Below, one piece after another: positions 1 through 58,698 of a stretch of DNA of 58,698 nt (positions are counted from its first letter, which is position 1; each line of letters starts with the position of its first letter). A model generated the notes under the pieces. The model did no database searches, was not told the origin of the DNA, and worked only from the letters and a program-made list of their open reading frames with translations. The DNA lies in the IMG/VR virus record IMGVR_UViG_3300029827_000002, positions 1 to 58,698 of that record. One strand, written 5' to 3'. Source of the stretch: a virus. Its lineage: Duplodnaviria > Caudoviricetes. The translations under genes and the position numbers were made by a program.

Positions 1-33
1 AATTTTCGGAAATGAATCATATAAGACAAGATG
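1..33. repeat. Terminal direct repeat (circular overlap), left copy
   Basis: Bases 3-33 are identical to 58668-58698; 1-33 vs 58666-58698 differ by one synonymous base (CAA/CAG). Confidence 0.95.
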
Positions 34-212
34 ATAAATGTTATGTTGTGATTTATTCCTTAAATGATCTTTTAGACATTGAATCAATGTTAAATGTTTT
101 TTGTTCAATAAACAACTTAGAAGCACATAAAATAAGAGCCGATATCTCAAATATTGGAATGCAAAATAAAATACAAGTTGTAGAGGTAGAAAAATATTAT
201 GAAAAATTTTGA
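12..212 (+). CDS. 3' part of hypothetical Zn-finger protein that starts at 58470 and crosses the junction
   Basis: The frame from ATG 58470 (MKKRIKCTYC...CSDC...FLQFSEMNHIRQD) runs through the terminal repeat into this ORF. Confidence 0.75.
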   Translation: MNHIRQDDKCYVVIYSLNDLLDIESMLNVFCSINNLEAHKIRADISNIGMQNKIQVVEVEKYYEKF

Positions 213-399
213 TTTTGATATTGATTCAATAATAGGAAAAACAATAAAAAATATTGATAATGATCTTAGTGAAGGTTATATAAAAATAACATTCACTGAT
301 AATACAGCCATTGTTTTTGAAGCCGATACAAGCGGAGATTACGGAGAATATAATACTCCAATAAGTTGTAGAAAGGGAAATGAATATGATGAAATATAG
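199..399 (+). CDS. Hypothetical protein
   Basis: ORF with GAGG RBS, overlapping its neighbours. Confidence 0.6.
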   Translation: MKNFDFDIDSIIGKTIKNIDNDLSEGYIKITFTDNTAIVFEADTSGDYGEYNTPISCRKGNEYDEI

Positions 400-733
400 A
401 TATTATGATATACCTAAAATTGCAAAGATTTTCTTAAGTATTTATGATAGGTTGCCACAATTAATAGAGCAGCCAAATGAAGGATTTCAACTAGAATCAT
501 TTGTCCAGATATGGGGCAATACAAGCGGCGGACATGAAGGAATTGGCGGTTCTGCTATGACTTCACAATTAACAGTTGTTCTATGGAATGAAAAAAGAGC
601 ATTTATATTTTTTGATGGTAATTATGGCTATAAGATAAGGTTTTCTTTAGTCAATAAAGAATTATTTTTTAAAGATTTACATAATAAAAATATTGCTGGG
701 GCAATATCTCAGAAAAAAAGATATCAAAAATAA
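380..733 (+). CDS. Hypothetical phage protein
   Basis: 117 aa ORF with Gly-rich FxQxWGNTSGG...GIGG motif. Confidence 0.65.
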   Translation: MNMMKYRYYDIPKIAKIFLSIYDRLPQLIEQPNEGFQLESFVQIWGNTSGGHEGIGGSAMTSQLTVVLWNEKRAFIFFDGNYGYKIRFSLVNKELFFKDLHNKNIAGAISQKKRYQK

Positions 734-772
734 GGAAATAGATCATCAATAAAATTTAGATCCATTTCCTAT
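733..772 (+). terminator. Putative stem-loop ending the plus-strand operon
   Basis: Imperfect inverted repeat AGGAAATAGATC...GATCCATTTCCT directly after the stop codon. Confidence 0.4.
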
Positions 773-840
773 ATGGGTAAACAAATATAACAAATTAAAT
801 TTATTTGTATATGATACAATAATTATTATAATACTTTTTA

Positions 841-1276
841 CTTAGCAAAATTTGAAAAATATATTAATTTAAAATTATCACTTAGCAAAAAGAGCTTTAA
901 AAAAATAGCTCTTTTTGTTTTTGCTAAATATAATATATAATAAAAATTAGAAGTTGCTAAATTAAAATTGCTAGGTTTAAAACTTCTAAAAAATGTATTT
1001 TGTGAATTTTACTTTCCTTTATTTTTTTAATGTTGCTAAAAACAAAAAATTCTTGCTAATATGATTAATTCTTACTTAGCAAGAATTTTTTGTACCTAGC
1101 AATTTTAATTTAGCAAGGTTTTAAGTTAGCAAATTTAACCTAGCAATATTAAAATTAGCAAGGTTTTAAGTTAGCAATTCAATTAATATTTTAACTTAGC
1201 AAGTTTTAATTTAGCAAAAAAAATAATTGCTAAATATAAATATTTATACCTAGCAATTATTTTTTTTAATTAGCAA
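841..1276. repeat. Non-coding TAGCAA/TTGCTA array with nested inverted repeats
   Basis: By hand count, 13 TAGCAA and 6 TTGCTA in ~435 bp, with 14-16 bp spacing at 1097-1177. Perfect inverted pairs at 954-976/1094-1116, 1042-1059/1076-1093 and 1217-1232/1251-1266. Confidence 0.9.
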
Positions 1277-1280
1277 ATAA

Positions 1281-1433
1281 TTATTTTTTTCTTAATCTGT
1301 TCCAATAATTTTTTGCATCTTTTTTTATTTTCTGAGTATGATCAATTTCCTTCAAGCATTTTTGAGAGAAATTTCTATTACATTTTTTGTTATTATAAAA
1401 GTAACAATTTTTGTCGTTGTATATACATTCCAT
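1281..1433 (-). CDS. Small Cys-rich hypothetical protein (50 aa)
   Basis: Manual translation MECIYNDKNCYF...; AAGGA RBS upstream. Confidence 0.45.
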   Translation of the reverse strand: MECIYNDKNCYFYNNKKCNRNFSQKCLKEIDHTQKIKKDAKNYWNRLRKK

Positions 1434-1503
1434 TTGCCAATTATTCCTTTCTAATTTTTTTTGAATTTATATAAAAAATAAGAGAGGATAATCCCCTCTT
1501 AAA

Positions 1504-1686
1504 TTAATCTAGTTCATACCATTTTTTACCTTTTTTATTTTTTCTATCTGTTACTATTTTATTGTTTTCAACTACGGTTGCTTCGGTGCAATCTTCACCG
1601 GGTTCAAGGTTACATGTTCCTTTTCCATTATTATGTTTACAGCTTTTTATTTGACAATTTCTAATTAATTCTTGTTCTTTTCCCAT
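1504..1686 (-). CDS. Small Cys-rich hypothetical protein
   Basis: CxxxxCxHN...C...C pattern, AGGAG RBS, hairpin at ~1478-1502 downstream. Confidence 0.6.
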   Translation of the reverse strand: MGKEQELIRNCQIKSCKHNNGKGTCNLEPGEDCTEATVVENNKIVTDRKNKKGKKWYELD

Positions 1687-1705
1687 TGTTTTTATCTCCT
1701 TTATT

Positions 1706-1846
1706 TCAAAATATATCAGGCTCGGACAAATCTATATAACATAGTTGTCCTTTTGGTTCTTGAATTAAAAGCCATGCTGGAATATCTCCAACATCTTCTA
1801 ATTCATTAATCCTTTCAATTTCACTTTCCGTAAAAAAATCTTTCAT
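1706..1846 (-). CDS. Small acidic hypothetical protein (46 aa)
   Basis: Manual translation MKDFFTESEIERINELEDVGDIPAWLL...; GGGAGG RBS; directly downstream of the promoter at 1892-1920. Confidence 0.6.
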   Translation of the reverse strand: MKDFFTESEIERINELEDVGDIPAWLLIQEPKGQLCYIDLSEPDIF

Positions 1847-1891
1847 AATCAATTTGCCTCCCATAAATTTAATATTTTTCTTACTACATCT

Positions 1892-1920
1892 ATTATATTA
1901 CATAGAATCTATTTTGTCAA
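1892..1920 (-). promoter_or_regulatory. Consensus sigma-A promoter, copy 1
   Basis: TTGACA-aaatagattctatgtaa (17 bp)-TATAAT on the minus strand. Confidence 0.9.
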
Positions 1921-2397
1921 CTCTTTAAGAAAATTATGGAAGATTTTCAACATTGCCCATCCTGCATCCTGCTTGTCTTGACAAAAGAAAATATTGTCAA
2001 TATATCCTTTATTATACCAAGAATTTAATGATCCTATAAATGCATTCGGATGTAATTTTGATCTATAATTATGCTCTTTTATATCTTCTTGAGTAGCATT
2101 TTCAATTAAAAGAACCATTTTAGCTCCTGCTTCTTTTGCTCTTTTAAACTCATTTTTAAATCGTTCTCGGCGATTTATCGGATTATCCTTTTTGCCTGAA
2201 GTTAAATTTAGAGCTAATTCATCAAGACTATTTTTTCTTTCAATTACAATCAAATTTCTATAATCTGTGTTATGATCAATAAATGAATAATCACCGAATT
2301 TTAATGTTTGTTTTCTTTTAACCGATATTTTATTAACAGCCATATAATTTAATATATGGCTGTTCTCCTTTTCTCTAGAATCAATTAATATGATCAT
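1909..2397 (-). CDS. ERCC4-domain nuclease (probable resolvase)
   Basis: IDSRE, LKFGDY, IERKNSLDEL and LLIE motifs. Confidence 0.9.
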   Translation of the reverse strand: MIILIDSREKENSHILNYMAVNKISVKRKQTLKFGDYSFIDHNTDYRNLIVIERKNSLDELALNLTSGKKDNPINRRERFKNEFKRAKEAGAKMVLLIENATQEDIKEHNYRSKLHPNAFIGSLNSWYNKGYIDNIFFCQDKQDAGWAMLKIFHNFLKELTK

Positions 2398-2717
2398 AAC
2401 TTATCATTCTCATATCTTCTTATTAATAATTCTTTTTGGTTACTACCTTGAATTCTTTTTAAGATACTTTCTTCTTTGCGATTAAAAGAATATTTGCCAA
2501 ATTTAGTTTCTATAAATACTTCCTTATAATTAAGCCCAATACTAGTTATTGAGTCAATATTAATTGTAAAATCAAGATATATTTCTTTATCATTATATTT
2601 TCTTGATAAAATATGTGGATCACCAATAGAAAAAATATGTAAATCACCAAATGAAATATTCCATTTAAATTCTATTGGATTTCTATGTAAAAAACGTTCT
2701 ATTGTTAATTGATTCAT
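2394..2717 (-). CDS. Hypothetical protein
   Basis: ORF in operon with AGGAG RBS. Confidence 0.6.
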   Translation of the reverse strand: MNQLTIERFLHRNPIEFKWNISFGDLHIFSIGDPHILSRKYNDKEIYLDFTINIDSITSIGLNYKEVFIETKFGKYSFNRKEESILKRIQGSNQKELLIRRYENDKL

Positions 2718-2721
2718 AATA

Positions 2722-3138
2722 TTATTCTCCTTTAGGTAATTTTGTATTGTGAATACTTTGAATCAATCTTAATGCATATCCAATCAATTCATCTTCTTTA
2801 TTACCAGCAATGTCTAAATTATTAAATAATTCTTTAACTTTTTTTAGTTCATAATTTGTCTTATCAGATAAAATAATAAAATTCTGATCTTCTTTTAATT
2901 GATAAATTTCTTTGATTGTTAGGTCTTTTTTATATTTGTTTGATTTAATATCAATTTTAGAAAGTAAATAAAAATGATCTTCTAAAATTTTATTAATATA
3001 ATCATCAATACTTTCATTAGATTTTCTATTTTCTAATATCTTATCTAATAAATTATTTTCTATGGCTATTTTACCTTCCTTTCTCATTTTCATCATCCTT
3101 TCCATACAATCTTTGATATTCTTCAGATATCGTTTCAA
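2722..3138 (-). CDS. Hypothetical protein (start probably near 3090)
   Basis: ORF overlapping the upstream gene. Confidence 0.55.
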   Translation of the reverse strand: MKRYLKNIKDCMERMMKMRKEGKIAIENNLLDKILENRKSNESIDDYINKILEDHFYLLSKIDIKSNKYKKDLTIKEIYQLKEDQNFIILSDKTNYELKKVKELFNNLDIAGNKEDELIGYALRLIQSIHNTKLPKGE

Positions 3139-3916
3139 ATGTCATATAAATAACTTTTTGTCTAGCTTTTTCAAAAAATTCATTAGCTTTCGGGAAAGCC
3201 AGTATATATTTTTTATATAATTTATTATGTAGATTTGTAGCAAATTTGCTTGATAAAATCATTTCTTTATTGTTGAGAACTATAAAACCTTTAGCATCAT
3301 AATTTTTTTGAATAGCAATTTCTCTATCGTATTTTTCAGTTAAATAATAATATGAAATAAATAGTTCGTAAGCATATTCATAGGCTTGATCTTTCATTTT
3401 AATCTTATTTAAATTATCTTCTAAAATTTTATTACTTTTTCCATTATTCCTAGACATATTTAAATAATGTTCTTCAGCTATAAAAGTATTTGTTGAGTCA
3501 GTCTTATATTGTTTTTTCTCCATATCTTTTAAACAATGAGAAATTAATCTTCCTTCAGCTAAAATTAATTTCTCAATGACTTCTGTATAGGTTGATTTTT
3601 GATATTTTGCAATATCTTTTAAAATTTTTTCTGCTTTTTTTGAAAGAATTATTCCATAAATATTTTCATCATCAAACATTTTAAATTCAAAATTAGTATT
3701 ACTTAACCTGAAACATTCTTCGATTCTTGGAATGTTAGGATGATATTCTCTATGAAATAATATTCTATTGAATAATATGCAATGATGTTTTGTTAATTGA
3801 TTATCATTCAATTTAATTTTATTTTGTTCTTCTTCAGTTACATTTAAAAATCTGCATCTATTACAATATTTATTAGAATCAATTTTTTCTTTATTCATTA
3901 TTTTCATTCCCTTCAT
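3071..3916 (-). CDS. Hypothetical protein with N-terminal Cys cluster
   Basis: 281 aa; CNRC...HHC...C pattern. Confidence 0.65.
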   Translation of the reverse strand: MKGMKIMNKEKIDSNKYCNRCRFLNVTEEEQNKIKLNDNQLTKHHCILFNRILFHREYHPNIPRIEECFRLSNTNFEFKMFDDENIYGIILSKKAEKILKDIAKYQKSTYTEVIEKLILAEGRLISHCLKDMEKKQYKTDSTNTFIAEEHYLNMSRNNGKSNKILEDNLNKIKMKDQAYEYAYELFISYYYLTEKYDREIAIQKNYDAKGFIVLNNKEMILSSKFATNLHNKLYKKYILAFPKANEFFEKARQKVIYMTFETISEEYQRLYGKDDENEKGR

Positions 3917-4139
3917 TATCTAATATGAATAGTTGGTCTTGGTTAATCCCAAAGTAATCACATAGTTTTTTTCTTATCTGATATTTTGGATAAGCCTTAT
4001 TATTTTCAATTCTTCTTATCCAATCACGACTTATATTTAATTCTTCAGATAGTTCTTTTTGGGTTATATTTTTCCAAACTCTATAAGCTTTTAATTTATT
4101 ATTCATTGTTCTTATTCTTTGTTTTAACATTTTAATCAC
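3891..4139 (-). CDS. XRE/Cro-family HTH regulator
   Basis: NKLKAYR...ITQKELSEELNISRDWIRRIENNKAYP...LCDYFG. Confidence 0.9.
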   Translation of the reverse strand: MIKMLKQRIRTMNNKLKAYRVWKNITQKELSEELNISRDWIRRIENNKAYPKYQIRKKLCDYFGINQDQLFILDNEGNENNE

Positions 4140-4145
4140 TCCTAT

Positions 4146-4337
4146 CTATTTAAATAAACTCAATTTTTCTGGGCTTGTGGCTTCACTACAATCAATATTA
4201 TGTTTATATAATACAAAAACGTATTTTTCATTTACGCTTTTTATTTTACCTATATCCCATAATTTATTAGAACATCCATCATATGGTTTATAAATTACCA
4301 TTTTACCTATATTATTTTTAGCTTCATCAATAGTCAT
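4146..4337 (-). CDS. Hypothetical protein, SH3-like
   Basis: IGKMVIY...GKIKSVNEKYVFVLY pattern. Confidence 0.6.
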   Translation of the reverse strand: MTIDEAKNNIGKMVIYKPYDGCSNKLWDIGKIKSVNEKYVFVLYKHNIDCSEATSPEKLSLFK

Positions 4338-4576
4338 TATTTTCTATCCTCCTTAAAGAAACTTTTGGGAACAACTTTTCCATATGCTTCCATTTCTAGC
4401 CCTTCGTTTTCTTTTTCCAATTTTTTTATAATTTTTCTTTGTTCTTCTACAAGTTCCATATATTCATTTCTTTGATCTAATAGCATTTTATTGTTTACTC
4501 TTAAAGATATATTGTCATCTTCCAAAATTTTTATTTTATTTTCTAATCTTTCAATAACTTTTATAAGTATATCCAT
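4337..4576 (-). CDS. Coiled-coil hypothetical protein
   Basis: Heptad-rich ORF with AGGAG RBS. Confidence 0.6.
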   Translation of the reverse strand: MDILIKVIERLENKIKILEDDNISLRVNNKMLLDQRNEYMELVEEQRKIIKKLEKENEGLEMEAYGKVVPKSFFKEDRK

Positions 4577-4625
4577 ATTTAATCTCCTTCTATTTTCAAT
4601 TAAAAGGAAGCTAAGAACTTCCCTT

Positions 4626-5069
4626 TTAATATGTTCTTAAATAACTATAAACTTGCTTTACCTTAGTAATAACATTATCTAAAGATGTTATTTTTAAATA
4701 ATCTCTAATTTCTGTAATCTTTCTTGCTTGTACGTATTTACCTTTAATATTAAAATATTTATTTAAATCATTTAATTCTAAATTAGTTAATTTAATAGTT
4801 TCTTTTAAAGTATTTTCTATTTCTTCAAGTCTTTGAATATAATTATTTTTGTTATTATTAATTTCAATAGTTTTTTCAATATCTATATGTCTGGCATTTT
4901 CTTGATATTCATTAGAATTATTATCTTTAATTCTTATATAATTACCTTCAATTTTTATTACTTCACCAGTGATAATTACATACTCATGATATTGCCAGAC
5001 ATTCAAGGCGATAATATCGCCAATTTGAACGTCATTAATTGTATATTGCATAACTCTTGATATTTTCAT
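4626..5069 (-). CDS. Hypothetical protein
   Basis: Coupled to the helicase gene; hairpin at ~4603-4626. Confidence 0.6.
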   Translation of the reverse strand: MKISRVMQYTINDVQIGDIIALNVWQYHEYVIITGEVIKIEGNYIRIKDNNSNEYQENARHIDIEKTIEINNNKNNYIQRLEEIENTLKETIKLTNLELNDLNKYFNIKGKYVQARKITEIRDYLKITSLDNVITKVKQVYSYLRTY

Positions 5070-5070
5070 C

Positions 5071-7176
5071 TTATAAATCCTCCTTGAATTCTGATATCAT
5101 TCTTTCTTTTAGAAATGTATTTCTTTTTTCTCTGTTATTTCTTGCAACAACTTTTTCTGTTGTTTGTTTGTTTGATAGATAAATAACTGTTTGCTTTCCT
5201 CTTGTAATTCCTGTATATAAAATACGAGAATCCATAAAAGGAGAATCTTGATTCATTATAATCACGATATATTTAAATTCTGATCCTTGTAATTTGTGAA
5301 TTGTAGAGCAATACGCCAATTGAAAATTTTTAACAGTTTCGGAATTTTTCTTATAACAAACAGTTCTGTCTAAATCTTTATAATAAACAGAGAATGTTGT
5401 CTTGTCTTCATCAGATATACGACCACTTTCTCCATTCATTACTTCATTTTCCCGATCGTTCTTAATACACATGATCTTATCGCCCTTGTCAAAAGGAAAC
5501 CATTTTGATAATTTATCTTTTTCTTTTACAGGATTTAATTGTTTTTTAAGCATTTCATTGATATTATTTACACCAGTAGCACCCTTTTTAATTGGTGCAA
5601 TAAACTGTACCTCAGAATAAAATTTATCAATGTCTTCATATTTTTCTAAAAGATAATTGAAGAAATATAATATTGAATCCTTACAATTAGAATCATTAAC
5701 TTGTTTGCAATAAAAGTCTTTCTTTTTAATTGAATTATCAAATTGCTTATTATCATTTACTAAAGTTGCGATATCAATTATGTTTGAATCCCCTTTTTGT
5801 CTAAAAACCTTTTGAAGTTTTACACAGGGAATAATTTGAGACTGAATAAGATCATGTAAACAGTTACCCGGTTGAACACTTGGCAATTGTCCCGGATCAC
5901 CAACTAAAATTAATTTTTTAAAGTCAATTGGTGCATCATCCATCGTTCTTAATAAATCATAAAATAATTCCGTATCAACCATTGAAAACTCGTCAACAAC
6001 CATTACAGATTGTCGATAAGTTCTTGAATCTTCAGCAACATTTAAAAATCTATGAATTGTTGTTGCAGCTGATCCAGTTGCTTGTTCCATTCTTCGACTT
6101 GCTTTTCCTGTTGGAGCAGTCAAAAACATACGAAAATTCAATTCATTTAAAATAAATAATGCACATTTTAACAAAGTTGTTTTTCCTGTTCCTGCTCCAC
6201 CAGTCAAAATGCTTACTTTGTTATTTACAAGATTTTTGATTCCTTCGATTTGAAGTTTATCAAATTTAATTTTATTGATTTCTTGATAATCATTGATAGC
6301 TTGATCTATATCATAATTATCAAGAAATTTTATACTAGTTTCTTTTTCGATCAATTTTTTAAGATAATACGGAATTTTCGTTTCCGCTTCAAACATAGAA
6401 TTTGTATAAATTCTTTCTCCGTCTATTTCTAATCTTTCATTTTCTTCAACAAATTGATCTACATTCTTTATATTTAAAGATGATAGTTTATCTAATAAAT
6501 CATCTTTTTCAATGTAACAATTTCCTAGACTTGTATAATATTTAACTACATATTCAACAAGATATTTAAGTCTTATTGGATTATCTTCTTTAATTCCTAG
6601 ACTTAAACCAATTCTATCGGTATATTTAAACCCAAAATCAGCATTTTCTATCAATATTTTATAAGGATTTGCTTTGAATTCATCAATACCGTTTTCTAAA
6701 TTTTCAACTAATTCATTGATTGATTTTATTTTAGTCGGACTGACTTTATCGCCAAGCAGCATATTTAATTCTTTAAATACCTCCATAGATTCAAGTTTTT
6801 GAAGTCCTTCACGAATTAATAATACAGTTGCAGCCCCAACACCTTTTATTTTAGGGTAATCTTCCGTTTTAAAAATATTAATATCCTCAACCTCATTTAA
6901 TATTTTTTCGGCTGTTTTTTGTTTTATACCCGGAATAGAACAAAGCAAATTGCTTTTAGATGTTCTGGAATTATAGTCAAATTCCTCGTATTTACATTGA
7001 AAAGATTTTTGACCTTTATAATTTCCCATAGTGCCTACTAGCGTTTTCTCGCCCTCTGTAAGCTCAAATCCATCAGCTTTTACACTGACTGACTCGTCGC
7101 CAACCCATCCAGCATAAATCCGAAAATCGCCATTTCTAAAGATTTCTCTTTCAATTTCAATATTTATCTTTTCCAT
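5071..7176 (-). CDS. recD2: RecD2/TraA-like SF1B helicase
   Basis: HhH repeats (IPGIK, IKGVG), Walker A TGGAGTGKT, VDEFSM, LVGDPGQLPSV, FRQ, TIHKLQGSE and YTGITR motifs. Confidence 0.95.
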   Translation of the reverse strand: MEKINIEIEREIFRNGDFRIYAGWVGDESVSVKADGFELTEGEKTLVGTMGNYKGQKSFQCKYEEFDYNSRTSKSNLLCSIPGIKQKTAEKILNEVEDINIFKTEDYPKIKGVGAATVLLIREGLQKLESMEVFKELNMLLGDKVSPTKIKSINELVENLENGIDEFKANPYKILIENADFGFKYTDRIGLSLGIKEDNPIRLKYLVEYVVKYYTSLGNCYIEKDDLLDKLSSLNIKNVDQFVEENERLEIDGERIYTNSMFEAETKIPYYLKKLIEKETSIKFLDNYDIDQAINDYQEINKIKFDKLQIEGIKNLVNNKVSILTGGAGTGKTTLLKCALFILNELNFRMFLTAPTGKASRRMEQATGSAATTIHRFLNVAEDSRTYRQSVMVVDEFSMVDTELFYDLLRTMDDAPIDFKKLILVGDPGQLPSVQPGNCLHDLIQSQIIPCVKLQKVFRQKGDSNIIDIATLVNDNKQFDNSIKKKDFYCKQVNDSNCKDSILYFFNYLLEKYEDIDKFYSEVQFIAPIKKGATGVNNINEMLKKQLNPVKEKDKLSKWFPFDKGDKIMCIKNDRENEVMNGESGRISDEDKTTFSVYYKDLDRTVCYKKNSETVKNFQLAYCSTIHKLQGSEFKYIVIIMNQDSPFMDSRILYTGITRGKQTVIYLSNKQTTEKVVARNNREKRNTFLKERMISEFKEDL

Positions 7177-7218
7177 AATCTGCCTCCAAATTCATTTTTT
7201 TAATTCTTCTATGACTCT

Positions 7219-7247
7219 ATTATATTACATTGAACATTTCTTGTCAA
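7219..7247 (-). promoter_or_regulatory. Consensus sigma-A promoter, copy 2
   Basis: TTGACA-17 bp-TATAAT upstream of recD2. Confidence 0.9.
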
Positions 7248-7305
7248 CTAGTATGTTAAATGTAATATAATTACACTAATTAATATAAAAAAAATAAGCC
7301 GAAGC

Positions 7306-7581
7306 TTATTTTAAAATTCTATAAATCAATCTTCTTTTTGAAAATGTCTTGTAAAATAATACAAGTTTTGATATATTAGGATTCGGATTTTTGATCCATT
7401 TTTTAAATACTTTTTCTGAATTTGTAAGATATTTTGAATTTTCAATTTTTGCTTTATTCTTTAAATACCAATGTTTGAATTCTATGAAATTGATATTATG
7501 ACGGAATATTAATTTCATAGAATCATTATCCAAATTAATAGAATTAGAGTTTTTTTTAATTGCTTTATTCATACTAATCAA
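7306..7581 (-). CDS. Hypothetical protein
   Basis: Basic 91 aa ORF coupled to the AbrB-like gene. Confidence 0.5.
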   Translation of the reverse strand: MISMNKAIKKNSNSINLDNDSMKLIFRHNINFIEFKHWYLKNKAKIENSKYLTNSEKVFKKWIKNPNPNISKLVLFYKTFSKRRLIYRILK

Positions 7582-7747
7582 GCCTTTCTATGATAATTTT
7601 GTTTTCTGATTCTTGATATAAAATAAATATATCATTTTCAGATAGATTCATTTTTTTTATAAGATGTATAGGAATAGTTACGACAAAACTATTCCCAACT
7701 TTTCTTATTCTTTTTTGAATACTATTTTTTCGTTTTATCTTTTTCAT
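7574..7747 (-). CDS. AbrB/MazE/SpoVT-type DNA-binding protein
   Basis: KRIRKVGNSFVVTIP...MNLSEND motif; start reassigned to ATG 7747 after AGGAGG. Confidence 0.8.
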   Translation of the reverse strand: MKKIKRKNSIQKRIRKVGNSFVVTIPIHLIKKMNLSENDIFILYQESENKIIIERLD

Positions 7748-8867
7748 TAGTTTTTTCCTCCTTCTTTTCCTGCTTTTTTTCATTAGTTTTTTGCGTTTTA
7801 TTAGTTTCTTTTTTATTATCATTATCTTTGTCGGTCTTTTTATTATCTTTGATTTCAGAGCTATTTTTATCAGTTTTTTGACTATCTTCTTTCTTATATT
7901 CCATTTCAATTATTTTTTCATCTTTATTATTATTATTATTATTATTATTTTCTTCTTTCTTTTTTAATTTAAGTTGAATAGTTTGTTTTATACCTAAAAT
8001 AATAGTATCAACCATATTTTTAGGTATATTTGATATTGTAGTGTTTTCTTTTAATTGACCTCTTTTAATCAATACGTTTATAACATATTCAATAATTTTA
8101 TATTCTTCTTCAGATGATAAATTATTATTATTAGGGTCCATAGCCTTGTAAAACTGCTCTATATCGTTTTTATCAGCAAACAAAGGTTTTGGATCTTTTT
8201 TATTTTTATTTTTATCATCTATATTTTTATCATCTAAAGGAATATCAATAACATTTTCTGGATTTGTTTCGACTCCTATTTCTTCAGAGCTATATACTCC
8301 TTTGAAATCCTTTGTAAATAACTTTCTAGCTCCTGAAGCTATAGCACATTTTACAATCATGGTTGCGGGCATTTCTGCCCAATTTTTTAATGGTTTTGTT
8401 TTTTGACTTTTTTTATCATAATATTCTTTATAAAACTCAGAAAACGTAACACTCCATTCAAATTCTATTTTCCAATCGCTACGTTGTGCCTTGAACCATG
8501 CCCCAACTATCTGTTCGCCATGGTTTTTAAGATAAAATGTTCCTGTTCTTTCAGTCACATTATTATCTTTTAACAAAATTAGTCCCGCCTTCCATCCTTC
8601 GCATAGAGGATGTTCGTCAAGTCTGTTAGTAAAAACATCAATACCAACAACCATTTGGACATTATCGCCAAATTTGATCAGATGGGCCTCACCAAGAAAT
8701 GGATTTAACTTCTGATATTGACACAATTTAATAAATGAATATATTTCCATTTCGGTAAAATCTTTGCCTTTAGCGATTACATTTCTTACTATATCCAAAC
8801 TTAATTGGACGTTTCCATTTTCACTTTCATAAGTTACGTTACAAGCTTTAATTAAATTATTATTCAT
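7722..8867 (-). CDS. bet: Bet/RecT single-strand annealing recombinase with charged low-complexity tail
   Basis: FIKLCQYQKLNPFLGEAHLIKFG, WAEMPATMIVKCA and GVYSSEE motifs. Confidence 0.9.
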   Translation of the reverse strand: MNNNLIKACNVTYESENGNVQLSLDIVRNVIAKGKDFTEMEIYSFIKLCQYQKLNPFLGEAHLIKFGDNVQMVVGIDVFTNRLDEHPLCEGWKAGLILLKDNNVTERTGTFYLKNHGEQIVGAWFKAQRSDWKIEFEWSVTFSEFYKEYYDKKSQKTKPLKNWAEMPATMIVKCAIASGARKLFTKDFKGVYSSEEIGVETNPENVIDIPLDDKNIDDKNKNKKDPKPLFADKNDIEQFYKAMDPNNNNLSSEEEYKIIEYVINVLIKRGQLKENTTISNIPKNMVDTIILGIKQTIQLKLKKKEENNNNNNNNKDEKIIEMEYKKEDSQKTDKNSSEIKDNKKTDKDNDNKKETNKTQKTNEKKQEKKEEKTNEKDKTKK

Positions 8868-8961
8868 ATTCTTTCTCCCTTCAAGCCTTTATTTAACTAT
8901 ATTATATAATAAAAATATAAAAATGTATATACATTTTAGTAAAATAGTTTAATAGTTTTAT

Positions 8962-8990
8962 TTGACTAATATGTAAAATAGCTTTATAAT
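8962..8990 (+). promoter_or_regulatory. Sigma-A-like promoter for the RHH-membrane protein-amidase unit
   Basis: TTGACT-17 bp-TATAAT. Confidence 0.75.
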
Positions 8991-9009
8991 TACGGTGGAG
9001 GTGATTTTC

Positions 9010-9198
9010 TTGACAAAAGAAAAAGAAACAACTTCGCTAAATGTGCAAATTGAAGATGATTTATATATTGAATTTAAACTTATTTGTACTAGAAATAAAC
9101 TTAAAATAAAAAATGAAGTAAAAAAAGCTATAGAATTATATATAAAAAATTATGAGAAAGGAGAATTTCAAAAAATTGTTAATAATGAAAATAAATGA
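9010..9198 (+). CDS. Ribbon-helix-helix (ParG/omega-like) DNA-binding protein
   Basis: TTSLNVQIEDDLYIEFKLIC...IKNEVKKAIELYI; TTG start after GGAGGTG. Confidence 0.7.
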   Translation: MTKEKETTSLNVQIEDDLYIEFKLICTRNKLKIKNEVKKAIELYIKNYEKGEFQKIVNNENK

Positions 9199-9499
9199 TA
9201 GTTTATTTAATATTTTAAATTCCTTAGTTATTCCAATATACATAGTATTATTAATTTCATCTTTTTTATTTGTTGTTTCTAAATTTTTAAAAGCAATATT
9301 TGAAATTGATAAATTTAGAAACAAAACTAAATCATTAGTTAAAGACATGGATGAAGCTTATAAATTCATGAACGAAACAATTCATCTATTTAAGCATAAT
9401 CAAAAAAAAATGTCTGAAGAAATGAAGATAATCTCAGAAACAATGGAAAAAATTAAAGTAAGATTAGAAAACTATCTTAATTTAATTGAAAAAAAATAA
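9152..9499 (+). CDS. Membrane protein (one TM + coiled coil), possibly lysis-related; start may be 9185
   Basis: Hydrophobic LVIPIYIVLLISSFLFVV followed by coiled coil; precedes the amidase. Confidence 0.6.
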   Translation: MRKENFKKLLIMKINDSLFNILNSLVIPIYIVLLISSFLFVVSKFLKAIFEIDKFRNKTKSLVKDMDEAYKFMNETIHLFKHNQKKMSEEMKIISETMEKIKVRLENYLNLIEKK

Positions 9500-9518
9500 T
9501 GAAATGGAGGAATGAAAA

Positions 9519-10256
9519 ATGGCACATAAAATTTATTTAAGTGCTTCAACACAAGAAAATAACAAAGGTGTTGGAAATTATGGAACAGAAGAGCAAAGAA
9601 TGTTTATTCTTCGTGATTTAACCGAACAGTTAATTAAAAATGGAAATGAAGGTAACAAGTTCGACATCAAAAAGAATAGTAATAAAAGTTCTTCACTAAC
9701 TGCAATAGTAAATGCTTCTAACAATTTCAAAGCAGACACTCATTGGGCGTTTCATACCAATGCAGGTGGCGGCAGAGGTTGTGAGGTTTATTATTCATAT
9801 CTTAATACAACTAATAAAGGTAAAAAAGCGGCTACACTATGGTATAATGAAATTTCCCCAATTACTCCGACATCTGATCGAGGTGTAAAAAAGGACAATA
9901 CAGTATATTCAACGGGTTTTTATGAATTAAGAGCTACAACAGCCATTACAGTATTATGTGAGTTTATATTTCATGATAATATAAGTGATGTAAATTATTT
10001 TCTTGCAAATATATCTAAATTTGCATTAGGAACAGCCAAAGCAATTTATAAGTATTATGGTTATACATATAAATCGAAAAATGATGTTAAAGATGATATA
10101 AAAAAATATGATGGTATTTTAAAAATTGCATATGATAATGGCTGGTTTACTGGAAAAGATTATAAAGAATCAACTAATGTTGATTTTGGTAAACTTTGTT
10201 GGATACTTAAACAGTATGAAGAAAATTACTTAAATAAATTATATGAGAAAAAATAA
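9519..10256 (+). CDS. N-acetylmuramoyl-L-alanine amidase (Amidase_3), endolysin
   Basis: IYLSASTQ, GTEE, AFHTNAGGGRGCEVY, YELRAT and LCEFIFHDN motifs. Confidence 0.9.
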   Translation: MAHKIYLSASTQENNKGVGNYGTEEQRMFILRDLTEQLIKNGNEGNKFDIKKNSNKSSSLTAIVNASNNFKADTHWAFHTNAGGGRGCEVYYSYLNTTNKGKKAATLWYNEISPITPTSDRGVKKDNTVYSTGFYELRATTAITVLCEFIFHDNISDVNYFLANISKFALGTAKAIYKYYGYTYKSKNDVKDDIKKYDGILKIAYDNGWFTGKDYKESTNVDFGKLCWILKQYEENYLNKLYEKK

Positions 10257-10266
10257 AATAAATATT

Positions 10267-10297
10267 AAAACGAGGAATAATTATTCCTCGTTTTTTT
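10267..10297. terminator. Bidirectional intrinsic terminator
   Basis: AAAACGAGGAATAATTATTCCTCGTTTTTT between convergent genes. Confidence 0.85.
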
Positions 10298-10300
10298 ATA

Positions 10301-10492
10301 TCATACTTTTTTTTCTTTGAAATCAGTTAATAAAAACCCACCAGATGCAATTAATGATAATATTATACTCACAATATTATCTATATTATCATTATTAATT
10401 TTTATCACATTACTTTCATTTAAGATAAGCAATATTAAGGTAACTAAGGAAGCTATAAATTTTTTATTTTTCAAAATATTTTTTATTTTCAT
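10301..10492 (-). CDS. Holin (two TM)
   Basis: LKNKKFIASLVTLILLIL...IVSIILSLIASGGFL; small two-TM protein ending the late operon. Confidence 0.75.
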   Translation of the reverse strand: MKIKNILKNKKFIASLVTLILLILNESNVIKINNDNIDNIVSIILSLIASGGFLLTDFKEKKV

Positions 10493-10496
10493 ATAA

Positions 10497-10787
10497 TCAT
10501 CCTTTCAATATAACTTCAATCAATTTTTTAAGCTTATCAATCAAACCAATCAAACTACCGCCTATTGCTCCAAACATTATACCTAAAGCAGTAAACTTTC
10601 TAATACTAATATTTTCTTTAGATTTTATATTACAATCTTCTTTAGTAACAAAATTTGATATTTGAATCTCAATTTTATCTGTCTTTTCAGAAATATGTTT
10701 TATTAATTGAGTATTATTATTTTCAATTTTCTTATCCACTTTTTCAAGAATATCAATAACTTTAATTAATAATTCGTCTTGTCTCAT
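10497..10787 (-). CDS. Holin-associated coiled-coil + TM protein (XhlA-like architecture)
   Basis: N-terminal coiled coil, C-terminal TM, position next to the holin. Confidence 0.6.
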   Translation of the reverse strand: MRQDELLIKVIDILEKVDKKIENNNTQLIKHISEKTDKIEIQISNFVTKEDCNIKSKENISIRKFTALGIMFGAIGGSLIGLIDKLKKLIEVILKG

Positions 10788-10842
10788 TTTGTTTACCCTC
10801 TATTTTGTTTTTATAAAATATTTATGTCTATATAATTAATTT

Positions 10843-12624
10843 TTACTTTATCATTTTTATAGGAGTAATTTCCATATATGTTCCTAAATAACCGACTGTA
10901 ATTACAGAACCAGCAGCAAATTGACCTATTTGTAATTGTATTTTTCCGCCTGTTTCTCCACTTATTATACTAAAATTTTCTTGAATATTTGCAGTTCTAC
11001 TTCCTGCCGCTGCTAAACCATAACTTGCAATAACAGATGGATAATATTGGGTCAATTTTACTTCTGTCTCATGTGCATTCGTTGAATTTATAGCAGGGCC
11101 AATTACATTTCTTAATGTTATATATTCACAATTAGTCAATGTCCACGCTGTTTTTATGTCTGTAGTATCATTTGAACATTTAGCCATTAAATATAATGAA
11201 ACTTTATAAGCTTGGTTTGGCTTTAAATACATATATAAATCATTATCATTCGCTAAACTTGTTGAATTAAATAATTGATCCTCCTTTTTTCTAATTAGCA
11301 TTGATATATTATCACTTGCTAAATGGATTTGATTAAGGCTATTAGATATCGCAAAATCTGTTAAAATGCCAAAACTTAAATCATTTGATACTCCTAAATA
11401 TATATCCCCAGGAGAACTAAAAGTTGATTCATATTCGCAAATACATAATATTTCACCTTTTTTATAACATATTGCCCTTAATGTATCATTTTGTTTTTCA
11501 AAAAATATAATAACTTCTTCTTGTTTATCTAATGAATTTATAAATGCATATGTTGTATCAACTGGAGCTCCACCATTTGCAACACTTAAATATAATGTAT
11601 CACCAGTCACATAAACTTGTGCATAATGTGTTGAATCTATATAGAATGTAATTGATGGTAATTCACCAGCTTCCTTGCATATAAATATAAATTTTGAAAG
11701 AAAACAATTTACATTTTCATATATTAACATTCCATTTTTATGATTACCTGGAGTAAGTGGCGTTTCAAAATTTGGAGGATTAATCTTTATAATTCCTAAC
11801 TTTTGTACTTCTTGACCAATATCATTAACAATCGTCCATACTGGATATGTTTGCGAAAATTTATTTTGCCAATCTGAAGATATTCCCAAATATTTTTGAA
11901 AAGCATTAAAATAAGTTGAAGTATCTGGATCATGCCTAACCATTTGCATATATTGGAAAATAGCATATTCATTTTGATAACCAGCATTATAATCAAATTG
12001 TATTTGCCAGAAGTCTATATTATTCCAATTTGGTGCTCCTGCCCAAACAAAAAAATCAGATTTTTTCGCCCAAGCTACATTCCAGCCAGTATCAAATGCC
12101 CATGCATCCACTTCAAAATCATATTCATAAGTACTTGCGATTGAAGTATCACCAATATTTAAATATAAATATCCTCCTGAATATGCATCAATGTTTGATA
12201 TATAGAACATTATAAAAATAAAATCATCCGTAGTTGATACACTTCCATCTAAAAATTCTGTTAAATTAACCGCATCAATATTATGTGCAAAATCAAAATA
12301 ATCCGCAGTTGCTATTGGAATTAAAGATTTTAAAGCTATTTCGCCTAAAACAGCATTACCACTATATATTGAATCATTTGATAATGTTCCAGTTGGATCA
12401 TTATTTATATAAACAGAATAATCAGCTTGAAAATTATCAATATCTTTTGTGTTTCTTTTTCTAAAATACTGCAAATATTCGTCAAGTTTAAAACTTGCAC
12501 TTCTAGCCAATTCCTTGTCAGCTAAATTTACAACTCCTTCTAGAGCATTTAAATTAGCTGCATTGATTGGAGGAGATGCTCCATCATTGAAAGTTATTTC
12601 TGAAAAATCATTAAAAGCAGTCAT
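10843..12624 (-). CDS. Receptor-binding/tail fibre protein
   Basis: N-terminal PPINAANLNALE motif typical of tail fibres; beta-rich body; last tail gene. Confidence 0.75.
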   Translation of the reverse strand: MTAFNDFSEITFNDGASPPINAANLNALEGVVNLADKELARSASFKLDEYLQYFRKRNTKDIDNFQADYSVYINNDPTGTLSNDSIYSGNAVLGEIALKSLIPIATADYFDFAHNIDAVNLTEFLDGSVSTTDDFIFIMFYISNIDAYSGGYLYLNIGDTSIASTYEYDFEVDAWAFDTGWNVAWAKKSDFFVWAGAPNWNNIDFWQIQFDYNAGYQNEYAIFQYMQMVRHDPDTSTYFNAFQKYLGISSDWQNKFSQTYPVWTIVNDIGQEVQKLGIIKINPPNFETPLTPGNHKNGMLIYENVNCFLSKFIFICKEAGELPSITFYIDSTHYAQVYVTGDTLYLSVANGGAPVDTTYAFINSLDKQEEVIIFFEKQNDTLRAICYKKGEILCICEYESTFSSPGDIYLGVSNDLSFGILTDFAISNSLNQIHLASDNISMLIRKKEDQLFNSTSLANDNDLYMYLKPNQAYKVSLYLMAKCSNDTTDIKTAWTLTNCEYITLRNVIGPAINSTNAHETEVKLTQYYPSVIASYGLAAAGSRTANIQENFSIISGETGGKIQLQIGQFAAGSVITVGYLGTYMEITPIKMIK

Positions 12625-12625
12625 T

Positions 12626-12982
12626 TTAATGCTCCTTCCTTTTATTTTTTATTTCTATTGCTTCTTCTTTTGTATTTGTTGTATGGTAACTTGGTGGCTT
12701 TTTAGTCTTTTCTATTGCATTTTTTTTAACTAATGGATTAACCATTTCCATCTTATATCTGATTATGGTTATTTTTTTAGGCTCTTTTTCTTTTGGATCT
12801 TCTTTTAATTGATCTTCTTTTTTTAATTTTGGATTATCTATTTCTAATAATTCACCACTAAAATTAAGTTTATCTTTTATCTGATCAATATAATTTTTGC
12901 AAAAATTTTTATAAAATTCTTCAACATATTTGGGATCATTTATTTTATTTTTATCTATCTGAGCATCCATTTGAAAAATCAT
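12626..12982 (-). CDS. Hypothetical protein in tail-tip cluster
   Basis: Position and tight gene spacing. Confidence 0.55.
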   Translation of the reverse strand: MIFQMDAQIDKNKINDPKYVEEFYKNFCKNYIDQIKDKLNFSGELLEIDNPKLKKEDQLKEDPKEKEPKKITIIRYKMEMVNPLVKKNAIEKTKKPPSYHTTNTKEEAIEIKNKRKEH

Positions 12983-12987
12983 TGTTT

Positions 12988-13506
12988 CTACCCCCTTGTA
13001 AATTCATCTTCACGAATAAAATTTATTTGTTCGGTCGCAGTTTTTGATTCTACAGGGTTTAAAACTATTCGACTAATCATTAACCCTGTATCTTTTCCAC
13101 TACCTTCTGTCCAATTTATGGATTGACTTCCACAGAAGAACCCAATTTCTTTAATTGTTACAATTCCGCTCAAGTCTGTAGGCTCAGTGTCAAGTAATAT
13201 TGCTGTAGATGTTACAATTCCAGTTCCTGTTTTTATTTTTGATATAATTGGAATTCTATAAACTTCGTTAACTAATGTTGTCATAGTATCTAAATTTGCG
13301 GTATTATCATCGCCAATTGCAACATGCTTTAACAATAAGTCAGTCTCTCCGTCACCATAAAGAGCTTTTATTACTTCATCTAAAGCACTATTCATCAATC
13401 GATTAAAGATAAGCCTATTTGTTATAATTTTTCCTGTTATCATATCTTTCTTTATTAATCTAAGTTTTCCGACCCATCCATGATTTTCTTTTATTTTTAT
13501 CATCAT
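12988..13506 (-). CDS. Tail/baseplate protein
   Basis: HVAIGDD...DTMTTLVNEVYR...IKEIGFF...MISR pattern typical of fibre-attachment domains. Confidence 0.7.
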   Translation of the reverse strand: MMIKIKENHGWVGKLRLIKKDMITGKIITNRLIFNRLMNSALDEVIKALYGDGETDLLLKHVAIGDDNTANLDTMTTLVNEVYRIPIISKIKTGTGIVTSTAILLDTEPTDLSGIVTIKEIGFFCGSQSINWTEGSGKDTGLMISRIVLNPVESKTATEQINFIREDEFTRG

Positions 13507-13522
13507 ATCATATCACCTCTCT

Positions 13523-15070
13523 TTAATCGTATTCAGTCCTAGTTGTATCAATAGTTCCAGGGAATAATAAATTTGATGGATAAAGTCCACCAGGATCATC
13601 TTCAGGGTATAAACAATCAAGCTTAGTAATAACAACAGTTCCAGCCCATTCTTGTTCCTCGTTTATGTTGTAAGACTTTTCAACAAGTGCATCTTCTCTT
13701 AAAGTAAATTCTTTAGTTTTCGCCATCCATTCTTTGAAAAAATTAACGAATCCACCAATTTGAGTACCATCTACAAATGTTGCACTTCGTAAAAGCGGCA
13801 AGTTATTTCCAACATCTTCAATTTTTAAGTTTCTTACTAAATATCCCCCACCTTCTGAAGTCAAAGAATTAATGCCGAAGTTTGGAAAAATCGTATCGCA
13901 AATTTGACCATTTTTCCAGTTATGATTATATGAAGCTAACATTATTTTATTTGCCACGCTTGAATATCTATCCAATAATGCTTGTGCTTTTTCTTCTCCA
14001 ATCAATATACCTTCAATACTTGCTCCACTTTCTACATCTTCGTACAATCCCGAACCACCTTCGATTGTCTTTCTTTCATTTATAGAATCTTCATCCTCTT
14101 TAACCACATCAATTGAATATTGTCCAAAATATTTCAGGACTAAAAATTGTCCAGTTGTAAGAGCTTCTTGATCTTGATCTTGTGTAATTGTATTTTCAGC
14201 TTTTGACCAATACCAATACATGTCAGAATCCAATCCATTAATTCCGACATATCTAGGATCGACTAAATCTTCATCTCGTGGATTATTTTTATATCTTTCT
14301 ATAGTAATATATATTTTAGGTTTATTATTTAATTTAAATCTTACATAGTAACTTCTATTATCATCTGGGTTTGGATTTGCTGTCTCTGTTAATTCATCTG
14401 TTACGGCTTTTACACTCTTAAGGATTTGTTTATTTCTTAATTCTGAAATATCCTGTCCGATTTTTAAACTTCTCCATAAATAATTTGTATTTTCTCTAAT
14501 TTCTGGCCCTATATTAATTGTTCTATCATCAAGGTAAAACTTTTTATTTGCATCAATATACCATTGCCATCCTATAAGATCGACAAGCTCATTGAATAAA
14601 GTGGAGCAATAAACATATGGACAATTAACCGATATTTCGTTTAATGTTTCATCAATAGAATCATCATCATACCAAATTCCATCCTCTGCTAAATAATTGT
14701 CAATTACATCTTTTATTAAATCTGAAATCTTTAATTTGGGATACGATTCATTAACAAGTCTTCTATCACAAATCTCGTTATAGTCTACACAAGTAATTGA
14801 TTGAAGTGTTGTTGGTTTTTGATTAATTTTTTCAATGTCTGGAGTATCAATTTTACCACCATAAATTAATGTTCCATTTTCCCATACTTTTACATCTTTT
14901 CCGCAAACAGATTGAAAATAAAATAAATTACCTGTTAAATTTTCATCAATTAGATTAAAACTAAGTACTCCACGAGTGCCAGTTTCATCATAACTAATAT
15001 TTAGACTTTTACTTTCAACTTTTACTCCTGAAGGCAAAAATTGATTATCAATCTTTAAAACAAATGACAT
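13523..15070 (-). CDS. Tail tip hub (Tal-like) protein
   Basis: Directly follows the tape measure; beta-rich; WQWYIDANKKFY, AQALLDRYS. Confidence 0.7.
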   Translation of the reverse strand: MSFVLKIDNQFLPSGVKVESKSLNISYDETGTRGVLSFNLIDENLTGNLFYFQSVCGKDVKVWENGTLIYGGKIDTPDIEKINQKPTTLQSITCVDYNEICDRRLVNESYPKLKISDLIKDVIDNYLAEDGIWYDDDSIDETLNEISVNCPYVYCSTLFNELVDLIGWQWYIDANKKFYLDDRTINIGPEIRENTNYLWRSLKIGQDISELRNKQILKSVKAVTDELTETANPNPDDNRSYYVRFKLNNKPKIYITIERYKNNPRDEDLVDPRYVGINGLDSDMYWYWSKAENTITQDQDQEALTTGQFLVLKYFGQYSIDVVKEDEDSINERKTIEGGSGLYEDVESGASIEGILIGEEKAQALLDRYSSVANKIMLASYNHNWKNGQICDTIFPNFGINSLTSEGGGYLVRNLKIEDVGNNLPLLRSATFVDGTQIGGFVNFFKEWMAKTKEFTLREDALVEKSYNINEEQEWAGTVVITKLDCLYPEDDPGGLYPSNLLFPGTIDTTRTEYD

Positions 15071-18000
15071 TAGAATTTACCTCCATATCTTCTTAAGACA
15101 TCTTTCATATGTCGCATGAAATCATTCATATCTTTGATTCCATTAAAATTAAAATCTCCATTAAAAGAAATACCTTGATTACTATTTGTATTCGAAGTTT
15201 GTGGAGCAATTGACTTGTTGTTTAGCATTAAATCTTTAAGGAAAAAATCTCCTACTTCTAAATTAGCTTTTGCAAGACTTTTTTTAATTGGCCCAGCAAA
15301 ATTTAATTTATCTAAATCTCTTAAAGGCCCTTCTTTTGCTGGTGAAAATGGCAATAAATCTCTTAATCTTTTAACCAAGCTTTTTAATGCTCCAATTGCC
15401 CCACTTGCTGCGGCATTAATACCGTTTTTAATTCCGTTAACGATCGCCATTCCTGAAGAATAAGCAGATGAAGCAATTCCTTTAATTTTACTTTTTATGC
15501 TGCTAACCATGCCAGAAATAGTGCTTATTGCTTTTGATTTTATGTTGCTCCATGCTGAACTAAAAGTACTTTTTATACTACTTAAAAGACTTGAAATTCC
15601 ACTTCTTAAGCTGCTTATTTTGCTTTTAACTGAACTAATTAATGAGTTTACAATATTTGAAACTGTAGATTTTATACTATTCCAAATTGAACTAAATACG
15701 TTTTTTACTGCATTAAAAACCGTTGATACATCTCTTTTAAATATATTAAAACGAGCTATTGCAAGCTGTATTAATGCACTTACAATTTTTGAAATATTAG
15801 ATTTCATGTTATTCCAAGCCGCTATGATGGCATTTATTAAAGCAATTACAATTGAGTTAGCCTTAGTTTGTAAATTTACGAAAAATTCAATAATTTTCGT
15901 AACAAATCCAAGAATAATTTCTAAAACTCTTGCTGGAAGAGTTAAAAACCATTCGATTATTGCATTAATCATATCTGGAACAATTGATCCACCAACTAGA
16001 GTTTCATATAATCCAGTGAAAAATCCAACTATTCCTTCAACAAATCCTGAAACTAAATCGATTATTGCAACAACAATATTTCCAAAGAAATCTAATATAC
16101 TATTCCACATATTTTGAAAGCTTTCATCAACTAATTTCCAATTGCCTGTAAATAGTCCGACAAATACACCTAAAGCACCGCCAATAAATGATATAACATT
16201 CATAATAGCAGCAATAACATTATCAATAGCTTTGACGATTCCGTTAAAAAGACCCACAATTATTCCAATTATTGCAGCTATAGCACCACCTATAATCATT
16301 CCAAGTCCTTTAAATAACGTAACAACTGGCCCTATTACAGCTTTTATATTTTCAAAAGCTTTTTTGATTGCATCAACATTGAATTCTTTAAATGAATTTG
16401 CGACTGTTTCTTTAACATTAGCAAAACCAGCAGCAATTACACTAACAAAACCGCCTACAGCTCCTACAATTCCATCTATAACCGTAGTTACTACATTTTT
16501 AATTGAATTAAAGGCATTCATAAATCCATCTTTAAATGAAATAATTTTATCCCTGATCTCAATCATTTTATCTCTAAATTCTACAAAGCTAATAACTGCT
16601 TGATGTATTTTTGCCATAGTCTCACTTGGAACTAAATTTTTCATGTTATTTATAAAATCTCCGAAATTGCCAGTTGCAATTCCTTTTATTAATCCCATAA
16701 GAGCTCCTTTTATACTATCTGCATTTTCTTGAATGAATTTTGCTGCTTCTCTTAATTTAGAAATAATTCCATTAAATTTTTCAAATATAGCTCCCCGAAC
16801 TTTTTCAGAACTCAACATTAATCCTACAAAAGCAGTGACAAGCCCACCAACAACACCGATTACAGCTAGAATCGGCACTGTGACTGTACTTATAATTGCA
16901 GTAAAAGCGGCTATTACAGTACTTACACCACCAATAATTCCACCTAGAACGCCAATAGCTGTGGCTATACCCACAATAATTGGTCCGATTAGTGCCGCCA
17001 TTGCTGCAAATCCAGCGACTAATTTCTGTTGAAATGGATTTAAAGAAGCAAAAGCATTTCCAACAAATTCAAAAGCTTTAACCAATGTTTCTAATACTGG
17101 AACAGCTATAGACTTTATAACATCAAAAAACTTTATTAAATTAGCTTGTAAAGCTGATAAAGCAGCATTCCATTTAAAATCTACCGTTTCGCTTGCAGCT
17201 TTAAAAGCTTTATCGAGTGATCCAGTAGAATTTTTAACAGCATCAAAAGTTTTCTTATTACCTTCAAGATTATTTCCCATTAAATCAAGTACTCCCATTA
17301 ATGCTCTAATATTTGGAAATACTCTTGCCATTGCTTCTTCTCCGTACTTATTCGTCATTTCTCGTAAATCCATAAGGGCTTGAAGCAAACCTTCTTCTTT
17401 AATTTTTTTCCTCATTTCTGAAGAACTAGTTCCCATTGCTCGAAGTTGTTCTTCAGCTTGTTTACTAGGTTTAATTAATCCAGCCATAATGCTCTTCAAC
17501 TGTGTAGCTGCTTCGGCTGCATTAGTACCTGTTTTTGTCATTGCTGCTTGTGTCGCAGCTACTTGATCAAATGTTACTCCTAACTCACTAGCAAGTGGCA
17601 ATACTGCCCCCATTGTTGCTGCTAGTTCTGCCGCCTCTGCTTTACCTTCACGAACCGCAGCTACTAAAATATCAGTTGCTTGTCCTGCACTTAAATTTTC
17701 TATTCCATAAGCATTAACCGCAGATGTTACAAGATCGGCAATGGTTTTAGTCTCTCCTAATCCTGCGGCACTTGCCTTAGCAGACTTTTTAAGAACATCT
17801 AAAGCGTCGGCTCCTCTTAATCCAGCACTTGTAACAAAAAACATTGCTTCGGCTAGTTCTTTCGGTGGCTTTGCTACTTCTGGCGACATACTTAATATGT
17901 CTCCCTTCCATGCATTAACTTGTTTCTGAGATACGCCGACAAGTCCAACGACTTTTGACATTTCCTTTTCAAAATCTTTGCCGAACTTTGCAGCGGCTAG

Positions 18001-18198
18001 AACACCAGCAGCCAAAGGAACAGTAATAAATTTTGTAAGACTTTTTCCAACTGTCATCATTGAACTTGATACACTTTTCAATGAATTGCTAATTTGACTA
18101 GCAAAAGCAGACCCCATTCCTCTAGCACTTGCCAAGCCGCTCTGGAATGGGGAAAGATCGGCATCTATCGGAGCGGTTACTCTTCCAACAATAAACAT
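15070..18198 (-). CDS. Tape measure protein (TP901 family)
   Basis: ~1040 aa Ala/Gly-rich helical repeats; start ATG 18198 after AGGAG. Confidence 0.95.
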   Translation of the reverse strand: MFIVGRVTAPIDADLSPFQSGLASARGMGSAFASQISNSLKSVSSSMMTVGKSLTKFITVPLAAGVLAAAKFGKDFEKEMSKVVGLVGVSQKQVNAWKGDILSMSPEVAKPPKELAEAMFFVTSAGLRGADALDVLKKSAKASAAGLGETKTIADLVTSAVNAYGIENLSAGQATDILVAAVREGKAEAAELAATMGAVLPLASELGVTFDQVAATQAAMTKTGTNAAEAATQLKSIMAGLIKPSKQAEEQLRAMGTSSSEMRKKIKEEGLLQALMDLREMTNKYGEEAMARVFPNIRALMGVLDLMGNNLEGNKKTFDAVKNSTGSLDKAFKAASETVDFKWNAALSALQANLIKFFDVIKSIAVPVLETLVKAFEFVGNAFASLNPFQQKLVAGFAAMAALIGPIIVGIATAIGVLGGIIGGVSTVIAAFTAIISTVTVPILAVIGVVGGLVTAFVGLMLSSEKVRGAIFEKFNGIISKLREAAKFIQENADSIKGALMGLIKGIATGNFGDFINNMKNLVPSETMAKIHQAVISFVEFRDKMIEIRDKIISFKDGFMNAFNSIKNVVTTVIDGIVGAVGGFVSVIAAGFANVKETVANSFKEFNVDAIKKAFENIKAVIGPVVTLFKGLGMIIGGAIAAIIGIIVGLFNGIVKAIDNVIAAIMNVISFIGGALGVFVGLFTGNWKLVDESFQNMWNSILDFFGNIVVAIIDLVSGFVEGIVGFFTGLYETLVGGSIVPDMINAIIEWFLTLPARVLEIILGFVTKIIEFFVNLQTKANSIVIALINAIIAAWNNMKSNISKIVSALIQLAIARFNIFKRDVSTVFNAVKNVFSSIWNSIKSTVSNIVNSLISSVKSKISSLRSGISSLLSSIKSTFSSAWSNIKSKAISTISGMVSSIKSKIKGIASSAYSSGMAIVNGIKNGINAAASGAIGALKSLVKRLRDLLPFSPAKEGPLRDLDKLNFAGPIKKSLAKANLEVGDFFLKDLMLNNKSIAPQTSNTNSNQGISFNGDFNFNGIKDMNDFMRHMKDVLRRYGGKF

Positions 18199-18236
18199 AT
18201 AAAAACTCCTTTTTTTTGCCAATAAAATCTATTCTA

Positions 18237-18468
18237 TTATTTTATAATTACTTCTTCAGCTTCAACAAAACTTCTATTGCTTTTATCATTATACCAATGA
18301 CTATATGCTGAATCCTCTGGAAGTCCTCTAACTAGTATTAAAAACTTCCTCCAAGTAATTAAATTGTTTTTATGTATATAATTTAAATCTAAATCATAAA
18401 ATCTTTTAAAATCAGCTTCTAAGCTTCCCCATGCCCAAATTATTATCTTTGGATTTGGATTTTTTTTT
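18237..18468 (-). CDS. gpT part of tail assembly chaperone, reached by -1 frameshift (Gp15-like)
   Basis: The -1 frame after the A9 run reads NPNPKIIIWAWGSLEADFKRFYDLDL...TWRKFLILVRGLPEDSAY and has no ATG of its own. Confidence 0.8.
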
Positions 18469-18904
18469 CTGATATATGACCAGATTTACTCGTATCCATA
18501 TGATATCCCCATTCATCTAATATTTTGGGAACTATATTTTCATAAACAAACATCAGAGAAATTCTATTATCCCTAGACTTTTCTAAATTTTCAATAAACT
18601 TTTTCCCAAACATTAATTCTATAAAAGGCATTATTTTATCATCATCCATAATGATAGTCCATTGTCCTTTTATTTTTTTATAACAATTTCTTAGAAAAAA
18701 GGTCGAAAAATTAAAAGGCATTTTTTTAGGTAAAAAATAAGTTCTACCTAAAAGTTTTATTTCTATTTTTTGTTTGTTTTCCTCTTTTAATGCTTGATCA
18801 AAATCCAAAACAAGATTATTACTTTGTCTTTCGGTAATTTCTTCTTGTTTTTTATTTAAAAATTCGATTCTATCGGCATTATTATTTAAATTATTTTCAG
18901 ACAT
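18443..18904 (-). CDS. Tail assembly chaperone gpG
   Basis: Lies between tail tube and tape measure; ends in slippery GAA AAA AAA ATC. Confidence 0.8.
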   Translation of the reverse strand: MSENNLNNNADRIEFLNKKQEEITERQSNNLVLDFDQALKEENKQKIEIKLLGRTYFLPKKMPFNFSTFFLRNCYKKIKGQWTIIMDDDKIMPFIELMFGKKFIENLEKSRDNRISLMFVYENIVPKILDEWGYHMDTSKSGHISEKKIQIQR

Positions 18905-18932
18905 TTTAAACTCCTTTTATCTTTTTATTGCT

Positions 18933-19457
18933 TTAACTACCTGGAGTTATTTCTACTTTAGAATTAATTCTAAAGCTACCTTTATAAGTATAAACGCCAG
19001 AAGTATCTGCTCCTTCTTCATATGAAGTAAAGAATCCACTTAAAGCCCAACCATATCCAGTATTTCTTGTACTTTTCAAAGTAATTATTTTACCTTGATC
19101 AACAGCATCTTTTAATTCACTTTGTCCATCATCTAATCCGCTTGTTGATGATTCAATAGTTATTCCTTCAATATCCGCAGTTTCCGAAACTGCAATTGAT
19201 GTAAATACTTGATGTAAAACATCTGTTCCTGGTACAATATCTTCTGATCCAGTAATATCTTGTTCAGAAACCGAAACTTTTCTATTAAAAGAAGTAATTT
19301 TGCTTACGACTTGACTATCTACCTCAACGACAGTTCCAGCAAATTTGACTTCCCCTTCGACATTGTCTGGACTTGCCATTAGAATAGGTAAAACAGGCGA
19401 TAATAAAATAGTTTTCAAAGTTTTCTTAAAAATATTAAAAGTTTTATTAGATAGCAT
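18933..19457 (-). CDS. Major tail tube protein
   Basis: DITGSED...SGFFTSYEEGAD...YTYKGSFRIN pattern and position. Confidence 0.85.
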   Translation of the reverse strand: MLSNKTFNIFKKTLKTILLSPVLPILMASPDNVEGEVKFAGTVVEVDSQVVSKITSFNRKVSVSEQDITGSEDIVPGTDVLHQVFTSIAVSETADIEGITIESSTSGLDDGQSELKDAVDQGKIITLKSTRNTGYGWALSGFFTSYEEGADTSGVYTYKGSFRINSKVEITPGS

Positions 19458-19472
19458 AAAAATTCTCCTTTC

Positions 19473-19880
19473 TTATAATCTATACTTATTGCCTGTACTT
19501 TGTACTCGGCAATTATAAGTTACTGCATATTCTGTTCTGTTTTTTTCATCTTTTCCTAAATTTTCAGGTGGCTGATCTATAAATACAGCACTAACGATTG
19601 AACCGCCAGTAATTAGAGGAGTACCACCAAAACCCATAAAGTATTTGTGAATATTATAAGCAAGTTCTTTGGCTGCCGCTTTGCTTGAATTTCTTGTAAT
19701 AACTTGAAGTCCAAATAGATCAACTGATAAGCTGCTTGACTCGTCAATTTGTGGAGCATTAACATCAAAAGCAGTTACACAATTATCAGGACTTAAAGGT
19801 TGAAAATTATCAAATAAATTAGTTCCGACAGTTCCAAATCCTTCTTCTTGTAACCATTCAATGAAATTATCGGCAATCAT
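19473..19880 (-). CDS. Tail terminator / A118-type minor structural protein
   Basis: LQVITR and LGKDEKNRTEY motifs; position. Confidence 0.8.
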   Translation of the reverse strand: MIADNFIEWLQEEGFGTVGTNLFDNFQPLSPDNCVTAFDVNAPQIDESSSLSVDLFGLQVITRNSSKAAAKELAYNIHKYFMGFGGTPLITGGSIVSAVFIDQPPENLGKDEKNRTEYAVTYNCRVQSTGNKYRL

Positions 19881-20254
19881 AATACGCCCCCTATTCCTGT
19901 CCTAAGATTAGATAAAAGTTTATCCTTCGCTAATCGATTAAATGGATCTCTTAAATAAAATCTTTTTCGACCATGTTGGAAATTTGCGTTTTTTTCATGC
20001 CATCTGATAGCGTAAGGAATTACAGGATATCCAGTAGAAGGACCGCCGCCAAAACAAGCACAACCAGCAGCTTTACCATCAGGAGACATTTTCGCTACTC
20101 CTGTATTTCTTAGCGTTCCTTCATTCAATGGAACTTCGCCTTTTCCTGCTTGAACTACAGCATCGCAAGTTTGAAAAACTGCCGCTCTTGCTGCTTGATT
20201 CATTATTCTTGTTAATTCACTGCCTCTCCAAATACTCCAACCACCTAAACCCAT
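19877..20254 (-). CDS. HK97 gp10-like neck protein
   Basis: VPLNEGTLRNTG, PYAIRWHE and FYLRDP motifs. Confidence 0.8.
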   Translation of the reverse strand: MGLGGWSIWRGSELTRIMNQAARAAVFQTCDAVVQAGKGEVPLNEGTLRNTGVAKMSPDGKAAGCACFGGGPSTGYPVIPYAIRWHEKNANFQHGRKRFYLRDPFNRLAKDKLLSNLRTGIGGVL

Positions 20255-20260
20255 AATAAT

Positions 20261-20605
20261 TCACCTCACCATAATTTCAAAATGATGTGTTTTTCCTGCT
20301 TGTAATGGATGATCAATAGGATCAATTTTTAATACTTCCATATTTGATCTTACTTGTGGGGATGTTTGATCAATTTGCCAATATGGATAATTTATATCAA
20401 TTCCACAATCATCTTTTAAAAAAACAATTGCAGTTGATAAGATTTTTTCACCTTTTTCATTGATTATTAAATTATTACCATATTGAACAAATCCCTTTAA
20501 GGTATTATCACTTGAAATAATCGAAAAATCGCCCGCAGCATTTCGTTGCATTTTTTTTAAAGTTATTGAATGATTCATCATTTTATTGAAAGCTGCTATA
20601 CTCAT
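20261..20605 (-). CDS. Head closure (stopper) protein
   Basis: Size, position, C-terminal HHFEIMV. Confidence 0.7.
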   Translation of the reverse strand: MSIAAFNKMMNHSITLKKMQRNAAGDFSIISSDNTLKGFVQYGNNLIINEKGEKILSTAIVFLKDDCGIDINYPYWQIDQTSPQVRSNMEVLKIDPIDHPLQAGKTHHFEIMVR

Positions 20606-21066
20606 TTTAAACCAACTCTTTTCTCAATTATTCCAGATGAAATTAAAATTGAATCAACATAACCCATTGACTCGGGAAGTTTTGATCCTGTTGAATTTTT
20701 CGATTTTGAAACACTAAATCGACCTAGTCTTAAATTATCTTGTGAATTTGGAGTATTACCACTATTAAATAATTCAGTTATCATTGAAGCTATCCATAAT
20801 TGTATTGCTTCTTTTTGCCCTGTAGTAACTTCTATCTTATAATTCGTGTTAGAAACATTAACATAATTATAATCATCAGATAACAAACAAGGTGATACAT
20901 ACCAAGTCGATTTACTTGTGTCAATCTTATATCCATTTTTGTAAATACCGTAATTACCTATTCTATCATCTAGCAGTTTTGAGGCAAGTCTTATCCTTAT
21001 TGTTGTTGCTTCGGACGAGTCTCGTCCTGTTAATGTTGCATATTCTGAACTTGTAATATATGCCAT
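20602..21066 (-). CDS. Head-tail adaptor
   Basis: MAYITSSEY...ASKLLD...LGRFSVS; start reassigned to ATG 21066 after GAGGTG. Confidence 0.75.
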   Translation of the reverse strand: MAYITSSEYATLTGRDSSEATTIRIRLASKLLDDRIGNYGIYKNGYKIDTSKSTWYVSPCLLSDDYNYVNVSNTNYKIEVTTGQKEAIQLWIASMITELFNSGNTPNSQDNLRLGRFSVSKSKNSTGSKLPESMGYVDSILISSGIIEKRVGLK

Positions 21067-21070
21067 TATG

Positions 21071-21271
21071 CTATGCCCACCTCTTCCACTGTCCAGTATT
21101 GTCTTTCTTATATCCAGCTTTCTCAACTGCCGCCCAAGCTGTTTGGTTTGCTCTTTTTTCATTGCTATTATATTCTTTAAATGCATTATTAAAAGCAGCT
21201 ACCCAAATTTTTTTCGCTTGTGCTGGCAATGCTTTAATTCTATCAGGATAATTATTTACAGTATAAGGCAT
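21071..21271 (-). CDS. chaB: ChaB-family protein
   Basis: MPY...LPAQAKKIWVAAFNNA...AWAAV...YKK...GQW signature. Confidence 0.85.
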   Translation of the reverse strand: MPYTVNNYPDRIKALPAQAKKIWVAAFNNAFKEYNSNEKRANQTAWAAVEKAGYKKDNTGQWKRWA

Positions 21272-21283
21272 TAAATCACCTCA

Positions 21284-21553
21284 TTAATTAATTCCTTTTT
21301 CATTTAAAGAAGTAATTAAATCTTCTCTTTTACCAACCGCAGGGAGATTATTATTTTTACAAATTTCTTGTAATTCTTTATAGGATTTCTTTTTTAATGG
21401 AACTTTTATTTCTGTTTTAATATGATATTTTACTGCATTTTGATTTAAATATGCAGTTGCATCAATCTGATCCATTTCAACTATATCACCTATTTTATAT
21501 AATTTCCCTTTATAATACCTTTTCTTAATAAATTCAACATTTGCCGTAAACAT
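21284..21553 (-). CDS. Small capsid-linked protein with C-terminal SAP/HeH domain
   Basis: LKKKSYKELQEICKNNNLPAVGKREDLITSL. Confidence 0.75.
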   Translation of the reverse strand: MFTANVEFIKKRYYKGKLYKIGDIVEMDQIDATAYLNQNAVKYHIKTEIKVPLKKKSYKELQEICKNNNLPAVGKREDLITSLNEKGIN

Positions 21554-21574
21554 GTTTTTATCACTTCCTAACTA

Positions 21575-22576
21575 TTAGCTTGCAGCTTCACCATACACAG
21601 AGAATGGATATCTTGTTTCTTCAATTTCATTTAGTCTATTGATTGGGTTTGGAACTTGCCATCCTAATCTCATAGATGCTCTTAAAGCAATCATATTTTG
21701 TTGGGCTAAATTAAACACAATTTCTTTTGTTGTCGGGTCTTGAATAACTGCTTCGGTCAGAATTGTCCACATGATATCTTTTCTAATTGCATACATTAAT
21801 TGTTTCCATTCTCCTGCAATTATTAATGATCTACTTGGAATTATAGCTCCATTTCTAGGAAATACGCAAGGCTCGCCATCAAGATAATAAGTTGTACTAC
21901 CTTGAACACCTTCTTTGTTTAAAGATTTAAAGATTGGGATTCCATCTGTGGCTCTTAATGATCTAAATTTTGATCTCATTGTCATACTACAAACATGACC
22001 GTCAACCATGAATCCATCTTCTTCAACTTTAGAGATTAAACCGCCATCCCCCATAATATCTTCGTATACATCACTTTTATTGGTATTTGGATTTATGATA
22101 CTTCCTTTAGCTACAAAATTTCCGGCAGCAGTTGCCGCAGTAACTATATTGTCAGGCCATATTCTTGGGGCATTAATTCCATAAAATACTGCTTGATCAA
22201 AAGCAATGCCGAAAGCTTCTATTAATTTAGGCTTACTTTCTGCCCAAATATCATAATCGGCATCATCTAGTACAGCTATTGGAATCGGAACAATTACGTT
22301 TAATTCCTCTGCGTCAATGTATTTGTTTTCCCACATCAATTTTGAAAGTCTTTTCCATTGTTCATCTTCTGTTTTAGAAGATGGCCCAGGATTTGAAAAA
22401 TATGCAGTCGGCAAGACTGATAAACAAGGAATTCTTTTTTGAGCCCTTGACATATTTGGACCTCTTCTTGCATATGTCATAACCGCAGAATTCTCGGGAA
22501 CACTTTGAACTATTTCACGTTGTACATCTTCAGGCATAAGAGCTTCGACACCAGCTCTTGGAATATAAGTTGCCAT
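21575..22576 (-). CDS. Major capsid protein (HK97 fold)
   Basis: ALMPEDVQREI, AEELNVIVPI, AFDQAVFYG and NLAQQNMIALR motifs. Confidence 0.95.
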   Translation of the reverse strand: MATYIPRAGVEALMPEDVQREIVQSVPENSAVMTYARRGPNMSRAQKRIPCLSVLPTAYFSNPGPSSKTEDEQWKRLSKLMWENKYIDAEELNVIVPIPIAVLDDADYDIWAESKPKLIEAFGIAFDQAVFYGINAPRIWPDNIVTAATAAGNFVAKGSIINPNTNKSDVYEDIMGDGGLISKVEEDGFMVDGHVCSMTMRSKFRSLRATDGIPIFKSLNKEGVQGSTTYYLDGEPCVFPRNGAIIPSRSLIIAGEWKQLMYAIRKDIMWTILTEAVIQDPTTKEIVFNLAQQNMIALRASMRLGWQVPNPINRLNEIEETRYPFSVYGEAAS

Positions 22577-22606
22577 GAAACTTCCTCCTTATATCCCTAA
22601 AACTAC

Positions 22607-23308
22607 TTAATCCATATATCCAGCTTTTCTTCTTATCAAATAATTCATATCTACACTATTTCCATTTGGTTTATTTGATCCAGCGTTTTGATCATCTCCA
22701 CCAGATTGAGGGTCTTGATTATTACTATCATTATTACCAGAATCTAATAAATAAGGTTTGTCTTTAATTAATGCTTTCAATGAATTTTCAATACCAAGAA
22801 CTTTTCCATTATCGTCAATGGATACATCATCTTTATCCATTAAAATAAAAGCAGCTTCAGGGTCTCTAATTTTTAATTTACTTGCAATGCTAATGACTTT
22901 AGATTGAATTAAAAACTGATTTGATCTGTTTGTTGCTTCAATCAATTTTTTGTCACTTTCTTCTTTTTCTAATTTAAGTCTTTCAAGCTCACTTAAACTT
23001 TCTTTTTTCTTTTCGGCTTCAAGTTCTTCTCTAGTTTTCTTAATAGCTTTATTAATTCTGTTTTTCAAAAGATTGTCAAATTCTGCTTGTGACTTAAAAA
23101 TAACTTGTCCACTTGAATTATTTCCATCTTCTCCATTTCCGTCATTTCCATTTTCACTATTTGAATTTTCACCATTTGTGTTATCTTGATTTTCGCTATT
23201 TTCATTTTCTCCATTTTCACCTTCTGGAATGCTCAACACTGGAACTATTGGAAATAAAAAACTAGTAAACAATATTTTCTTAAATCTTTTGAATTTTCTT
23301 AAAATCAT
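22607..23308 (-). CDS. Capsid scaffolding protein
   Basis: Acidic low-complexity N-terminus, FKSQAEFD, coiled coil, LIKDKPYL; directly upstream of the capsid gene. Confidence 0.85.
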   Translation of the reverse strand: MILRKFKRFKKILFTSFLFPIVPVLSIPEGENGENENSENQDNTNGENSNSENGNDGNGEDGNNSSGQVIFKSQAEFDNLLKNRINKAIKKTREELEAEKKKESLSELERLKLEKEESDKKLIEATNRSNQFLIQSKVISIASKLKIRDPEAAFILMDKDDVSIDDNGKVLGIENSLKALIKDKPYLLDSGNNDSNNQDPQSGGDDQNAGSNKPNGNSVDMNYLIRRKAGYMD

Positions 23309-23315
23309 AACTCCT

Positions 23316-23362
23316 CCGATTTATAGTCTGTCGACTTTATATTCCGTTTACGCCCGTCGGCT
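23316..23362 (-). promoter_or_regulatory. Tandem GC-rich leader motif abutting the scaffold RBS
   Basis: GCC-GACG-GGC-GTAAA-CGG and GTC-GACA-GAC-TATAAAT-CGG(AGGAG), with a compensatory stem change between units. Confidence 0.55.
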
Positions 23363-23471
23363 AATTCAATTATATCCTACATGACAAAAAAAAACAAACA
23401 TGTTATATTTATTCTACGTAGAATAAAAAACATGATTGTTTGTTATTTTTATGTGTATTTAATTGACGTTT

Positions 23472-23789
23472 TTATATAATATTTCTTTTATTTTGAAATA
23501 TTATTCCTAATCTTTTCCATTTTTCAAACATTTCTAATTTAATAAAATTTTTGTTTTGATATGCAAAAGCATAAGTATAAAAGTTTGTTCGATCACAAAA
23601 ATTATATAAATCATTAAAGTCATATAAAAAACTATATATTTTATTAGTATTCTTATTGACTATATGATCTAAAATATATTCTATAAGATATCTTTGATTA
23701 TCATATATTTTTACTTTTATATTTCGATAATTGATCTCTAAATATCTTTTATCATCTTCTAATAAATAAATTTTTTTAGATAGTTTCAT
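23472..23789 (-). CDS. Hypothetical protein
   Basis: Coupled to primase; GAGG RBS. Confidence 0.55.
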   Translation of the reverse strand: MKLSKKIYLLEDDKRYLEINYRNIKVKIYDNQRYLIEYILDHIVNKNTNKIYSFLYDFNDLYNFCDRTNFYTYAFAYQNKNFIKLEMFEKWKRLGIIFQNKRNII

Positions 23790-24896
23790 TTAATTATTCC
23801 CTCTTTTTTCTATAAATTTTATAGCTTTGTAAATTTCTTCTCTGAATAAAGCTGCATTATTCATATAGAATTCATTTACATCTTTATATTTATTCAATTT
23901 TAAAATTATGCTTTTTAATCCAAGAGTCCTTAAACCTTCATCAAGCGATTCCCTAGCTATTTCAGAAGGCATTTTTTTATTCGGCTTTTCTGGATTTCTT
24001 TGATCATTATCAAAGCAAATAAAGAATTTTACATTGTTTTCTTTTAATTGATCAATAAATTCTTTAATAATATCTAAGAATTTATTAACCATTGTTATAG
24101 AATTCAAGGCTATTCCTTTACAATCGATACATTCAAACGATAATGCATCGAAAATGCCTTCTGTTATAAAAAATATGTCATTCTTCTGTGAATGCCTAAT
24201 ATAACCAGCATTCCAAATTTTTAAAGGAAGTCCTTTTAGGTTTAAAGTCTTTTTATTTTTTTTATTTAAATAGTCATCCCTTCTTAGGATGACATTTACT
24301 ACTTTTTTATTTTCCCAAACAGGAATTATGTTTTGATAACTCCACAAATTATATACTTGTGGTAATAATTCTTTTGGAAAAATCTTTCTTGGATCATCAC
24401 AAATTATTTTATAATGTTTTAAGATATTATCATTTTTAATGTTTCTTCTATAAAAATAATAATATCTTTTTGATAAAGAGAAATATTGTAGTATAATATC
24501 AGTTAGATTATGATTAACATTTTTAAATTCTTTTTCTTTAGTAGATTCATTGTTTTTATTGCTTTTTTCTTTAGTTTTATAGGTATAATTAATAGTAGGG
24601 TTTTGACACCCTACTATTTCAATGCCTTTTTCTATTATTAAAGTGAAATCTTTTTTAATGTTATAACCTTCTAATTCAGCTATAACATTAAATGCATCAC
24701 CTTTAATGCCACAATGACAACAACAAACGTTACCATTTATTGATAGATCATTGTCTGGTTTATTATGTCTATAAGGAATACATTGCCAATTATATTTTCC
24801 TTCTTTTGCTCCATAATAAGTCAATATTTTTTCCAAATTATTTCTTATCAAATCCTTTTGAGTTTCAGTATAAATTTTTTTAGTTTCAGTTTTCAT
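23790..24896 (-). CDS. DNA primase (Zn finger + TOPRIM)
   Basis: CIPYRH...CHCGIKGD, FITEGIFDALS, CFDND and KDVNE motifs. Confidence 0.9.
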   Translation of the reverse strand: MKTETKKIYTETQKDLIRNNLEKILTYYGAKEGKYNWQCIPYRHNKPDNDLSINGNVCCCHCGIKGDAFNVIAELEGYNIKKDFTLIIEKGIEIVGCQNPTINYTYKTKEKSNKNNESTKEKEFKNVNHNLTDIILQYFSLSKRYYYFYRRNIKNDNILKHYKIICDDPRKIFPKELLPQVYNLWSYQNIIPVWENKKVVNVILRRDDYLNKKNKKTLNLKGLPLKIWNAGYIRHSQKNDIFFITEGIFDALSFECIDCKGIALNSITMVNKFLDIIKEFIDQLKENNVKFFICFDNDQRNPEKPNKKMPSEIARESLDEGLRTLGLKSIILKLNKYKDVNEFYMNNAALFREEIYKAIKFIEKRGNN

Positions 24897-24907
24897 GATA
24901 TATTCTC

Positions 24908-25546
24908 CTAATCTTCATTTAATTTTATTTGTATTTCTGGATTACTTAGACAAACTCCATCAAAAAGTAATCCATCATCATTGCTAATCGAACCATCTTC
25001 GCAAATATAAAGATGATCTTTTAATAGATTAAATAATATTTTTTTATTAGTATCAATATAGTCTTTTTCTAATTTATTTCTGATCAAAAAATTATATAAT
25101 CTTTCTTCATCAGATATTATAATTTCTTGTTTCTTAAAATATATTTTTGCCGATGGTAGAGAATAAATTAAATAACCATTTTTAGATAAAATAGTATTTT
25201 CATTAATTACTTTATTAGTAATAGTTTCGAAGAGTAAAGCCCAAATTTCATGTTTTAAAAATTCTTCTTTATCTCTACCTTCTTCAGCTATTTCATTTAT
25301 ATATCTTTCATTTTGTTTTATCATTTCTTCACAAGTTCTTAAATATAAACTTGCTCTAATCTCCATAACTGCATTACTAGAATTGCTATATTTAGTAAAT
25401 TTTCTAATATTATTGTTATACATTTTTATTCTATAATCATAAAGATTTTTTCTTTTTTTAAACTTATATAATTCACTTTTATAATCCAATATCATTTCTT
25501 CAATTGTTACGTTTAAAGCTATTTGTTCATTTGAAATCATTATCAT
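24908..25546 (-). CDS. Mu Gam-like host-nuclease inhibitor
   Basis: Long N-terminal coiled coil, then LPSAKIYFKK...DEERL...DYI...LLK. Confidence 0.6.
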   Translation of the reverse strand: MIMISNEQIALNVTIEEMILDYKSELYKFKKRKNLYDYRIKMYNNNIRKFTKYSNSSNAVMEIRASLYLRTCEEMIKQNERYINEIAEEGRDKEEFLKHEIWALLFETITNKVINENTILSKNGYLIYSLPSAKIYFKKQEIIISDEERLYNFLIRNKLEKDYIDTNKKILFNLLKDHLYICEDGSISNDDGLLFDGVCLSNPEIQIKLNED

Positions 25547-25593
25547 ACCTCCATTATATTTAATTCTATCGAATTCGAGCTAATAAGAAGAGT

Positions 25594-25654
25594 ATAACAT
25601 AAATACAACATAAACGCAACATTTTATATTGTATTTATGTTGTATTTATGTTAT
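25594..25654. promoter_or_regulatory. 21-bp perfect inverted repeat (operator) in divergent promoter region
   Basis: ATAACATAAATACAACATAAA (25594-25614) and its reverse complement (25634-25654); overlaps TTGTAT-17-TATTAT. Confidence 0.75.
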
Positions 25655-25689
25655 TATAGAATAAATCAATTAAAAAGGAGCTTTAACTT

Positions 25690-25905
25690 ATGAGAGACGA
25701 AAAAAAAATATATTGTGCAGCTAAAAATTGTGGAAAAGAAATAAATAATAAGATATTATGCGGCGATCCTTCTTTTTATTGTACTAATTGTAAATTACAT
25801 TTTCACAGCGGTTGTTTGGATATTCGCTATGAAAAAACCGATAATTTTTTTACTACAATGGCGAATGTTGGTTATTGCCCAATTTGTAGTAAAAAATTGG
25901 GATGA
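25690..25905 (+). CDS. Small Cys/His-rich Zn-finger protein
   Basis: CxxxxC...CxxC...HxxC...CxxC pattern; AAGGAG RBS. Confidence 0.7.
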   Translation: MRDEKKIYCAAKNCGKEINNKILCGDPSFYCTNCKLHFHSGCLDIRYEKTDNFFTTMANVGYCPICSKKLG

Positions 25906-25914
25906 GGTGAAAAG

Positions 25915-26079
25915 TTGAATAATAAAAAAGAGAAAAAAACATATATACATTTTTGCATAGATAAAAAATTTAAAGAAGAGATTGAAATTCTAGCAAAAAA
26001 TAAAGGGTTACCGACTGCAAGCTATATAAAAATGATATTAAAAGAAAAAATACAAGAACATAAAAATAAAAAAGGGTAA
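25915..26079 (+). CDS. Ribbon-helix-helix (CopG-like) protein, 54 aa
   Basis: Manual translation TYIHFCIDKKFKEEIEILAKNKGLPTASYIKMILKE; GAGGTG RBS with TTG start. Confidence 0.7.
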   Translation: MNNKKEKKTYIHFCIDKKFKEEIEILAKNKGLPTASYIKMILKEKIQEHKNKKG

Positions 26080-26146
26080 TATTAACCCTTTTTTATTTTG
26101 TATTATTATTTTTAAGGAAAAAAGAGGTCATCATCACTCTTTTTTT
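26066..26146. terminator. Two hairpins between convergent units
   Basis: AAAAAAGGGT...ACCCTTTTTT and AAAAAAGAG...CTCTTTTTT. Confidence 0.65.
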
Positions 26147-26215
26147 ACGTGCAGTTTAAAAAATAAAAATCATAGGCAACACAATTTTTTTTATTTTTAA
26201 TGTTTTTATTCTATC

Positions 26216-26482
26216 TTATTTATATAATTTGTCAATATATATCTGTTTATATTGTCTTATTATATTATTATTAGGAGGTAGATAAATAATTAATAAATCT
26301 ATTTGTTTAGAATTTAGATTAAAAAATTCCAAAGGTCTTCCTCCCTTAGTACCTTTGCCATATCTTAATATACAAGAATTCATATTACCAAATTGTGTAA
26401 AATCATTTTTATATTTTTTTAAATATCTTATTATTGCTTTATGAGATATTTTTAATTTCTCTGATAATTCAATACTAGTCAT
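26216..26482 (-). CDS. Rha-family regulatory protein
   Basis: MTSIELSE...HKAIIR...GGRPLEFFNLNSKQIDLLI. Confidence 0.75.
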   Translation of the reverse strand: MTSIELSEKLKISHKAIIRYLKKYKNDFTQFGNMNSCILRYGKGTKGGRPLEFFNLNSKQIDLLIIYLPPNNNIIRQYKQIYIDKLYK

Positions 26483-27612
26483 TATATTTTTAACCTGTTA
26501 GCTAATTCTAATATTTGTTTTGCTGCGGTTTTACCTGCTTTACCCCTTAAGTCGGTTGGATAAATTTCTTCTATAAATTCTTTTTCTAAATCTTTCATTC
26601 CATCAGATAAAGCAATATCAAATAATTTAATCATGTTTTTTATATCTTTTGCATGATAACCAATTTTTTTAGAATAAATTTGATATTCAAAATTTGCTGG
26701 ATCAGATTTAAAATGATTCATTGTATCTTTTGCACAAATCCAATCAGGAAAAATTACAGGCTTGCCTAATATCCATGCTTCGTATAAAGTTGATCCTGCA
26801 TCTGCGATAACAATATCGGCTTCTAATAATTCATTTGTTGTCGGTAATTGTTTCTTTTTATTATGCATTTTACTTGTTGGATGTAAGCTTGTTACTAAAT
26901 CATAATCTTTTGGAATTTGATCTAAATATCTTAAAAATGCTGGATAACTTGATCTCCCTTTATTTTTCGAATGATATCCATGAGTAGGAGCCCATAGAAT
27001 TTTAGGTTTTAAATTCTTTTTAATTGAATTCTTATTAATATTAATTAATGGATCTAATTTAGTATATCCACAGATAAATATTTCTCCCTTATATCCAGTA
27101 TTTCTCATTCTATTTTCCCATGCTGGGCCCGAAACAAAAGCATATTTATAATCCTTAATTTTATCTCCTTTCCAATAATTTTTATCACCTATTCCATGTG
27201 AAAAGAAAATATCATTTGGGCCAACTGGAGCTTTACCCTGTTCGTTAATTCTAGCAGAATTAAAAAATCTAATATTCATTCTTGTTAGTGGAATTTTTGA
27301 ATATCCAATATCTTTTTTGGGAAGATGTTTCATTATTGGATTTGATAAAGCCTCTATTGCATGAATGTAGGCTTCGCCTGCATGTTGGCTCATGTTATCG
27401 TAAACAAAATTTATTTTGTTTCCTTTTTTAAGACCATGTCTTTTCATATATGCTTGATTATCGAGCTTTCCTACCCTTAATCCTCTATTACTTCTTATTT
27501 CTCTAAATATCTCGTTTGAATCGACTCTAATCGTAATCTCTTCAAAAGGTTCAAATCTATATTTCCCAATTATTATTGTATAATGAACTCTATTTAAAAT
27601 ATTTACTAACAT
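26482..27612 (-). CDS. CDP-glycerol/ribitol phosphotransferase (TagB/TagF family)-like protein
   Basis: SHG, GYTKLD, ILWAPT, LHP and ADIVIADAGSTLYEA...KPVIF motifs. Confidence 0.85.
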   Translation of the reverse strand: MLVNILNRVHYTIIIGKYRFEPFEEITIRVDSNEIFREIRSNRGLRVGKLDNQAYMKRHGLKKGNKINFVYDNMSQHAGEAYIHAIEALSNPIMKHLPKKDIGYSKIPLTRMNIRFFNSARINEQGKAPVGPNDIFFSHGIGDKNYWKGDKIKDYKYAFVSGPAWENRMRNTGYKGEIFICGYTKLDPLININKNSIKKNLKPKILWAPTHGYHSKNKGRSSYPAFLRYLDQIPKDYDLVTSLHPTSKMHNKKKQLPTTNELLEADIVIADAGSTLYEAWILGKPVIFPDWICAKDTMNHFKSDPANFEYQIYSKKIGYHAKDIKNMIKLFDIALSDGMKDLEKEFIEEIYPTDLRGKAGKTAAKQILELANRLKI

Positions 27613-28265
27613 TATTTTTTTACCTCCAATATTTGTCCATTAAGCAAATTATCACTTTCTATCAAATTACAAATAAATTTGCCTATTTCATGAGGTTGAA
27701 GCATATTTTTAAAATCATCATCGGGCTCTAATTCATGTCTCATATCTGTATTGACTGCCCCAGGGCAAACAATATATATTTTTATTCCATATGGTTTTAA
27801 TTCTTCTGACATTGATAAACTAAAATTAATTAAAGCTGCTTTTGTTGCTGCATAAATTGACCTACCTGGCCTTGCTCCTAAGCCAGCAGTTGAAGCAATA
27901 TTAATTATTTTACCTTCTATCTTTTTATTAATGCAAAATTTTACATATTGTTTAGTACAATTAAAAACTGCATTAAAATTAACATTAAATTGTTTATTAA
28001 TTGATTTAATACTAGTTTCAAAAATACTTCCTTGTTCTGCAATTCCAGCATTATTAATAAGTGCAATTGGATAATATTTCTTATCTTCTTTATTAAAATC
28101 ATCAAAATTTTTTATAAATTCTTCAAATTTTTTAAAATTTGTTATATCAAAATCGCTCCATCTTGAAATTGGATAATAAAGATTTTCTTTGCTTCTATAA
28201 CACCATTCTTTAGCAATTGCAGCCCCAATTCCTCTACTACTACCAGTTATTATAATATTACTCAA
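27612..28265 (-). CDS. SDR oxidoreductase (probable ribulose-5-P reductase partner of IspD/TarI)
   Basis: TGSSRGIG, NNAG, S...YAATK motifs. Confidence 0.9.
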   Translation of the reverse strand: MSNIIITGSSRGIGAAIAKEWCYRSKENLYYPISRWSDFDITNFKKFEEFIKNFDDFNKEDKKYYPIALINNAGIAEQGSIFETSIKSINKQFNVNFNAVFNCTKQYVKFCINKKIEGKIINIASTAGLGARPGRSIYAATKAALINFSLSMSEELKPYGIKIYIVCPGAVNTDMRHELEPDDDFKNMLQPHEIGKFICNLIESDNLLNGQILEVKK

Positions 28266-28941
28266 TTTTATTACCCTCCTTATAATTTAAGATTGCCTCG
28301 GCAATTTTAAGATCAATAGGATAAGTAATTTTAATATTTTCTCTTTCACCATGAAAAATTATTTTTCTTTTAAAAGGAATTTCGCCAGATATTTCTTGAA
28401 ACTTATAAATTAAGTCCATATCATCCGTAGAATTTTGAGAAATCATATTTGTATGGACTTTATAAAGCTTTTGATTATCATATTTTTGTGGCATTTGAAC
28501 ACACCCAAAATCATTTCTATCATAAGAATTTCCTAATATATCAATTACACTGGCACTTGATAAGTCTATAGGTACTACACAATCGCCATCAGCTTCTATA
28601 ACTTTTTTTATTAAATTTATCGACATAAAAGGTCTTACAGCTTCACAAATTAGCAAATTTTTTGTCTTGACATGTTCTAAGCCATTATAAACTGATTGCT
28701 GTCTAGTTTCCCCAGCTTCACATATATATCTATTTTCAATATTATATTCATTTAAAAATCTTATTACATTGGAATTATCTAAATCACTTGGAATTATAAT
28801 TGTTCCAATATCTTCAATCTTTCTTAAGGTTTCTAATCCATATATAAAAATAGGTTTTCCTTTTAGTCTAGCAAATTGTTTAGGATATCCTAATTCAGCT
28901 CTTTTTCCCTTTCCTCCTGTAAGATAGATTACATCAATCAT
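28258..28941 (-). CDS. IspD/TarI-family polyol-phosphate cytidylyltransferase
   Basis: LTGGKGKR...PKQF, GETRQQSVYNGL, EAVRPF, QMPQ and NIKITYPIDL motifs. Confidence 0.9.
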   Translation of the reverse strand: MIDVIYLTGGKGKRAELGYPKQFARLKGKPIFIYGLETLRKIEDIGTIIIPSDLDNSNVIRFLNEYNIENRYICEAGETRQQSVYNGLEHVKTKNLLICEAVRPFMSINLIKKVIEADGDCVVPIDLSSASVIDILGNSYDRNDFGCVQMPQKYDNQKLYKVHTNMISQNSTDDMDLIYKFQEISGEIPFKRKIIFHGERENIKITYPIDLKIAEAILNYKEGNKIE

Positions 28942-29061
28942 ATTTTTACTCCTTTTCTTTTTTCCAAAATTTTTCTATTAATTCCTTATTATCAATTAAT
29001 ACTTGATATAAAGATGATTCTAAAATAGATATAATTTTATATTCTATGCCACCAATTTTAA

Positions 29062-29895
29062 TCATAATTCTTGTAATTTTTCCTTCCATAAATCTATTAT
29101 TTGATTATCAATAATTATTCTTTTATCATTTTCAAAAACATTAAGTAAAAATTTAATTTGTTTTTTATAATCATGTGGAACTTTTGGTGTTTTTCTTTTT
29201 TGTCCGTCTTTTCTTATTAATGTTTTATTAAAATTATCCCATTCTAAATAATCAGGAATAAAATAACTTTTGTGATATTCACCAGAATAAAAATCACAGC
29301 CTAATATTCTTAATGATTTAATATTAAATTCTAATAAATGCATAATCGCAATTGTAGACATATTTGGTTCAGTTCCATCAAGTTTTATCCTTAAGTCATT
29401 TACAAAAAAATCAAAGACAGTATTCAAAGTTATTCCTTTTGTCTTTTCTGCCATAACATATTTTCTATTTAATAAAACAAATCGATTTAATGCTCTTTTT
29501 TCTTTTTCATTGCCATATACAGGGTCACGTTTAGCAACAATCCATTTTATTTTATCTCTATCTAATAGTTTAATCCTACCTGTATTATATCTATTTGCAG
29601 CCCATTTCAAGGATCGCATAATGGCTCCCGTATGATATAATACATCTGTTCTATTTCCGATATCTTCATGTATGAGTGAATAATCTTCATGTAATGGATT
29701 TATTGGAAATGTATTATTAAGTCTTACAACAATATCATAATTATTAATTTCCTCTCCTTGTTTTGATCCTTCTAAAATATTACTAGGCCCAACTATAATA
29801 ATATTTTTTCCTTTTAAATAATTTGAATAAAAGAAAGCATGTTTAAAATAATTAATTGGTCTTACACGTTTTGTTACTATTTTTCTTCTTGCCAT
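29062..29895 (-). CDS. GT29 sialyltransferase-like glycosyltransferase
   Basis: Sialylmotif L-like IIVGPSNILEGSKQGEEINNYDIVVRLN; S-like PNMSTIAIMHLL...ILGCDFY; late HDY. Confidence 0.8.
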   Translation of the reverse strand: MARRKIVTKRVRPINYFKHAFFYSNYLKGKNIIIVGPSNILEGSKQGEEINNYDIVVRLNNTFPINPLHEDYSLIHEDIGNRTDVLYHTGAIMRSLKWAANRYNTGRIKLLDRDKIKWIVAKRDPVYGNEKEKRALNRFVLLNRKYVMAEKTKGITLNTVFDFFVNDLRIKLDGTEPNMSTIAIMHLLEFNIKSLRILGCDFYSGEYHKSYFIPDYLEWDNFNKTLIRKDGQKRKTPKVPHDYKKQIKFLLNVFENDKRIIIDNQIIDLWKEKLQEL

Positions 29896-29905
29896 AATAA
29901 TTCTC

Positions 29906-30589
29906 CTAATCTTTTATAATTCTTATAATTTCAAAAACTTCGGCATATTCTTTTAAAATAATACTTCCATTTATACTTGCTTCATTAACAATTTTGTCAA
30001 TACTTCTTGGATGAGGATTTTCTTTAATTTCATCTTTATACATTTTTAAAGCCGCAATTTTTTGATCTAAAATATCCTTAGATATATTATTAATAAAATT
30101 AGGCTTAAATTTTTGTAAGCTCGGAGCTTGCCATTCTGTAGATGATAAAGTTTTAAAAGAATAAATTTCTTTTATTTGATTATTACATGGTCTTGCGGCT
30201 GTTATTGTAGATGTAAAAGTTAGTCTATGATCTATATTTAAATCACTGTAATTATGAGTATAAATAATATTTGGTTTAATAGAAAATAACCATGATTCAA
30301 TGATTTTTATAATTTCTAATATTGAAATTGTATCAAACTTTTGATCTGGAAGATTTGCAAAATAAATGTTATAATTTAAAAATTTTGCGACTTCTTCAGA
30401 TATTTTTCTTAATTGAAGAATTTCTTTATTTATATTTGTATTATCATTTTTATATCTTGAAGTAATACCAGTACTTAAAATTAATACTGAGACTCTATCA
30501 CCATTTTTTATATGTTTTATAAGCGTTCCACCTACACCAATTAATTCATCATCTGGATGCGCCACAATTGCTATTACATTATTTTTCAT
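29906..30589 (-). CDS. PIG-L/LmbE-family N-acetyl-sugar deacetylase
   Basis: AHPDDE...GGT, YTH..DL..DH and HPRS motifs. Confidence 0.92.
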   Translation of the reverse strand: MKNNVIAIVAHPDDELIGVGGTLIKHIKNGDRVSVLILSTGITSRYKNDNTNINKEILQLRKISEEVAKFLNYNIYFANLPDQKFDTISILEIIKIIESWLFSIKPNIIYTHNYSDLNIDHRLTFTSTITAARPCNNQIKEIYSFKTLSSTEWQAPSLQKFKPNFINNISKDILDQKIAALKMYKDEIKENPHPRSIDKIVNEASINGSIILKEYAEVFEIIRIIKD

Positions 30590-31256
30590 TTTTTATCGTC
30601 CTTTCAATTTTTACATCTGCAATTATATGATCATTTTTTAAACTTGCTCTTGAAAATTCAATTTTATATTCACCAAATTCAATATATGCTTTTGGATATC
30701 CTTCACCATCAAGCATTCTAATAAAATCAAATATCTTATTTAAATTAAATTCTTTTTCAATTCTATTATTATAATTTCTTGTATAACTTGTAACTTCTCC
30801 AATTTGATCTATAGGTTTTAATTGTTCATTGATTATTTTAGGAATCATTTTATTAAAAATAATATTTGAAATTCTAATTAATATCTCATCACAAGTTCCA
30901 TTTAAACAAAGATTTTCCTTTAGATAAATAGGTCCAGAATCATAATCTTTAATTATCTTAATTGCAGATATTTTAGTATGACTTATATTATCTAATATTT
31001 GATTTTGAATTGGACTGCCACCTCTGCCATAAGGCAAATCCGTACAATGAAACAATATACAATTAAAATTCTCATAAACTTCTTTTGGAATAAACCATGA
31101 CCAATGAATAAAAAACACATAATCAGGTCTGAAGTTAACTAAAGTTTCTAATAAATAATCTTTTTTTGTAATTATTTGTAATTCTTTGTATGTATAATCT
31201 AAAGATTTAGCTTTTTCTATATGACATTTTTTTATTGTTGCTATTAATATTTTCAT
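30579..31256 (-). CDS. Sugar N-formyltransferase (Fmt-like)
   Basis: FFIHWSW, FHCTDLPYGRGGSPIQNQI, DSGPIY and IRMLDGEGYP motifs. Confidence 0.9.
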   Translation of the reverse strand: MKILIATIKKCHIEKAKSLDYTYKELQIITKKDYLLETLVNFRPDYVFFIHWSWFIPKEVYENFNCILFHCTDLPYGRGGSPIQNQILDNISHTKISAIKIIKDYDSGPIYLKENLCLNGTCDEILIRISNIIFNKMIPKIINEQLKPIDQIGEVTSYTRNYNNRIEKEFNLNKIFDFIRMLDGEGYPKAYIEFGEYKIEFSRASLKNDHIIADVKIERTIKNEK

Positions 31257-31259
31257 AAT

Positions 31260-31820
31260 TTATTTATTTCTTTCTTCAAAATAATAATGATTGAAATTAA
31301 AATATAACGAATTAAAAAAAGATCCATTAAAAAACTTTCTACTTGGTAAAATTGTGCTATAGCCGTTATATTTTTTAATCATTTTTTCCCAAAATTCTAT
31401 ATTAGGATTACATTTATAACATTCACCATAAATATTTTGTAATCTCATATTTTTAAAACCTTCTTTTAAAACTAAACTTAATACTTTCGATCCATATCCT
31501 TTGCTAATATATTTGGGGCCAATAGTTAAAGCTATTTCGGAATTTCCATTTTCCCACTGAATTTTATCAAGACCAGTATATCCAATAAAAGTATCTATAT
31601 CTTTGTCTCTTTCTCCTTCAGCCTCTTCTTTAAAAATTCCCCAATATCTGGCATTAATACTTCGATTGTTTATAACATTTTTCAAAAAATCTATCTGCAT
31701 ATCACTTGTAAGTAAATACGGTGTTCTATAAATACCTTTTTTGGTATTTTCATTTCTCCATATTCTTAATTTTTCTAAATTTTCAAAATTTAAAACATCT
31801 AAATAAATATTATCTTTCAT
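31260..31820 (-). CDS. pseH: GNAT N-acetyltransferase (PseH-like)
   Basis: LRIWRN, IGYTGL, SKGYGS motifs; context in the pse cluster. Confidence 0.8.
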   Translation of the reverse strand: MKDNIYLDVLNFENLEKLRIWRNENTKKGIYRTPYLLTSDMQIDFLKNVINNRSINARYWGIFKEEAEGERDKDIDTFIGYTGLDKIQWENGNSEIALTIGPKYISKGYGSKVLSLVLKEGFKNMRLQNIYGECYKCNPNIEFWEKMIKKYNGYSTILPSRKFFNGSFFNSLYFNFNHYYFEERNK

Positions 31821-32475
31821 ATGTTCTCCTTATTTTTAATATTTTTATGATATCTTCTACTCTTTTAAAGTCTTCTATTGTATCAACACTCCATTTATAA
31901 TCAAATTTAAAAACAGAGTTAACCTCATAAATTTTAAATTTCTTAGGATTATTTTTTATAAATCTTGTTACATGTTCCCTATCTTCTTTATCTTCAGCAA
32001 CATTGTTAATATATGCTAAAACGGATGACTTCATGATTTCTACATCAAGTCCGCTAGGTAATCCATTTTTACCTCTATTATGTGTAAAATCAGCATTATT
32101 TAATAAATGTTTCTGTATAACTTCATCAATAACTTTAGGATAAAACCCTAACATTGGACAATCACTTGTTATTCTTACAACATTTGTTATATTTTCTTGT
32201 GTAATATTTTGTATATAATTTAATGCTGCATAATACCTATTTAATACATCTTCTTCATTTCCTTCATGAGAATAACAGAAACATTTATCTGAATATAATT
32301 TTGAAAAAACACTATTATCTGAAAATGGATAAATTATTCCTGTAAAATGACTTAATTTACTTTGTTTTGCCCCTTCAATTGTATAACTGGTCATTGGATG
32401 ACCAGCCATACTTTTTATACATTTTCTTTGAAGTCTATTTGATTTTAATCTGGCTTGAATTAAAGTTATTATCAA
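31810..32475 (-). CDS. Nonulosonate cytidylyltransferase (SpsF/PseF-like)
   Basis: IQARLKSNRL..K, EEDVLNRY, VRITSDCP, GLDVE, REHVT and SVDTIEDF motifs. Confidence 0.9.
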   Translation of the reverse strand: MIITLIQARLKSNRLQRKCIKSMAGHPMTSYTIEGAKQSKLSHFTGIIYPFSDNSVFSKLYSDKCFCYSHEGNEEDVLNRYYAALNYIQNITQENITNVVRITSDCPMLGFYPKVIDEVIQKHLLNNADFTHNRGKNGLPSGLDVEIMKSSVLAYINNVAEDKEDREHVTRFIKNNPKKFKIYEVNSVFKFDYKWSVDTIEDFKRVEDIIKILKIRRTYER

Positions 32476-33135
32476 CTACAACACTTCCTTTAATATATCT
32501 GGTGTTCTTGCAAATTCCCCAGCATCTAAACCTGTCGAAGTTTTTAACTTGTAATGCCATTCGATTATTTTAGGTTTAAATCTATTAAACAGTGCAAAAT
32601 TATTTGTATGATCTGAAATATTATTCCCAATTTTAATATCTAATTTTAAATATTCTTGAACACTAGCAGGATATTGACTTATACACCAAAATTCTTCAAG
32701 TTCTTTTGGAACTTTTACGCAGCCTAACCCAGATATATTTTTATTTCCGAATTTAATTGTTAAATCATTTGTTTTTGAAATATATACTGGAATTTCTTCA
32801 GGTATAAAATCTATTAAATAATCTAATTCTCTTCTATTTGCTATTTTCACGAATGGAATATCATAACCAAGTAAAAATTCTAATGATGGTCTATCAAAAA
32901 TAGAAGCGGTTACTTTATATCCTAATTGATTTCCATATTCATAAGCATAATTAAATGATTCTTCAGTTAAAGGAATATTCGCTCCACAAGCTTTGAATAA
33001 TTGCCATTTTATAATTATTTCATACTTGCCGCTGTCAATAGCCTTCAATTCATCATACATTCTTTTTATTATTCTTTCGTCGTTTCTACATGTATTTCCA
33101 GACCCAAAATCCAATATTATTGTTTTATTTTTCAT
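32476..33135 (-). CDS. Minimal NeuB/PseI-family nonulosonic acid synthase
   Basis: IKWQLF, ASIFD, FVKIA, CISQYPA, SDHT and IIEWHY motifs; no C-terminal SAF domain. Confidence 0.8.
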   Translation of the reverse strand: MKNKTIILDFGSGNTCRNDERIIKRMYDELKAIDSGKYEIIIKWQLFKACGANIPLTEESFNYAYEYGNQLGYKVTASIFDRPSLEFLLGYDIPFVKIANRRELDYLIDFIPEEIPVYISKTNDLTIKFGNKNISGLGCVKVPKELEEFWCISQYPASVQEYLKLDIKIGNNISDHTNNFALFNRFKPKIIEWHYKLKTSTGLDAGEFARTPDILKEVL

Positions 33136-33685
33136 AAGTGCCAAGAACACCTCTTTCTTTTCTTTTATTTGTTCTCGATCTTAAAGCTACAATAGCAGCT
33201 TTTAATCCATCTAAAGCAATATTATTTTCATTACACTTAAGTTCTGAGTTTTGAAAAGTTTCTAAAACATCAATACAAATTCCGATAATATCAGGAAGGA
33301 AAACACCATTTAAATTAGTTTTATTTATAGGTCCATTTTGAAAATGTATTCCACATAAAAGATTATTATTTTCAACACTTTTAATTAAATAATTTTTCGA
33401 AGAATTATTCTCATTTTCATCTTTTTCAATATATGTATGTTCTTCAGTCAATAATTCATTCCTTAATCTTGTTAAGTTCCCATTGATCTTTTTATAAGCT
33501 TTAAATGGCTCTTCTGGACTCCATGATAAGTAATCATCTGAATATCTAACAGAATATCCTTTTTTATTATCTGGAAGACCAGTATTGATTTTTTTATCTC
33601 CATATTTAAAATCGGCATATTCTCCATAATTCATTTCACAAGCTTCAATTTCTTTTGTTCCAAAATATTTTTCAAATTTTTTCAT
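33125..33685 (-). CDS. Tad1-like anti-defence sponge fused to an N-terminal phage domain
   Basis: C-terminal IHFQNGP...NGV...D.L..FQ...EN..AL...R...R.ERGVLGT matches the recalled Tad1 pattern; N-terminal YFGTK...GYSVRYSDDYLSWSP. Confidence 0.75.
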   Translation of the reverse strand: MKKFEKYFGTKEIEACEMNYGEYADFKYGDKKINTGLPDNKKGYSVRYSDDYLSWSPEEPFKAYKKINGNLTRLRNELLTEEHTYIEKDENENNSSKNYLIKSVENNNLLCGIHFQNGPINKTNLNGVFLPDIIGICIDVLETFQNSELKCNENNIALDGLKAAIVALRSRTNKRKERGVLGTYEK

Positions 33686-33716
33686 AGTTTAAATCATCCT
33701 TTTTTATTTATTTTTT

Positions 33717-34055
33717 TTACTTCTTTTCAAAAAAATTATTTAATAATTTTCTTATTTTTATTAATTCATTCAAATTATTTTCCATATAATCAAGAGTAAC
33801 AATAAACATATCTATTATTAATTCTTGCGTATTACTAGTATAAAGAAAATTTTCTCCACCTTTATCGTTATTTTTTAAACCTATTCTATAGCTTTTATTA
33901 TTAAATTTACATAATTCCGAAAACTCATGAACACTACAAACATTTAAGGTACTTTTATTCTTTTTTAAATAATTATTTAATTTTTCTTTTAGTAGATATT
34001 CACGAATTTCTTTATCTTTTGGCTTTTCTTCAATAAATCTAAATATTTTAAACAT
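33717..34055 (-). CDS. Hypothetical protein
   Basis: ORF with AAGGA RBS. Confidence 0.55.
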   Translation of the reverse strand: MFKIFRFIEEKPKDKEIREYLLKEKLNNYLKKNKSTLNVCSVHEFSELCKFNNKSYRIGLKNNDKGGENFLYTSNTQELIIDMFIVTLDYMENNLNELIKIRKLLNNFFEKK

Positions 34056-34073
34056 TGTTTTTATTATTCCTTT

Positions 34074-34244
34074 CTATTCTTGACAATCAACGCAATAATT
34101 TTCCCATTCATCTTTATCATTCTTTTCAACTGTCCAATTGTTTTCTTTTGCATAATTTAAAGCGGCTTCAAAAGTTGAAAAACTTTCATTCTCACTGCAT
34201 CCATCACAAATTATATACCAATTTCCTTTAATTTTATTAATCAT
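34074..34244 (-). CDS. Small Zn-ribbon protein (56 aa)
   Basis: Manual translation ...ICDGC...NW...WENYCVDCQE; GAGG RBS. Confidence 0.6.
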   Translation of the reverse strand: MINKIKGNWYIICDGCSENESFSTFEAALNYAKENNWTVEKNDKDEWENYCVDCQE

Positions 34245-34632
34245 TATTTTTGCCTCTATAGACTAAAGATTTCCAATCATATTCTAAATCAAAGAATCTA
34301 TTTAAAAATTCTCTAGCTAATTCATTTGATTTTTCATGATCAATATTACAATTATCCATAAAAAAACATGAAATATTTGAATGCCACCCCAAAAGTAAAT
34401 CGTCATCTTCGGATTCAAGCCAATATTTCATTTGTGATAATGTGAATTTAAATTCACAATTTCTAAATTCTGGTTTATCCCTATTTTCAATTGTTGATAA
34501 ACACAATTCAATTCCATTATACATACCAATCATATAATCGCTTTTTAAACTTTCAGCCTGGTTTTTCTTTGTTTCTTTTAATTTTCTTAAATTTTCCTTG
34601 AAATTTATTATTTCAAATTTTTCATTATTCAT
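34237..34632 (-). CDS. Hypothetical protein
   Basis: YMIGMYNGIELC motif; overlaps the pseC stop codon. Confidence 0.6.
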   Translation of the reverse strand: MNNEKFEIINFKENLRKLKETKKNQAESLKSDYMIGMYNGIELCLSTIENRDKPEFRNCEFKFTLSQMKYWLESEDDDLLLGWHSNISCFFMDNCNIDHEKSNELAREFLNRFFDLEYDWKSLVYRGKNND

Positions 34633-35732
34633 TTTAAATTTAAACCTTCTTTCATAAATTCATTAATACAATTAATGATATATTCTTGTTGTTCAAATAA
34701 TAAGTTATAATACAATGGAATACTTATTATTTGATCGGCTACTTTTTCAGTATTAGGACATTGTTTTGAATAATCAATTTTGTCCAATGGATCATAATAA
34801 AATGAATTTTTATATATTGGAGGGAAATGTATAACACATTGAATTTCCCTTTTTTTCATGTAATTAATAAATTTATTTCTATTTTTTCTATTCTTAACTT
34901 TAATTACAAACAAATGATAAACATGAATTCTTCCCTTTAATTGCTTTAATTTTTCACATTTTAACTTATCAATATATTTATCAGCCAACATATATCTAAA
35001 TGTTTGAAATTGACAATGCTTTGTTTTAAATTGACTTAATACAAGTGCTGCATTTATTTCAGACATTCGATAATTATAGCCTAAAAGCTCCATCATACCT
35101 TCTTCATTTCTTCCATGATTTCTAAATAATTTAACTCTATAATCTAATATATAATCATTTGTTAATAAAGCTCCACCTTCACCAGATGTTATATGTTTTG
35201 CTGGATGAAACGAATAACAAACAATATCAGGAATTGTATTATCAGCGATTCTATTAATTCCGCCAAAAGAATGACACGAATCACTAATAAAATATAATTG
35301 GTTATTATCGCAAATTTCTTTTATTGCTTTATAATCAGCTAATTGACCTGCATAGTCCATGGAAATTATTGCTTTGGTTTTATTTGTGATTAATTTTTTT
35401 ATACTTTCAGGATCAATTAAAATAGTATCTGGATCGATATCCGCAAAAACAGGTGTTCCTCCACAATAACTTACACAATTTGCAGTTGCTACAAAAGAAA
35501 TTGAAGGAATAATTACTTCATCCCCAGGTTTAATTTTTATTGCCATACAAGCAGCATGTAAGGCAGATGTACCACTATTAAGAGTTTTACAAAATTTATA
35601 ACCTGTATAGTTACTCAATTCATTCTCAAATTCTTTTGTAATTTCTCCTTGTGTTATATTATCGCTTGTTAATACTTTATTTACCGCTTTTATATCATGC
35701 ATATCAATAAAATGCTTTGCATAATTAATCAT
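34629..35732 (-). CDS. pseC: DegT/DnrJ PLP aminotransferase (PseC-like)
   Basis: NSGTSALHAA, SFVATANC, DSCHS, SFHPAKHITSGEGG and LGYNYRM motifs. Confidence 0.92.
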   Translation of the reverse strand: MINYAKHFIDMHDIKAVNKVLTSDNITQGEITKEFENELSNYTGYKFCKTLNSGTSALHAACMAIKIKPGDEVIIPSISFVATANCVSYCGGTPVFADIDPDTILIDPESIKKLITNKTKAIISMDYAGQLADYKAIKEICDNNQLYFISDSCHSFGGINRIADNTIPDIVCYSFHPAKHITSGEGGALLTNDYILDYRVKLFRNHGRNEEGMMELLGYNYRMSEINAALVLSQFKTKHCQFQTFRYMLADKYIDKLKCEKLKQLKGRIHVYHLFVIKVKNRKNRNKFINYMKKREIQCVIHFPPIYKNSFYYDPLDKIDYSKQCPNTEKVADQIISIPLYYNLLFEQQEYIINCINEFMKEGLNLK

Positions 35733-35964
35733 GATTAAGCAAGTTCTCCTTTTTTCTTTTTACTTGTGCTTCTTTTGCTATACTAAATTGTTCTTTTAAT
35801 TGGTTTAATTCTTCTTGTAAATAACTTTTTTCAAGTTTTAATTGTTTAATATTCTCAATCAATAATTCATTAGTAATTTTTAAATTTTCATTTTCTTTTG
35901 AAATCATTACAATATGATCAATTTCTAATTCTTCATATGTCATTTTTTTACAATTTTCATTCAT
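35725..35964 (-). CDS. Coiled-coil protein, duplicate copy A
   Basis: Near-identical to 35961-36212. Confidence 0.65.
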   Translation of the reverse strand: MNENCKKMTYEELEIDHIVMISKENENLKITNELLIENIKQLKLEKSYLQEELNQLKEQFSIAKEAQVKRKKENLLNHD

Positions 35965-36236
35965 AATAATTTCCTCATTTCTTCAATAGATAAGTTCTCC
36001 TTTTTTCTTTCTACTTGTGCTTCTTTTGCTTTGCTAAATTGTTCTTTTAATTGATTTAATTCTTCTTGCAAATAACTTTTTTCAAGTTTTAATTGTTTAA
36101 TATTCTCAATCAATAATTCATTAGTAATTTTTAAATTTTCATTTTCTTTTGACATTGCAATATGATCAATTTGTAATTCTTCATATGTCATTTTTCTATA
36201 ATTTTCATTCATAATAATTTCCTCATTTCTTCAATA
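35741..36236. repeat. Tandem duplication of a ~250 bp unit
   Basis: 35741-35988 vs 35992-36236; the unit includes the last codons of pseB (SIEEMRKLL). Confidence 0.9.
35961..36212 (-). CDS. Coiled-coil protein, duplicate copy B
   Basis: Leucine-zipper-like; C-terminus LSIEEMRKLL shared with PseB. Confidence 0.65.
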   Translation of the reverse strand: MNENYRKMTYEELQIDHIAMSKENENLKITNELLIENIKQLKLEKSYLQEELNQLKEQFSKAKEAQVERKKENLSIEEMRKLL

Positions 36237-37159
36237 CTCAAAATATTATTCTCATTATTACTTGCATATGTAAATTGATTATGATTTATCCATAATTCTG
36301 GTAGTTTTCCATAATAAAGCTTGTAAAATGTATCGTAAATCACAATATTTCTTGATTCTTCATGACTAACTAATGTTTCATTGATTTTTTCGCCTTTTCT
36401 TAATCCTACAATTTTTATTTCAGCATCTTCCTTTATGGCTTTTATTAAATCAACTATCTTTAAAGTAGGTAATTTAGGAATAAATATTTCTTGACCTTCC
36501 ATAATTTCTAAAGAAGATAAAACAAATTTTGCGGCATTATCTATAGTTGTCCAAAACCTAGTCATTTCATTATCAGTTAAAGGAAATTTGCCACCTTCTT
36601 TGGCTATCTTCTTGAAAAAAGGAATAACTGATCCTCTAGAGCCAATAACATTTCCATATCTTACAATCGAAAATATAGTTTCATTATCGCCAGAATAATT
36701 ATTTCCATCAATAAACATTTTCTCCATACATGCTTTTGTACAACCATATAAATTTATAGGATTTACGGCTTTATCTGTAGAAATTGCCAATACTTTTTTA
36801 ACTTTTCTATCAATAGCAGCATCAATTATATTCGCTGATCCTATAACATTCGTTTTGACAGCTTCAAAAGGGTTATATTCGCATGAAGGAACATGCTTTT
36901 GAGCGGCTGTATGTATAACATAATCAATTTCATTAAATGCTCTATACAATCGATCTTTATCTCTTATATCACCAATAAAAAAAGATAATTTTGGATTATT
37001 TTTAAATTCTTTTTTCATTTCTGATTGTTTATATTCATCCCTAGAATAAATATAAATTTTTTTGATATGTTTATCACTATTTAATAATTGTTTTGTAAGT
37101 TCTTTTCCAAGAGTTCCTGTTCCACCTGTTATTAGAATTTTTTTATAAAACTTATTCAT
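36209..37159 (-). CDS. pseB: UDP-GlcNAc 4,6-dehydratase (inverting)
   Basis: TGGTGTLG, YSRDEYKQ, KHVPSCEYNPFEAVKTN, STDKAVNPINLYG and VRYGNVIGSRGSVIPFF motifs. Confidence 0.95.
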   Translation of the reverse strand: MNKFYKKILITGGTGTLGKELTKQLLNSDKHIKKIYIYSRDEYKQSEMKKEFKNNPKLSFFIGDIRDKDRLYRAFNEIDYVIHTAAQKHVPSCEYNPFEAVKTNVIGSANIIDAAIDRKVKKVLAISTDKAVNPINLYGCTKACMEKMFIDGNNYSGDNETIFSIVRYGNVIGSRGSVIPFFKKIAKEGGKFPLTDNEMTRFWTTIDNAAKFVLSSLEIMEGQEIFIPKLPTLKIVDLIKAIKEDAEIKIVGLRKGEKINETLVSHEESRNIVIYDTFYKLYYGKLPELWINHNQFTYASNNENNILSIEEMRKLL

Positions 37160-37583
37160 TAATTTCTCCTTTTAAATTTTCAAAATCACAAATAACATTA
37201 CTTAATAAATTATCTAAAGAATCAATCATAGATTCTTTTTCTTGTTTATATTTGTTAATTAAATCTTGCAGTTGACTTAATTGATATCTTTTTCGATAAT
37301 TATTAAATTCTGACTCAAAATTATCTTTTTCAGTTCTTGAATTTTTCTTATTTTCTTCCAATCGCATTAATTTTTTAATTATATTTATATCCATTTGATT
37401 GCAATCAGCATCTACACTTATTTTATTATCTAAATTATTATTATTATTATTTAAAGTATAATCTATCAAATCAGCCACAATATTTAATAGATCGGCTGTA
37501 CTAAAAGAAGAATTTTCTTTAACTGATCTTCTTAATAATTCTTTATCATTTAATAATTTTTCTTTAATATTTTTATTTTCCAT
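37152..37583 (-). CDS. Hypothetical protein
   Basis: ORF overlapping both neighbours. Confidence 0.6.
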   Translation of the reverse strand: MENKNIKEKLLNDKELLRRSVKENSSFSTADLLNIVADLIDYTLNNNNNNLDNKISVDADCNQMDINIIKKLMRLEENKKNSRTEKDNFESEFNNYRKRYQLSQLQDLINKYKQEKESMIDSLDNLLSNVICDFENLKGEINE

Positions 37584-37794
37584 GGATCACCTCATGCATT
37601 TCATATAATTCATTAATAACCTCATATGGTGTCTTATCTGAATATCCTTTAGTTGTAGTTATAATAGAAAGTGCCATTAATAATAATTTTCCTTCTTCTG
37701 TATTAGTATTAATATCACTTATTTCTTTTATTTTTTTTGGCTGATTCATCACTTTTAACAAACTTGCCTCATTAAGATTTTCATTTTTATTCAT
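37573..37794 (-). CDS. Hypothetical protein
   Basis: INTNTEEGKLLLMALSII motif; translational coupling. Confidence 0.6.
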   Translation of the reverse strand: MNKNENLNEASLLKVMNQPKKIKEISDINTNTEEGKLLLMALSIITTTKGYSDKTPYEVINELYEMHEVIHGK

Positions 37795-37988
37795 TAATGT
37801 TTTTCCCTTTCAAATAATATTCTTTCCATATTTTTGTTTGTTTCTTCTCTATTTTTAATTCCGCAATTAAAGCAAATTCTAGCACCATTTTTTCCATATG
37901 GTCTTAATTCTGCCAGCTTCCCACAATATTCGCAAAAATCTGGCTCTTCATCTTCTATAATTACAATATCGCCTATTCTTTTTGTCAT
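37794..37988 (-). CDS. Small Zn-finger protein
   Basis: CEYCG...ELRPYG...ICFNC. Confidence 0.7.
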   Translation of the reverse strand: MTKRIGDIVIIEDEEPDFCEYCGKLAELRPYGKNGARICFNCGIKNREETNKNMERILFEREKH

Positions 37989-37990
37989 GA

Positions 37991-39178
37991 TTACTCCTTT
38001 CTAATGTGCCTCCCAATTTGTTCCCTAACATAATTTCTATTAAGGAATTTATTATCTTTTAAATGTTCTCTTTGTTCTTTTTGCCAATATTTAACTTTAT
38101 TATCGGCAATATTTTTAACATTATTATCAAGACTTCCAACTGATCTTCTTTTCCAATTGCGAATATTTCTTTCAATTTGTCTTTGTCTTAACTGAGCATT
38201 ATAAGATATTTTTTGGGCTTCATTATATCCATATTGATCAATTAAATCTTGTTCTGCTTTGTCTACTCTTGGCGGCAATGGTTCTTTACCTTCAAACCAT
38301 AGACTTACATCATGCTTACAATTAGGGTGAAATAATCCTTGAGTTTCTGCATCATCTATTGATTCATAAACAGGATGGCGTTCTATGCTTAAAGTTATAC
38401 CTTCGTAAGGAGTGCATAATTCACAAGCTCTAAAATGACTTGATACAACGACTAAAGTATATCCTCCTTCAGCATATCTATTTAAATTAGCCTGTAAAGA
38501 ACATCTTCCTGAGACAGTACGACCGACCATTTCGCAATAAGTATCTATTGAATATTTTGCTCCATTTTTATAAGTTATAGTTTGAATTCCTTGTTTTGCT
38601 AGTTGATCCATCATTTCTTGAGAGTATTTTATCCTTGTGTAAATATCACCTTCTTTGAAATACTTCTCACCTGCTTGTATCGCTGCATTTCGATAAATAT
38701 CCTCAGCTTTTCTTAGTATTTGAATTGGTTGATTATCTAAGTTGTAATATGCTGCATCTCTAAAAGTTTTATAGAAAGGTACATGTTCAGATATATTTTT
38801 AAATAATGATAAAGTCTCGCTACTTAAGGCTGGAATTGCGATTGGTGGAGGACTTTCAATTAAAAAAGATCCATTTGTAATCTTCTTTATAATTGATGCA
38901 GATAAATTATTATATCTTAAATCTGCTTTTGCATGGTTTATTCCTGCGATATATGCTTTTGCTAAGTCTTTATTTGCCCAACTTTTCCAATCTTTATTGA
39001 ATGTTTTGGCAATTGTTGTTACTTCTGTAATATACGCTTTTTTATAATTAGTAACATTTGTTGGATCATTATTTATTTTTTCTAGTAATTTTTTTGTAGC
39101 AATCAGCATTCCAAAAACTACATTTTGAGCAGACAAATATAAATTTTTTCCATAATCTTCATATCTATCAATGTTCAT
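37991..39178 (-). CDS. Minor capsid protein (A118 gp4 / phage minor capsid 2 type)
   Basis: VSSHFRACELC, GLFHPNCKH and QRQIERNIRNWK motifs. Confidence 0.9.
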   Translation of the reverse strand: MNIDRYEDYGKNLYLSAQNVVFGMLIATKKLLEKINNDPTNVTNYKKAYITEVTTIAKTFNKDWKSWANKDLAKAYIAGINHAKADLRYNNLSASIIKKITNGSFLIESPPPIAIPALSSETLSLFKNISEHVPFYKTFRDAAYYNLDNQPIQILRKAEDIYRNAAIQAGEKYFKEGDIYTRIKYSQEMMDQLAKQGIQTITYKNGAKYSIDTYCEMVGRTVSGRCSLQANLNRYAEGGYTLVVVSSHFRACELCTPYEGITLSIERHPVYESIDDAETQGLFHPNCKHDVSLWFEGKEPLPPRVDKAEQDLIDQYGYNEAQKISYNAQLRQRQIERNIRNWKRRSVGSLDNNVKNIADNKVKYWQKEQREHLKDNKFLNRNYVREQIGRHIRKE

Positions 39179-39675
39179 TTCTTCACCTTATTTTTTTGTT
39201 TTTCTTGTTCTTCATGATATTCTATTTGTTGTTCTTCGAATAGTTCAAAATTCTTTGTATTGGCAATTCTAAAATATGCATCACCGGCATGAAAAAAATT
39301 ACCGGCTTTTGTAATTTTAGCAATTACATTTTTATCATTATCGGGAAGTTTATTTTCTTTTTTATCAATGAAAGTATTAACTAAAATTACTAGTCCTTTC
39401 ATATAATATTCAAGTCCGCTTTTATATAGATCATGAAATGGTTGATAACAATCAGGAACTAATAGCTTAATAAATCTGCCATAATTGCTTCTGATCTTGT
39501 CGAGCATTGGTTGATAATTTGGCAAGCTTTGTTTTGCTAAATTCTCTAAATCTCCTAATATTTTATTTAATTTATCAGAAAATAAATAAATATTATTCCT
39601 GTAATCATATTCTTCATTAGTTTCCCATCTGAATTTTATAATATCATTATTATTTTTTTTCATTTTTTCCTCCAA
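39175..39675 (-). CDS. Hypothetical protein
   Basis: Helical ORF between portal and minor capsid. Confidence 0.6.
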   Translation of the reverse strand: MEEKMKKNNNDIIKFRWETNEEYDYRNNIYLFSDKLNKILGDLENLAKQSLPNYQPMLDKIRSNYGRFIKLLVPDCYQPFHDLYKSGLEYYMKGLVILVNTFIDKKENKLPDNDKNVIAKITKAGNFFHAGDAYFRIANTKNFELFEEQQIEYHEEQEKQKNKVKK

Positions 39676-39734
39676 TCTAATAAGGAAATTTTATTATAAA
39701 AACAAATAAAAGACAAGGTTTAAGAATTTTTTTC

Positions 39735-41228
39735 TTAAACCTCAGTTTTAATCATTTCCCCTGTAATTCCTTCATCTGCATTAATTTTGTCAACTTCTTC
39801 TTGTATTTTTTCATCTGTCCAATCTGGATGCTGTAATTTTACCTTCATAAAATTAGAAATAGCTTTTGCCTGATATAAATTTCTTATTACTTCAGATGTT
39901 TCTTTATTATCTGTCATGATTGAATCTTCTATTTCCAATGATATTGGTTGATTTTCATAATTTGAATATAATCCACTTGCTTTATCAATATTTTGGGCTT
40001 GTTGTAATAAACTTAAAATCGCAGGTTTGAAATATTTTTCTTTTTTTGATCTTGTTTTTTGAGACTTATTTTCTCTTATTTTTAAAGCGGTACCGCTTTG
40101 GGCATTTCCATATTCTCCTAAGCCGAATGTTTGCGGAGAATAACCACAATTTGAAATTATTTGCCACGTTAGCTCTGAACACGTTTTCATGTGTTCTTCA
40201 ACTCTAATATCAAATTGTACTTGTTCTATAGGTTTAACATTATTTTCAGACATTCTCCATTGGGTAAAATCCATTTTTACAAAAGACTTTTGAAATTTGC
40301 TAAAATTATTTATAAAGGTCGTTGTACCGTTCACATCTGATCTTGTCTTTTGTAGTAGTTCCTCATCAACAAATATTTGTGCCATTCCTAGTTCTATGTC
40401 ACGCATCCAACTAGTCCAAGCAAAATCTAATGAATCAAGTAAGGAAATATCGTCTGAATAATCATTGATTCCTAAAGGACTTCCTAAAACGAGTCTATTA
40501 GGTCGCATATTAGGTACATATACACACCCTAAACCATATACATTTTTATATTCAACTGGCTTTAAATTTAAATCTTCAGTTTCTTTAATACTATTAGGAT
40601 CAATTTCTTTGCCTACTTTTGTCGCTGTTCCAACGTTTAATTTATATTCGATTAAAAGAGAATTGCCACTTCTTCTTCTATTCTCAAATAATCTAAAGAC
40701 TTTCCCACTATCTGTCTTTTTAACTACTCTAAAAAACAAGATTTCCCATAGTCTACCTCTCCAAAAAGTAGGAATAAATTGCTTTGGATTCATTACATTA
40801 ATTAAAGGAACTCCTTCTAATTGTGCCTCTATGTCTAATTTTAATACACAACCTGAGATTGCTGCCGATATTTCCGCACTTTCTAATAAAATACTATTAA
40901 ATCCATTCTTTTCAATAATATCTTTTATTCTTTCCCCAGCAATTGTTTTTTGATCATATTTATAAATTGGACTTTCAGAAAACAATAAATCTGCCGAAGT
41001 GCTTGCGATATCACCAGCTAAAGGCATATGGACAATACCTTTTCTTTCTTCAGTTTCTAGTCTTGCCCAAAACTTTTCTTGAGCTGTCTCATTTCCCGAA
41101 GCTAATCTTGTATAAAATCTTAATAATTGTTCAGGATCTCCACTATACCAACTTGCCCATTCCTCATATTTTAAAAACCAATAGTCGCATTGATTAGGTG
41201 GAAAATTATCTTTTTCATTCAAAAACAT
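39735..41228 (-). CDS. Portal protein (SPP1/A118 type)
   Basis: MPLAGDIASTSADLLFSE, YVPN, LDSLD...S and GYSPQTFG...SGTA motifs. Confidence 0.92.
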   Translation of the reverse strand: MFLNEKDNFPPNQCDYWFLKYEEWASWYSGDPEQLLRFYTRLASGNETAQEKFWARLETEERKGIVHMPLAGDIASTSADLLFSESPIYKYDQKTIAGERIKDIIEKNGFNSILLESAEISAAISGCVLKLDIEAQLEGVPLINVMNPKQFIPTFWRGRLWEILFFRVVKKTDSGKVFRLFENRRRSGNSLLIEYKLNVGTATKVGKEIDPNSIKETEDLNLKPVEYKNVYGLGCVYVPNMRPNRLVLGSPLGINDYSDDISLLDSLDFAWTSWMRDIELGMAQIFVDEELLQKTRSDVNGTTTFINNFSKFQKSFVKMDFTQWRMSENNVKPIEQVQFDIRVEEHMKTCSELTWQIISNCGYSPQTFGLGEYGNAQSGTALKIRENKSQKTRSKKEKYFKPAILSLLQQAQNIDKASGLYSNYENQPISLEIEDSIMTDNKETSEVIRNLYQAKAISNFMKVKLQHPDWTDEKIQEEVDKINADEGITGEMIKTEV

Positions 41229-41663
41229 TTAATTCACTCCTTCTAAATTTTCAATAAATCTATCAATAATTTCTCCTACAGTAAACTTATTTTTATATAT
41301 TTTTTTATTTTTAACTACTTCTCCCTTTTTATAATTTTTATAATATACTTCTCTGACAATACATTTACGAGCATCTATCCAATTATTATAATTATCTATA
41401 TAATGTTCGGCTATTATTAAAATAGAATTTTTCACTTTGTTTAAATCAAAAATTAATCTTGTTAATGCTAATTCTTGTCCAATAGGCAATTTTGTTTCTT
41501 TGTATTTAATTTCTAATAATATATATGCTTTATTTTTATATTCTATTAATCCATCCATATCAGTTGGTGTAATCTTATTATAAACAAGATTTTCAAAAGT
41601 TATAATTTGTTGTTTTCTTCCAATATGATTAATTTTACCTCTATTATTTTCATGATTTAACAT
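41229..41663 (-). CDS. Putative PD-(D/E)XK-fold nuclease-like protein
   Basis: PTDMDG...LLEIKY...GQ..AL pattern. Confidence 0.55.
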   Translation of the reverse strand: MLNHENNRGKINHIGRKQQIITFENLVYNKITPTDMDGLIEYKNKAYILLEIKYKETKLPIGQELALTRLIFDLNKVKNSILIIAEHYIDNYNNWIDARKCIVREVYYKNYKKGEVVKNKKIYKNKFTVGEIIDRFIENLEGVN

Positions 41664-42708
41664 TTAAAGTACACCACCCATATTTTGAAAATATATTTAT
41701 AAATTTATTAGAATTATTTCCAAAATATATAAAACATTGTCCTTGTAAAGGTGAACATTTATTATTATTAGGCTGATAAAACTTAATACGTCCTTTTGGA
41801 AAACAAATAGCATTTGAATAATTTATAATTTTATGAAACCAGATAGTATCAGTTGCATTGTTTACAAGTAATATACATTGATTTATATTGTTTAATTCTT
41901 CAATAATTTTATCAATAAATTTATTTATTAAGTTTATTGAATATGGCGGATTAATCCATATATTTCCTTTCCATTTCTTTGTTAATCCATTATCTTTAAT
42001 TGTATATATTTTATTTGCTTTAACAATTTTATTTGCTTCAATTGAACTTGCTGGATCTAAATCTATATTATTCATTACTTCAATTACAGCTTTTATATAA
42101 ACTTCTGGCGTATACCATTCATTATCTCCAGAATTATTAACAATATGAGGTTTTTTAATATCTTGATATGCTTTATTTACTGTAATTTCTCCTTTTTTTA
42201 GTTTGTTTTTTGTCTCTTCATCTGCTTTTTCTTCTATATGTTTTACTTTGTTTAGCGTTCCTTTACTGACGTTAAATGCTTCACTTGCTTGTTTTTCGCT
42301 ATCAACATTCCCCAATGTTGGGGAATCATTGTTTAACTTTCTTGACGTTCTATTAGCTTTTGACTTATTTTCTAATCCTTTAATCTTTAATATATCCTGA
42401 AGTTTTAAAGCCAATAAACCTCTATCATAATTATTTAAATTTCTTCTACCTCTTTGATTATTTATCATCCATTCAATAACATCAATTCTATTATTAAAAC
42501 TCATATATTCAGTTTCATATTGCAAATTATTTTTTTCAGCTATTTTGTATCTATTATGACCGTCAATAATTATATTTTCACCAGACCAAATTTTTATTGA
42601 ATCTTGTATGCCATGATTTTTGCAATTTTCTTCTAACTGATTAAATTCTTCATCTGTTAATTTTGGTATTAATTTTTCAAATTCTTTATCAATTTTTAAT
42701 TCTTTCAT
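41650..42708 (-). CDS. ParB-like domain fused to phage DNA N6-adenine methyltransferase
   Basis: IIDGHNRY...NQRGRRNL; C-terminal NEWYTP, DLDPAS, INPPYS and GRIKF motifs. Confidence 0.9.
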   Translation of the reverse strand: MKELKIDKEFEKLIPKLTDEEFNQLEENCKNHGIQDSIKIWSGENIIIDGHNRYKIAEKNNLQYETEYMSFNNRIDVIEWMINNQRGRRNLNNYDRGLLALKLQDILKIKGLENKSKANRTSRKLNNDSPTLGNVDSEKQASEAFNVSKGTLNKVKHIEEKADEETKNKLKKGEITVNKAYQDIKKPHIVNNSGDNEWYTPEVYIKAVIEVMNNIDLDPASSIEANKIVKANKIYTIKDNGLTKKWKGNIWINPPYSINLINKFIDKIIEELNNINQCILLVNNATDTIWFHKIINYSNAICFPKGRIKFYQPNNNKCSPLQGQCFIYFGNNSNKFINIFSKYGWCTLNVKS

Positions 42709-42718
42709 ATTTTCTCCT

Positions 42719-44176
42719 TTAAATTCCTAAAATTTTATATCTACTTGTAGCCCAAGCTATAAGACTATCGGGTATATGGTCGTCAATCTTTGCAATCTGC
42801 CCTAGTTCTGGGTTTGCATAATGATATTTTTTCATTTTCTCTTGAGCTGTTTTATTAGTAATATTTAATTTATTTCTTTCTAATAAAAATCTTAATACAT
42901 TTATGCCAATACCTTTCCACTTATTAAAAGATACTGGAATAACTTTAGTTGGACATCTTAATTCCATAAAAGTTTTTTGTAATGTAATATTGCTGTCTTT
43001 AGGGTTACTATCACAATAGACGGCTATTACATTATATTTGATACATAATTCAGCTATTGCCTTACATCTTTCTTTTAATTCGACATATTCCCAATATTTA
43101 GTTATATTATTTCTGAAAATTTCTCTAGGGTCTTGAATTAAAGAAAAAGCTGTAAAACTATATCCCCAGTCAATTCCAGCCTCTGTAAATACTTTAGGCT
43201 CAAATATATCATTTCTACCTCTGTTATACGCTCTATCTATACTATCAAATTCAAAAATTGTTTCCCCTACTTTAGGTCTTTTTAGTAAATATTCAGCATC
43301 AACCATTGCTTTGGTACATTGTTTTATTTTTCTTTCAAATTCTGATAAAGTCCAAAAACCTCTCTTTCCAATAACTTCATTAATACACCAAGCATATAAT
43401 TTAGCTCCAATTTCATATCTATTATCGATTATTTCAGACATTAATCCAAAAGCATTATGTAAAGTGCTAGAAATTATTACATTATCAAGTATTCCATAAT
43501 TTGATTTCGGCTGTCCTAAAGCTCCCAAATATATCTTTTCTTCCATTTCATCAACTTCATCTAATCTTAATTTTTGAGGATGGGGCCCTCTTATTGATTT
43601 TGTAGAAGCTGCCAAAGCTTGAAATTGTGATCCATGAGTTGTTTTAAAACCTCTTCCAGCTACTTGACCATTAACTAAAAGTTTGTTTCTTAAATGAGCT
43701 ACCGTTGGCATATTCCATAATTCATTGGTATAGGCAACCGCTTTTATTGACTGTTCTAAGCTTCCCCCTAGTACAGTTGTCCAGCAATGAGGTTTGAAAA
43801 CACTTTCTAACCAACCAAGAATCGCTAAATCTCTTGTTTTACCTGATCCTCTCATTGCATACCATATGGAAAATGAATCTTGTTCTGAGTAAGCTCCCCA
43901 TAATGCATCTAATGGAGATTTATGATCATTCTTTACACAATATTCATTAGTACTTCGAGGATAAGGAAATTTATTATTTAATACTGTGGCACAATAAAGA
44001 GCCAACTGTTCCTTTGATCTTGGAGCTTTTCCAGCGAATGATTCATCTATATCAACTATATTTGAAAAGTTTGGTAATGCTTCTTGTCTATTATAAAGAG
44101 AATTAATCACAGCAAAAGAAAGAATATCACAATATTTTATTATTGTTTTTTTATTTCTCTTCTTTGTTTTCTGCAT
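42719..44176 (-). CDS. terL: Terminase large subunit
   Basis: Walker A MRGSGKT, Walker B LRLDEVD, nuclease GIDWG and DDHIPDS motifs. Confidence 0.9.
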   Translation of the reverse strand: MQKTKKRNKKTIIKYCDILSFAVINSLYNRQEALPNFSNIVDIDESFAGKAPRSKEQLALYCATVLNNKFPYPRSTNEYCVKNDHKSPLDALWGAYSEQDSFSIWYAMRGSGKTRDLAILGWLESVFKPHCWTTVLGGSLEQSIKAVAYTNELWNMPTVAHLRNKLLVNGQVAGRGFKTTHGSQFQALAASTKSIRGPHPQKLRLDEVDEMEEKIYLGALGQPKSNYGILDNVIISSTLHNAFGLMSEIIDNRYEIGAKLYAWCINEVIGKRGFWTLSEFERKIKQCTKAMVDAEYLLKRPKVGETIFEFDSIDRAYNRGRNDIFEPKVFTEAGIDWGYSFTAFSLIQDPREIFRNNITKYWEYVELKERCKAIAELCIKYNVIAVYCDSNPKDSNITLQKTFMELRCPTKVIPVSFNKWKGIGINVLRFLLERNKLNITNKTAQEKMKKYHYANPELGQIAKIDDHIPDSLIAWATSRYKILGI

Positions 44177-44759
44177 TTTTATCCTCTTCTTCCTTAATTT
44201 CTTTTTCTAATTGCTTATAGTCGTCATCATCAATTGCAGGATATAAAGCTTTGAAGGCATTTTGTATATGTTCATCTGTAATGTTAAGTTTAATTCTTCC
44301 CTTTTCAAATTCTTCAATGATTTCTTGATCAACTCTTTTCCATTTAGTAGGAAATCTATTACATAGAGCAAAAATTAAAGCGTTAACATTCCCTCTATGA
44401 AATTTTGTAATTTTTTTTTGTTTCTTTTTTCTTTTTATTACTTTTTCTTTACCATCATTATCAATTAATACATCTTCTTCTAATTCTGTTTGTACTTCAG
44501 TATGTTCAAAGCCTGTACTTTCTTTATATAATGCTTCTGTTAGTTTGATTTCTAATTGTTGTTTGCTGTTCTTTAGGACCTCTTTAAACTCTGTTTTTAA
44601 TGTAGAATATTTATAGAAAGTTGCTTCACTTACTCCCAACATTTTATAAATTTGCTGGTGCGAATAACCTTCATTAAGCCAAAATCTAATTTGATCTAAT
44701 TGAGGATAAATTATTGTATCATATGCATTTTTTCTTCCTGCTTTTTTGACTTTTGACAT
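44151..44759 (-). CDS. terS: Terminase small subunit
   Basis: N-terminal HTH (LGVSEATFYKY), ALIFALCNRFP..W; upstream of terL. Confidence 0.85.
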   Translation of the reverse strand: MSKVKKAGRKNAYDTIIYPQLDQIRFWLNEGYSHQQIYKMLGVSEATFYKYSTLKTEFKEVLKNSKQQLEIKLTEALYKESTGFEHTEVQTELEEDVLIDNDGKEKVIKRKKKQKKITKFHRGNVNALIFALCNRFPTKWKRVDQEIIEEFEKGRIKLNITDEHIQNAFKALYPAIDDDDYKQLEKEIKEEEDKNAENKEEK

Positions 44760-44763
44760 AATA

Positions 44764-45630
44764 TCAACTCTTTTTAAATTTCTCGTTTAATATACATGGA
44801 ACAGCATTTTTCCACTTGATTTTATGATGTATTCTTTTTGAATCATTATTTATTATCATAGAAATTTTTACACATGATGGACAATACATTACAGTATAAA
44901 AACTTTTAACATATGTTCCTTGTTCTAAATATATAGTTGTCATTCCTCCTGATTGTTTTTGGGTTTGTATTTGTTCTAGTGCGATATGATTAAGCATTAC
45001 AAAAATTTTACCTTCTTGTCCTAATTTTACATAGGTTGTTGTATCTTCATTTACATTTCCTAAAAAACTAAACCTTCTGTCTACACTACATACAAAGCTA
45101 TTCATAGCTTTTCTTTTTAATCTTATAGCTGCTCCCATTGGGTTATTTGTTCCCCCAATATAATCCCCACCTTGAGCGAATGTAACGGTTAGAATATCTT
45201 TGTTATATTCAAGAAATTTAATCATTTCATCAATAATATTATCTAATATTGGAATTCTAATTTTTGTATGTTTGTAATCTAAATTCTTATTAAATCGATA
45301 ATTCATTGATTTATAATCATCATCAAGTTCCATAAAATATTTAAATCCTTTTTCTTTAGCGATATCAAAACAAATATTTCTTGCCGATACTACAGTCTTT
45401 CTATGGTTAAAATTATCTCCTTGATCAGTCTTTTTACATGCTTCTTTTTTATCAAACATTAAAACTTTTTCAGTTCCATATTTATCAAAATATTGATTCA
45501 CTGTTTCATCTTCATTGTCTATCAGAATAAACCATTTACCACTATAACCAAGATTATTTAACATATTAATCGTATGTATTTTATCAGCACGACCATGACT
45601 TAAAATAAAAACACAAAAATCTTTTCTCAA
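44764..45630 (-). CDS. GREB1/TAGT-like GT-A glycosyltransferase
   Basis: FILSHGRA, ARN, YFMELDDDY, RKAMNSF, NEDT, QTQ..SGGMT..Y and RIHH.I.W motifs. Confidence 0.8.
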   Translation of the reverse strand: MRKDFCVFILSHGRADKIHTINMLNNLGYSGKWFILIDNEDETVNQYFDKYGTEKVLMFDKKEACKKTDQGDNFNHRKTVVSARNICFDIAKEKGFKYFMELDDDYKSMNYRFNKNLDYKHTKIRIPILDNIIDEMIKFLEYNKDILTVTFAQGGDYIGGTNNPMGAAIRLKRKAMNSFVCSVDRRFSFLGNVNEDTTTYVKLGQEGKIFVMLNHIALEQIQTQKQSGGMTTIYLEQGTYVKSFYTVMYCPSCVKISMIINNDSKRIHHKIKWKNAVPCILNEKFKKS

Positions 45631-46484
45631 TTAAAATCATCCTCTCCAAATGGCCCTTCAACTTCATTATTATTTAATTCATCTTCTCTTAATTCATTTA
45701 TTTTTTTTGAAAAATCAACAAGACCGTTAGCGATAGCTTTTTCATAATCAATTATAATTAAAGCTAAATCTTCCATTAATTCTTGAGTCTCTTTATTTTG
45801 ATGGCAATAAAATTCTGCGATATTTTCATAATTGAAGGTTAAAAATCTATTTGCGGCAAGGGTTAAAAAATCTTTTAAATCTTGATCGATATTACTTTTA
45901 TTAATTTTATTAATTAATTCTTTTGTTCTATCAACATTAACTAATTCATTAATTGGTGGAGCTTCATCCATTTTAGGCGTATATTCTGGAGATGCAATTT
46001 TATCAGTATATCTATTTTCATCATTTTCATTACTACCAGATCCCGAAGAATCATTATTATTATTTCCAAGACTTTTGAATTCTTCTTCTAAATCTTTAAA
46101 TTCTTGATTATCGAATCCAGTTAAAAGAAAATCATCTTCTCCGAAATCTTTTAAAATTTCATAAAGCTTTTCATTATCCCATTCACCAGATATTTTATTG
46201 AGTGCTACATTTAAAGCTTTTTCTTTTGTTTCATCAAGACCAACAACAACACAATCAATATCGGTATAACCTAAATCATTTAATACTTTTACTCTTTGAT
46301 GACCTCCAATTATTCTATACTTATTATTTTCACAATTTTCATTGACGATAATCGGCTCAACATAACCAAATTCATCAATACTTTTCTTGATCTTTTGATA
46401 TTCTGGATCACTTTCTTGTAAATCTTTTCTTGGGTTATATTCAGCATTGATTAATTCGCTAATTGATAACTTTTTAATTTTCAA
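45627..46484 (-). CDS. ParB/Srx-domain protein with C-terminal helical domain
   Basis: AEYNPRK...SIDEFGYVEPIIVN...IIGGHQR; C-terminal FNYENIAEFY...ALIIIDYEKAIANG. Confidence 0.85.
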   Translation of the reverse strand: MKIKKLSISELINAEYNPRKDLQESDPEYQKIKKSIDEFGYVEPIIVNENCENNKYRIIGGHQRVKVLNDLGYTDIDCVVVGLDETKEKALNVALNKISGEWDNEKLYEILKDFGEDDFLLTGFDNQEFKDLEEEFKSLGNNNNDSSGSGSNENDENRYTDKIASPEYTPKMDEAPPINELVNVDRTKELINKINKSNIDQDLKDFLTLAANRFLTFNYENIAEFYCHQNKETQELMEDLALIIIDYEKAIANGLVDFSKKINELREDELNNNEVEGPFGEDDFN

Positions 46485-46539
46485 GACATCATCTCCTCTA
46501 CTTTTAAGTATATTGTACTATAAATATTGAATAAAACAA

Positions 46540-46568
46540 AAGGAAGCTTAGAAATTCTAAGCTTCCTT
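46540..46568. terminator. Hairpin/terminator
   Basis: AAGGAAGCTTAGAAATTCTAAGCTTCCTT. Confidence 0.7.
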
Positions 46569-46576
46569 AACATATT

Positions 46577-46771
46577 TTATTTATTTAATGTTTTCTTATA
46601 ATTAGAAATTAATTTATATATTTCTTCTATCTCTTGAAAAGATAAATAATTCTTTGATATATTTATCTTTTCAATATCCCTATTTCTAATAAATACATCA
46701 GCTATAATTTTATTATTATCTATAATTGAATAAACTGGATTTCTCCCTCTTACGGTACATTTTAAATACAT
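46577..46771 (-). CDS. Hypothetical protein
   Basis: Short ORF in operon. Confidence 0.45.
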   Translation of the reverse strand: MYLKCTVRGRNPVYSIIDNNKIIADVFIRNRDIEKINISKNYLSFQEIEEIYKLISNYKKTLNK

Positions 46772-46775
46772 TATT

Positions 46776-46994
46776 TCAAATGTTAAATTTTTTATTATAT
46801 TTTATTGTTTGATTTTCAAGTTTATTAATCCTTTTTTGGTTATTTTTTATAATAGCTTCCAAAGTTTTAATATAATCACATAATTTTTGATGTTTCTTTT
46901 CAAATATTGCTTGATTATCTGTCAAAAGTTCTAATTGTTTATAAATTGATATTGATTCATCTATAATTTTCGAATTTTGTTCTTTTTTAAACAT
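46776..46994 (-). CDS. Coiled-coil hypothetical protein
   Basis: AAGGAG RBS. Confidence 0.55.
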   Translation of the reverse strand: MFKKEQNSKIIDESISIYKQLELLTDNQAIFEKKHQKLCDYIKTLEAIIKNNQKRINKLENQTIKYNKKFNI

Positions 46995-47165
46995 TTCTTA
47001 AATTCTCCTTTACCTTTTTTAAATTTTCTCTAAATTTATTTTCATCAGAACTTTTATTATTGGATTTAATTATTTCTTCTCTTTTCTTTTGTTCTGCTAT
47101 TTCTCCTTTTTCAATATAACTATTATAGCTATTTACGATATCATTATACATTTTTTATCAGTCCT

Positions 47166-47795
47166 TTAATTTTTTATAAAATCATATACTACAGCTCCAT
47201 TATTGACTATTAGTATATAATTTTCTTTATTTAAATTATTAACAAGACATAATAACATGTCGTCATCTTCTATTTGTCTTGATATTTTCTTTAAATTCTT
47301 AATTAGTCCGTTCCAAGTTGATAACGCTTGTTGATCTCCATTATATGCCTGCATAGCTTCAACCATAAAACTTTTATCATGTGGAATTATTTCTATTGTT
47401 TTGATTGATTCTTTATATTTAATGTCTGCAATATTTTTAAAATTTTCTCGAAGTATTGCTAATTGTACATCAAGAGTGTTGACTTTAGTTGGTTTTATAG
47501 TTGGCTTTTTAGTTGGTTTTGGTATCACAATTTCAGTTGATTTATTTTTAATCTTATCTTCATGCGATAAGGTCGGTTTATTTTTAACCTTATCTTTTGC
47601 TAAATTAGCTTTATTTTTATTATCATTTTTTTTAACTTTATCTTTAGTTACAATTTTTTCTGTTTTAGTATTTTGAGAATCATCATTTAAAAGAAATCCT
47701 CCAACACCCAAACATGTCAAAAAACTGAGAAAAAATATTCCACCTATAATTATTAATGTTATTTTCAAAACTTGATTATTTGTATATTTATTCAT
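47166..47795 (-). CDS. Membrane-anchored extracytoplasmic protein
   Basis: N-terminal TM, Lys/Pro/Thr linker, globular C-terminus; ATG 47795 after AGGAGG. Confidence 0.7.
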   Translation of the reverse strand: MNKYTNNQVLKITLIIIGGIFFLSFLTCLGVGGFLLNDDSQNTKTEKIVTKDKVKKNDNKNKANLAKDKVKNKPTLSHEDKIKNKSTEIVIPKPTKKPTIKPTKVNTLDVQLAILRENFKNIADIKYKESIKTIEIIPHDKSFMVEAMQAYNGDQQALSTWNGLIKNLKKISRQIEDDDMLLCLVNNLNKENYILIVNNGAVVYDFIKN

Positions 47796-47814
47796 TTCCA
47801 AATTCCTCCTATTA

Positions 47815-48144
47815 TTATCTTTTATTAATTCTTTCAATTTTTTTCATTAATTTTTCATTGTTAATTTTTTCAGCAATAAAATCCAGCTCTGATTCCGACA
47901 ATCTTTCTGGCTCAATGAGTTCATATCCACCATCATATCCGCCATAAGTTTCGATTTTATGTCCCAAAATTTCTAATGTCCGCTTGTAATAATAAATTGA
48001 TCTTTTATTATTAAGCCCCAATCTTTCCGCAAGCTCAGGGGCCTTTTTTCTTCCTTCTTCTTTCAATATTTTTAACATTTTTAAAGCGTTTTCAAGCTTC
48101 TTTGTTTTTGTATTATCATATATTTTTTTCTTTGTCATTGACAT
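47815..48144 (-). CDS. Winged HTH (HTH_11, YafY/PafC-like N-terminus) protein
   Basis: KAPELAERLGL..RSIYYY..TL...G..I....GYDGGYEL. Confidence 0.8.
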   Translation of the reverse strand: MSMTKKKIYDNTKTKKLENALKMLKILKEEGRKKAPELAERLGLNNKRSIYYYKRTLEILGHKIETYGGYDGGYELIEPERLSESELDFIAEKINNEKLMKKIERINKR

Positions 48145-48390
48145 ATCAACCTCACTTTATTTATCATTTTGCCCTAGTTGTATTTAGGGCAAAATGATAT
48201 AATATATATATGTTTTAAAAAATTTAAATAATTATTACTACTTTTAAGGGCTGATAATATCAGCCTTTTTTATATGTCAGCTTCTACAGCTTCAAGGTCT
48301 TTAAGCTTTTCCAAATATTCTGGATCACATGAGCCATCTGTAAATTCTTCATCTGGATTGAAATTCATAACTCTAGGACTATGATATTTA

Positions 48391-48639
48391 TTAAATTCTA
48401 TTATTTAAATTTTTAAAAGTTACATAGTGAACATTAAAGTTAAATTCTGCATTTTCAACAGTGCCACGATATTTAAAAACATAATTTTTTTTATTTGATT
48501 CTAAAAATTCAAAATCATCTTTTTCCTTTAAAAATTTAATAAAAGATTCTTTATATAATTTTTTTGAAAATCTTAATGTCGTATATCCAGTAACTTCATC
48601 TAATTTAAAACTTATTCCTAACATTTTAAATACCTCCAA
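48391..48639 (-). CDS. Hypothetical protein
   Basis: ORF in the early operon. Confidence 0.55.
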   Translation of the reverse strand: MEVFKMLGISFKLDEVTGYTTLRFSKKLYKESFIKFLKEKDDFEFLESNKKNYVFKYRGTVENAEFNFNVHYVTFKNLNNRI

Positions 48640-49165
48640 ACATTTTGATAAATTCTTGGGCTTTTATATTTAATTTATAGGAATGATCTTTAGGCAAGTA
48701 GCAAATCAATTTATATTCATAATCATCATAATTATGCTGACCATCCCATTGATTCCATGAATTATTTTTAATAAAAATTATATGAATTGAATTTATGTCA
48801 AATTCTGCATCCGATTGCTTATTTTCTGAATATGTAATATTGCCATTATCTGAATACCATTTATCTATACATTCGCCAAATATTATATTTGGTCCATATA
48901 GAATTTCGGCGGTTTCACGACAACCATCTTTGCCAGCCCATGAATGTTCATGAGATATATTATTCAACATACAGTATTCATTAAAACTTTTTGCTGTAGT
49001 ACAAGTTTGAATTTGATAATCCTTCCAAACATCAAGCTTTTTAACAGCTTGTTTTAAATGTTGAATATTTATTTTCCCTTCAGTTTTTTCTAATAATTCG
49101 GCAGCTAATAAAGCCACCTTTTCTATTCTCTTTTCTTCTTTAAACATTCTTAATTTTCTTTTCAT
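48626..49165 (-). CDS. Hypothetical protein
   Basis: AGGAGG RBS, 179 aa. Confidence 0.65.
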   Translation of the reverse strand: MKRKLRMFKEEKRIEKVALLAAELLEKTEGKINIQHLKQAVKKLDVWKDYQIQTCTTAKSFNEYCMLNNISHEHSWAGKDGCRETAEILYGPNIIFGECIDKWYSDNGNITYSENKQSDAEFDINSIHIIFIKNNSWNQWDGQHNYDDYEYKLICYLPKDHSYKLNIKAQEFIKMFGGI

Positions 49166-49189
49166 TGTATAAATCCTCCTATTTTTTTA

Positions 49190-49468
49190 TTATTCTCGAT
49201 ATCCATCATATATTTCAATGAAATATTCATTTTGATTTTTATTTTTATGTAATAAAAGTCCTTCAAATACAGAATTTTTATTATATTTTTTTATATCATC
49301 ATATAACTTAAATAAGATATAAATATTATTTGGAATTTCAATTTCAATAATATATTCATCATGAAATTCCCCATCCTCATAATTAATATTTATAATTTTT
49401 GCATATTTTTCAATAATTTCAATATATTCTTTCGGTGTCTCACAAGTGGAAATAATATTTATTTTCAT
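49190..49468 (-). CDS. Hypothetical phage protein
   Basis: AGGAGG RBS; ends IEIYDGYRE. Confidence 0.65.
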   Translation of the reverse strand: MKINIISTCETPKEYIEIIEKYAKIININYEDGEFHDEYIIEIEIPNNIYILFKLYDDIKKYNKNSVFEGLLLHKNKNQNEYFIEIYDGYRE

Positions 49469-49497
49469 AATATCCTCCTAAGAGGGGATTTTATCCC

Positions 49498-50964
49498 CTA
49501 TTCATTTAAATCAATTAATTCAAAATCAGATATTTCTTTACAAGTTAGTTTTCGATTATAGGTCAAAACTTCAAATTTATATTCTTTTTGATTCTCATGA
49601 TTTATTAATCCATTCATAGGTTGACAATAAGGCGAAAACCCTCTTGATCTATATGTATATTTAAATTTAGCTGATTTAATCCAATGAGGTATTACATTTA
49701 AAATATTTTCATTTATTAGTTCATTTAATGCAGCTTTTCCACCTAAAGGAATATATGGTGTTTGTCCGCTCATAGAAGCATAACCAAGATTTCTATGAAA
49801 TATTGTATATTCATTTTCATAAGTAAGATTTCCATTGCCAAATGTTATATCACCATCTAATTTCACTATTTTAAAATCTTTAATTTCAATTAATTCATTA
49901 TTATTATTTTCTTCTTTTTCTTCATTGGCATCTTTTAGAATTAAAGCAGTTAATTGATTTTTTACATATGTTCTACTTGTTGATTCGATCCTAGCTTCCT
50001 TTGTAACAATCTTAGTTGACATATTATCAATATCACTTATAGCATATTCAGGAAAACAGTTAACTCTATGTCCTCCTATTTCTTCAACGTCATAATAAAT
50101 TGCTAATTTATTAATTGTTACATTAACTACTTTATACCATCCTTCATTAATAGCCATGTCCTCATACTTATAAAGAACTTGACCAATTTGATATTTAGCA
50201 TTTTCTTTTTTAACTTCTTCAATTGATTCATTATTTTCATTATTATTTTCTTCTTCTTCAATTAATTTCATTCTTTCGTCATAACCTTTAGAAACTATTT
50301 CGATTCTTTCGTCATGATCTTTATCAAGTAAAACATTTATTTGATTATAAACATATGATTCATTTGTTGCCTTGATCTTAGCTTCCATTGTTACAATTCT
50401 TGTTGATCCGTTAAGTCGATCAATTTCACCTATACAATATTCAGGATAATTATTTTTTCTATTTCCGCCAATTTCTTCGACATCATAGAATATTCCAAAT
50501 TTATCAATTGTTATGTTTATAACTCGATACCATCCCGAATCATTCGCCATATCTCCACAATTGTAAAGATATTGACCTATTTTATATTTAGAAATTTCTT
50601 TTTTATCTTCTTCAACTTCTTTAACTTCTTCTTTTTTATCTTCAATTTTTTTAAATGCTTTTTCAATTTCATTTTCTCTTATATCTTGTTTGCTTCTCAA
50701 ATATCCATATTTAATTCTATCTTCAATATATTTCAAAGTATAACTGCCAAATTCTTCGTAGCCATTAAAGCTTGTTGCGGCTTTATCAGCTTCTATAATA
50801 CTATCTATTGATATTTGATCTTCCATTGAAAATGTTTTTTCATTTAAATCTTCATACCAAAATTCAGAATATCTCCAACTTTTACCTATTTTCCAAACAT
50901 AAATAATAGCAATGCCTTCTCTTAAAAGTTCTTGAATTTCTTTTGATAATTTTGATAATGTCAT
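49498..50964 (-). CDS. Multidomain early protein with internal duplication and C-terminal DarA_C-like domain
   Basis: Two KY.IGQ.LY...GWY.V...YDVEEIGG...PEY repeats; C-terminal YTYRSRGFSP..QP...LTYNRKLT..EI.DFEL. Confidence 0.7.
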   Translation of the reverse strand: MTLSKLSKEIQELLREGIAIIYVWKIGKSWRYSEFWYEDLNEKTFSMEDQISIDSIIEADKAATSFNGYEEFGSYTLKYIEDRIKYGYLRSKQDIRENEIEKAFKKIEDKKEEVKEVEEDKKEISKYKIGQYLYNCGDMANDSGWYRVINITIDKFGIFYDVEEIGGNRKNNYPEYCIGEIDRLNGSTRIVTMEAKIKATNESYVYNQINVLLDKDHDERIEIVSKGYDERMKLIEEEENNNENNESIEEVKKENAKYQIGQVLYKYEDMAINEGWYKVVNVTINKLAIYYDVEEIGGHRVNCFPEYAISDIDNMSTKIVTKEARIESTSRTYVKNQLTALILKDANEEKEENNNNELIEIKDFKIVKLDGDITFGNGNLTYENEYTIFHRNLGYASMSGQTPYIPLGGKAALNELINENILNVIPHWIKSAKFKYTYRSRGFSPYCQPMNGLINHENQKEYKFEVLTYNRKLTCKEISDFELIDLNE

Positions 50965-51011
50965 AATATATCTGCCTCCTTAAGGTTTTTTTTGTTTTTC
51001 TCTATGACTCT

Positions 51012-51040
51012 ATTATATTACATGGAATCTATTTTGTCAA
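51012..51040 (-). promoter_or_regulatory. Consensus sigma-A promoter, copy 3
   Basis: TTGACA-aaatagattccatgtaa-TATAAT. Confidence 0.9.
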
Positions 51041-51049
51041 TAAGAACAT

Positions 51050-51210
51050 AAAAAAAAGATACATTTTCATGTATCTATCTAAAAATTCGTATTTATTAAA
51101 TCATTTACTTACTTAATATTTAGCTGGTCGCTCTAGCTAAATATACCTTTTATAAGGAGACAGAATATGATTAAATTGAAATTTAATTATATTCTGGTTT
51201 AAATACTACA
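51050..51210 (-). ncRNA. Candidate ~160-nt structured small RNA
   Basis: Own consensus promoter, hairpins at 51161-51196 and 51116-51144, terminator at 51050-51076, no RBS-led ORF seen on this strand. Confidence 0.6.
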
Positions 51211-51216
51211 GCCTCT

Positions 51217-51245
51217 ATTATATTACATTGATTCTATTTTGTCAA
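51217..51245 (-). promoter_or_regulatory. Consensus sigma-A promoter, copy 4
   Basis: TTGACA-aaatagaatcaatgtaa-TATAAT. Confidence 0.9.
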
Positions 51246-51353
51246 TAAGATTTATGATTTATGCAATTATATATAATTAATTTTACAATAGTTTTTATTC
51301 CATTATTATTGTAACTATGGTAGAATTATATTAAATGATTTTTGGAGGCTAAA

Positions 51354-51518
51354 ATGAAAAATAATAAAAAAGAAGCTCGAACTTATTTATTAACAAAAGA
51401 TATCATTGAAGCGATTGAAAAAGCTTCAAATATTAATAAGATCGGCGATAGTAAAAACACTATTGTAAAAAAATGTATTATATTTGGATTGAAAGAATTA
51501 TACGATATTCAAATATAA
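51354..51518 (+). CDS. Ribbon-helix-helix-like protein (54 aa)
   Basis: Manual translation EARTYLLTKDIIEAIEKAS...SKNTIVKKCIIFGLKEL; GGAGG RBS. Confidence 0.65.
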   Translation: MKNNKKEARTYLLTKDIIEAIEKASNINKIGDSKNTIVKKCIIFGLKELYDIQI

Positions 51519-51541
51519 AAATAAAGAAAGGATAAAATATA

Positions 51542-51958
51542 ATGAAAAATTTATTTAATGGCCTTAAAAGTTTAATTTTAAGACCAAAATTAGTTAAAAT
51601 AATATTTTTAGTTGTAATAATTGTATTTATGTATAACATTTATAATATTTTACAAACTGAAAAAAATCCAGCATATTATTTTTGTTTTTATCTTGCCATT
51701 CCTGCTTATTTATATATTCTAGGAATGATTAACCAAGAAAAAGAAGAAAAAATGTCAGTTAAAGAAAATTCTTTGCCTGCAGTTCAAGAAAATAATATTC
51801 CAGTTGATGAATTTAATGATCAACAAAATGACATAGATAAATTAGAAAAACGAATTATAAAAACCTCAAGAACTGAAGAAATAGAAACAATATATTTTAG
51901 AGGTGGACAGGCATATAGAAACAAAGAAACATATTACTTTAATAGGGAGGGAAATTAA
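51542..51958 (+). CDS. Membrane protein (two TM)
   Basis: Two hydrophobic segments followed by a soluble tail. Confidence 0.7.
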   Translation: MKNLFNGLKSLILRPKLVKIIFLVVIIVFMYNIYNILQTEKNPAYYFCFYLAIPAYLYILGMINQEKEEKMSVKENSLPAVQENNIPVDEFNDQQNDIDKLEKRIIKTSRTEEIETIYFRGGQAYRNKETYYFNREGN

Positions 51959-52198
51959 ATGTTATTTTCAAATGTAATAGAGAACTTAATTAATAGTTTA
52001 ACAGGGTCTATTTCACTATGTATTGCCGTTCTAGGCGTTGTGGCAATAGCATGGTACGTTATAAACTCAAAATTTAAATTTTTATCAGCAGTTCTAACAT
52101 TTTTGTTGATAGCGATTTTAAGCTATTTGGCTTTTAATCCAAATTTAATTCAAGAAATAGGTGGAAAATTATTTTTTATGATATATGAAGGGATCTGA
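51959..52198 (+). CDS. Small hydrophobic two-TM protein
   Basis: 79 aa, two TM helices, GGGAGGG RBS. Confidence 0.7.
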   Translation: MLFSNVIENLINSLTGSISLCIAVLGVVAIAWYVINSKFKFLSAVLTFLLIAILSYLAFNPNLIQEIGGKLFFMIYEGI

Positions 52199-52203
52199 TT
52201 AAA

Positions 52204-54033
52204 TTGAAAATTTTAAATAAAAAAAATAAGCCTAAAAAAAAATTAAGCACTATTATAATTAAATTCTTTGTTAAATACCTAATGGTAGCTCTAAAATTTA
52301 TATTTAGAGCTACCATTAAAGGTTTTACCTCGGATCAATGTATACTATTTAAAAATAGAAAGAAGATTAAAATTATAAACTTTATATCCCTAAGTATTAT
52401 TTTAATTTTATCATATTTTAATATAGCATGGGTTAAATTAATCTTTTTTTTCACTTTAAAAGGATTTATTTTAATGTTGCATAATTCTAAGCAAAATATT
52501 AAAACGCTTAAAATTAAGCAAAAATATAAGAGATTATCGAATGAATTTTTTGATAACAAATTAGAGGTTGTTTATTTTGATAATGAAAAAATAACAATAA
52601 TATCAAATGAATTAACTATTGAGGATATTATTAAGTCTAAAAGTAAGTTTGAATTATTCTTTAATAGAAAGATATCTTTTATAAAAAATCAACAAAAGAA
52701 TCTTAGGTATATTGATCTATATTTTTCAAAAGAAACAAAATTTAAGGATTGTTATCCTTTTGAAGAATATATAAATAAAATAGATGAAAAAGAAATAAAA
52801 AATAAATCAATTCCAGCAGTTATTGGAGTTGATGAAAAAGAAAACACTGTAATAATTGACTTTGCAAAAGTAAAAAATTTGTTTATAGCTGGTGAACCCG
52901 GTGGAGGAAAATCCGTTTTAACAAATGTCATAATACAATCGTTAATGATCTTAAACAATAATATTATGTTTATCATGGTCGATCTAAAAGAAGGAGTAGA
53001 GTTAAGCGATTATGATAATTTTAGAAATACTATAGTTGTCAGTAATACAAAAGAGCTATGCAGCATAATAAATAAAATAAATGAAATCATGATCGATAGA
53101 TTACAAAGAATTAGAAAAATGGACAACTGCAAAAATTATTTTGACTATAATAATAAAAAAAATACCGAAAACATGTCGGAAATTTTTCTGATAATTGATG
53201 AATTAGCCGAAATAAAGTTAAATTCATCCAGTAAGGGGCGATCAGAAGAGGAGACACAACTATTACAAATAGGTCAAAAAGCACGAGCCGCCGGGATATA
53301 TATCGTCGGAGCTACACAAAGACCGAGTGGAGAACAAATAAATACAGATTTTAGAGCTATATTTCAAAAGGCGATATCTTTCTGTATTTCAACAAAAGAA
53401 ACCCAGCGAATGACTAAAGTTCCAGACACTGAAAAATTAAAGCCTGGTGAATTTAAAACTAATATCTGGAATCAAACTTCAAGAATTTATAAAGCTTTTT
53501 TAGTAGATTCCAAACATAATAAAATTTATTATGATTTAAAACATGTTCTAAAAGATGAAAAAATACTCATAAATATACTGGAAAAAAAGAAAACTAAACA
53601 CTATAATTTCTTCCAAAGAATAGTTAACAAGTTTAACAAAGGTTATGACAAAAAGTTAGTACAAGCCTTTGATTGGTACAATTATTTAAAAACTGTTCCT
53701 AGCTCAGTAAAAATGCAGATTTCAGAGATTAAAAAATTAGTACAAAATGATAATAATTCCATAGAAAATCCTCAAATTCAACATGGGGATAACTACTTTT
53801 TACTTTTAAAATTTTTGCTGGAAAATAAACAGGAAAATAATTTGATTCCAGCAAGCAATAAAATAATAAAATCTTTGAAATTATCCGAAAGAAAAAAGAA
53901 AGAATTATTAACAAAAGCACTCGAAGAAAATTATATTAAAAAAAGAGGAAAAACAAGATTTGAGATAAATGATTGTGAAAAGTGGAATGATATTAAAGAA
54001 TCTATTAAAACAAAACCTACCAAACCCAACTAA
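52204..54033 (+). CDS. FtsK/SpoIIIE-family DNA translocase (TcpA/TraB-like)
   Basis: N-terminal TMs; AGEPGGGKS, VDLKEGVEL, LIIDELAE and ARAAGI..VGATQRPS motifs; C-terminal wHTH-like region. Confidence 0.9.
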   Translation: MKILNKKNKPKKKLSTIIIKFFVKYLMVALKFIFRATIKGFTSDQCILFKNRKKIKIINFISLSIILILSYFNIAWVKLIFFFTLKGFILMLHNSKQNIKTLKIKQKYKRLSNEFFDNKLEVVYFDNEKITIISNELTIEDIIKSKSKFELFFNRKISFIKNQQKNLRYIDLYFSKETKFKDCYPFEEYINKIDEKEIKNKSIPAVIGVDEKENTVIIDFAKVKNLFIAGEPGGGKSVLTNVIIQSLMILNNNIMFIMVDLKEGVELSDYDNFRNTIVVSNTKELCSIINKINEIMIDRLQRIRKMDNCKNYFDYNNKKNTENMSEIFLIIDELAEIKLNSSSKGRSEEETQLLQIGQKARAAGIYIVGATQRPSGEQINTDFRAIFQKAISFCISTKETQRMTKVPDTEKLKPGEFKTNIWNQTSRIYKAFLVDSKHNKIYYDLKHVLKDEKILINILEKKKTKHYNFFQRIVNKFNKGYDKKLVQAFDWYNYLKTVPSSVKMQISEIKKLVQNDNNSIENPQIQHGDNYFLLLKFLLENKQENNLIPASNKIIKSLKLSERKKKELLTKALEENYIKKRGKTRFEINDCEKWNDIKESIKTKPTKPN

Positions 54034-54037
54034 TTTA

Positions 54038-54082
54038 AAATTGATGTTATCTTTTTAACTCTGAGGATAACATCAATTTTTT
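54038..54082 (+). terminator. Intrinsic terminator after the FtsK-like gene
   Basis: AAAATTGATGTTATC...GATAACATCAATTTTT. Confidence 0.75.
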
Positions 54083-54088
54083 ATTCTA

Positions 54089-54580
54089 GTTACATGCCAG
54101 TTACATGATGCAATAAATTCCTTTTAATTGAAAAAAGTATTTCCATTTATATAATAATCTAGCTGTTACCTTACAATTTATAGAAGGTAACACTAACATT
54201 TTCATAAGTTAGATAAATTCAAGCTTAAAAAGCCTATTATATATATATATATTACTGTTACTTTTTTAAATATTATAAGGTAACACAAACTAGAATAGTC
54301 ATAATCATATTTTCATTGATTTTGTTACCTTGTAACCCAAAATAAATAATGCTTTTCACATGGGGACACTTCCAAATATTTCTAAATAAGTCTATATATA
54401 AGTCTATAACTTAAATACAATTTTTGTTTATATCAAATTATATACTATTCTATATATAGTTATATGCATCTTTTTTTTGGGTTACAAGGTAACACGCTAT
54501 TCAACACTAGTCTATCACTGTATTGTAGCTGTTACCAATAAAGGTAACACAAAGGTAACAGCAATTCAAAAAGGTAACAG
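54089..54580. repeat. Putative replication origin: GTAAC/GTTAC iterons flanking an AT-rich core
   Basis: About 14 GTTAC/GTAAC copies (often AAGGTAACA); 20-bp inverted repeat at 54323-54342/54475-54494; upstream of the helicase. Confidence 0.75.
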
Positions 54581-54615
54581 TAAAAAAATGTAATAAAAAT
54601 TGCTATTATTTATAC

Positions 54616-54644
54616 TTGATAAATATTATTAATATCTATATAAT
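54616..54644 (+). promoter_or_regulatory. Sigma-A-like promoter of the replication operon
   Basis: TTGATA-17 bp-TATAAT. Confidence 0.7.
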
Positions 54645-54682
54645 ATAAATACGAAAAAAACAAAATAAAGAGGTGAAATTAA

Positions 54683-54943
54683 ATGAATGGAAAATATTTT
54701 GATTATTTGTTAAGTTTAAAAGGTTTGAAAAGGAAAAATGTAGCACAAAAATTAGGAATAGCCCAAACAACTTTAAACAAAAAAATAAAAGGTGATATAA
54801 GAATAACACTTGAAGAAATAATATCTATTATGAAATTACTTAATATGTCTTTTGACGAAATATTTATAAAATGCAATAATAATTCAACCAATATGGAGAC
54901 AAGAGGTGGAGTTAATGAAAACTTCCATAGTTCAAAATTATGA
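54683..54943 (+). CDS. Cro/XRE-like HTH protein
   Basis: KGLKRKNVAQKLGIAQTTLNKKIKG...ITLEEI...L....DEIF. Confidence 0.85.
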   Translation: MNGKYFDYLLSLKGLKRKNVAQKLGIAQTTLNKKIKGDIRITLEEIISIMKLLNMSFDEIFIKCNNNSTNMETRGGVNENFHSSKL

Positions 54944-56696
54944 AGAAAAAATGTATGTTAAAACTGTAATATATGCTAAAAATTCAGAAACTTATAGCAT
55001 ATCAAATTTTATAATGGAAGCCGAAGAAATAATACAATCAAATGATTCAATCGAATTACATATAAAATTTAAAAGAAAAAAATTACTCAATGATACTAAT
55101 GAACAAATTTTAATATTTACAAGTGATGATTTTCAAGATACAAAAAAATTTCGCAAAAAAATGAATAGCCAAAACATGGAATATATGTTTACAGGAAATG
55201 ATGCTGATCTAGAATATATAAAATCTAAAATTGTTTTAGGATGTGAAATAAATAAAATAGGACTCAATTATATTGGATTGGTTAAAAATAAAGATCAATG
55301 GCAATATATTGATAAAAAAGGAAATAATCAATTTATAACTTTAGACAATAATATTTTAAATTCTAATTTTGATTTGGATGAATTACCCACTGAAGATGAA
55401 TTAAAAGAAATTGCTAAAGGTCTATTTAATTTTAATGATAACAATATAGTATATCCCTCTTTATGCTCAGCAGTAAATTGCATTTTAAATGAAAGATTAT
55501 TTAATCTAAAAATTAAAATACCTATATTAAATATGACTGGTGAGAGTGGATCAGGTAAAAGCACGACATTTGAAACAATTATATCTAATATATGTCATTG
55601 CGAAAAGCCAGAAGTAGCAGCTAATATTAAGGAATTTGCGGCTGTTAGGCTATTATCTTCAAGTAATATAATTCCTTTTACAATCGAAGAATACAAAGAA
55701 TATAAATTAAATAGTCATAGAAGAGATTTAATTTCGGCTCTTGTTCGATCTGTTTACGACAAGCATAATACAAGGCGTGGGAAAATGGATCAGTCATTAA
55801 ATGATTATAATTTAATTGCACCAATGATAATTGTTGGTGAATCTTCATTTGACGAGACAGCAATCAAAGAAAGAACTATTGTTATTATGTTTTCTAAAAA
55901 CAATTTGAAAGAAGAATACAATAAATCAATGACATTATTAAAAAACAACTCAGATATACTTTATAAATTAGGAAACTTAATATTAAAAGAAGTAATAAAC
56001 GTTGAAGATAAAACCATCACTGAAATATATAAAAATTATATAAATTTCAATGATGATTTTCCCGACAGAATAAAATCTAACGTATCAATATCAATGATAT
56101 CTTATCATATTTTACATAAAATTTTTAGTAAAATTTGTAACATGAAACCTGAAAAAGAAGTTTTTGAAATAATAAAAACTTCTCAAAAAGAATTTAATTT
56201 AAATGATGCTCCAATAATCTCAGTTGTAGAAAATACTTTTGAAATTATTTCAAATATGATTGAAGAACAAATATTAAAAGAAAGGTTTGATTATGTATTA
56301 AAAGATCAAACAATATGTTTAAGACTTCCAATAGTTTACAATAAAATAACAAAATATATAAAAGAATATAATATTCAATCTGAAGTATATAACAAAAAAA
56401 GTTCATTTGCTAGTCAAGTAGAAAGAAGTCAATATTTTATAAGCAAAAATACAGCAATAAGAGCCGAATGGAATAATAAAACACCATCATCTTGTAAGAA
56501 GTGTTATGTTTTTGATCTTGAAAAAATAGCTGCATCAATTGATTTTTGTTTATGTCAATCTAATGAAGATATAATTAATGAAGAAAATAAAAATAAAACC
56601 CCTTATTTATTCGATAAGGACAAATTTTCTTTAGAAGGAATTAAAAATGATTTACCAATGTTAGATGATTTACCATTGCCGCCTAAAATAAAATAA
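54906..56696 (+). CDS. Replicative helicase/initiator (DUF927/Cch-like P-loop ATPase)
   Basis: TGESGSGKST, FTIEEY, RRGK and IIVGE...AIKER motifs; probable start ATG 54915. Confidence 0.8.
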   Translation: MELMKTSIVQNYEEKMYVKTVIYAKNSETYSISNFIMEAEEIIQSNDSIELHIKFKRKKLLNDTNEQILIFTSDDFQDTKKFRKKMNSQNMEYMFTGNDADLEYIKSKIVLGCEINKIGLNYIGLVKNKDQWQYIDKKGNNQFITLDNNILNSNFDLDELPTEDELKEIAKGLFNFNDNNIVYPSLCSAVNCILNERLFNLKIKIPILNMTGESGSGKSTTFETIISNICHCEKPEVAANIKEFAAVRLLSSSNIIPFTIEEYKEYKLNSHRRDLISALVRSVYDKHNTRRGKMDQSLNDYNLIAPMIIVGESSFDETAIKERTIVIMFSKNNLKEEYNKSMTLLKNNSDILYKLGNLILKEVINVEDKTITEIYKNYINFNDDFPDRIKSNVSISMISYHILHKIFSKICNMKPEKEVFEIIKTSQKEFNLNDAPIISVVENTFEIISNMIEEQILKERFDYVLKDQTICLRLPIVYNKITKYIKEYNIQSEVYNKKSSFASQVERSQYFISKNTAIRAEWNNKTPSSCKKCYVFDLEKIAASIDFCLCQSNEDIINEENKNKTPYLFDKDKFSLEGIKNDLPMLDDLPLPPKIK

Positions 56697-56703
56697 AAAA
56701 GGA

Positions 56704-57072
56704 ATGATAAAAACAATGAAAGAAAAAATGAAAGCAATGATATTAAATTTATTAAAAGAAAGGAGCGAAGGTATAAGCTTCGCTCAAATAGAAGATATGT
56801 TTGAAGACAACAATATTAACTATAATGGAGATAATGTTGTTGGTCCATCAAGATATAAAAATATGTATTATTGGATTAATATGTCAGATGAATTTTCAGA
56901 GGCAATAATAGAACTTAAAGAAGAAGATAAGATAAAACTTAGTGTTTGTAATGTCATAATATATATGGCAGATGGAAAAATAATTAAATATCCATTAGCA
57001 AGAAAAGCCATTCAATATGAAGAGCCGCATTGGCTTCCAGTTATTATAAAAATGAAAGAGGTGAAAATATGA
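56704..57072 (+). CDS. Winged-helix-like protein resembling the SaPI post-replication 'pathogenicity island protein'
   Basis: SFAQIEDMFE..NINYNG...W..MS.EF..AI...YMADG...HWLPV pattern (recalled, not searched). Confidence 0.55.
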   Translation: MIKTMKEKMKAMILNLLKERSEGISFAQIEDMFEDNNINYNGDNVVGPSRYKNMYYWINMSDEFSEAIIELKEEDKIKLSVCNVIIYMADGKIIKYPLARKAIQYEEPHWLPVIIKMKEVKI

Positions 57073-57317
57073 ACTTTATAAAATTAAAGCAAATCAATGA
57101 AGATGCAAAATTAATCAATTTTTTCTTTTCAGGTCAATTAACAAAAGACTATGAAATAAAAGTTGATTCAAAAAAATTTGAAGTAGATAAACTTAATATT
57201 GCTTTAAATCAATTATATGAAAATAGCAAGTTAAGGCAACAATGGGAAGCTAAGAAAGAAGGGAAATTTATTGTTATCAGTCAATTGGATATCAATAAAA
57301 ATCTTAAAAAAAATTAA
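57069..57317 (+). CDS. Hypothetical protein
   Basis: ATG 57069 after GAGGTG. Confidence 0.55.
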   Translation: MNFIKLKQINEDAKLINFFFSGQLTKDYEIKVDSKKFEVDKLNIALNQLYENSKLRQQWEAKKEGKFIVISQLDINKNLKKN

Positions 57318-57358
57318 AATAGATTTTTAAAACTGAGAAAAAGAGAGGAGATTTTAAA

Positions 57359-57682
57359 ATGTATATTGAATACTGGATCGATAATAAAGATAGCGAAAAT
57401 GAATTACATTATATGAAGATTTCTAATACTGGAATTATTATTACAGGAATAACAAAAAAAGATACATTTAGACTATTAAAAGAAAGATTAAATCAATTTA
57501 TTACTGATTTTAAACAATTAAAAACAGTTGAAATTGGTAATATTCAAGAAAAGAATTCGCCTTATGAAGAAAAAATTAATATTATTCCTGAAATTATTAA
57601 AAGAGATAGAGATTTTGAGGATTATCTGGAACATAAAATAAGACAAGAAAAAAGAAAGGGGAAATTTACTAATGATAAATGA
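57359..57682 (+). CDS. Hypothetical protein
   Basis: GAGGAG RBS. Confidence 0.6.
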   Translation: MYIEYWIDNKDSENELHYMKISNTGIIITGITKKDTFRLLKERLNQFITDFKQLKTVEIGNIQEKNSPYEEKINIIPEIIKRDRDFEDYLEHKIRQEKRKGKFTNDK

Positions 57683-58103
57683 TATAGAAGTTGTAATCTG
57701 TCCTGAATGTTTAGAGGTAGATAAAAAAATAAATTGCTTTCTAAGTGAAAATGAATTTCAATGTAATGACTGTAATACAAAATTTACAATGGAAAATAAT
57801 TATACTGGCAGAATTTCAGATGGATATCATTCATTTAATGAACTGTACTATCATAAAATGATATTATTTTCTACTATTTGTAATATTTATAAAAACAAAT
57901 CTTGGAAAAGTAAATTTCATCATGACGGAACAATGTATAAAAATCATTTTATAGTTGGAGTATTAACTCCAAAAGGTCATTTTAGTTACCATTTTGAGCT
58001 TAAATATTGGGATATGTTTAAAATAGGTATTTATGATAAAGCTCCTAAATGGGATGGTCATGTATCAAAAGATATTGATAGATTGTTGAGTCTATTACCA
58101 TGA
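57672..58103 (+). CDS. Zn-ribbon + WDGH-motif phage protein
   Basis: CPEC...CNDC; SDGYHSFNELY...WKSKFHHDG...SYH...APKWDGH. Confidence 0.7.
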   Translation: MINDIEVVICPECLEVDKKINCFLSENEFQCNDCNTKFTMENNYTGRISDGYHSFNELYYHKMILFSTICNIYKNKSWKSKFHHDGTMYKNHFIVGVLTPKGHFSYHFELKYWDMFKIGIYDKAPKWDGHVSKDIDRLLSLLP

Positions 58104-58465
58104 ATAATGATCAATTAAAGAGAGAATTCAAAAAGAATTTAAAAATTTTAAAACTATGGAGAATGGGGAATAAAAAAATGTTAGATTATAATTTTTGTGA
58201 TAAATGTAAAGAAAGTAAAATTGATGATGTTTGCGATATAAGAGAATTCGCAAATGATGACGAAATATATATATGTAATGAATGTATTCAAAAAATGATT
58301 GAAAATAAAGAAATTATTGTAAATAATGATATTTTAAATAATGAGTTATTCTCATTTACTAAGAAGGGAATAGAAATTAAAATAAAAGAAATTCAAAAAG
58401 AGCTTGAAATCTTAATTAATTATGAAAATAGATACCTTAGAGAACTAAAAGAAATGGAGAAATAA
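58100..58465 (+). CDS. Zn-finger hypothetical protein
   Basis: FCDKC...ICNEC. Confidence 0.6.
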   Translation: MNNDQLKREFKKNLKILKLWRMGNKKMLDYNFCDKCKESKIDDVCDIREFANDDEIYICNECIQKMIENKEIIVNNDILNNELFSFTKKGIEIKIKEIQKELEILINYENRYLRELKEMEK

Positions 58466-58469
58466 AACA

Positions 58470-58698
58470 ATGAAAAAAAGAATAAAATGCACATATTGTC
58501 ATAGAGTCCATATAACAAATAAATCAGGATTGTGTTCAGATTGCCAAAAAGAAATTAAAGAAAAACAATTTCTAGAAACAAGGATCATGTCAAATAGATT
58601 TTTAAAACTTGAATGGATCGTTTTTGAATTCAATTGGGATAAAAAGAACACTAAGCATTTTTTACAGTTTTCGGAAATGAATCATATAAGACAAGATG
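58470..58698 (+). CDS. 5' part of the junction-spanning Zn-finger protein
   Basis: Open frame to the window end; continues to the stop at 212. Confidence 0.7.
   Translation, partial: MKKRIKCTYCHRVHITNKSGLCSDCQKEIKEKQFLETRIMSNRFLKLEWIVFEFNWDKKNTKHFLQFSEMNHIRQD
58666..58698. repeat. Terminal direct repeat, right copy
   Basis: Matches 1-33 with one mismatch. Confidence 0.95.

Follow-up and report, generated by a model that had tools for sequence, protein, structure and literature searches.

Between its portal and capsid genes, an uncultured phage of 59 kb from anoxic sediments encodes pathways that look functional, one to a sialic-acid-like sugar and one to a polyol phosphate of teichoic-acid type. 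We read this block as a soluble glycan pathway that is carried by the phage, is functional and is run in infected cells together with the packaging and head genes, with a virion protein as the most likely acceptor, and put the probability of this reading at about 0.42. After a virion protein we favour, in descending order, the host envelope, the phage DNA and an artefact or cargo island. Positions refer to the window, the whole 58,698-nucleotide stretch of DNA that was analysed.

As the preliminary description had it, 11 enzyme genes, all on the minus strand, lie between a minor head gene and the scaffold and capsid genes. The cassette is co-directional with the portal gene (39735-41228, minus strand; phrog_533, 8.8e-87) and the gene for an SPP1 gp7-like minor head protein (37991-39178, minus strand; PF06152, 1.9e-37; phrog_581, 1.3e-52), and its genes mostly overlap or abut. 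On the other side are genes for the head scaffolding protein (22607-23308, minus strand; phrog_4866, 1.9e-15) and the major capsid protein, MCP (21575-22576, minus strand; phrog_10, 2.6e-26). Several elements separate the TagF-like gene from the scaffold gene: a Rha-like 88-aa ORF that is the last gene of the transcription unit (26216-26482, minus strand; phrog_2657, 6e-6; phrog_518, 2e-5), a bidirectional intrinsic-terminator-like hairpin with a 15-bp stem past the cassette end (26063-26099), a plus-strand ORF, a 212-aa ORF, a Toprim protein and a 105-aa ORF. The cassette does lie in the packaging and head array, as had been claimed, but this strong terminator and four non-glycan genes set it apart from the scaffold and MCP genes, which counts against a virion target.

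The interleaved small ORFs described before are present and code for 83, 79, 131, 56, 112 and 186 aa. The 83-aa and 79-aa ORFs (35725-36212, minus strand) are tandem coiled-coil paralogs with identical upstream sequence and a near-identical first ~70 residues. Neither this pair nor the 131-, 56- and 112-aa ORFs (33717-34632, minus strand) match a family. The 131-aa ORF is dispensable, with 34244-34654 skipped in the contigs of X1, X2 and X20. The function of the 186-aa ORF (33125-33685, minus strand; no Pfam or NCBIfam family) is unassigned; it is kept in close relatives, and its counterpart in the relative L002 is 57% identical with a dN/dS of 0.27.

Families were assigned by profile search. 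The earlier calls held up well for PseB, PseC, the CMP-sugar synthetase, formyltransferase, PIG-L, GT29-like protein, IspD and the short-chain dehydrogenase/reductase (SDR), and less well for the GNAT (named PseH), NeuB-like and TagF-like proteins. The PseB-like inverting UDP-GlcNAc 4,6-dehydratase (36209-37159, minus strand; PF02719, 1.1e-100) matches TIGR03589 at 7.9e-122 and 406.2 bits (cut-off 407.75). The PseC-like DegT-family sugar aminotransferase (34629-35732, minus strand; PF01041, 7.1e-97) matches TIGR03588 at 1.2e-95 with 320.6 bits, under the cut-off of 423.5. The short NeuB/PseI-like nonulosonate synthase (32476-33150, minus strand; PF03102, 3.4e-4; TIGR03586, 6e-4) is a 224-aa protein with the TIM-barrel part only and no SAF domain. 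It scores 20.6 bits with the Pfam NeuB model (cut-off 22.1), and its top PDB profile match is SpsE with an E of 0.47. All 30 of its 30 ESM Atlas neighbours are NeuB, the nearest clusters being viral and 212-225 aa long; with Atlas clusters of 77-189 members, the short NeuB is a conserved viral form.

The CMP-nonulosonate synthetase is a PseF/SpsF-like cytidylyltransferase (31810-32475, minus strand; PF02348, 5.6e-17; PDB 6oew cytidylyltransferase, 2e-16). For the GNAT N-acetyltransferase (31260-31820, minus strand; PF13302, 2.1e-10) a PseH-like role is inferred; its score with the PseH model TIGR03585 is just 17.9 bits. The short formyltransferase (30579-31256, minus strand; PF21553, 8e-26; PDB 1zgh, 1.1e-67) matches PDB sugar N-formyltransferases at 3e-4 to 5e-3 and may have a role like that of PseJ, an enzyme named in the portion of PMC11040635 available to us, making an N-formyl Pse derivative. 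Next to it is a PIG-L/LmbE-family de-N-acetylase (29906-30589, minus strand; PF02585, 3.1e-21; PDB diacetylchitobiose deacetylase, 2.9e-6). The presumed user of CMP-Pse is the GT29-like (sialyltransferase-like) transferase (29062-29895, minus strand; PF00777, 2e-9, 37.7 bits, cut-off 23), whose family profile matches ST3Gal1, ST6GalNAc2, ST6Gal1 and ST8Sia3 at the sialyl-motif-L region at 1e-4 to 2e-2. That sialyltransferases can use CMP-Pse is stated in the same part of PMC11040635.

Judged from these families, the branch would lead from UDP-GlcNAc to a CMP-activated pseudaminic-acid derivative, possibly N-formylated, by way of PseB, PseC, three enzymes that edit N-acyl groups (the GNAT, the PIG-L deacetylase and the formyltransferase), the short NeuB and the cytidylyltransferase. 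PseG was not found in the genome, so its UDP-sugar hydrolase step would be borrowed from the host or performed by an unrecognised ORF. Given this and a NeuB-like protein without SAF, the Pse branch may not be complete, or its product may be another sugar; the pathway had been called self-contained, and of that claim the two donor branches stand.

In the second branch, the IspD/TarI-family polyol-phosphate cytidylyltransferase (28258-28941, minus strand; PF01128, 1.7e-27) matches IspD (1.2e-19), TarI (1.7e-12) and human ISPD (4.5e-11) in the PDB. The SDR gene (27612-28265, minus strand; PF00106, 4.6e-37) adjoins the IspD and TagF-like genes in every relative. The SDR would reduce a sugar phosphate to a polyol phosphate, and IspD would activate the product as a CDP-polyol. 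CDP-ribitol is the textbook case of such a compound and one possible product here. The clade-defining gene of the branch codes for a divergent TagF-like GT-B transferase (26482-27612, minus strand; NCBIfam TarB, 7.2e-7, partial), the presumed CDP-polyol user. It has no PF04464 match with Pfam's own model; hhalign against genuine PF04464 domains gave Prob 92.5 and E 5e-7 over 184 columns in the C-terminal half only, and its ESM Atlas neighbours are PF04464 (score 0.96). This half-length assignment and the failed Pfam model are points against the favoured reading. The two branches, of CMP-pseudaminic-acid and CDP-polyol type, each have a plausible transferase, as proposed before; the supposed rarity of such a phage does not hold, as the TagF-like family has 237 protein clusters.

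The cellular look of the genes, the short NeuB-like gene, the missing PseG and the 'provirus' tag that IMG/VR gives to two relatives would fit host DNA mis-assembled onto a phage contig or a functionless, decaying island. This is barely credible. All junctions are bridged by independent contigs from IMG/VR and three DNA runs, the latter from different studies, and the same gene order recurs in the contigs of those runs and, among contigs of 56-60 kb, in independent IMG/VR records and mis-binned MAGs. A match in an RNA library is a 31-kb contig of flat depth and is probably DNA in origin. The GC of the block (about 0.23-0.27) matches that of the remaining genome. By CheckV the record is 100% complete; terminal repeats are present in a near-identical record. 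Compared with L002, every cassette gene has a dN/dS of 0.15-0.42, indicating purifying selection (TagF-like gene, 0.15; MCP, 0.10). Bridging contigs, repeated gene order and dN/dS contradict this reading, and with it the chimeric assembly that had been named as a way to refute the proposal; the conserved viral form of NeuB also speaks against it.

To survey related phages independently of the cassette, we used an MCP-seeded scan, which gave 80 loci. The clade was defined by an MCP at least 59% identical, and loci were counted with at least 5 kb upstream. IspD, SDR and TagF-like genes are encoded together in 25 of 25 clade loci, with the TagF-like gene always on the MCP strand and 0.8-8 kb upstream. 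None of the three was found in 31 outgroup loci, only nine of which have at least 5 kb upstream. By these counts the trio is a core trait of a phage clade. Identity of the three proteins tracks MCP identity (Spearman 0.81-0.83, n = 25-29), suggesting co-divergence with the capsid gene, across a clade GC range of 0.23-0.57. Minimal members such as L063 have the trio alone between minor head and scaffold genes and encode no priming glycosyltransferase. The upstream sugar module is swappable among relatives, being Pse with GT29, Pse with a KpsS-like gene in place of the GT29-like gene, or GT2/GT32/pyruvyltransferase. An unrelated lineage (L145) also has Pse genes in this region, with portal, then PseB to GNAT-NeuB, then MCP.

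The same enzymes may instead act at the inner membrane face, where their acceptors would be lipid-linked precursors of teichoic acid, capsule or secondary cell-wall polymer, and the host's own exporter would move the altered polymer out. Such remodelling could serve superinfection exclusion, receptor masking against progeny loss on debris, or carrier or lysogenic conversion, and we regard it as quite possible, if tentative. No cassette protein has a 19-residue Kyte-Doolittle window reaching 1.6, so no TM segment was found, and no flippase- or polymerase-type multi-TM protein, Gtr-type protein or ABC permease is present among the 165 ORFs. These absences had been noted, but the cytoplasmic acceptor drawn from them does not follow: enzymes of the TagF/TarB type and wall-teichoic-acid glycosyltransferases lack TM helices and sit peripherally on the membrane, which fits the envelope reading, and the product could leave the cell through exporters of the host. 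The families themselves are known from the synthesis of wall teichoic acid and group-2 capsules, with IspD, SDR and TagF-like paralleling a CDP-ribitol synthase and TagF-like polymerase and the KpsS-like protein falling in PF05159. If the acceptor is a glycan that the host already has, trio-only members can do without a priming transferase, and swappable sugar modules resemble surface-polysaccharide diversity. Thermobifida phage P1312 has a TagF-like ORF27 assumed by its authors to interfere with host teichoic acid. Phage enzymes altering host Pse-containing capsule or teichoic acid are described in the titles and abstracts of PMC12053666 and PMC6586298, and TarP is a precedent as given in part of the Pyle et al. 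preprint. The two provirus labels also fit the envelope reading and tell against a virion target. An integrase or resolvase is absent in five of five family genomes, which favours the virion over the envelope. Also arguing against the envelope are the strict retention of the trio, its constant position among the head genes and its co-divergence with MCP over such a GC range; the conversion genes known to us are sporadic and att-proximal, unlike the retained trio. The lack of encoded export proteins and of a Maf-type flagellin transferase points the same way, and a late-lytic change of new polymer would leave the existing wall as before.

DNA had been offered beside the capsid as a target. A lead to it that was missed is a TET-associated glycosyltransferase, TAGT (44764-45630, minus strand; PF20691, 1.2e-34; phrog_842 'beta-glucosyl-HMC-alpha-glucosyltransferase', 5.4e-69), which shares the cassette's co-directional array, 7.6 kb away, and neighbours ParB-like and terminase genes; its link to the cassette is putative. 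TAGT and the cassette would together equip bases of the phage DNA with a glycan or a polyol phosphate at about the time of packaging, against restriction. According to the available portion of the Pyle et al. preprint, there are phage DNA glycosyltransferases that are related to teichoic-acid and LPS enzymes, and these often lie near ParB, terminase and structural genes. The preprint does not contain the words nonulosonic, pseudaminic, sialic or CMP, and ribitol comes up in it for TarP only. We consider this modification improbable. Searched up to an E of 10, the complete genome has no match to the Tet_JBP, thymidylate-synthase-like or C5-methyltransferase models, so none of the known acceptor bases is produced and a hydroxymethyl-pyrimidine pathway is not encoded. 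TAGT is present in three (G000, G001 and G005) of the 10 family genomes that were checked and missing from seven, five of them at least 90% complete; those without it include G007, with Pse genes and GT29, and trio-only genomes.

Decoration of a virion protein, the reading we prefer, is further favoured by the L145 arrangement and by the MCP itself. A clade-specific insertion at MCP residues 63-70 (22367-22390, minus strand), an invariant NPGP followed by a Ser/Thr-rich stretch, is shared by all 47 clade MCPs, and about 97% of the 30 outgroup MCPs lack it. It is a candidate acceptor loop, presumably exposed. The loop is one of several clade-specific differences. We know of no characterised TagF-family, GT29 or KpsS-type enzyme that acts on a protein side chain; their target is a sugar or polyol hydroxyl in a glycan or a lipid-linked precursor. 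With no priming glycosyltransferase in minimal members, a protein target would need chemistry unknown for the TagF family.

The cassette's position is that of the glycosyltransferase cassette of mycobacteriophage Corndog; in the part of PMC4351075 available to us, the interval from portal to protease in Corndog-type phages contains genes for an O-methyltransferase and three glycosyltransferases, and the authors of that paper proposed capsid modification. Capsid glycans are reported for Che8 and Rita in a passage of PMC11256854 citing Freeman 2023. In our phage, transfer of polyol phosphate by the TagF-like enzyme onto a primary acceptor, with MCP as first candidate, would be the conserved anchor step. 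A nonulosonate cap would then be added by the GT29-like enzyme, or in relatives by KpsS-like or GT2/GT32-type enzymes; KpsS1, related to KpsS, is a proven pseudaminyltransferase according to part of PMC12887879. If this is true, the particle would have a teichoic-acid-like, nonulosonate-tipped coat whose outer sugar differs between related phages.

HMM and profile annotation located all eleven enzyme genes named in the preliminary description, on the minus strand at 26482-37159, between the minor head gene (37991-39178) and the scaffold gene (22607-23308). PseB matches PF02719 (1e-100) and scores 406.2 bits (E 7.9e-122) with the PseB equivalog TIGR03589, the top of 46 families and 1.5 bits short of the 407.75 cut-off. 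PseC clearly belongs to the DegT family (PF01041, 7e-97), with TIGR03588 as its best match at 320.6 bits, under the cut-off of 423.5. The CMP-sugar cytidylyltransferase reaches 62.7 bits with CTP_transf_3 (threshold 22.6) and 30.2 with the PseF equivalog (205.7). The GNAT protein falls within its family and scores only 17.9 bits against 93.1 for the PseH equivalog. The formyltransferase matches PDB 1zgh (1e-67), and profile search gave a strong PIG-L deacetylase assignment. PseG is absent, the TIGR03590 match (13.8 bits, cut-off 153.55) lying inside the TagF-like ORF, and the window has no Maf-type flagellin transferase. Between PseB and PseC lie two tandem copies of a small coiled-coil ORF (35725-36212, minus strand; 79 and 83 aa), and the sequence upstream of each is the same.

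The NeuB-like synthase has 224 aa and stops at the end of the TIM barrel (profile position 245 of 327), lacking the SAF domain. It scores 19.1 bits with TIGR03586 (340 required) and 20.6 with Pfam NeuB (22.1), and its profile finds SpsE in the PDB at E 0.47. Its 30 nearest neighbours in the ESM Atlas are NeuB clusters without exception, headed by viral ones whose proteins measure 212-225 aa, so the short NeuB is a conserved viral form and not a broken gene. The GT29-like protein scores 37.7 bits with PF00777, over the gathering score of 23, and a profile built from 22 homologues can be aligned at the sialyl-motif-L region with eight structures of animal sialyltransferases. GT29 enzymes are known mainly from animals and their viruses. 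The adjacent Pse (pseudaminic acid) genes, and a KpsS-like protein that replaces the enzyme in relatives, predict that it uses a CMP-nonulosonate. The cassette had been described as free of transmembrane (TM) segments, and this held up, with no 19-mer in any cassette protein reaching 1.6 on the Kyte-Doolittle scale. Nor did the 165 ORFs include a multi-TM flippase, polymerase or permease look-alike, in line with the earlier reading.

The last three genes of the cassette encode IspD (28258-28941), an SDR (27612-28265) and the TagF-like protein (26482-27612), here called the trio. The TagF-like protein has no PF04464 match at E up to 0.01, or at E up to 10 in six frames. Distant homologues in two phage contigs score 21.9 (L021) and 17 bits (L022) with this family, for which the cut-off is 22.1. 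A partial TarB match (7.2e-7) was found, and ESM-Atlas neighbours bear PF04464. A profile of 41 TagF-like sequences aligned to three genuine PF04464 domains over 184 columns (hhalign probability 92.5%, E 5e-7). The match covers the C-terminal half, with a WAPTHGY motif opposite an APTWR motif, and the protein is homologous to the donor-binding C-terminal GT-B domain of the PF04464 family. Residues 1-170 aligned to nothing in the PDB profile search or by hhalign, and the only PDB match of the profile is UDP-GlcNAc 2-epimerase at E 0.32. A CDP-polyol donor is predicted for this enzyme solely from its constant IspD and SDR neighbours. The IspD protein belongs to its family (97.1 bits) and scores 86.5 bits against 166 for the ribitol-5-phosphate subfamily NF001183. 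In the PDB it resembles IspD, TarI and human ISPD to a similar degree, which does not separate ribitol from other polyols. The CDP-ribitol branch proposed earlier is represented by an IspD-family cytidylyltransferase and an SDR, whose product may be CDP-ribitol or another CDP-polyol.

The window is a single contig, 100% complete by CheckV, and direct terminal repeats are present in a record of 58,839 bp that is 99% similar to it. The cassette shares the GC of the whole window, about 0.25, ribosome-binding sites are strong and of the GGAGG type, and there are no tRNA genes. Megablast with 19 kb of the window found no match in cultured phages, and the nearest cultured relatives of the portal, in Streptomyces phages, are ~35% identical. 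The endolysin is an Amidase_3. The metagenomes whose runs contain the cassette are from rhizosphere, marine sediment, wetland and salt marsh. A sampled-word search found the cassette at least partly in 20 rows from 16 studies, with half or more of the sampled words present in four runs.

From ~46.5 kb down to 26.2 kb the genes form one co-directional array and mostly overlap. It opens with a ParB-like gene and a TET-associated glycosyltransferase (TAGT), followed by the small terminase, the putative large terminase and ParB-Dam. Portal and minor head come next, and after them small ORFs, the cassette and a Rha-like 88-aa ORF. A bidirectional terminator with a 15-bp stem (26063-26099) marks the array's end. 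Past it come a plus-strand ORF, a 212-aa ORF, a Toprim-domain protein and a 105-aa ORF, then the scaffold and the major capsid protein (MCP, 21575-22576). The cassette therefore directly follows the portal and minor head genes yet is not contiguous with scaffold and MCP. A scan for sigma-70-type promoters gave chance level, 143 found against 148.7 expected. The sole RNA-library run (X20) holds the cassette region on 31-kb and 17-kb contigs of flat depth. These are probably carried-over DNA and give no information on transcription.

Several other genes of the window were noted. Two proteins with a ParB-N domain are encoded on the minus strand (41650-42708 and 45627-46484), one of them fused to a Dam-type N6-adenine methyltransferase and lying between the putative large terminase and the portal. 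The 485-aa ORF at the large-terminase position (42719-44176, minus strand) is 51% identical to its counterpart in the relative L008 and had no PHROG or Pfam match at the thresholds used. Between cassette and scaffold (23790-25546, minus strand) are the Toprim-domain protein (368 aa) and the 212-aa protein, which is weakly Gam-like; many, not all, clade members retain this pair. A 488-aa protein (49498-50964, minus strand) combines an LPD15 domain with the C-terminal domain of DarA, a protein of defence against restriction, and is possibly a packaged anti-restriction protein. An FtsK/SpoIIIE-like ATPase with three hydrophobic N-terminal segments is encoded at 52204-54033 in a plus-strand block that is probably early.

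A chimeric assembly, which would make the cassette a foreign block joined to a phage contig, was raised in the preliminary description and is very improbable. The same gene order occurs in the independent IMG/VR contigs L001, L002, L003 and L004, and in 58-60 kb contigs inside metagenome bins of six labels. Three DNA runs, which belong to different studies, also yield contigs that bridge the junctions. Against L002, dN/dS is 0.15-0.42 for every cassette gene, with MCP at 0.10 and minor head at 0.17, and the uneven dS values indicate mosaic exchange within the cassette. The bin labels of the clade contigs L015-L020 are archaeon, Ignavibacteria, Clostridiales, Bacteroidales, Spirochaetes and Pacearchaeota. 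These are probably phage contigs contaminating the bins, and as mis-binned contigs they name no host. The run contigs differ only by local variants, in which a 131-aa ORF is lost or the formyltransferase/PIG-L/GT29 segment is replaced. The 131-aa ORF (34244-34654) is present or absent, and contigs of three runs join across its site with the same 19 inserted letters.

For the distribution of the trio, IMG/VR was scanned with MCP rather than the cassette as seed, the best 80 of 122 relatives were kept, and HMMs for the TagF-like protein, IspD and SDR were run on the ORFs of those 80 loci. The clade comprises the 49 loci with an MCP at least 59% identical to that of the window, and the outgroup the 31 loci at 53% or less. 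Among clade loci with at least 5 kb of upstream sequence, 25 of 25 have the TagF-like gene. With 3-5 kb upstream the count is 7 of 9, and with less than 3 kb it is 2 of 15. In the outgroup, nine of whose loci have at least 5 kb, it is 0 of 31 at any upstream length, with no IspD and no SDR; L070, an outgroup locus, has portal, minor head, scaffold and MCP with no insert. In every clade locus that has it, the gene shares the strand of MCP and lies 0.8-8 kb upstream, and the GC of the clade ranges from 0.23 to 0.57. Loci with a higher MCP identity to the window also tend to have TagF-like, SDR and IspD proteins closer to the window copies (Spearman 0.81-0.83 over n=25-29 points that are not independent). 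The TagF-like family as a whole numbers 237 clusters (E up to 1e-3). The 120 clusters listed all lack a precomputed Pfam domain, the only name that any source gives them is 'hypothetical protein', and most of those listed are on contigs of 62 kb or less.

The genes upstream of the trio are variable. The window, L002 and L003 have Pse genes with the formyltransferase, PIG-L and GT29. In L004, L015, L016 and L017 the Pse genes are accompanied by a KpsS-like protein (PF05159), the L004 copy also matching the NCBIfam 'BFO_1060 family glycosyltransferase'. L008 (6651-9602) has a MurB-like reductase, a GT2, a polysaccharide pyruvyltransferase and a GT32-like protein, L010 the GT32-like protein alone, and L063 and L064 nothing. 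The same slot of L018 (4266-8703) holds a ferredoxin/F420-dehydrogenase-like protein, a GT2, a methyltransferase and a GT32-like protein, and also PseC and a short NeuB without PseB or the cytidylyltransferase. Acinetobacter KpsS1 is a proven pseudaminyltransferase related to KpsS (PMC12887879), and sialyltransferases can transfer CMP-Pse (PMC11040635). The alternation of GT29 and KpsS-like proteins thus fits two interchangeable nonulosonate transferases.

Other phage lineages have Pse genes too. Scanning with the short NeuB found 44 loci, and in 23 of them BLAST of the available flanks matched none of the window's portal, minor head, scaffold, MCP and TagF-like proteins. Most of these 23 keep PseB, together with a varying selection from PseC, GNAT and the cytidylyltransferase, arranged differently. 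They lie between L116 and L149 in our numbering, with a SAF-less NeuB of about 200-240 aa and GC of 0.33-0.52. In L145 (GC 0.51) the Pse genes, from PseB by way of GNAT to NeuB, follow a portal of the SPP1 type that shares 42-43% identity with those of Bacillus phages, and precede four ORFs and a major head protein of a different type. Pse genes are therefore found a second time between portal and capsid. In L128 they are immediately upstream of a Mu-like large terminase. The 881-aa neighbour in L141 and a 331-aa ORF of L145 have no match in cultured phages, and five L145 ORFs gave hhalign probabilities of 1% or less with the TagF-like, GT29-like and KpsS-like profiles. The only TagF-like homologue in a cultured phage is that of Thermobifida phage P1312 (10845-12774), at 31% identity over 63% of the query. 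Its place is outside the head module, next to an O-methyltransferase; the tail genes and a large 'phosphodiesterase' tail protein come before it, and the authors who described P1312 assume an interference with teichoic acid of the host.

Modification of the packaged DNA was the other target named in the preliminary description, and the TAGT gene, overlooked there, would be the natural lead. It lies at 44764-45630 on the minus strand, between the ParB-like gene and the small terminase, and matches PF20691 (1.2e-34, 120.5 bits vs 27.5) and phrog_842 (5e-69). Its position by ParB-like and terminase genes recalls the neighbourhoods of TET/5mYOX-associated glycosyltransferases described in the Pyle et al. 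preprint, and T-even phages also glycosylate their DNA. Unlike such phages, the window encodes no enzyme that makes a 5-hydroxymethyl-pyrimidine. Searches of the complete genome for the base-modifying partners of TAGT, Tet_JBP (PF12851), thymidylate-synthase-like (PF00303) and C5-methyltransferase (PF00145) domains, gave no match at E up to 10, which leaves TAGT an orphan DNA-type glycosyltransferase. It was present in only three of ten family genomes and is unlinked to the cassette across the clade, and it does not explain the clade-wide trio. We regard DNA as an improbable acceptor.

We rank a virion protein first as the acceptor, at a probability of about two in five. The trio behaves as a core head-region gene set of the clade, Pse genes occupy the same slot in the unrelated L145 lineage, and integrases are lacking in these phages. 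A search of five family genomes, four with a completeness of 90% or more, found neither tyrosine integrase (PF00589) nor serine recombinase (PF00239) in any of the five. Two of the five carry a provirus label in IMG/VR, which may be a response to the cellular-looking cassette. The MCPs of the clade also have an inserted NPGP and Ser/Thr-rich stretch at residues 63-70 that is not in the outgroup, and the strand-like flanking sequence suggests that it forms an exposed hairpin tip. Among the virion proteins the only Ser/Thr-rich one is the tape measure. Precedent for capsid modification comes from mycobacteriophages. Corndog (cluster O) encodes an O-methyltransferase and three glycosyltransferases, one a GlcNAc-transferase, between portal and capsid protease, which the authors of PMC4351075 tie to capsid modification. 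A capsid 'glycan shield' is reported for Che8 and Rita (cluster F1) in PMC11256854, citing Freeman et al. 2023.

The cassette could instead remodel the host envelope, a real possibility that we place close behind. Enzymes of the cassette families normally use glycan or lipid-linked acceptors, and a priming transferase is missing from the members with the trio alone. Nor is it unusual for peripheral membrane enzymes of teichoic acid synthesis, such as the TagF-type enzymes, to lack TM helices. The parts expected for lysogenic conversion, namely an integrase in five of five genomes and GtrA/B or a flippase in the multi-TM screen, were not found. Phage genes do alter the teichoic acid, O-antigen or Pse capsule of the host (TarP, Gtr clusters, Acinetobacter epaA/epaB, Pse O-acetyltransferases), but these are single modifying enzymes of temperate phages acting on host-made polymers. 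The window phage has eleven enzymes, no integrase, clade-wide retention and a position in the head module.

The cassette most likely works as follows. PseB, PseC, acyl editing by GNAT, PIG-L and formyltransferase, the short NeuB and the cytidylyltransferase would yield a CMP-Pse derivative. The SDR and IspD would provide a CDP-polyol, from which the TagF-like enzyme would move polyol phosphate onto the primary acceptor. The variable transferases would then decorate the product. More specifically, we speculate, with less conviction than in either choice of target, that this clade of sediment siphophages coats its capsids, by covalent linkage, with a self-made glycan resembling teichoic acid. 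The TagF-like enzyme would place polyol phosphate on Ser/Thr of the MCP loop, and a swappable GT29-like, KpsS-like, GT2 or GT32 enzyme would cap it with Pse derivatives or other sugars, the phage-encoded CMP- and CDP-donors giving strain-variable virion 'serotypes'. To our knowledge, direct linkage of polyol phosphate to Ser/Thr is not a chemistry of the TagF enzyme family.

The nearest known kind is the phage virion-glycosylation cassette. In mycobacteriophages such cassettes express sugar transferases with the structural genes, and the transferase genes of the window, like those of Corndog, sit within the head gene array, with the portal on one side and capsid genes on the other. Cassettes of the Corndog/Che8 type hold transferases only and take host nucleotide sugars as donors. 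The window phage would also make CMP-nonulosonate and CDP-polyol donors, and its clade has TagF-like and GT29-like or KpsS-like enzymes. The nearest biochemical kin are polyol-phosphate synthesis for teichoic acid and capsule and the bacterial Pse pathway. Wall teichoic acid and group-2 capsule systems (TarI/TarJ or Bcs1; TagF/TarB/TarL or Bcs3) share the adjacent IspD-family, reductase and TagF-like GT-B genes, and the APT-type and C-terminal donor-domain motifs of the TagF family align with the window protein. Unlike those systems, the trio is phage-encoded and comes without linkage-unit enzymes or an exporter, and its TagF-like protein differs from the TagF family in its PF04464 score and N-terminal 170 residues. 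The reductase is an SDR and not a TarJ-type zinc dehydrogenase; the Haemophilus Bcs1 reductase is also an SDR. Compared with the bacterial PseB-C-H-G-I-F pathway, the window has PseB and PseC as best matches of the equivalog models, a GNAT, a NeuB-family synthase and a CMP-transferase, but no PseG and a SAF-less synthase. Its formyltransferase fits N-formylation of Pse of the PseJ type, which is in print (PMC11040635). As for bacterial pseudaminyltransferases (KpsS1/GT118, Maf), relatives have the KpsS-like protein, the window the GT29-like one, and a Maf is lacking. The distinguishing features are the self-made donors of two chemistries, the phage-specific TagF-like family, the GT29-like enzyme in a phage, the SAF-less NeuB and the layout of a conserved core with a swappable module. 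No phage with both a Pse pathway and a CDP-polyol module came to light in searches of the main text of open-access papers.

Phage glycosyltransferases are credited with cell-surface remodelling, virion decoration and DNA glycosylation (PMC13477221). The clade exceeds the examples we found in encoding donors alongside transferases. Its polyol-phosphate module is a core trait of the head region in hosts of very different GC, and its outer-sugar module is swapped like a serotype locus. With either target, the cassette offers compact soluble enzymes for glyco-engineering, namely a 224-aa NeuB, a 277-aa GT29-like and a 376-aa TagF-like protein. If the host envelope is the target, these apparently non-integrating phages would carry an unusually complete kit for rewriting the cell surface. 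If the capsid is the target, this would be the first phage particle bearing a nonulosonate or polyol phosphate and a new type of acceptor for TagF-like enzymes, with consequences for surface adsorption, grazing, immune recognition and particle engineering.

Follow-up and report, generated by a model that had tools for sequence, protein, structure and literature searches.

The locus lies in a 58,698-bp virus record, the whole of which was analysed and is called here the window, and consists of a tight plus-strand operon of four genes (51342/51354-54033) with intergenic gaps of 23, 0 and 5 nt. A promoter-like site on the plus strand (TTTACA-16-TATTAT, 51282..51309), found in a consensus scan, agrees at 10 of 12 positions and is a pattern match only, the region holding 33 such sites when 33.6 are expected in shuffles. 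The operon is closed by an intrinsic-terminator-like hairpin (54037..54080, plus strand), which has an 18-bp stem, an 8-nt loop and a T-run; terminator-like sites number 2 in the region, with 0.8 expected. The operon, with its own promoter-like site and terminator, is placed between two other transcription units, and the separate plus-strand operon with its own terminator that an earlier note on this DNA had described is confirmed, with the ORFs in place.

The first gene (51342..51518, plus strand) encodes a small basic protein of 58 aa from a TTG at 51342 or of 54 aa from an ATG at 51354, the latter being the better start because GGAGG is found at 51344-51348. Homologues are encoded upstream of the ATPase gene in eight related loci (L002, L006, L013, L010, L011, L020, L025 and L015). 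The protein matches no Pfam (E<=0.01), PHROG or NCBIfam model, and its best PDB profile match (E 0.22) is to unrelated proteins. A strand-helix-helix pattern can be read by eye in the sequence and is the sole point for a ribbon-helix-helix (RHH) fold. The protein is proposed to be an RHH-like regulator or a DNA-binding accessory factor.

The second gene (51542..51958, plus strand) encodes a 138-aa membrane protein and the third (51959..52198, plus strand) a 79-aa two-TM hairpin protein, both recognised as ORFs and by hydropathy. The N-terminal half of the 138-aa protein is hydrophobic and its C-terminal tail acidic, with a conserved ETIYF+G-like motif at the very end, and hydropathy windows give one TM segment above threshold. 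A second hydrophobic stretch, at about residues 45-65, is read by eye. Its homologues are 90-98% identical in L002, L004, L006, L008 and L009, 76% in L013, 62-63% in L010 and L011 and 41% in L015, and the distant locus L037 encodes a 120-aa two-TM protein with 30% identity (E 4e-8). The 79-aa protein has TM segments at 17-35 and 41-59 in hydropathy windows, is encoded immediately 5' of the ATPase gene and is its most constant partner; P61 and G68 are invariant in the alignment of 9 loci, and in L037 its position is occupied by an 82-aa two-TM ORF of undetectable sequence similarity. A TrbC/VirB2 Pfam match of the 79-aa protein is weak (E 0.005, below the cut-off) and is a lead only. Neither protein is similar to TcpC/D/E, SpdA/B, KilB or pELF-like proteins (all E > 0.05). 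The two small TM proteins of the earlier note are therefore present, one with two TM windows and the other with one above threshold and one by eye.

The ATPase and its place among FtsK-type motors

The fourth gene (52204..54033, plus strand, TTG start) encodes a 609-aa FtsK/SpoIIIE-superfamily ATPase, which matches PF01580 at residues 200-375 (73.5 bits, cut-off 24, E 2.2e-20) and phrog_1358 (E 1.2e-44). TM-like segments are found in hydropathy windows at 16-34 and 65-92, with TM helices within 9-107, and are followed by an alpha/beta linker (121-190), the motor (~195-446, DNA 52786-53541) and a 163-aa tail past the motor, which contains a winged helix (~530-590, DNA 53791-53973). Residues G230, E231, G235, K236 and S237, D332 and E333, and T371, Q372, R373 and P374 are invariant in 26 aligned family sequences; we take them to be the Walker A, Walker B and TQRPS motifs. 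The AlphaFold2 model (pLDDT 77.5) has three long N-terminal helices, the motor and a helix-helix-helix-strand-strand unit at 530-588. When the tail is folded alone (pLDDT 76), only winged-helix DNA binders match it (MarR, ArsR, FadR and TubR), and these matches are weak (E 0.016-0.09, probability 0.72-0.99). The motor, as predicted from sequence and model, is anchored in the membrane through the protein's own N-terminal helices and retains all motifs of ATP binding and hydrolysis, so the earlier description of a membrane-anchored FtsK/SpoIIIE ATPase with a C-terminal wHTH-like region holds. Winged-helix C-terminal domains let FtsK, SpoIIIE and TraB choose their DNA.

In the tree, all 26 family sequences fall into a single clade (SH-aLRT 100, stem 1.3) separate from the group of E. 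coli, Bacillus and other cellular FtsK proteins, TcpA and TcpB pair together outside the family, and the neighbouring deeper forks are weak (SH-aLRT 74-82). In the PDB profile search FtsK scores 95 bits, TcpA 84 and EccC/EssC 39, 30 and 29, and Foldseek with the model gives 1.1e-19 for FtsK (6t8g) and 1.3e-19 for TcpA (6o1x). The family motor profile gives 129-131 bits for low-GC FtsK/SpoIIIE proteins, 128 for the FtsK-like protein of phage phiNIT1 and 100 for B. velezensis FtsK (FtsK range 94-131), 85 for an E. faecium plasmid protein (L032), 83 for TcpA and 24 for pIJ101 Tra. By score and predicted fold the ATPase is as close to FtsK as to TcpA, with EccC/EssC farther and Streptomyces TraB very far. 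Judged from these comparisons, it belongs to an undescribed branch of the known FtsK motor superfamily, a distinct clade whose members come from metagenomes only.

Membership in three established families was rejected. The ATPase is not a type VII EssC/EccC protein (one motor only; TIGR03924/03925 33 and 31 bits, cut-offs 509 and 347), and no WXG100-like gene was noticed; clustering with EssC, named beforehand as an outcome that would speak against the proposal, is not seen, EccC/EssC scoring far below FtsK and TcpA (39, 30 and 29 bits, compared with 95 and 84; Foldseek 4e-13, compared with 1e-19). It is not a member of the TraB family (NF041214 34-34.6 bits, cut-off 800; pIJ101 Tra 24 bits). 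The nearest ESM-Atlas clusters include a 'putative plasmid transfer protein TraB' (0.95), which is a lead only. The resemblance to TraB-type transfer that had been put forward stands for the architecture, that is, the single anchored motor, the winged-helix tail, the small membrane proteins and the lack of relaxase and VirB4, and fails for the protein family (NF041214 34/800). Finally, it is not the cellular FtsK equivalog (NF007615 57.3 bits, cut-off 1566) and branches outside the cellular FtsK clade; FtsK_gamma (PF09397) has no match in the whole ATPase or, at E<=1, in 13 C-terminal tails, and the FtsK_alpha and 4TM Pfam domains have none in the ATPase.

These results bear on a less likely role, the chief rival of the reading preferred below, that of a SpoIIIE-like segregation pump, in which a septum-located motor would read the genome by its winged helix and pump it into the daughter cell or forespore. 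The motor profile is highest on low-GC FtsK/SpoIIIE (129-131 bits) and reaches 128 on a Bacillus phage protein, and the ATPase follows the FtsK/SpoIIIE plan of a TM anchor, a motor and then a winged helix that reads DNA at the C-terminus. However, the missing FtsK_gamma and FtsK_alpha matches and the equivalog score (57 vs 1566 bits) argue against it, as do the many relatives of 430-470 aa, L037 included, that are without the winged helix that would give direction.

Distribution of the family and repeats near the module

The family comprises ~35 clusters at 90% identity and ~17 full-length representatives at 50%, with a larger shell of tail-less relatives. It always adjoins replication genes, on phages or plasmid-like contigs, its neighbours being D5_N/DUF5906 primase-helicases, DUF927 helicases, Rep3, DnaB, resolvases or an integrase. 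Phage contigs with the family are those of the window group, L003, which carries a tail spike and an integrase, and L037, which lies in a Clostridiales MAG; the contig of L016 has Rep3, TnpB and MT-A70, and no virion genes are seen in its available part. On these contigs, mobile elements carry the family, which is not confined to phages.

The ATPase is always co-encoded with an ~80-aa two-TM hairpin and usually with a 120-160-aa two-TM protein and the small basic protein, and the membrane partners are kept over ATPase identities of 39-97%, even in L037, whose ATPase is without a winged helix. We know of no extra small membrane proteins as a feature of SpoIIIE or FtsK, and of no dedicated ones that a pure SpoIIIE-type septal pump needs; the conservation of the partners therefore counts for transfer of DNA between cells and against segregation. 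The module is present in every close relative with the region available, while the flanking cassettes are swapped, so it behaves as a core function and not as a variable accessory.

This constancy bears on a quite unlikely role, exclusion or defence, in which a membrane complex would intercept competing phage or plasmid DNA and block or expel it, protecting the infected cell or carrier. The self-contained operon, with its own promoter and terminator between two transcription units, would suit such cargo, the PHROGs class of phage FtsK-like proteins is 'moron, auxiliary metabolic gene and host takeover', an integrase adjoins the ATPase gene in L003, and FtsK-domain proteins occur in defence systems (PADLOC SspH 66 bits, mad8 58 bits, at domain level). 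These PADLOC matches, however, cover the ATPase domain only, and the partners of those systems are absent; the module is kept in all close relatives while the flanks vary, unlike typical defence cargo, and plasmid-like contigs also carry the family, next to replication genes.

Short repeats of the kind that the translocase recognises in TraB-type transfer, as mentioned in the earlier note, were sought around the gene. Nine of the 10 GGTAACA sites of the window fall at 54164-54579, just downstream of the ATPase gene, in a cluster of AGGTAACA (x9). The cluster is absent in L002 and L004 despite a 94-96% identical ATPase with the same tail, and recurs only with the cassette of an XRE and a 596-aa protein, in L006. 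Its occurrence thus follows that of the replication cassette, not that of the ATPase, which excludes a clt-like site, and for AGGTAACA the parallel with TraB does not hold. Local repeats at or just past the 3' end of the ATPase gene are found in 2 of 17 loci only (L003 and L016), and no clt-like repeat set co-varying with the ATPase is found among the loci compared. A TTAGCAA array at 842-1277 is a candidate repeat site.

Carrier phage and possible roles of the module

The window is the complete genome of a 58.7-kb siphovirus-like phage (CheckV completeness 100%), and a PHROGs scan finds portal, major head, scaffold, tape measure and small terminase, which bears out the virion-encoding genome of the earlier note. 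An ORF at 42719-44176 (485 aa) has the canonical position and size of a large terminase; it matches phrog_675 weakly (E 0.023) and no PDB profile, its nearest ESM-Atlas clusters are large terminases (0.98, a lead only), and its assignment as the large terminase is weakly supported. The claim that the phage already has a terminase is accordingly upheld for a packaging set elsewhere in the genome, the large subunit being weakly supported.

It is very improbable that the ATPase, instead of being a membrane transporter, drives packaging itself or helps in replication or decatenation. The faint large-terminase signal would allow it, and viruses that contain a membrane do use ATPases of the FtsK/HerA type to package their DNA. 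A32-like and PRD1-type ATPases are also among the low-ranking BFVD matches (E 1e-7 to 1e-5), and the gene always adjoins replication genes. Against it, the small terminase, the portal and the 485-aa ORF are present, the ATPase is membrane-anchored, its gene belongs to the early arm and is well separated from the head genes, and members of the family are also found on contigs whose available part shows no virion genes.

The host is probably a low-GC member of the Bacillota, judging from the A118/SPP1-type portal, the Amidase_3 endolysin and the Clostridiales MAG of L037. The named matches of the portal are to a Clostridiales MAG (53%), Bacillota (48%) and Geomicrobium (45%), and no phage record matches at the DNA level. 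A 96%-identical relative is binned in an 'Ignavibacteria' MAG, and binning of phage contigs is unreliable. A Bacillota host would favour the segregation pump, and this shaky assignment counts against it. No integrase or ParA-type ATPase is detected in the window by Pfam and PHROGs scans, and a pump into daughter cells or forespores would give an element with neither a way to secure its inheritance or its entrapment in spores. Two ParB_N proteins of the window are grouped with DNA-modification genes (TAGT, Dam), an arrangement noted on the side of segregation. A review of Bacillus phages also reports FtsK/SpoIIIE homologues with a suggested sporulation link (PMC4113786).

No relaxase, VirB4 or other T4SS family is found in 67 ORFs against PHROGs or 60 ORFs against Pfam, the scans taking in ORFs of at least 90 aa outside the module, in agreement with the earlier note, which saw no relaxase or VirB4. 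In the same scans the window has no VirB6-like protein or dedicated wall hydrolase, and no relaxase or RCR-initiator gene or T4SS is found in the window or in the scanned flanks of related loci. These absences weigh on an unlikely role for the ATPase, that of a coupling protein for piracy of other elements' transfer machinery. Small RHH-like basic proteins are known as relaxosome accessory factors, a role that the first protein of the operon would suit, and the size, TM segments, motor layout, sequence and fold of the ATPase are at the TcpA level. PMC5357655 reports TcpA proteins on elements that encode no pore of their own. But no relaxase or RCR-initiator is adjacent, the neighbouring replication proteins are of helicase or primase types, the DNA-reading winged helix is not a TcpA feature (TcpA tail 78 aa), and a pirate would not need two dedicated membrane partners.

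The preferred reading, to which we give roughly one chance in three, is that the operon is a minimal capsid-independent DNA-transfer module. The machine would be small and membrane-bound, with a hexameric FtsK-type motor for double-stranded DNA at its centre; in it, the small basic protein would regulate the operon or mark the DNA, the two membrane proteins would form or gate a membrane passage, and the motor would thread the element's own double-stranded genome through this passage into the adjoining cell, without a capsid. Such a route would be minimal conjugation as in Streptomyces TraB, pCW3 TcpA and enterococcal pELF TraC/TraD/TraG, here in the service of a tailed phage and of plasmid-like relatives from low-GC Bacillota. 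More doubtful is a further-reaching version, in which a three-protein pump (the TM-anchored FtsK-type motor, the 80-aa hairpin and the 120-160-aa two-TM protein) would be common to a complete tailed phage and plasmid-like elements of uncultured low-GC Bacillota and would offer them a capsid-free second cell-to-cell route, a virus-carried, TraB-like double-stranded-DNA conjugation outside actinomycetes.

Transfer is favoured by the layout of the ATPase, with TM 16-92, motor 195-446 and a 163-aa tail against TM 48-97 and motor 199-449 in TcpA and a 147-aa tail in pIJ101 Tra, and by a likeness to TcpA that equals that to FtsK (84 vs 95 bits; Foldseek 1.3e-19 vs 1.1e-19). The residence of the family on mobile elements and the constancy of the module in close relatives also speak for it. 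According to PMC5357655, Firmicute mobilizable elements and small plasmids often carry FtsK-related TcpA coupling proteins, which normally adjoin an RCR-type relaxase; PMC13492992 has pELF2 conjugation in Enterococcus requiring a minimal FtsK-type motor and membrane proteins, and PMC3357382 describes a non-essential 'DNA translocation operon' in Bacillus phage 0305phi8-36. Against transfer stand the absence of relaxase, VirB4-like, VirB6-like and wall hydrolase genes in the window and the higher family motor profile scores of low-GC cellular FtsK (~130 bits) and the phiNIT1 protein (128) than of TcpA (83), together with the TraB score (34/800 bits), the weak deep forks, the lack of co-travelling clt-like repeats and the dissimilar small proteins. 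In the literature searched, no demonstration was found that such a module can transfer a tailed phage independently of the capsid.

If capsid-free movement of phage DNA is true, the boundary between transduction and conjugation would be blurred, with a bearing on phage persistence and spread in sediments and digesters; if loading into daughter cells or spores is true, a concrete mechanism would be given for the long-suspected role of phage FtsK/SpoIIIE proteins. The family is well defined and small enough for direct biochemistry.

Comparison with known systems

TcpA of C. perfringens pCW3 (PDB 6O1W-6O1Z) shares with the ATPase two N-terminal TM helices and a single motor (199-449 vs 195-446), similarity of sequence and fold (84 bits, Foldseek 1.3e-19, TM-score 0.65 on target) and a low-GC Bacillota setting, and the pCW3 annotation has the small membrane proteins TcpD and TcpE nearby. 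It differs in its 78-aa tail without a winged helix and in its dissimilar small membrane proteins, and pCW3 has the relaxase TcpM, TcpB as a second FtsK-domain protein, a large ATP-binding protein, a wall hydrolase and other Tcp genes, none of which is seen here. Streptomyces TraB and pIJ101 Tra combine one FtsK-type motor with a C-terminal DNA-binding tail (147 vs 163 aa here), pIJ101 encodes the small membrane proteins SpdA, SpdB and KilB alongside Tra, and TraB transfer requires no relaxase or T4SS. They differ by minimal sequence similarity (NF041214 34/800; Tra 24 bits), by clt-like repeats, of which no co-varying set is seen here, and by mycelial actinomycete hosts, whereas the host here is probably of the Bacillota. 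Cellular FtsK/SpoIIIE proteins give the best-scoring structures (95 bits; low-GC FtsK ~130) and share the TQRPS and Walker motifs and the order of TM, motor and winged helix, but identity is 28-35% over the motor only, the family is a separate clade on a long stem without FtsK_alpha, FtsK_gamma or 4TM, and the ATPase here is carried by phages or plasmids together with small membrane partners of its own.

According to PMC13492992, TraD-TraC-TraG of the E. faecium linear plasmid pELF2 is likewise an FtsK-type motor with membrane proteins and no canonical T4SS or recognised relaxase, but TraD lacks a TM segment and relies for its anchoring on TraC, a second ATPase. The E. faecium plasmid of L032 has neighbour gene sizes that match the orf1-orf8 table of pELF2 in that paper, and its 458-aa FtsK-domain protein has no TM segment; no TraC-like or rhomboid-like TraG protein is found in the module. 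For phage 0305phi8-36, PMC3357382 proposes a non-essential translocation operon with membrane proteins, as here, but one that begins with a relaxase and has a VirD4/TraG-like ATPase.

Bacillus phages of the gamma-like and SPO1-like groups and phiNIT1 are Bacillota tailed phages with an FtsK-type or coupling-type ATPase of uncharacterised role, and 189 of the 285 phage records matched by tblastn with the ATPase are of Bacillus phages, with at most 40% query cover and 30-38% identity, in the motor only. The orf724 protein of phiNIT1 (128 bits in the common motor) differs by having no TM segment. FtsK-type motors of mobile elements are known in three guises, namely Streptomyces TraB, the TcpA-type coupling proteins of Firmicutes and the uncharacterised FtsK/SpoIIIE-like genes of Bacillus phages. 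The family described here combines traits of all three, with a TcpA-like anchor and motor position, a TraB/FtsK-like tail predicted to read DNA and residence in a tailed phage, and adds to them a conserved pair of small membrane partners.

The FtsK operon and its phage

The first operon of the plus-strand arm encodes a membrane-anchored FtsK-type motor with a winged-helix tail, which is co-inherited with two small membrane proteins in phages and in plasmid-like elements, the latter being judged from partial contig sequence. The motor would pump the double-stranded DNA of its own element across the membrane, and the favoured reading, held at a probability of about 0.35, is that this DNA passes to a neighbouring cell free of any capsid.

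The 58,698-bp IMG/VR virus record is complete according to CheckV, has a G+C content of about 25% and carries most of its genes on the minus strand. PHROGs identify a siphovirus-type set, with tape measure (15070-18222), major head (21575-22576), portal (39735-41228), small terminase (44151-44759) and a scaffold gene. The plus-strand arm begins near 51.3 kb, reaches the end of the window and continues through its first 0.7 kb; genes of both ends adjoin in relatives (contig L004), indicating a circular or permuted map.

The operon follows a promoter-like site (51282-51309) and contains, on the plus strand, a small basic ORF (51342/51354-51518), whose likelier start is the ATG at 51354 with GGAGG at 51344-51348, a 138-aa ORF (51542-51958), a 79-aa ORF (51959-52198) and the 609-aa ATPase ORF (52204-54033), separated by gaps of 23, 0 and 5 nt and closed by a terminator with an 18-bp stem (54037-54080). 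These ORFs, the terminator and the PF01580 domain confirm the observation of the earlier note, which described an operon with its own terminator, an FtsK-type ATPase and small membrane proteins. The ribbon-helix-helix assignment of the small basic protein found no match by sequence in Pfam, NCBIfam, PHROGs or a PDB profile search. An inverted repeat over the promoter, TTACAATA-N16-TATTGTAA, was rejected as an operator because it is exact in the window only; its left arm deviates in the five close relatives and its spacing in the L002 contig.

A 30-nt element, with 0 copies expected by chance, occurs three times (1891-1920, 51011-51040 and 51216-51245) and includes a perfect minus-strand promoter (TTGACA-17-TATAAT); two copies are in tandem, 205 bp apart, and face a leftward operon divergent from the FtsK operon. 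A minus-strand gene at 49498-50964 encodes a polyvalent-type protein with LPD15 at its N-terminus and DarA_C at its C-terminus, probably an injected anti-restriction protein. Inspection of its translation by eye shows two internal repeats, each about 100 aa long, and its middle part varies among close relatives (488 aa in the window, 511-645 aa elsewhere). The minus-strand ORF at the large-terminase position (42719-44176) is very divergent, reaching phrog_675 at E 0.023 only, with no Pfam match at 1e-4 and no PDB sequence match; its ESM-Atlas neighbours are large terminases.

Within the virion-gene arm, 26482-37159 holds a gene run of the sugar-nucleotide/nonulosonic-acid biosynthesis type (Pfam Polysacc_synt_2, DegT aminotransferase, CTP_transf_3, GNAT, PIG-L deacetylase, formyltransferase C-domain, GT29 sialyltransferase-like, IspD and short-chain dehydrogenase), which may serve glycosylation of the virion or of the host surface. 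DNA-modification genes are found at 41650-42708 and 44764-46484: one encodes a fusion of a ParB-like domain with a Dam methylase, and another, for a TET-associated glycosyltransferase (TAGT), adjoins a ParB_N gene. Because of this fusion and this neighbour, the 'ParB' genes look linked to modification and not to partition; no ParA is seen in the window.

The ATPase and its relatives

The ATPase matches PF01580 at 73.5 bits (cut-off 24) and the phrog_1358 'FtsK/SpoIIIE-like protein' family at E 1.2e-44. Its scores with the NCBIfam equivalogs are 57 bits for FtsK (cut-off 1566), 34 for TraB (cut-off 800) and, for two EccC models, 33 and 31 (cut-offs 509 and 347). The alignment-based AlphaFold2 model (mean pLDDT 77.5) has three long N-terminal helices at 9-107, which overlap hydrophobic windows at 16-34 and 65-92, followed by an alpha/beta unit (121-190), the motor (about 200-430), helices of poor model quality and, at 530-588, a helix-helix-helix-strand-strand unit. 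Modelled alone (pLDDT 76), the tail has weak matches, all to winged-helix DNA binders (E 0.016-0.09), and Pfam finds no FtsK_gamma in it. The helices and the weak fold matches bear out a membrane-anchored ATPase with a C-terminal winged-helix-like region, as had been proposed. Walker A, Walker B and a TQRPS motif are invariant across 26 aligned relatives, so the motor is, judging by its sequence, apparently active.

In Foldseek searches of the PDB, the FtsK motor (6t8g, 1.1e-19) and TcpA, the coupling protein of pCW3 (6o1x, 1.3e-19), are level, ahead of EccC/EssC (4e-13 to 1e-9) and then HerA (about 1e-7). The ATPase could also act as a TcpA-type coupling protein and pirate a resident T4SS, which is considered unlikely.

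A word-indexed search returned 35 clusters of the family (P0001-P0035), which score 303-1255 bits with identities of 36-97% and come without exception from metagenomes or MAGs; below them come one partial protein at 207 bits and then cellular FtsK proteins at up to 96 bits, matched in the motor only. An exhaustive profile search of 1.84 billion representatives gave 27,230 proteins at E<=1e-3, of which 540 reach E<=1e-30. The full profile is matched by about 17 of the representatives; after these come many proteins of 430-470 aa whose match spans profile positions of about 5-460, that is, anchor and motor with no winged-helix tail. The ten family representatives looked up are all metagenome proteins with no name. 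The window has no DNA-level match among 50,697 phage records, and protein searches of phages and plasmids gave motor-only matches with coverage of 50% or less.

Reference proteins were scored against a motor-domain profile made from the family. Low-GC cellular FtsK proteins reach 129-131 bits and orf724 of Bacillus phage phiNIT1 128, followed by FtsK of B. velezensis (100) and E. coli (94), FtsK-type proteins of an E. faecium and a B. velezensis plasmid (85 each), TcpA (83), a mycobacterial plasmid protein (80), a Streptomyces EccC-like protein (62), TcpB (26) and the TraB-type Tra of pIJ101 (24). The higher scores to true FtsK/SpoIIIE speak for the main rival reading, a SpoIIIE-like pump that would drive the DNA across a division or sporulation septum. 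The absence of integrase and ParA from the window points the same way, as does an old suggestion for the FtsK/SpoIIIE genes of Bacillus phages (a passage of PMC4113786); this pump is held to be possible, though rather doubtful.

A quick maximum-likelihood tree was built from 42 motor domains after removal of the 161-aa fragment P0036. It unites the 26 family rows in a single clade with SH-aLRT 100 and a long stem (1.3). The tree does not settle the placement of this clade relative to FtsK, TcpA and EccC-like proteins, with forks at 74-82 and long-branch warnings, and the branches of Tra, TcpB, the EccC-like protein and B. velezensis p3 are unreliable. The interpretation of the earlier note is thus partly supported: the family does not cluster with EssC, the outcome named there as contrary to a transfer or segregation module, and forms a clade of its own, while membership in the TraB family is unsupported by the equivalog and Tra scores.

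Membrane partners, neighbours and repeat arrays

Scans with the family alignment returned 2 viral, 2 genome-collection and 21 metagenome loci, L007 being the same contig as L002. BLASTP finds all three small genes upstream of the ATPase in L002/L007, L004, L006, L008, L009 and L013, whose ATPases show 88-96% identity. All three also precede it in L010 and L011 (ATPase about 61%, small genes 45%, 62-63% and 77% identical); by BLASTP, L015 (42%) keeps the 138-aa and 79-aa homologues, and L020 and L025 that of the small basic protein. In nine alignable loci the gene directly upstream of the ATPase encodes a two-TM protein of 70-81 aa. L037, a contig of 58,047 bp binned in a Clostridiales MAG, has a portal 53% identical to that of the window and encodes a tail-less ATPase of 430 aa (motor 39% identical) with an 82-aa two-TM ORF upstream; near a DUF927 helicase it also encodes a two-TM protein of 120 aa that shares 30% identity with the 138-aa protein (E 4e-8). 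The partner in the nine loci and the L037 set indicate a constant core of three membrane proteins, often supplemented by the winged helix and the small basic protein. The small proteins match none of TcpC/D/E, TcpM, SpdA/B, KilB, pELF-like ORFs and the Bacillus 'replication-relaxation' protein at E<=0.05; among 92 window ORFs compared with this set, the sole match at E<=0.01 joins 20 residues of XRE and TcpE and is taken as chance.

Neighbours of the family's genes are D5_N/DUF5906 primase-helicases (L010, L026), DUF927 helicases (L002, L037), Rep3 (L016), DnaB and primase-like proteins (L018, L022, L023), resolvases (L022, L025) and an integrase adjoining a tail-spike gene (L003). The replication genes place the family in early or replication regions of phages and of contigs whose available part looks plasmid-like; help with packaging or replication is very improbable as its role. 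No relaxase, VirB4, VirB6 or wall-hydrolase families are seen around these genes in the loci scanned, nor in the window (67 ORFs scanned with PHROGs, 60 with Pfam), in agreement with the earlier reading that relaxase and VirB4 are missing. Membership in a defence system was rejected, the PADLOC matches being confined to the ATPase domain, and a function in exclusion or defence is judged quite improbable; the leftover probability goes to an unforeseen explanation.

Capsid-free passage to a neighbouring cell is favoured because anchor and motor have a TcpA-like layout, dedicated membrane partners are kept even when the DNA-reading tail is lacking, the family is not confined to phages, and minimal FtsK-type conjugation sets have an experimental precedent in Firmicutes (a passage of PMC13492992), besides Streptomyces TraB.

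G+C is 25-31% in all loci. A member of the Bacillota is the probable host, given an A118/SPP1-type portal with named matches in the Clostridiales MAG, Bacillota and Geomicrobium, and an Amidase_3 endolysin. MAG labels on family and phage contigs conflict (Ignavibacteria, Bacteroidales, Paceibacterota, Methanogenium, Clostridiales), and a 96%-identical relative is binned in an 'Ignavibacteria' MAG.

A AGGTAACA/TGTTACCT repeat cluster lies at 54164-54579, past the operon terminator and before the XRE gene; nine of the ten GGTAACA sites of the window fall in it, and ten sites were reached in 0 of 100 shuffles. As a target of the ATPase like the clt repeats of TraB, the AGGTAACA cluster was rejected, since it tracks the XRE and 596-aa replication cassette and not the ATPase. 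It recurs in L006 only, with the same XRE and 596-aa P-loop cassette, and is absent in L002 and L004, where ATPase and tail are 94-96% identical and the cassette is a DUF927 helicase. L010, L011 and L012 have three distinct repeat sets, each beside its own primase-helicase gene, and similar ATPase tails. As the repeats follow the replication cassettes, such arrays appear to be replication or operator iterons, and the 54164-54579 cluster probably represents origin or operator iterons of the XRE and 596-aa cassette.

The cassette at 54683-56696, XRE plus the 596-aa P-loop protein (phrog_26824) as in L006, is exchanged for 7919-10546 in L002 and 9964-12594 in L004, in phages otherwise 90-100% alike. 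In L002, L004 and L008 two small ORFs accompany a protein of 645 aa (with DUF927 shown in the L002 copy); L009 has a 647-aa protein in place of the 645-aa one.

Local repeats at or after the ATPase gene 3' end occur in two of 17 loci, share no pattern and were found in no other of the 17. L003, a temperate-looking contig with tail spike and integrase, has the 13-mer GTTATGACCTTAG three times in tandem spacing, its core once inverted, in the 3' part of the gene (7433-7584); in L016, three tandem copies of a 24-bp repeat lie 200 bp past the gene. At 842-1277, within a convergent gap of about 560 bp between the plus and minus arms, about 19 TTAGCAA-like heptads are counted in both orientations, of which a search gives 15 with at most one mismatch, further CTAGCAA variants being read by eye. 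This array is kept in L004, L006, L008 and L009 irrespective of the replication cassette, and is a candidate centromere or origin, or a sequence that the winged helix or small basic protein may bind.

Relation to known systems

FtsK/SpoIIIE-like genes are common in phages (285 phage records matched, 189 of them Bacillus phages), a passage of PMC3357382 describes a 'DNA translocation operon' in a phage, and TcpA-type proteins occur on small elements (a passage of PMC5357655), so the kind of system is already known. A 70.5-kb linear 'plasmid' of Bacillus velezensis (L033) encodes a 385-aa FtsK-domain protein with a 64-aa ORF upstream, a gene annotated 'replication-relaxation family protein' after it and, close by, a serine recombinase. 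Such an FtsK and relaxase-like pairing has been described for gamma-like Bacillus phages, whereas the module of the window has no relaxase-like partner. The main texts of open-access papers and preprints yielded no description of such a module. New in this ATPase family are a clade that is separate by its motor sequences, the combination of a TcpA-like anchor with a TraB/FtsK-like tail, and the conserved pair of small membrane partners.
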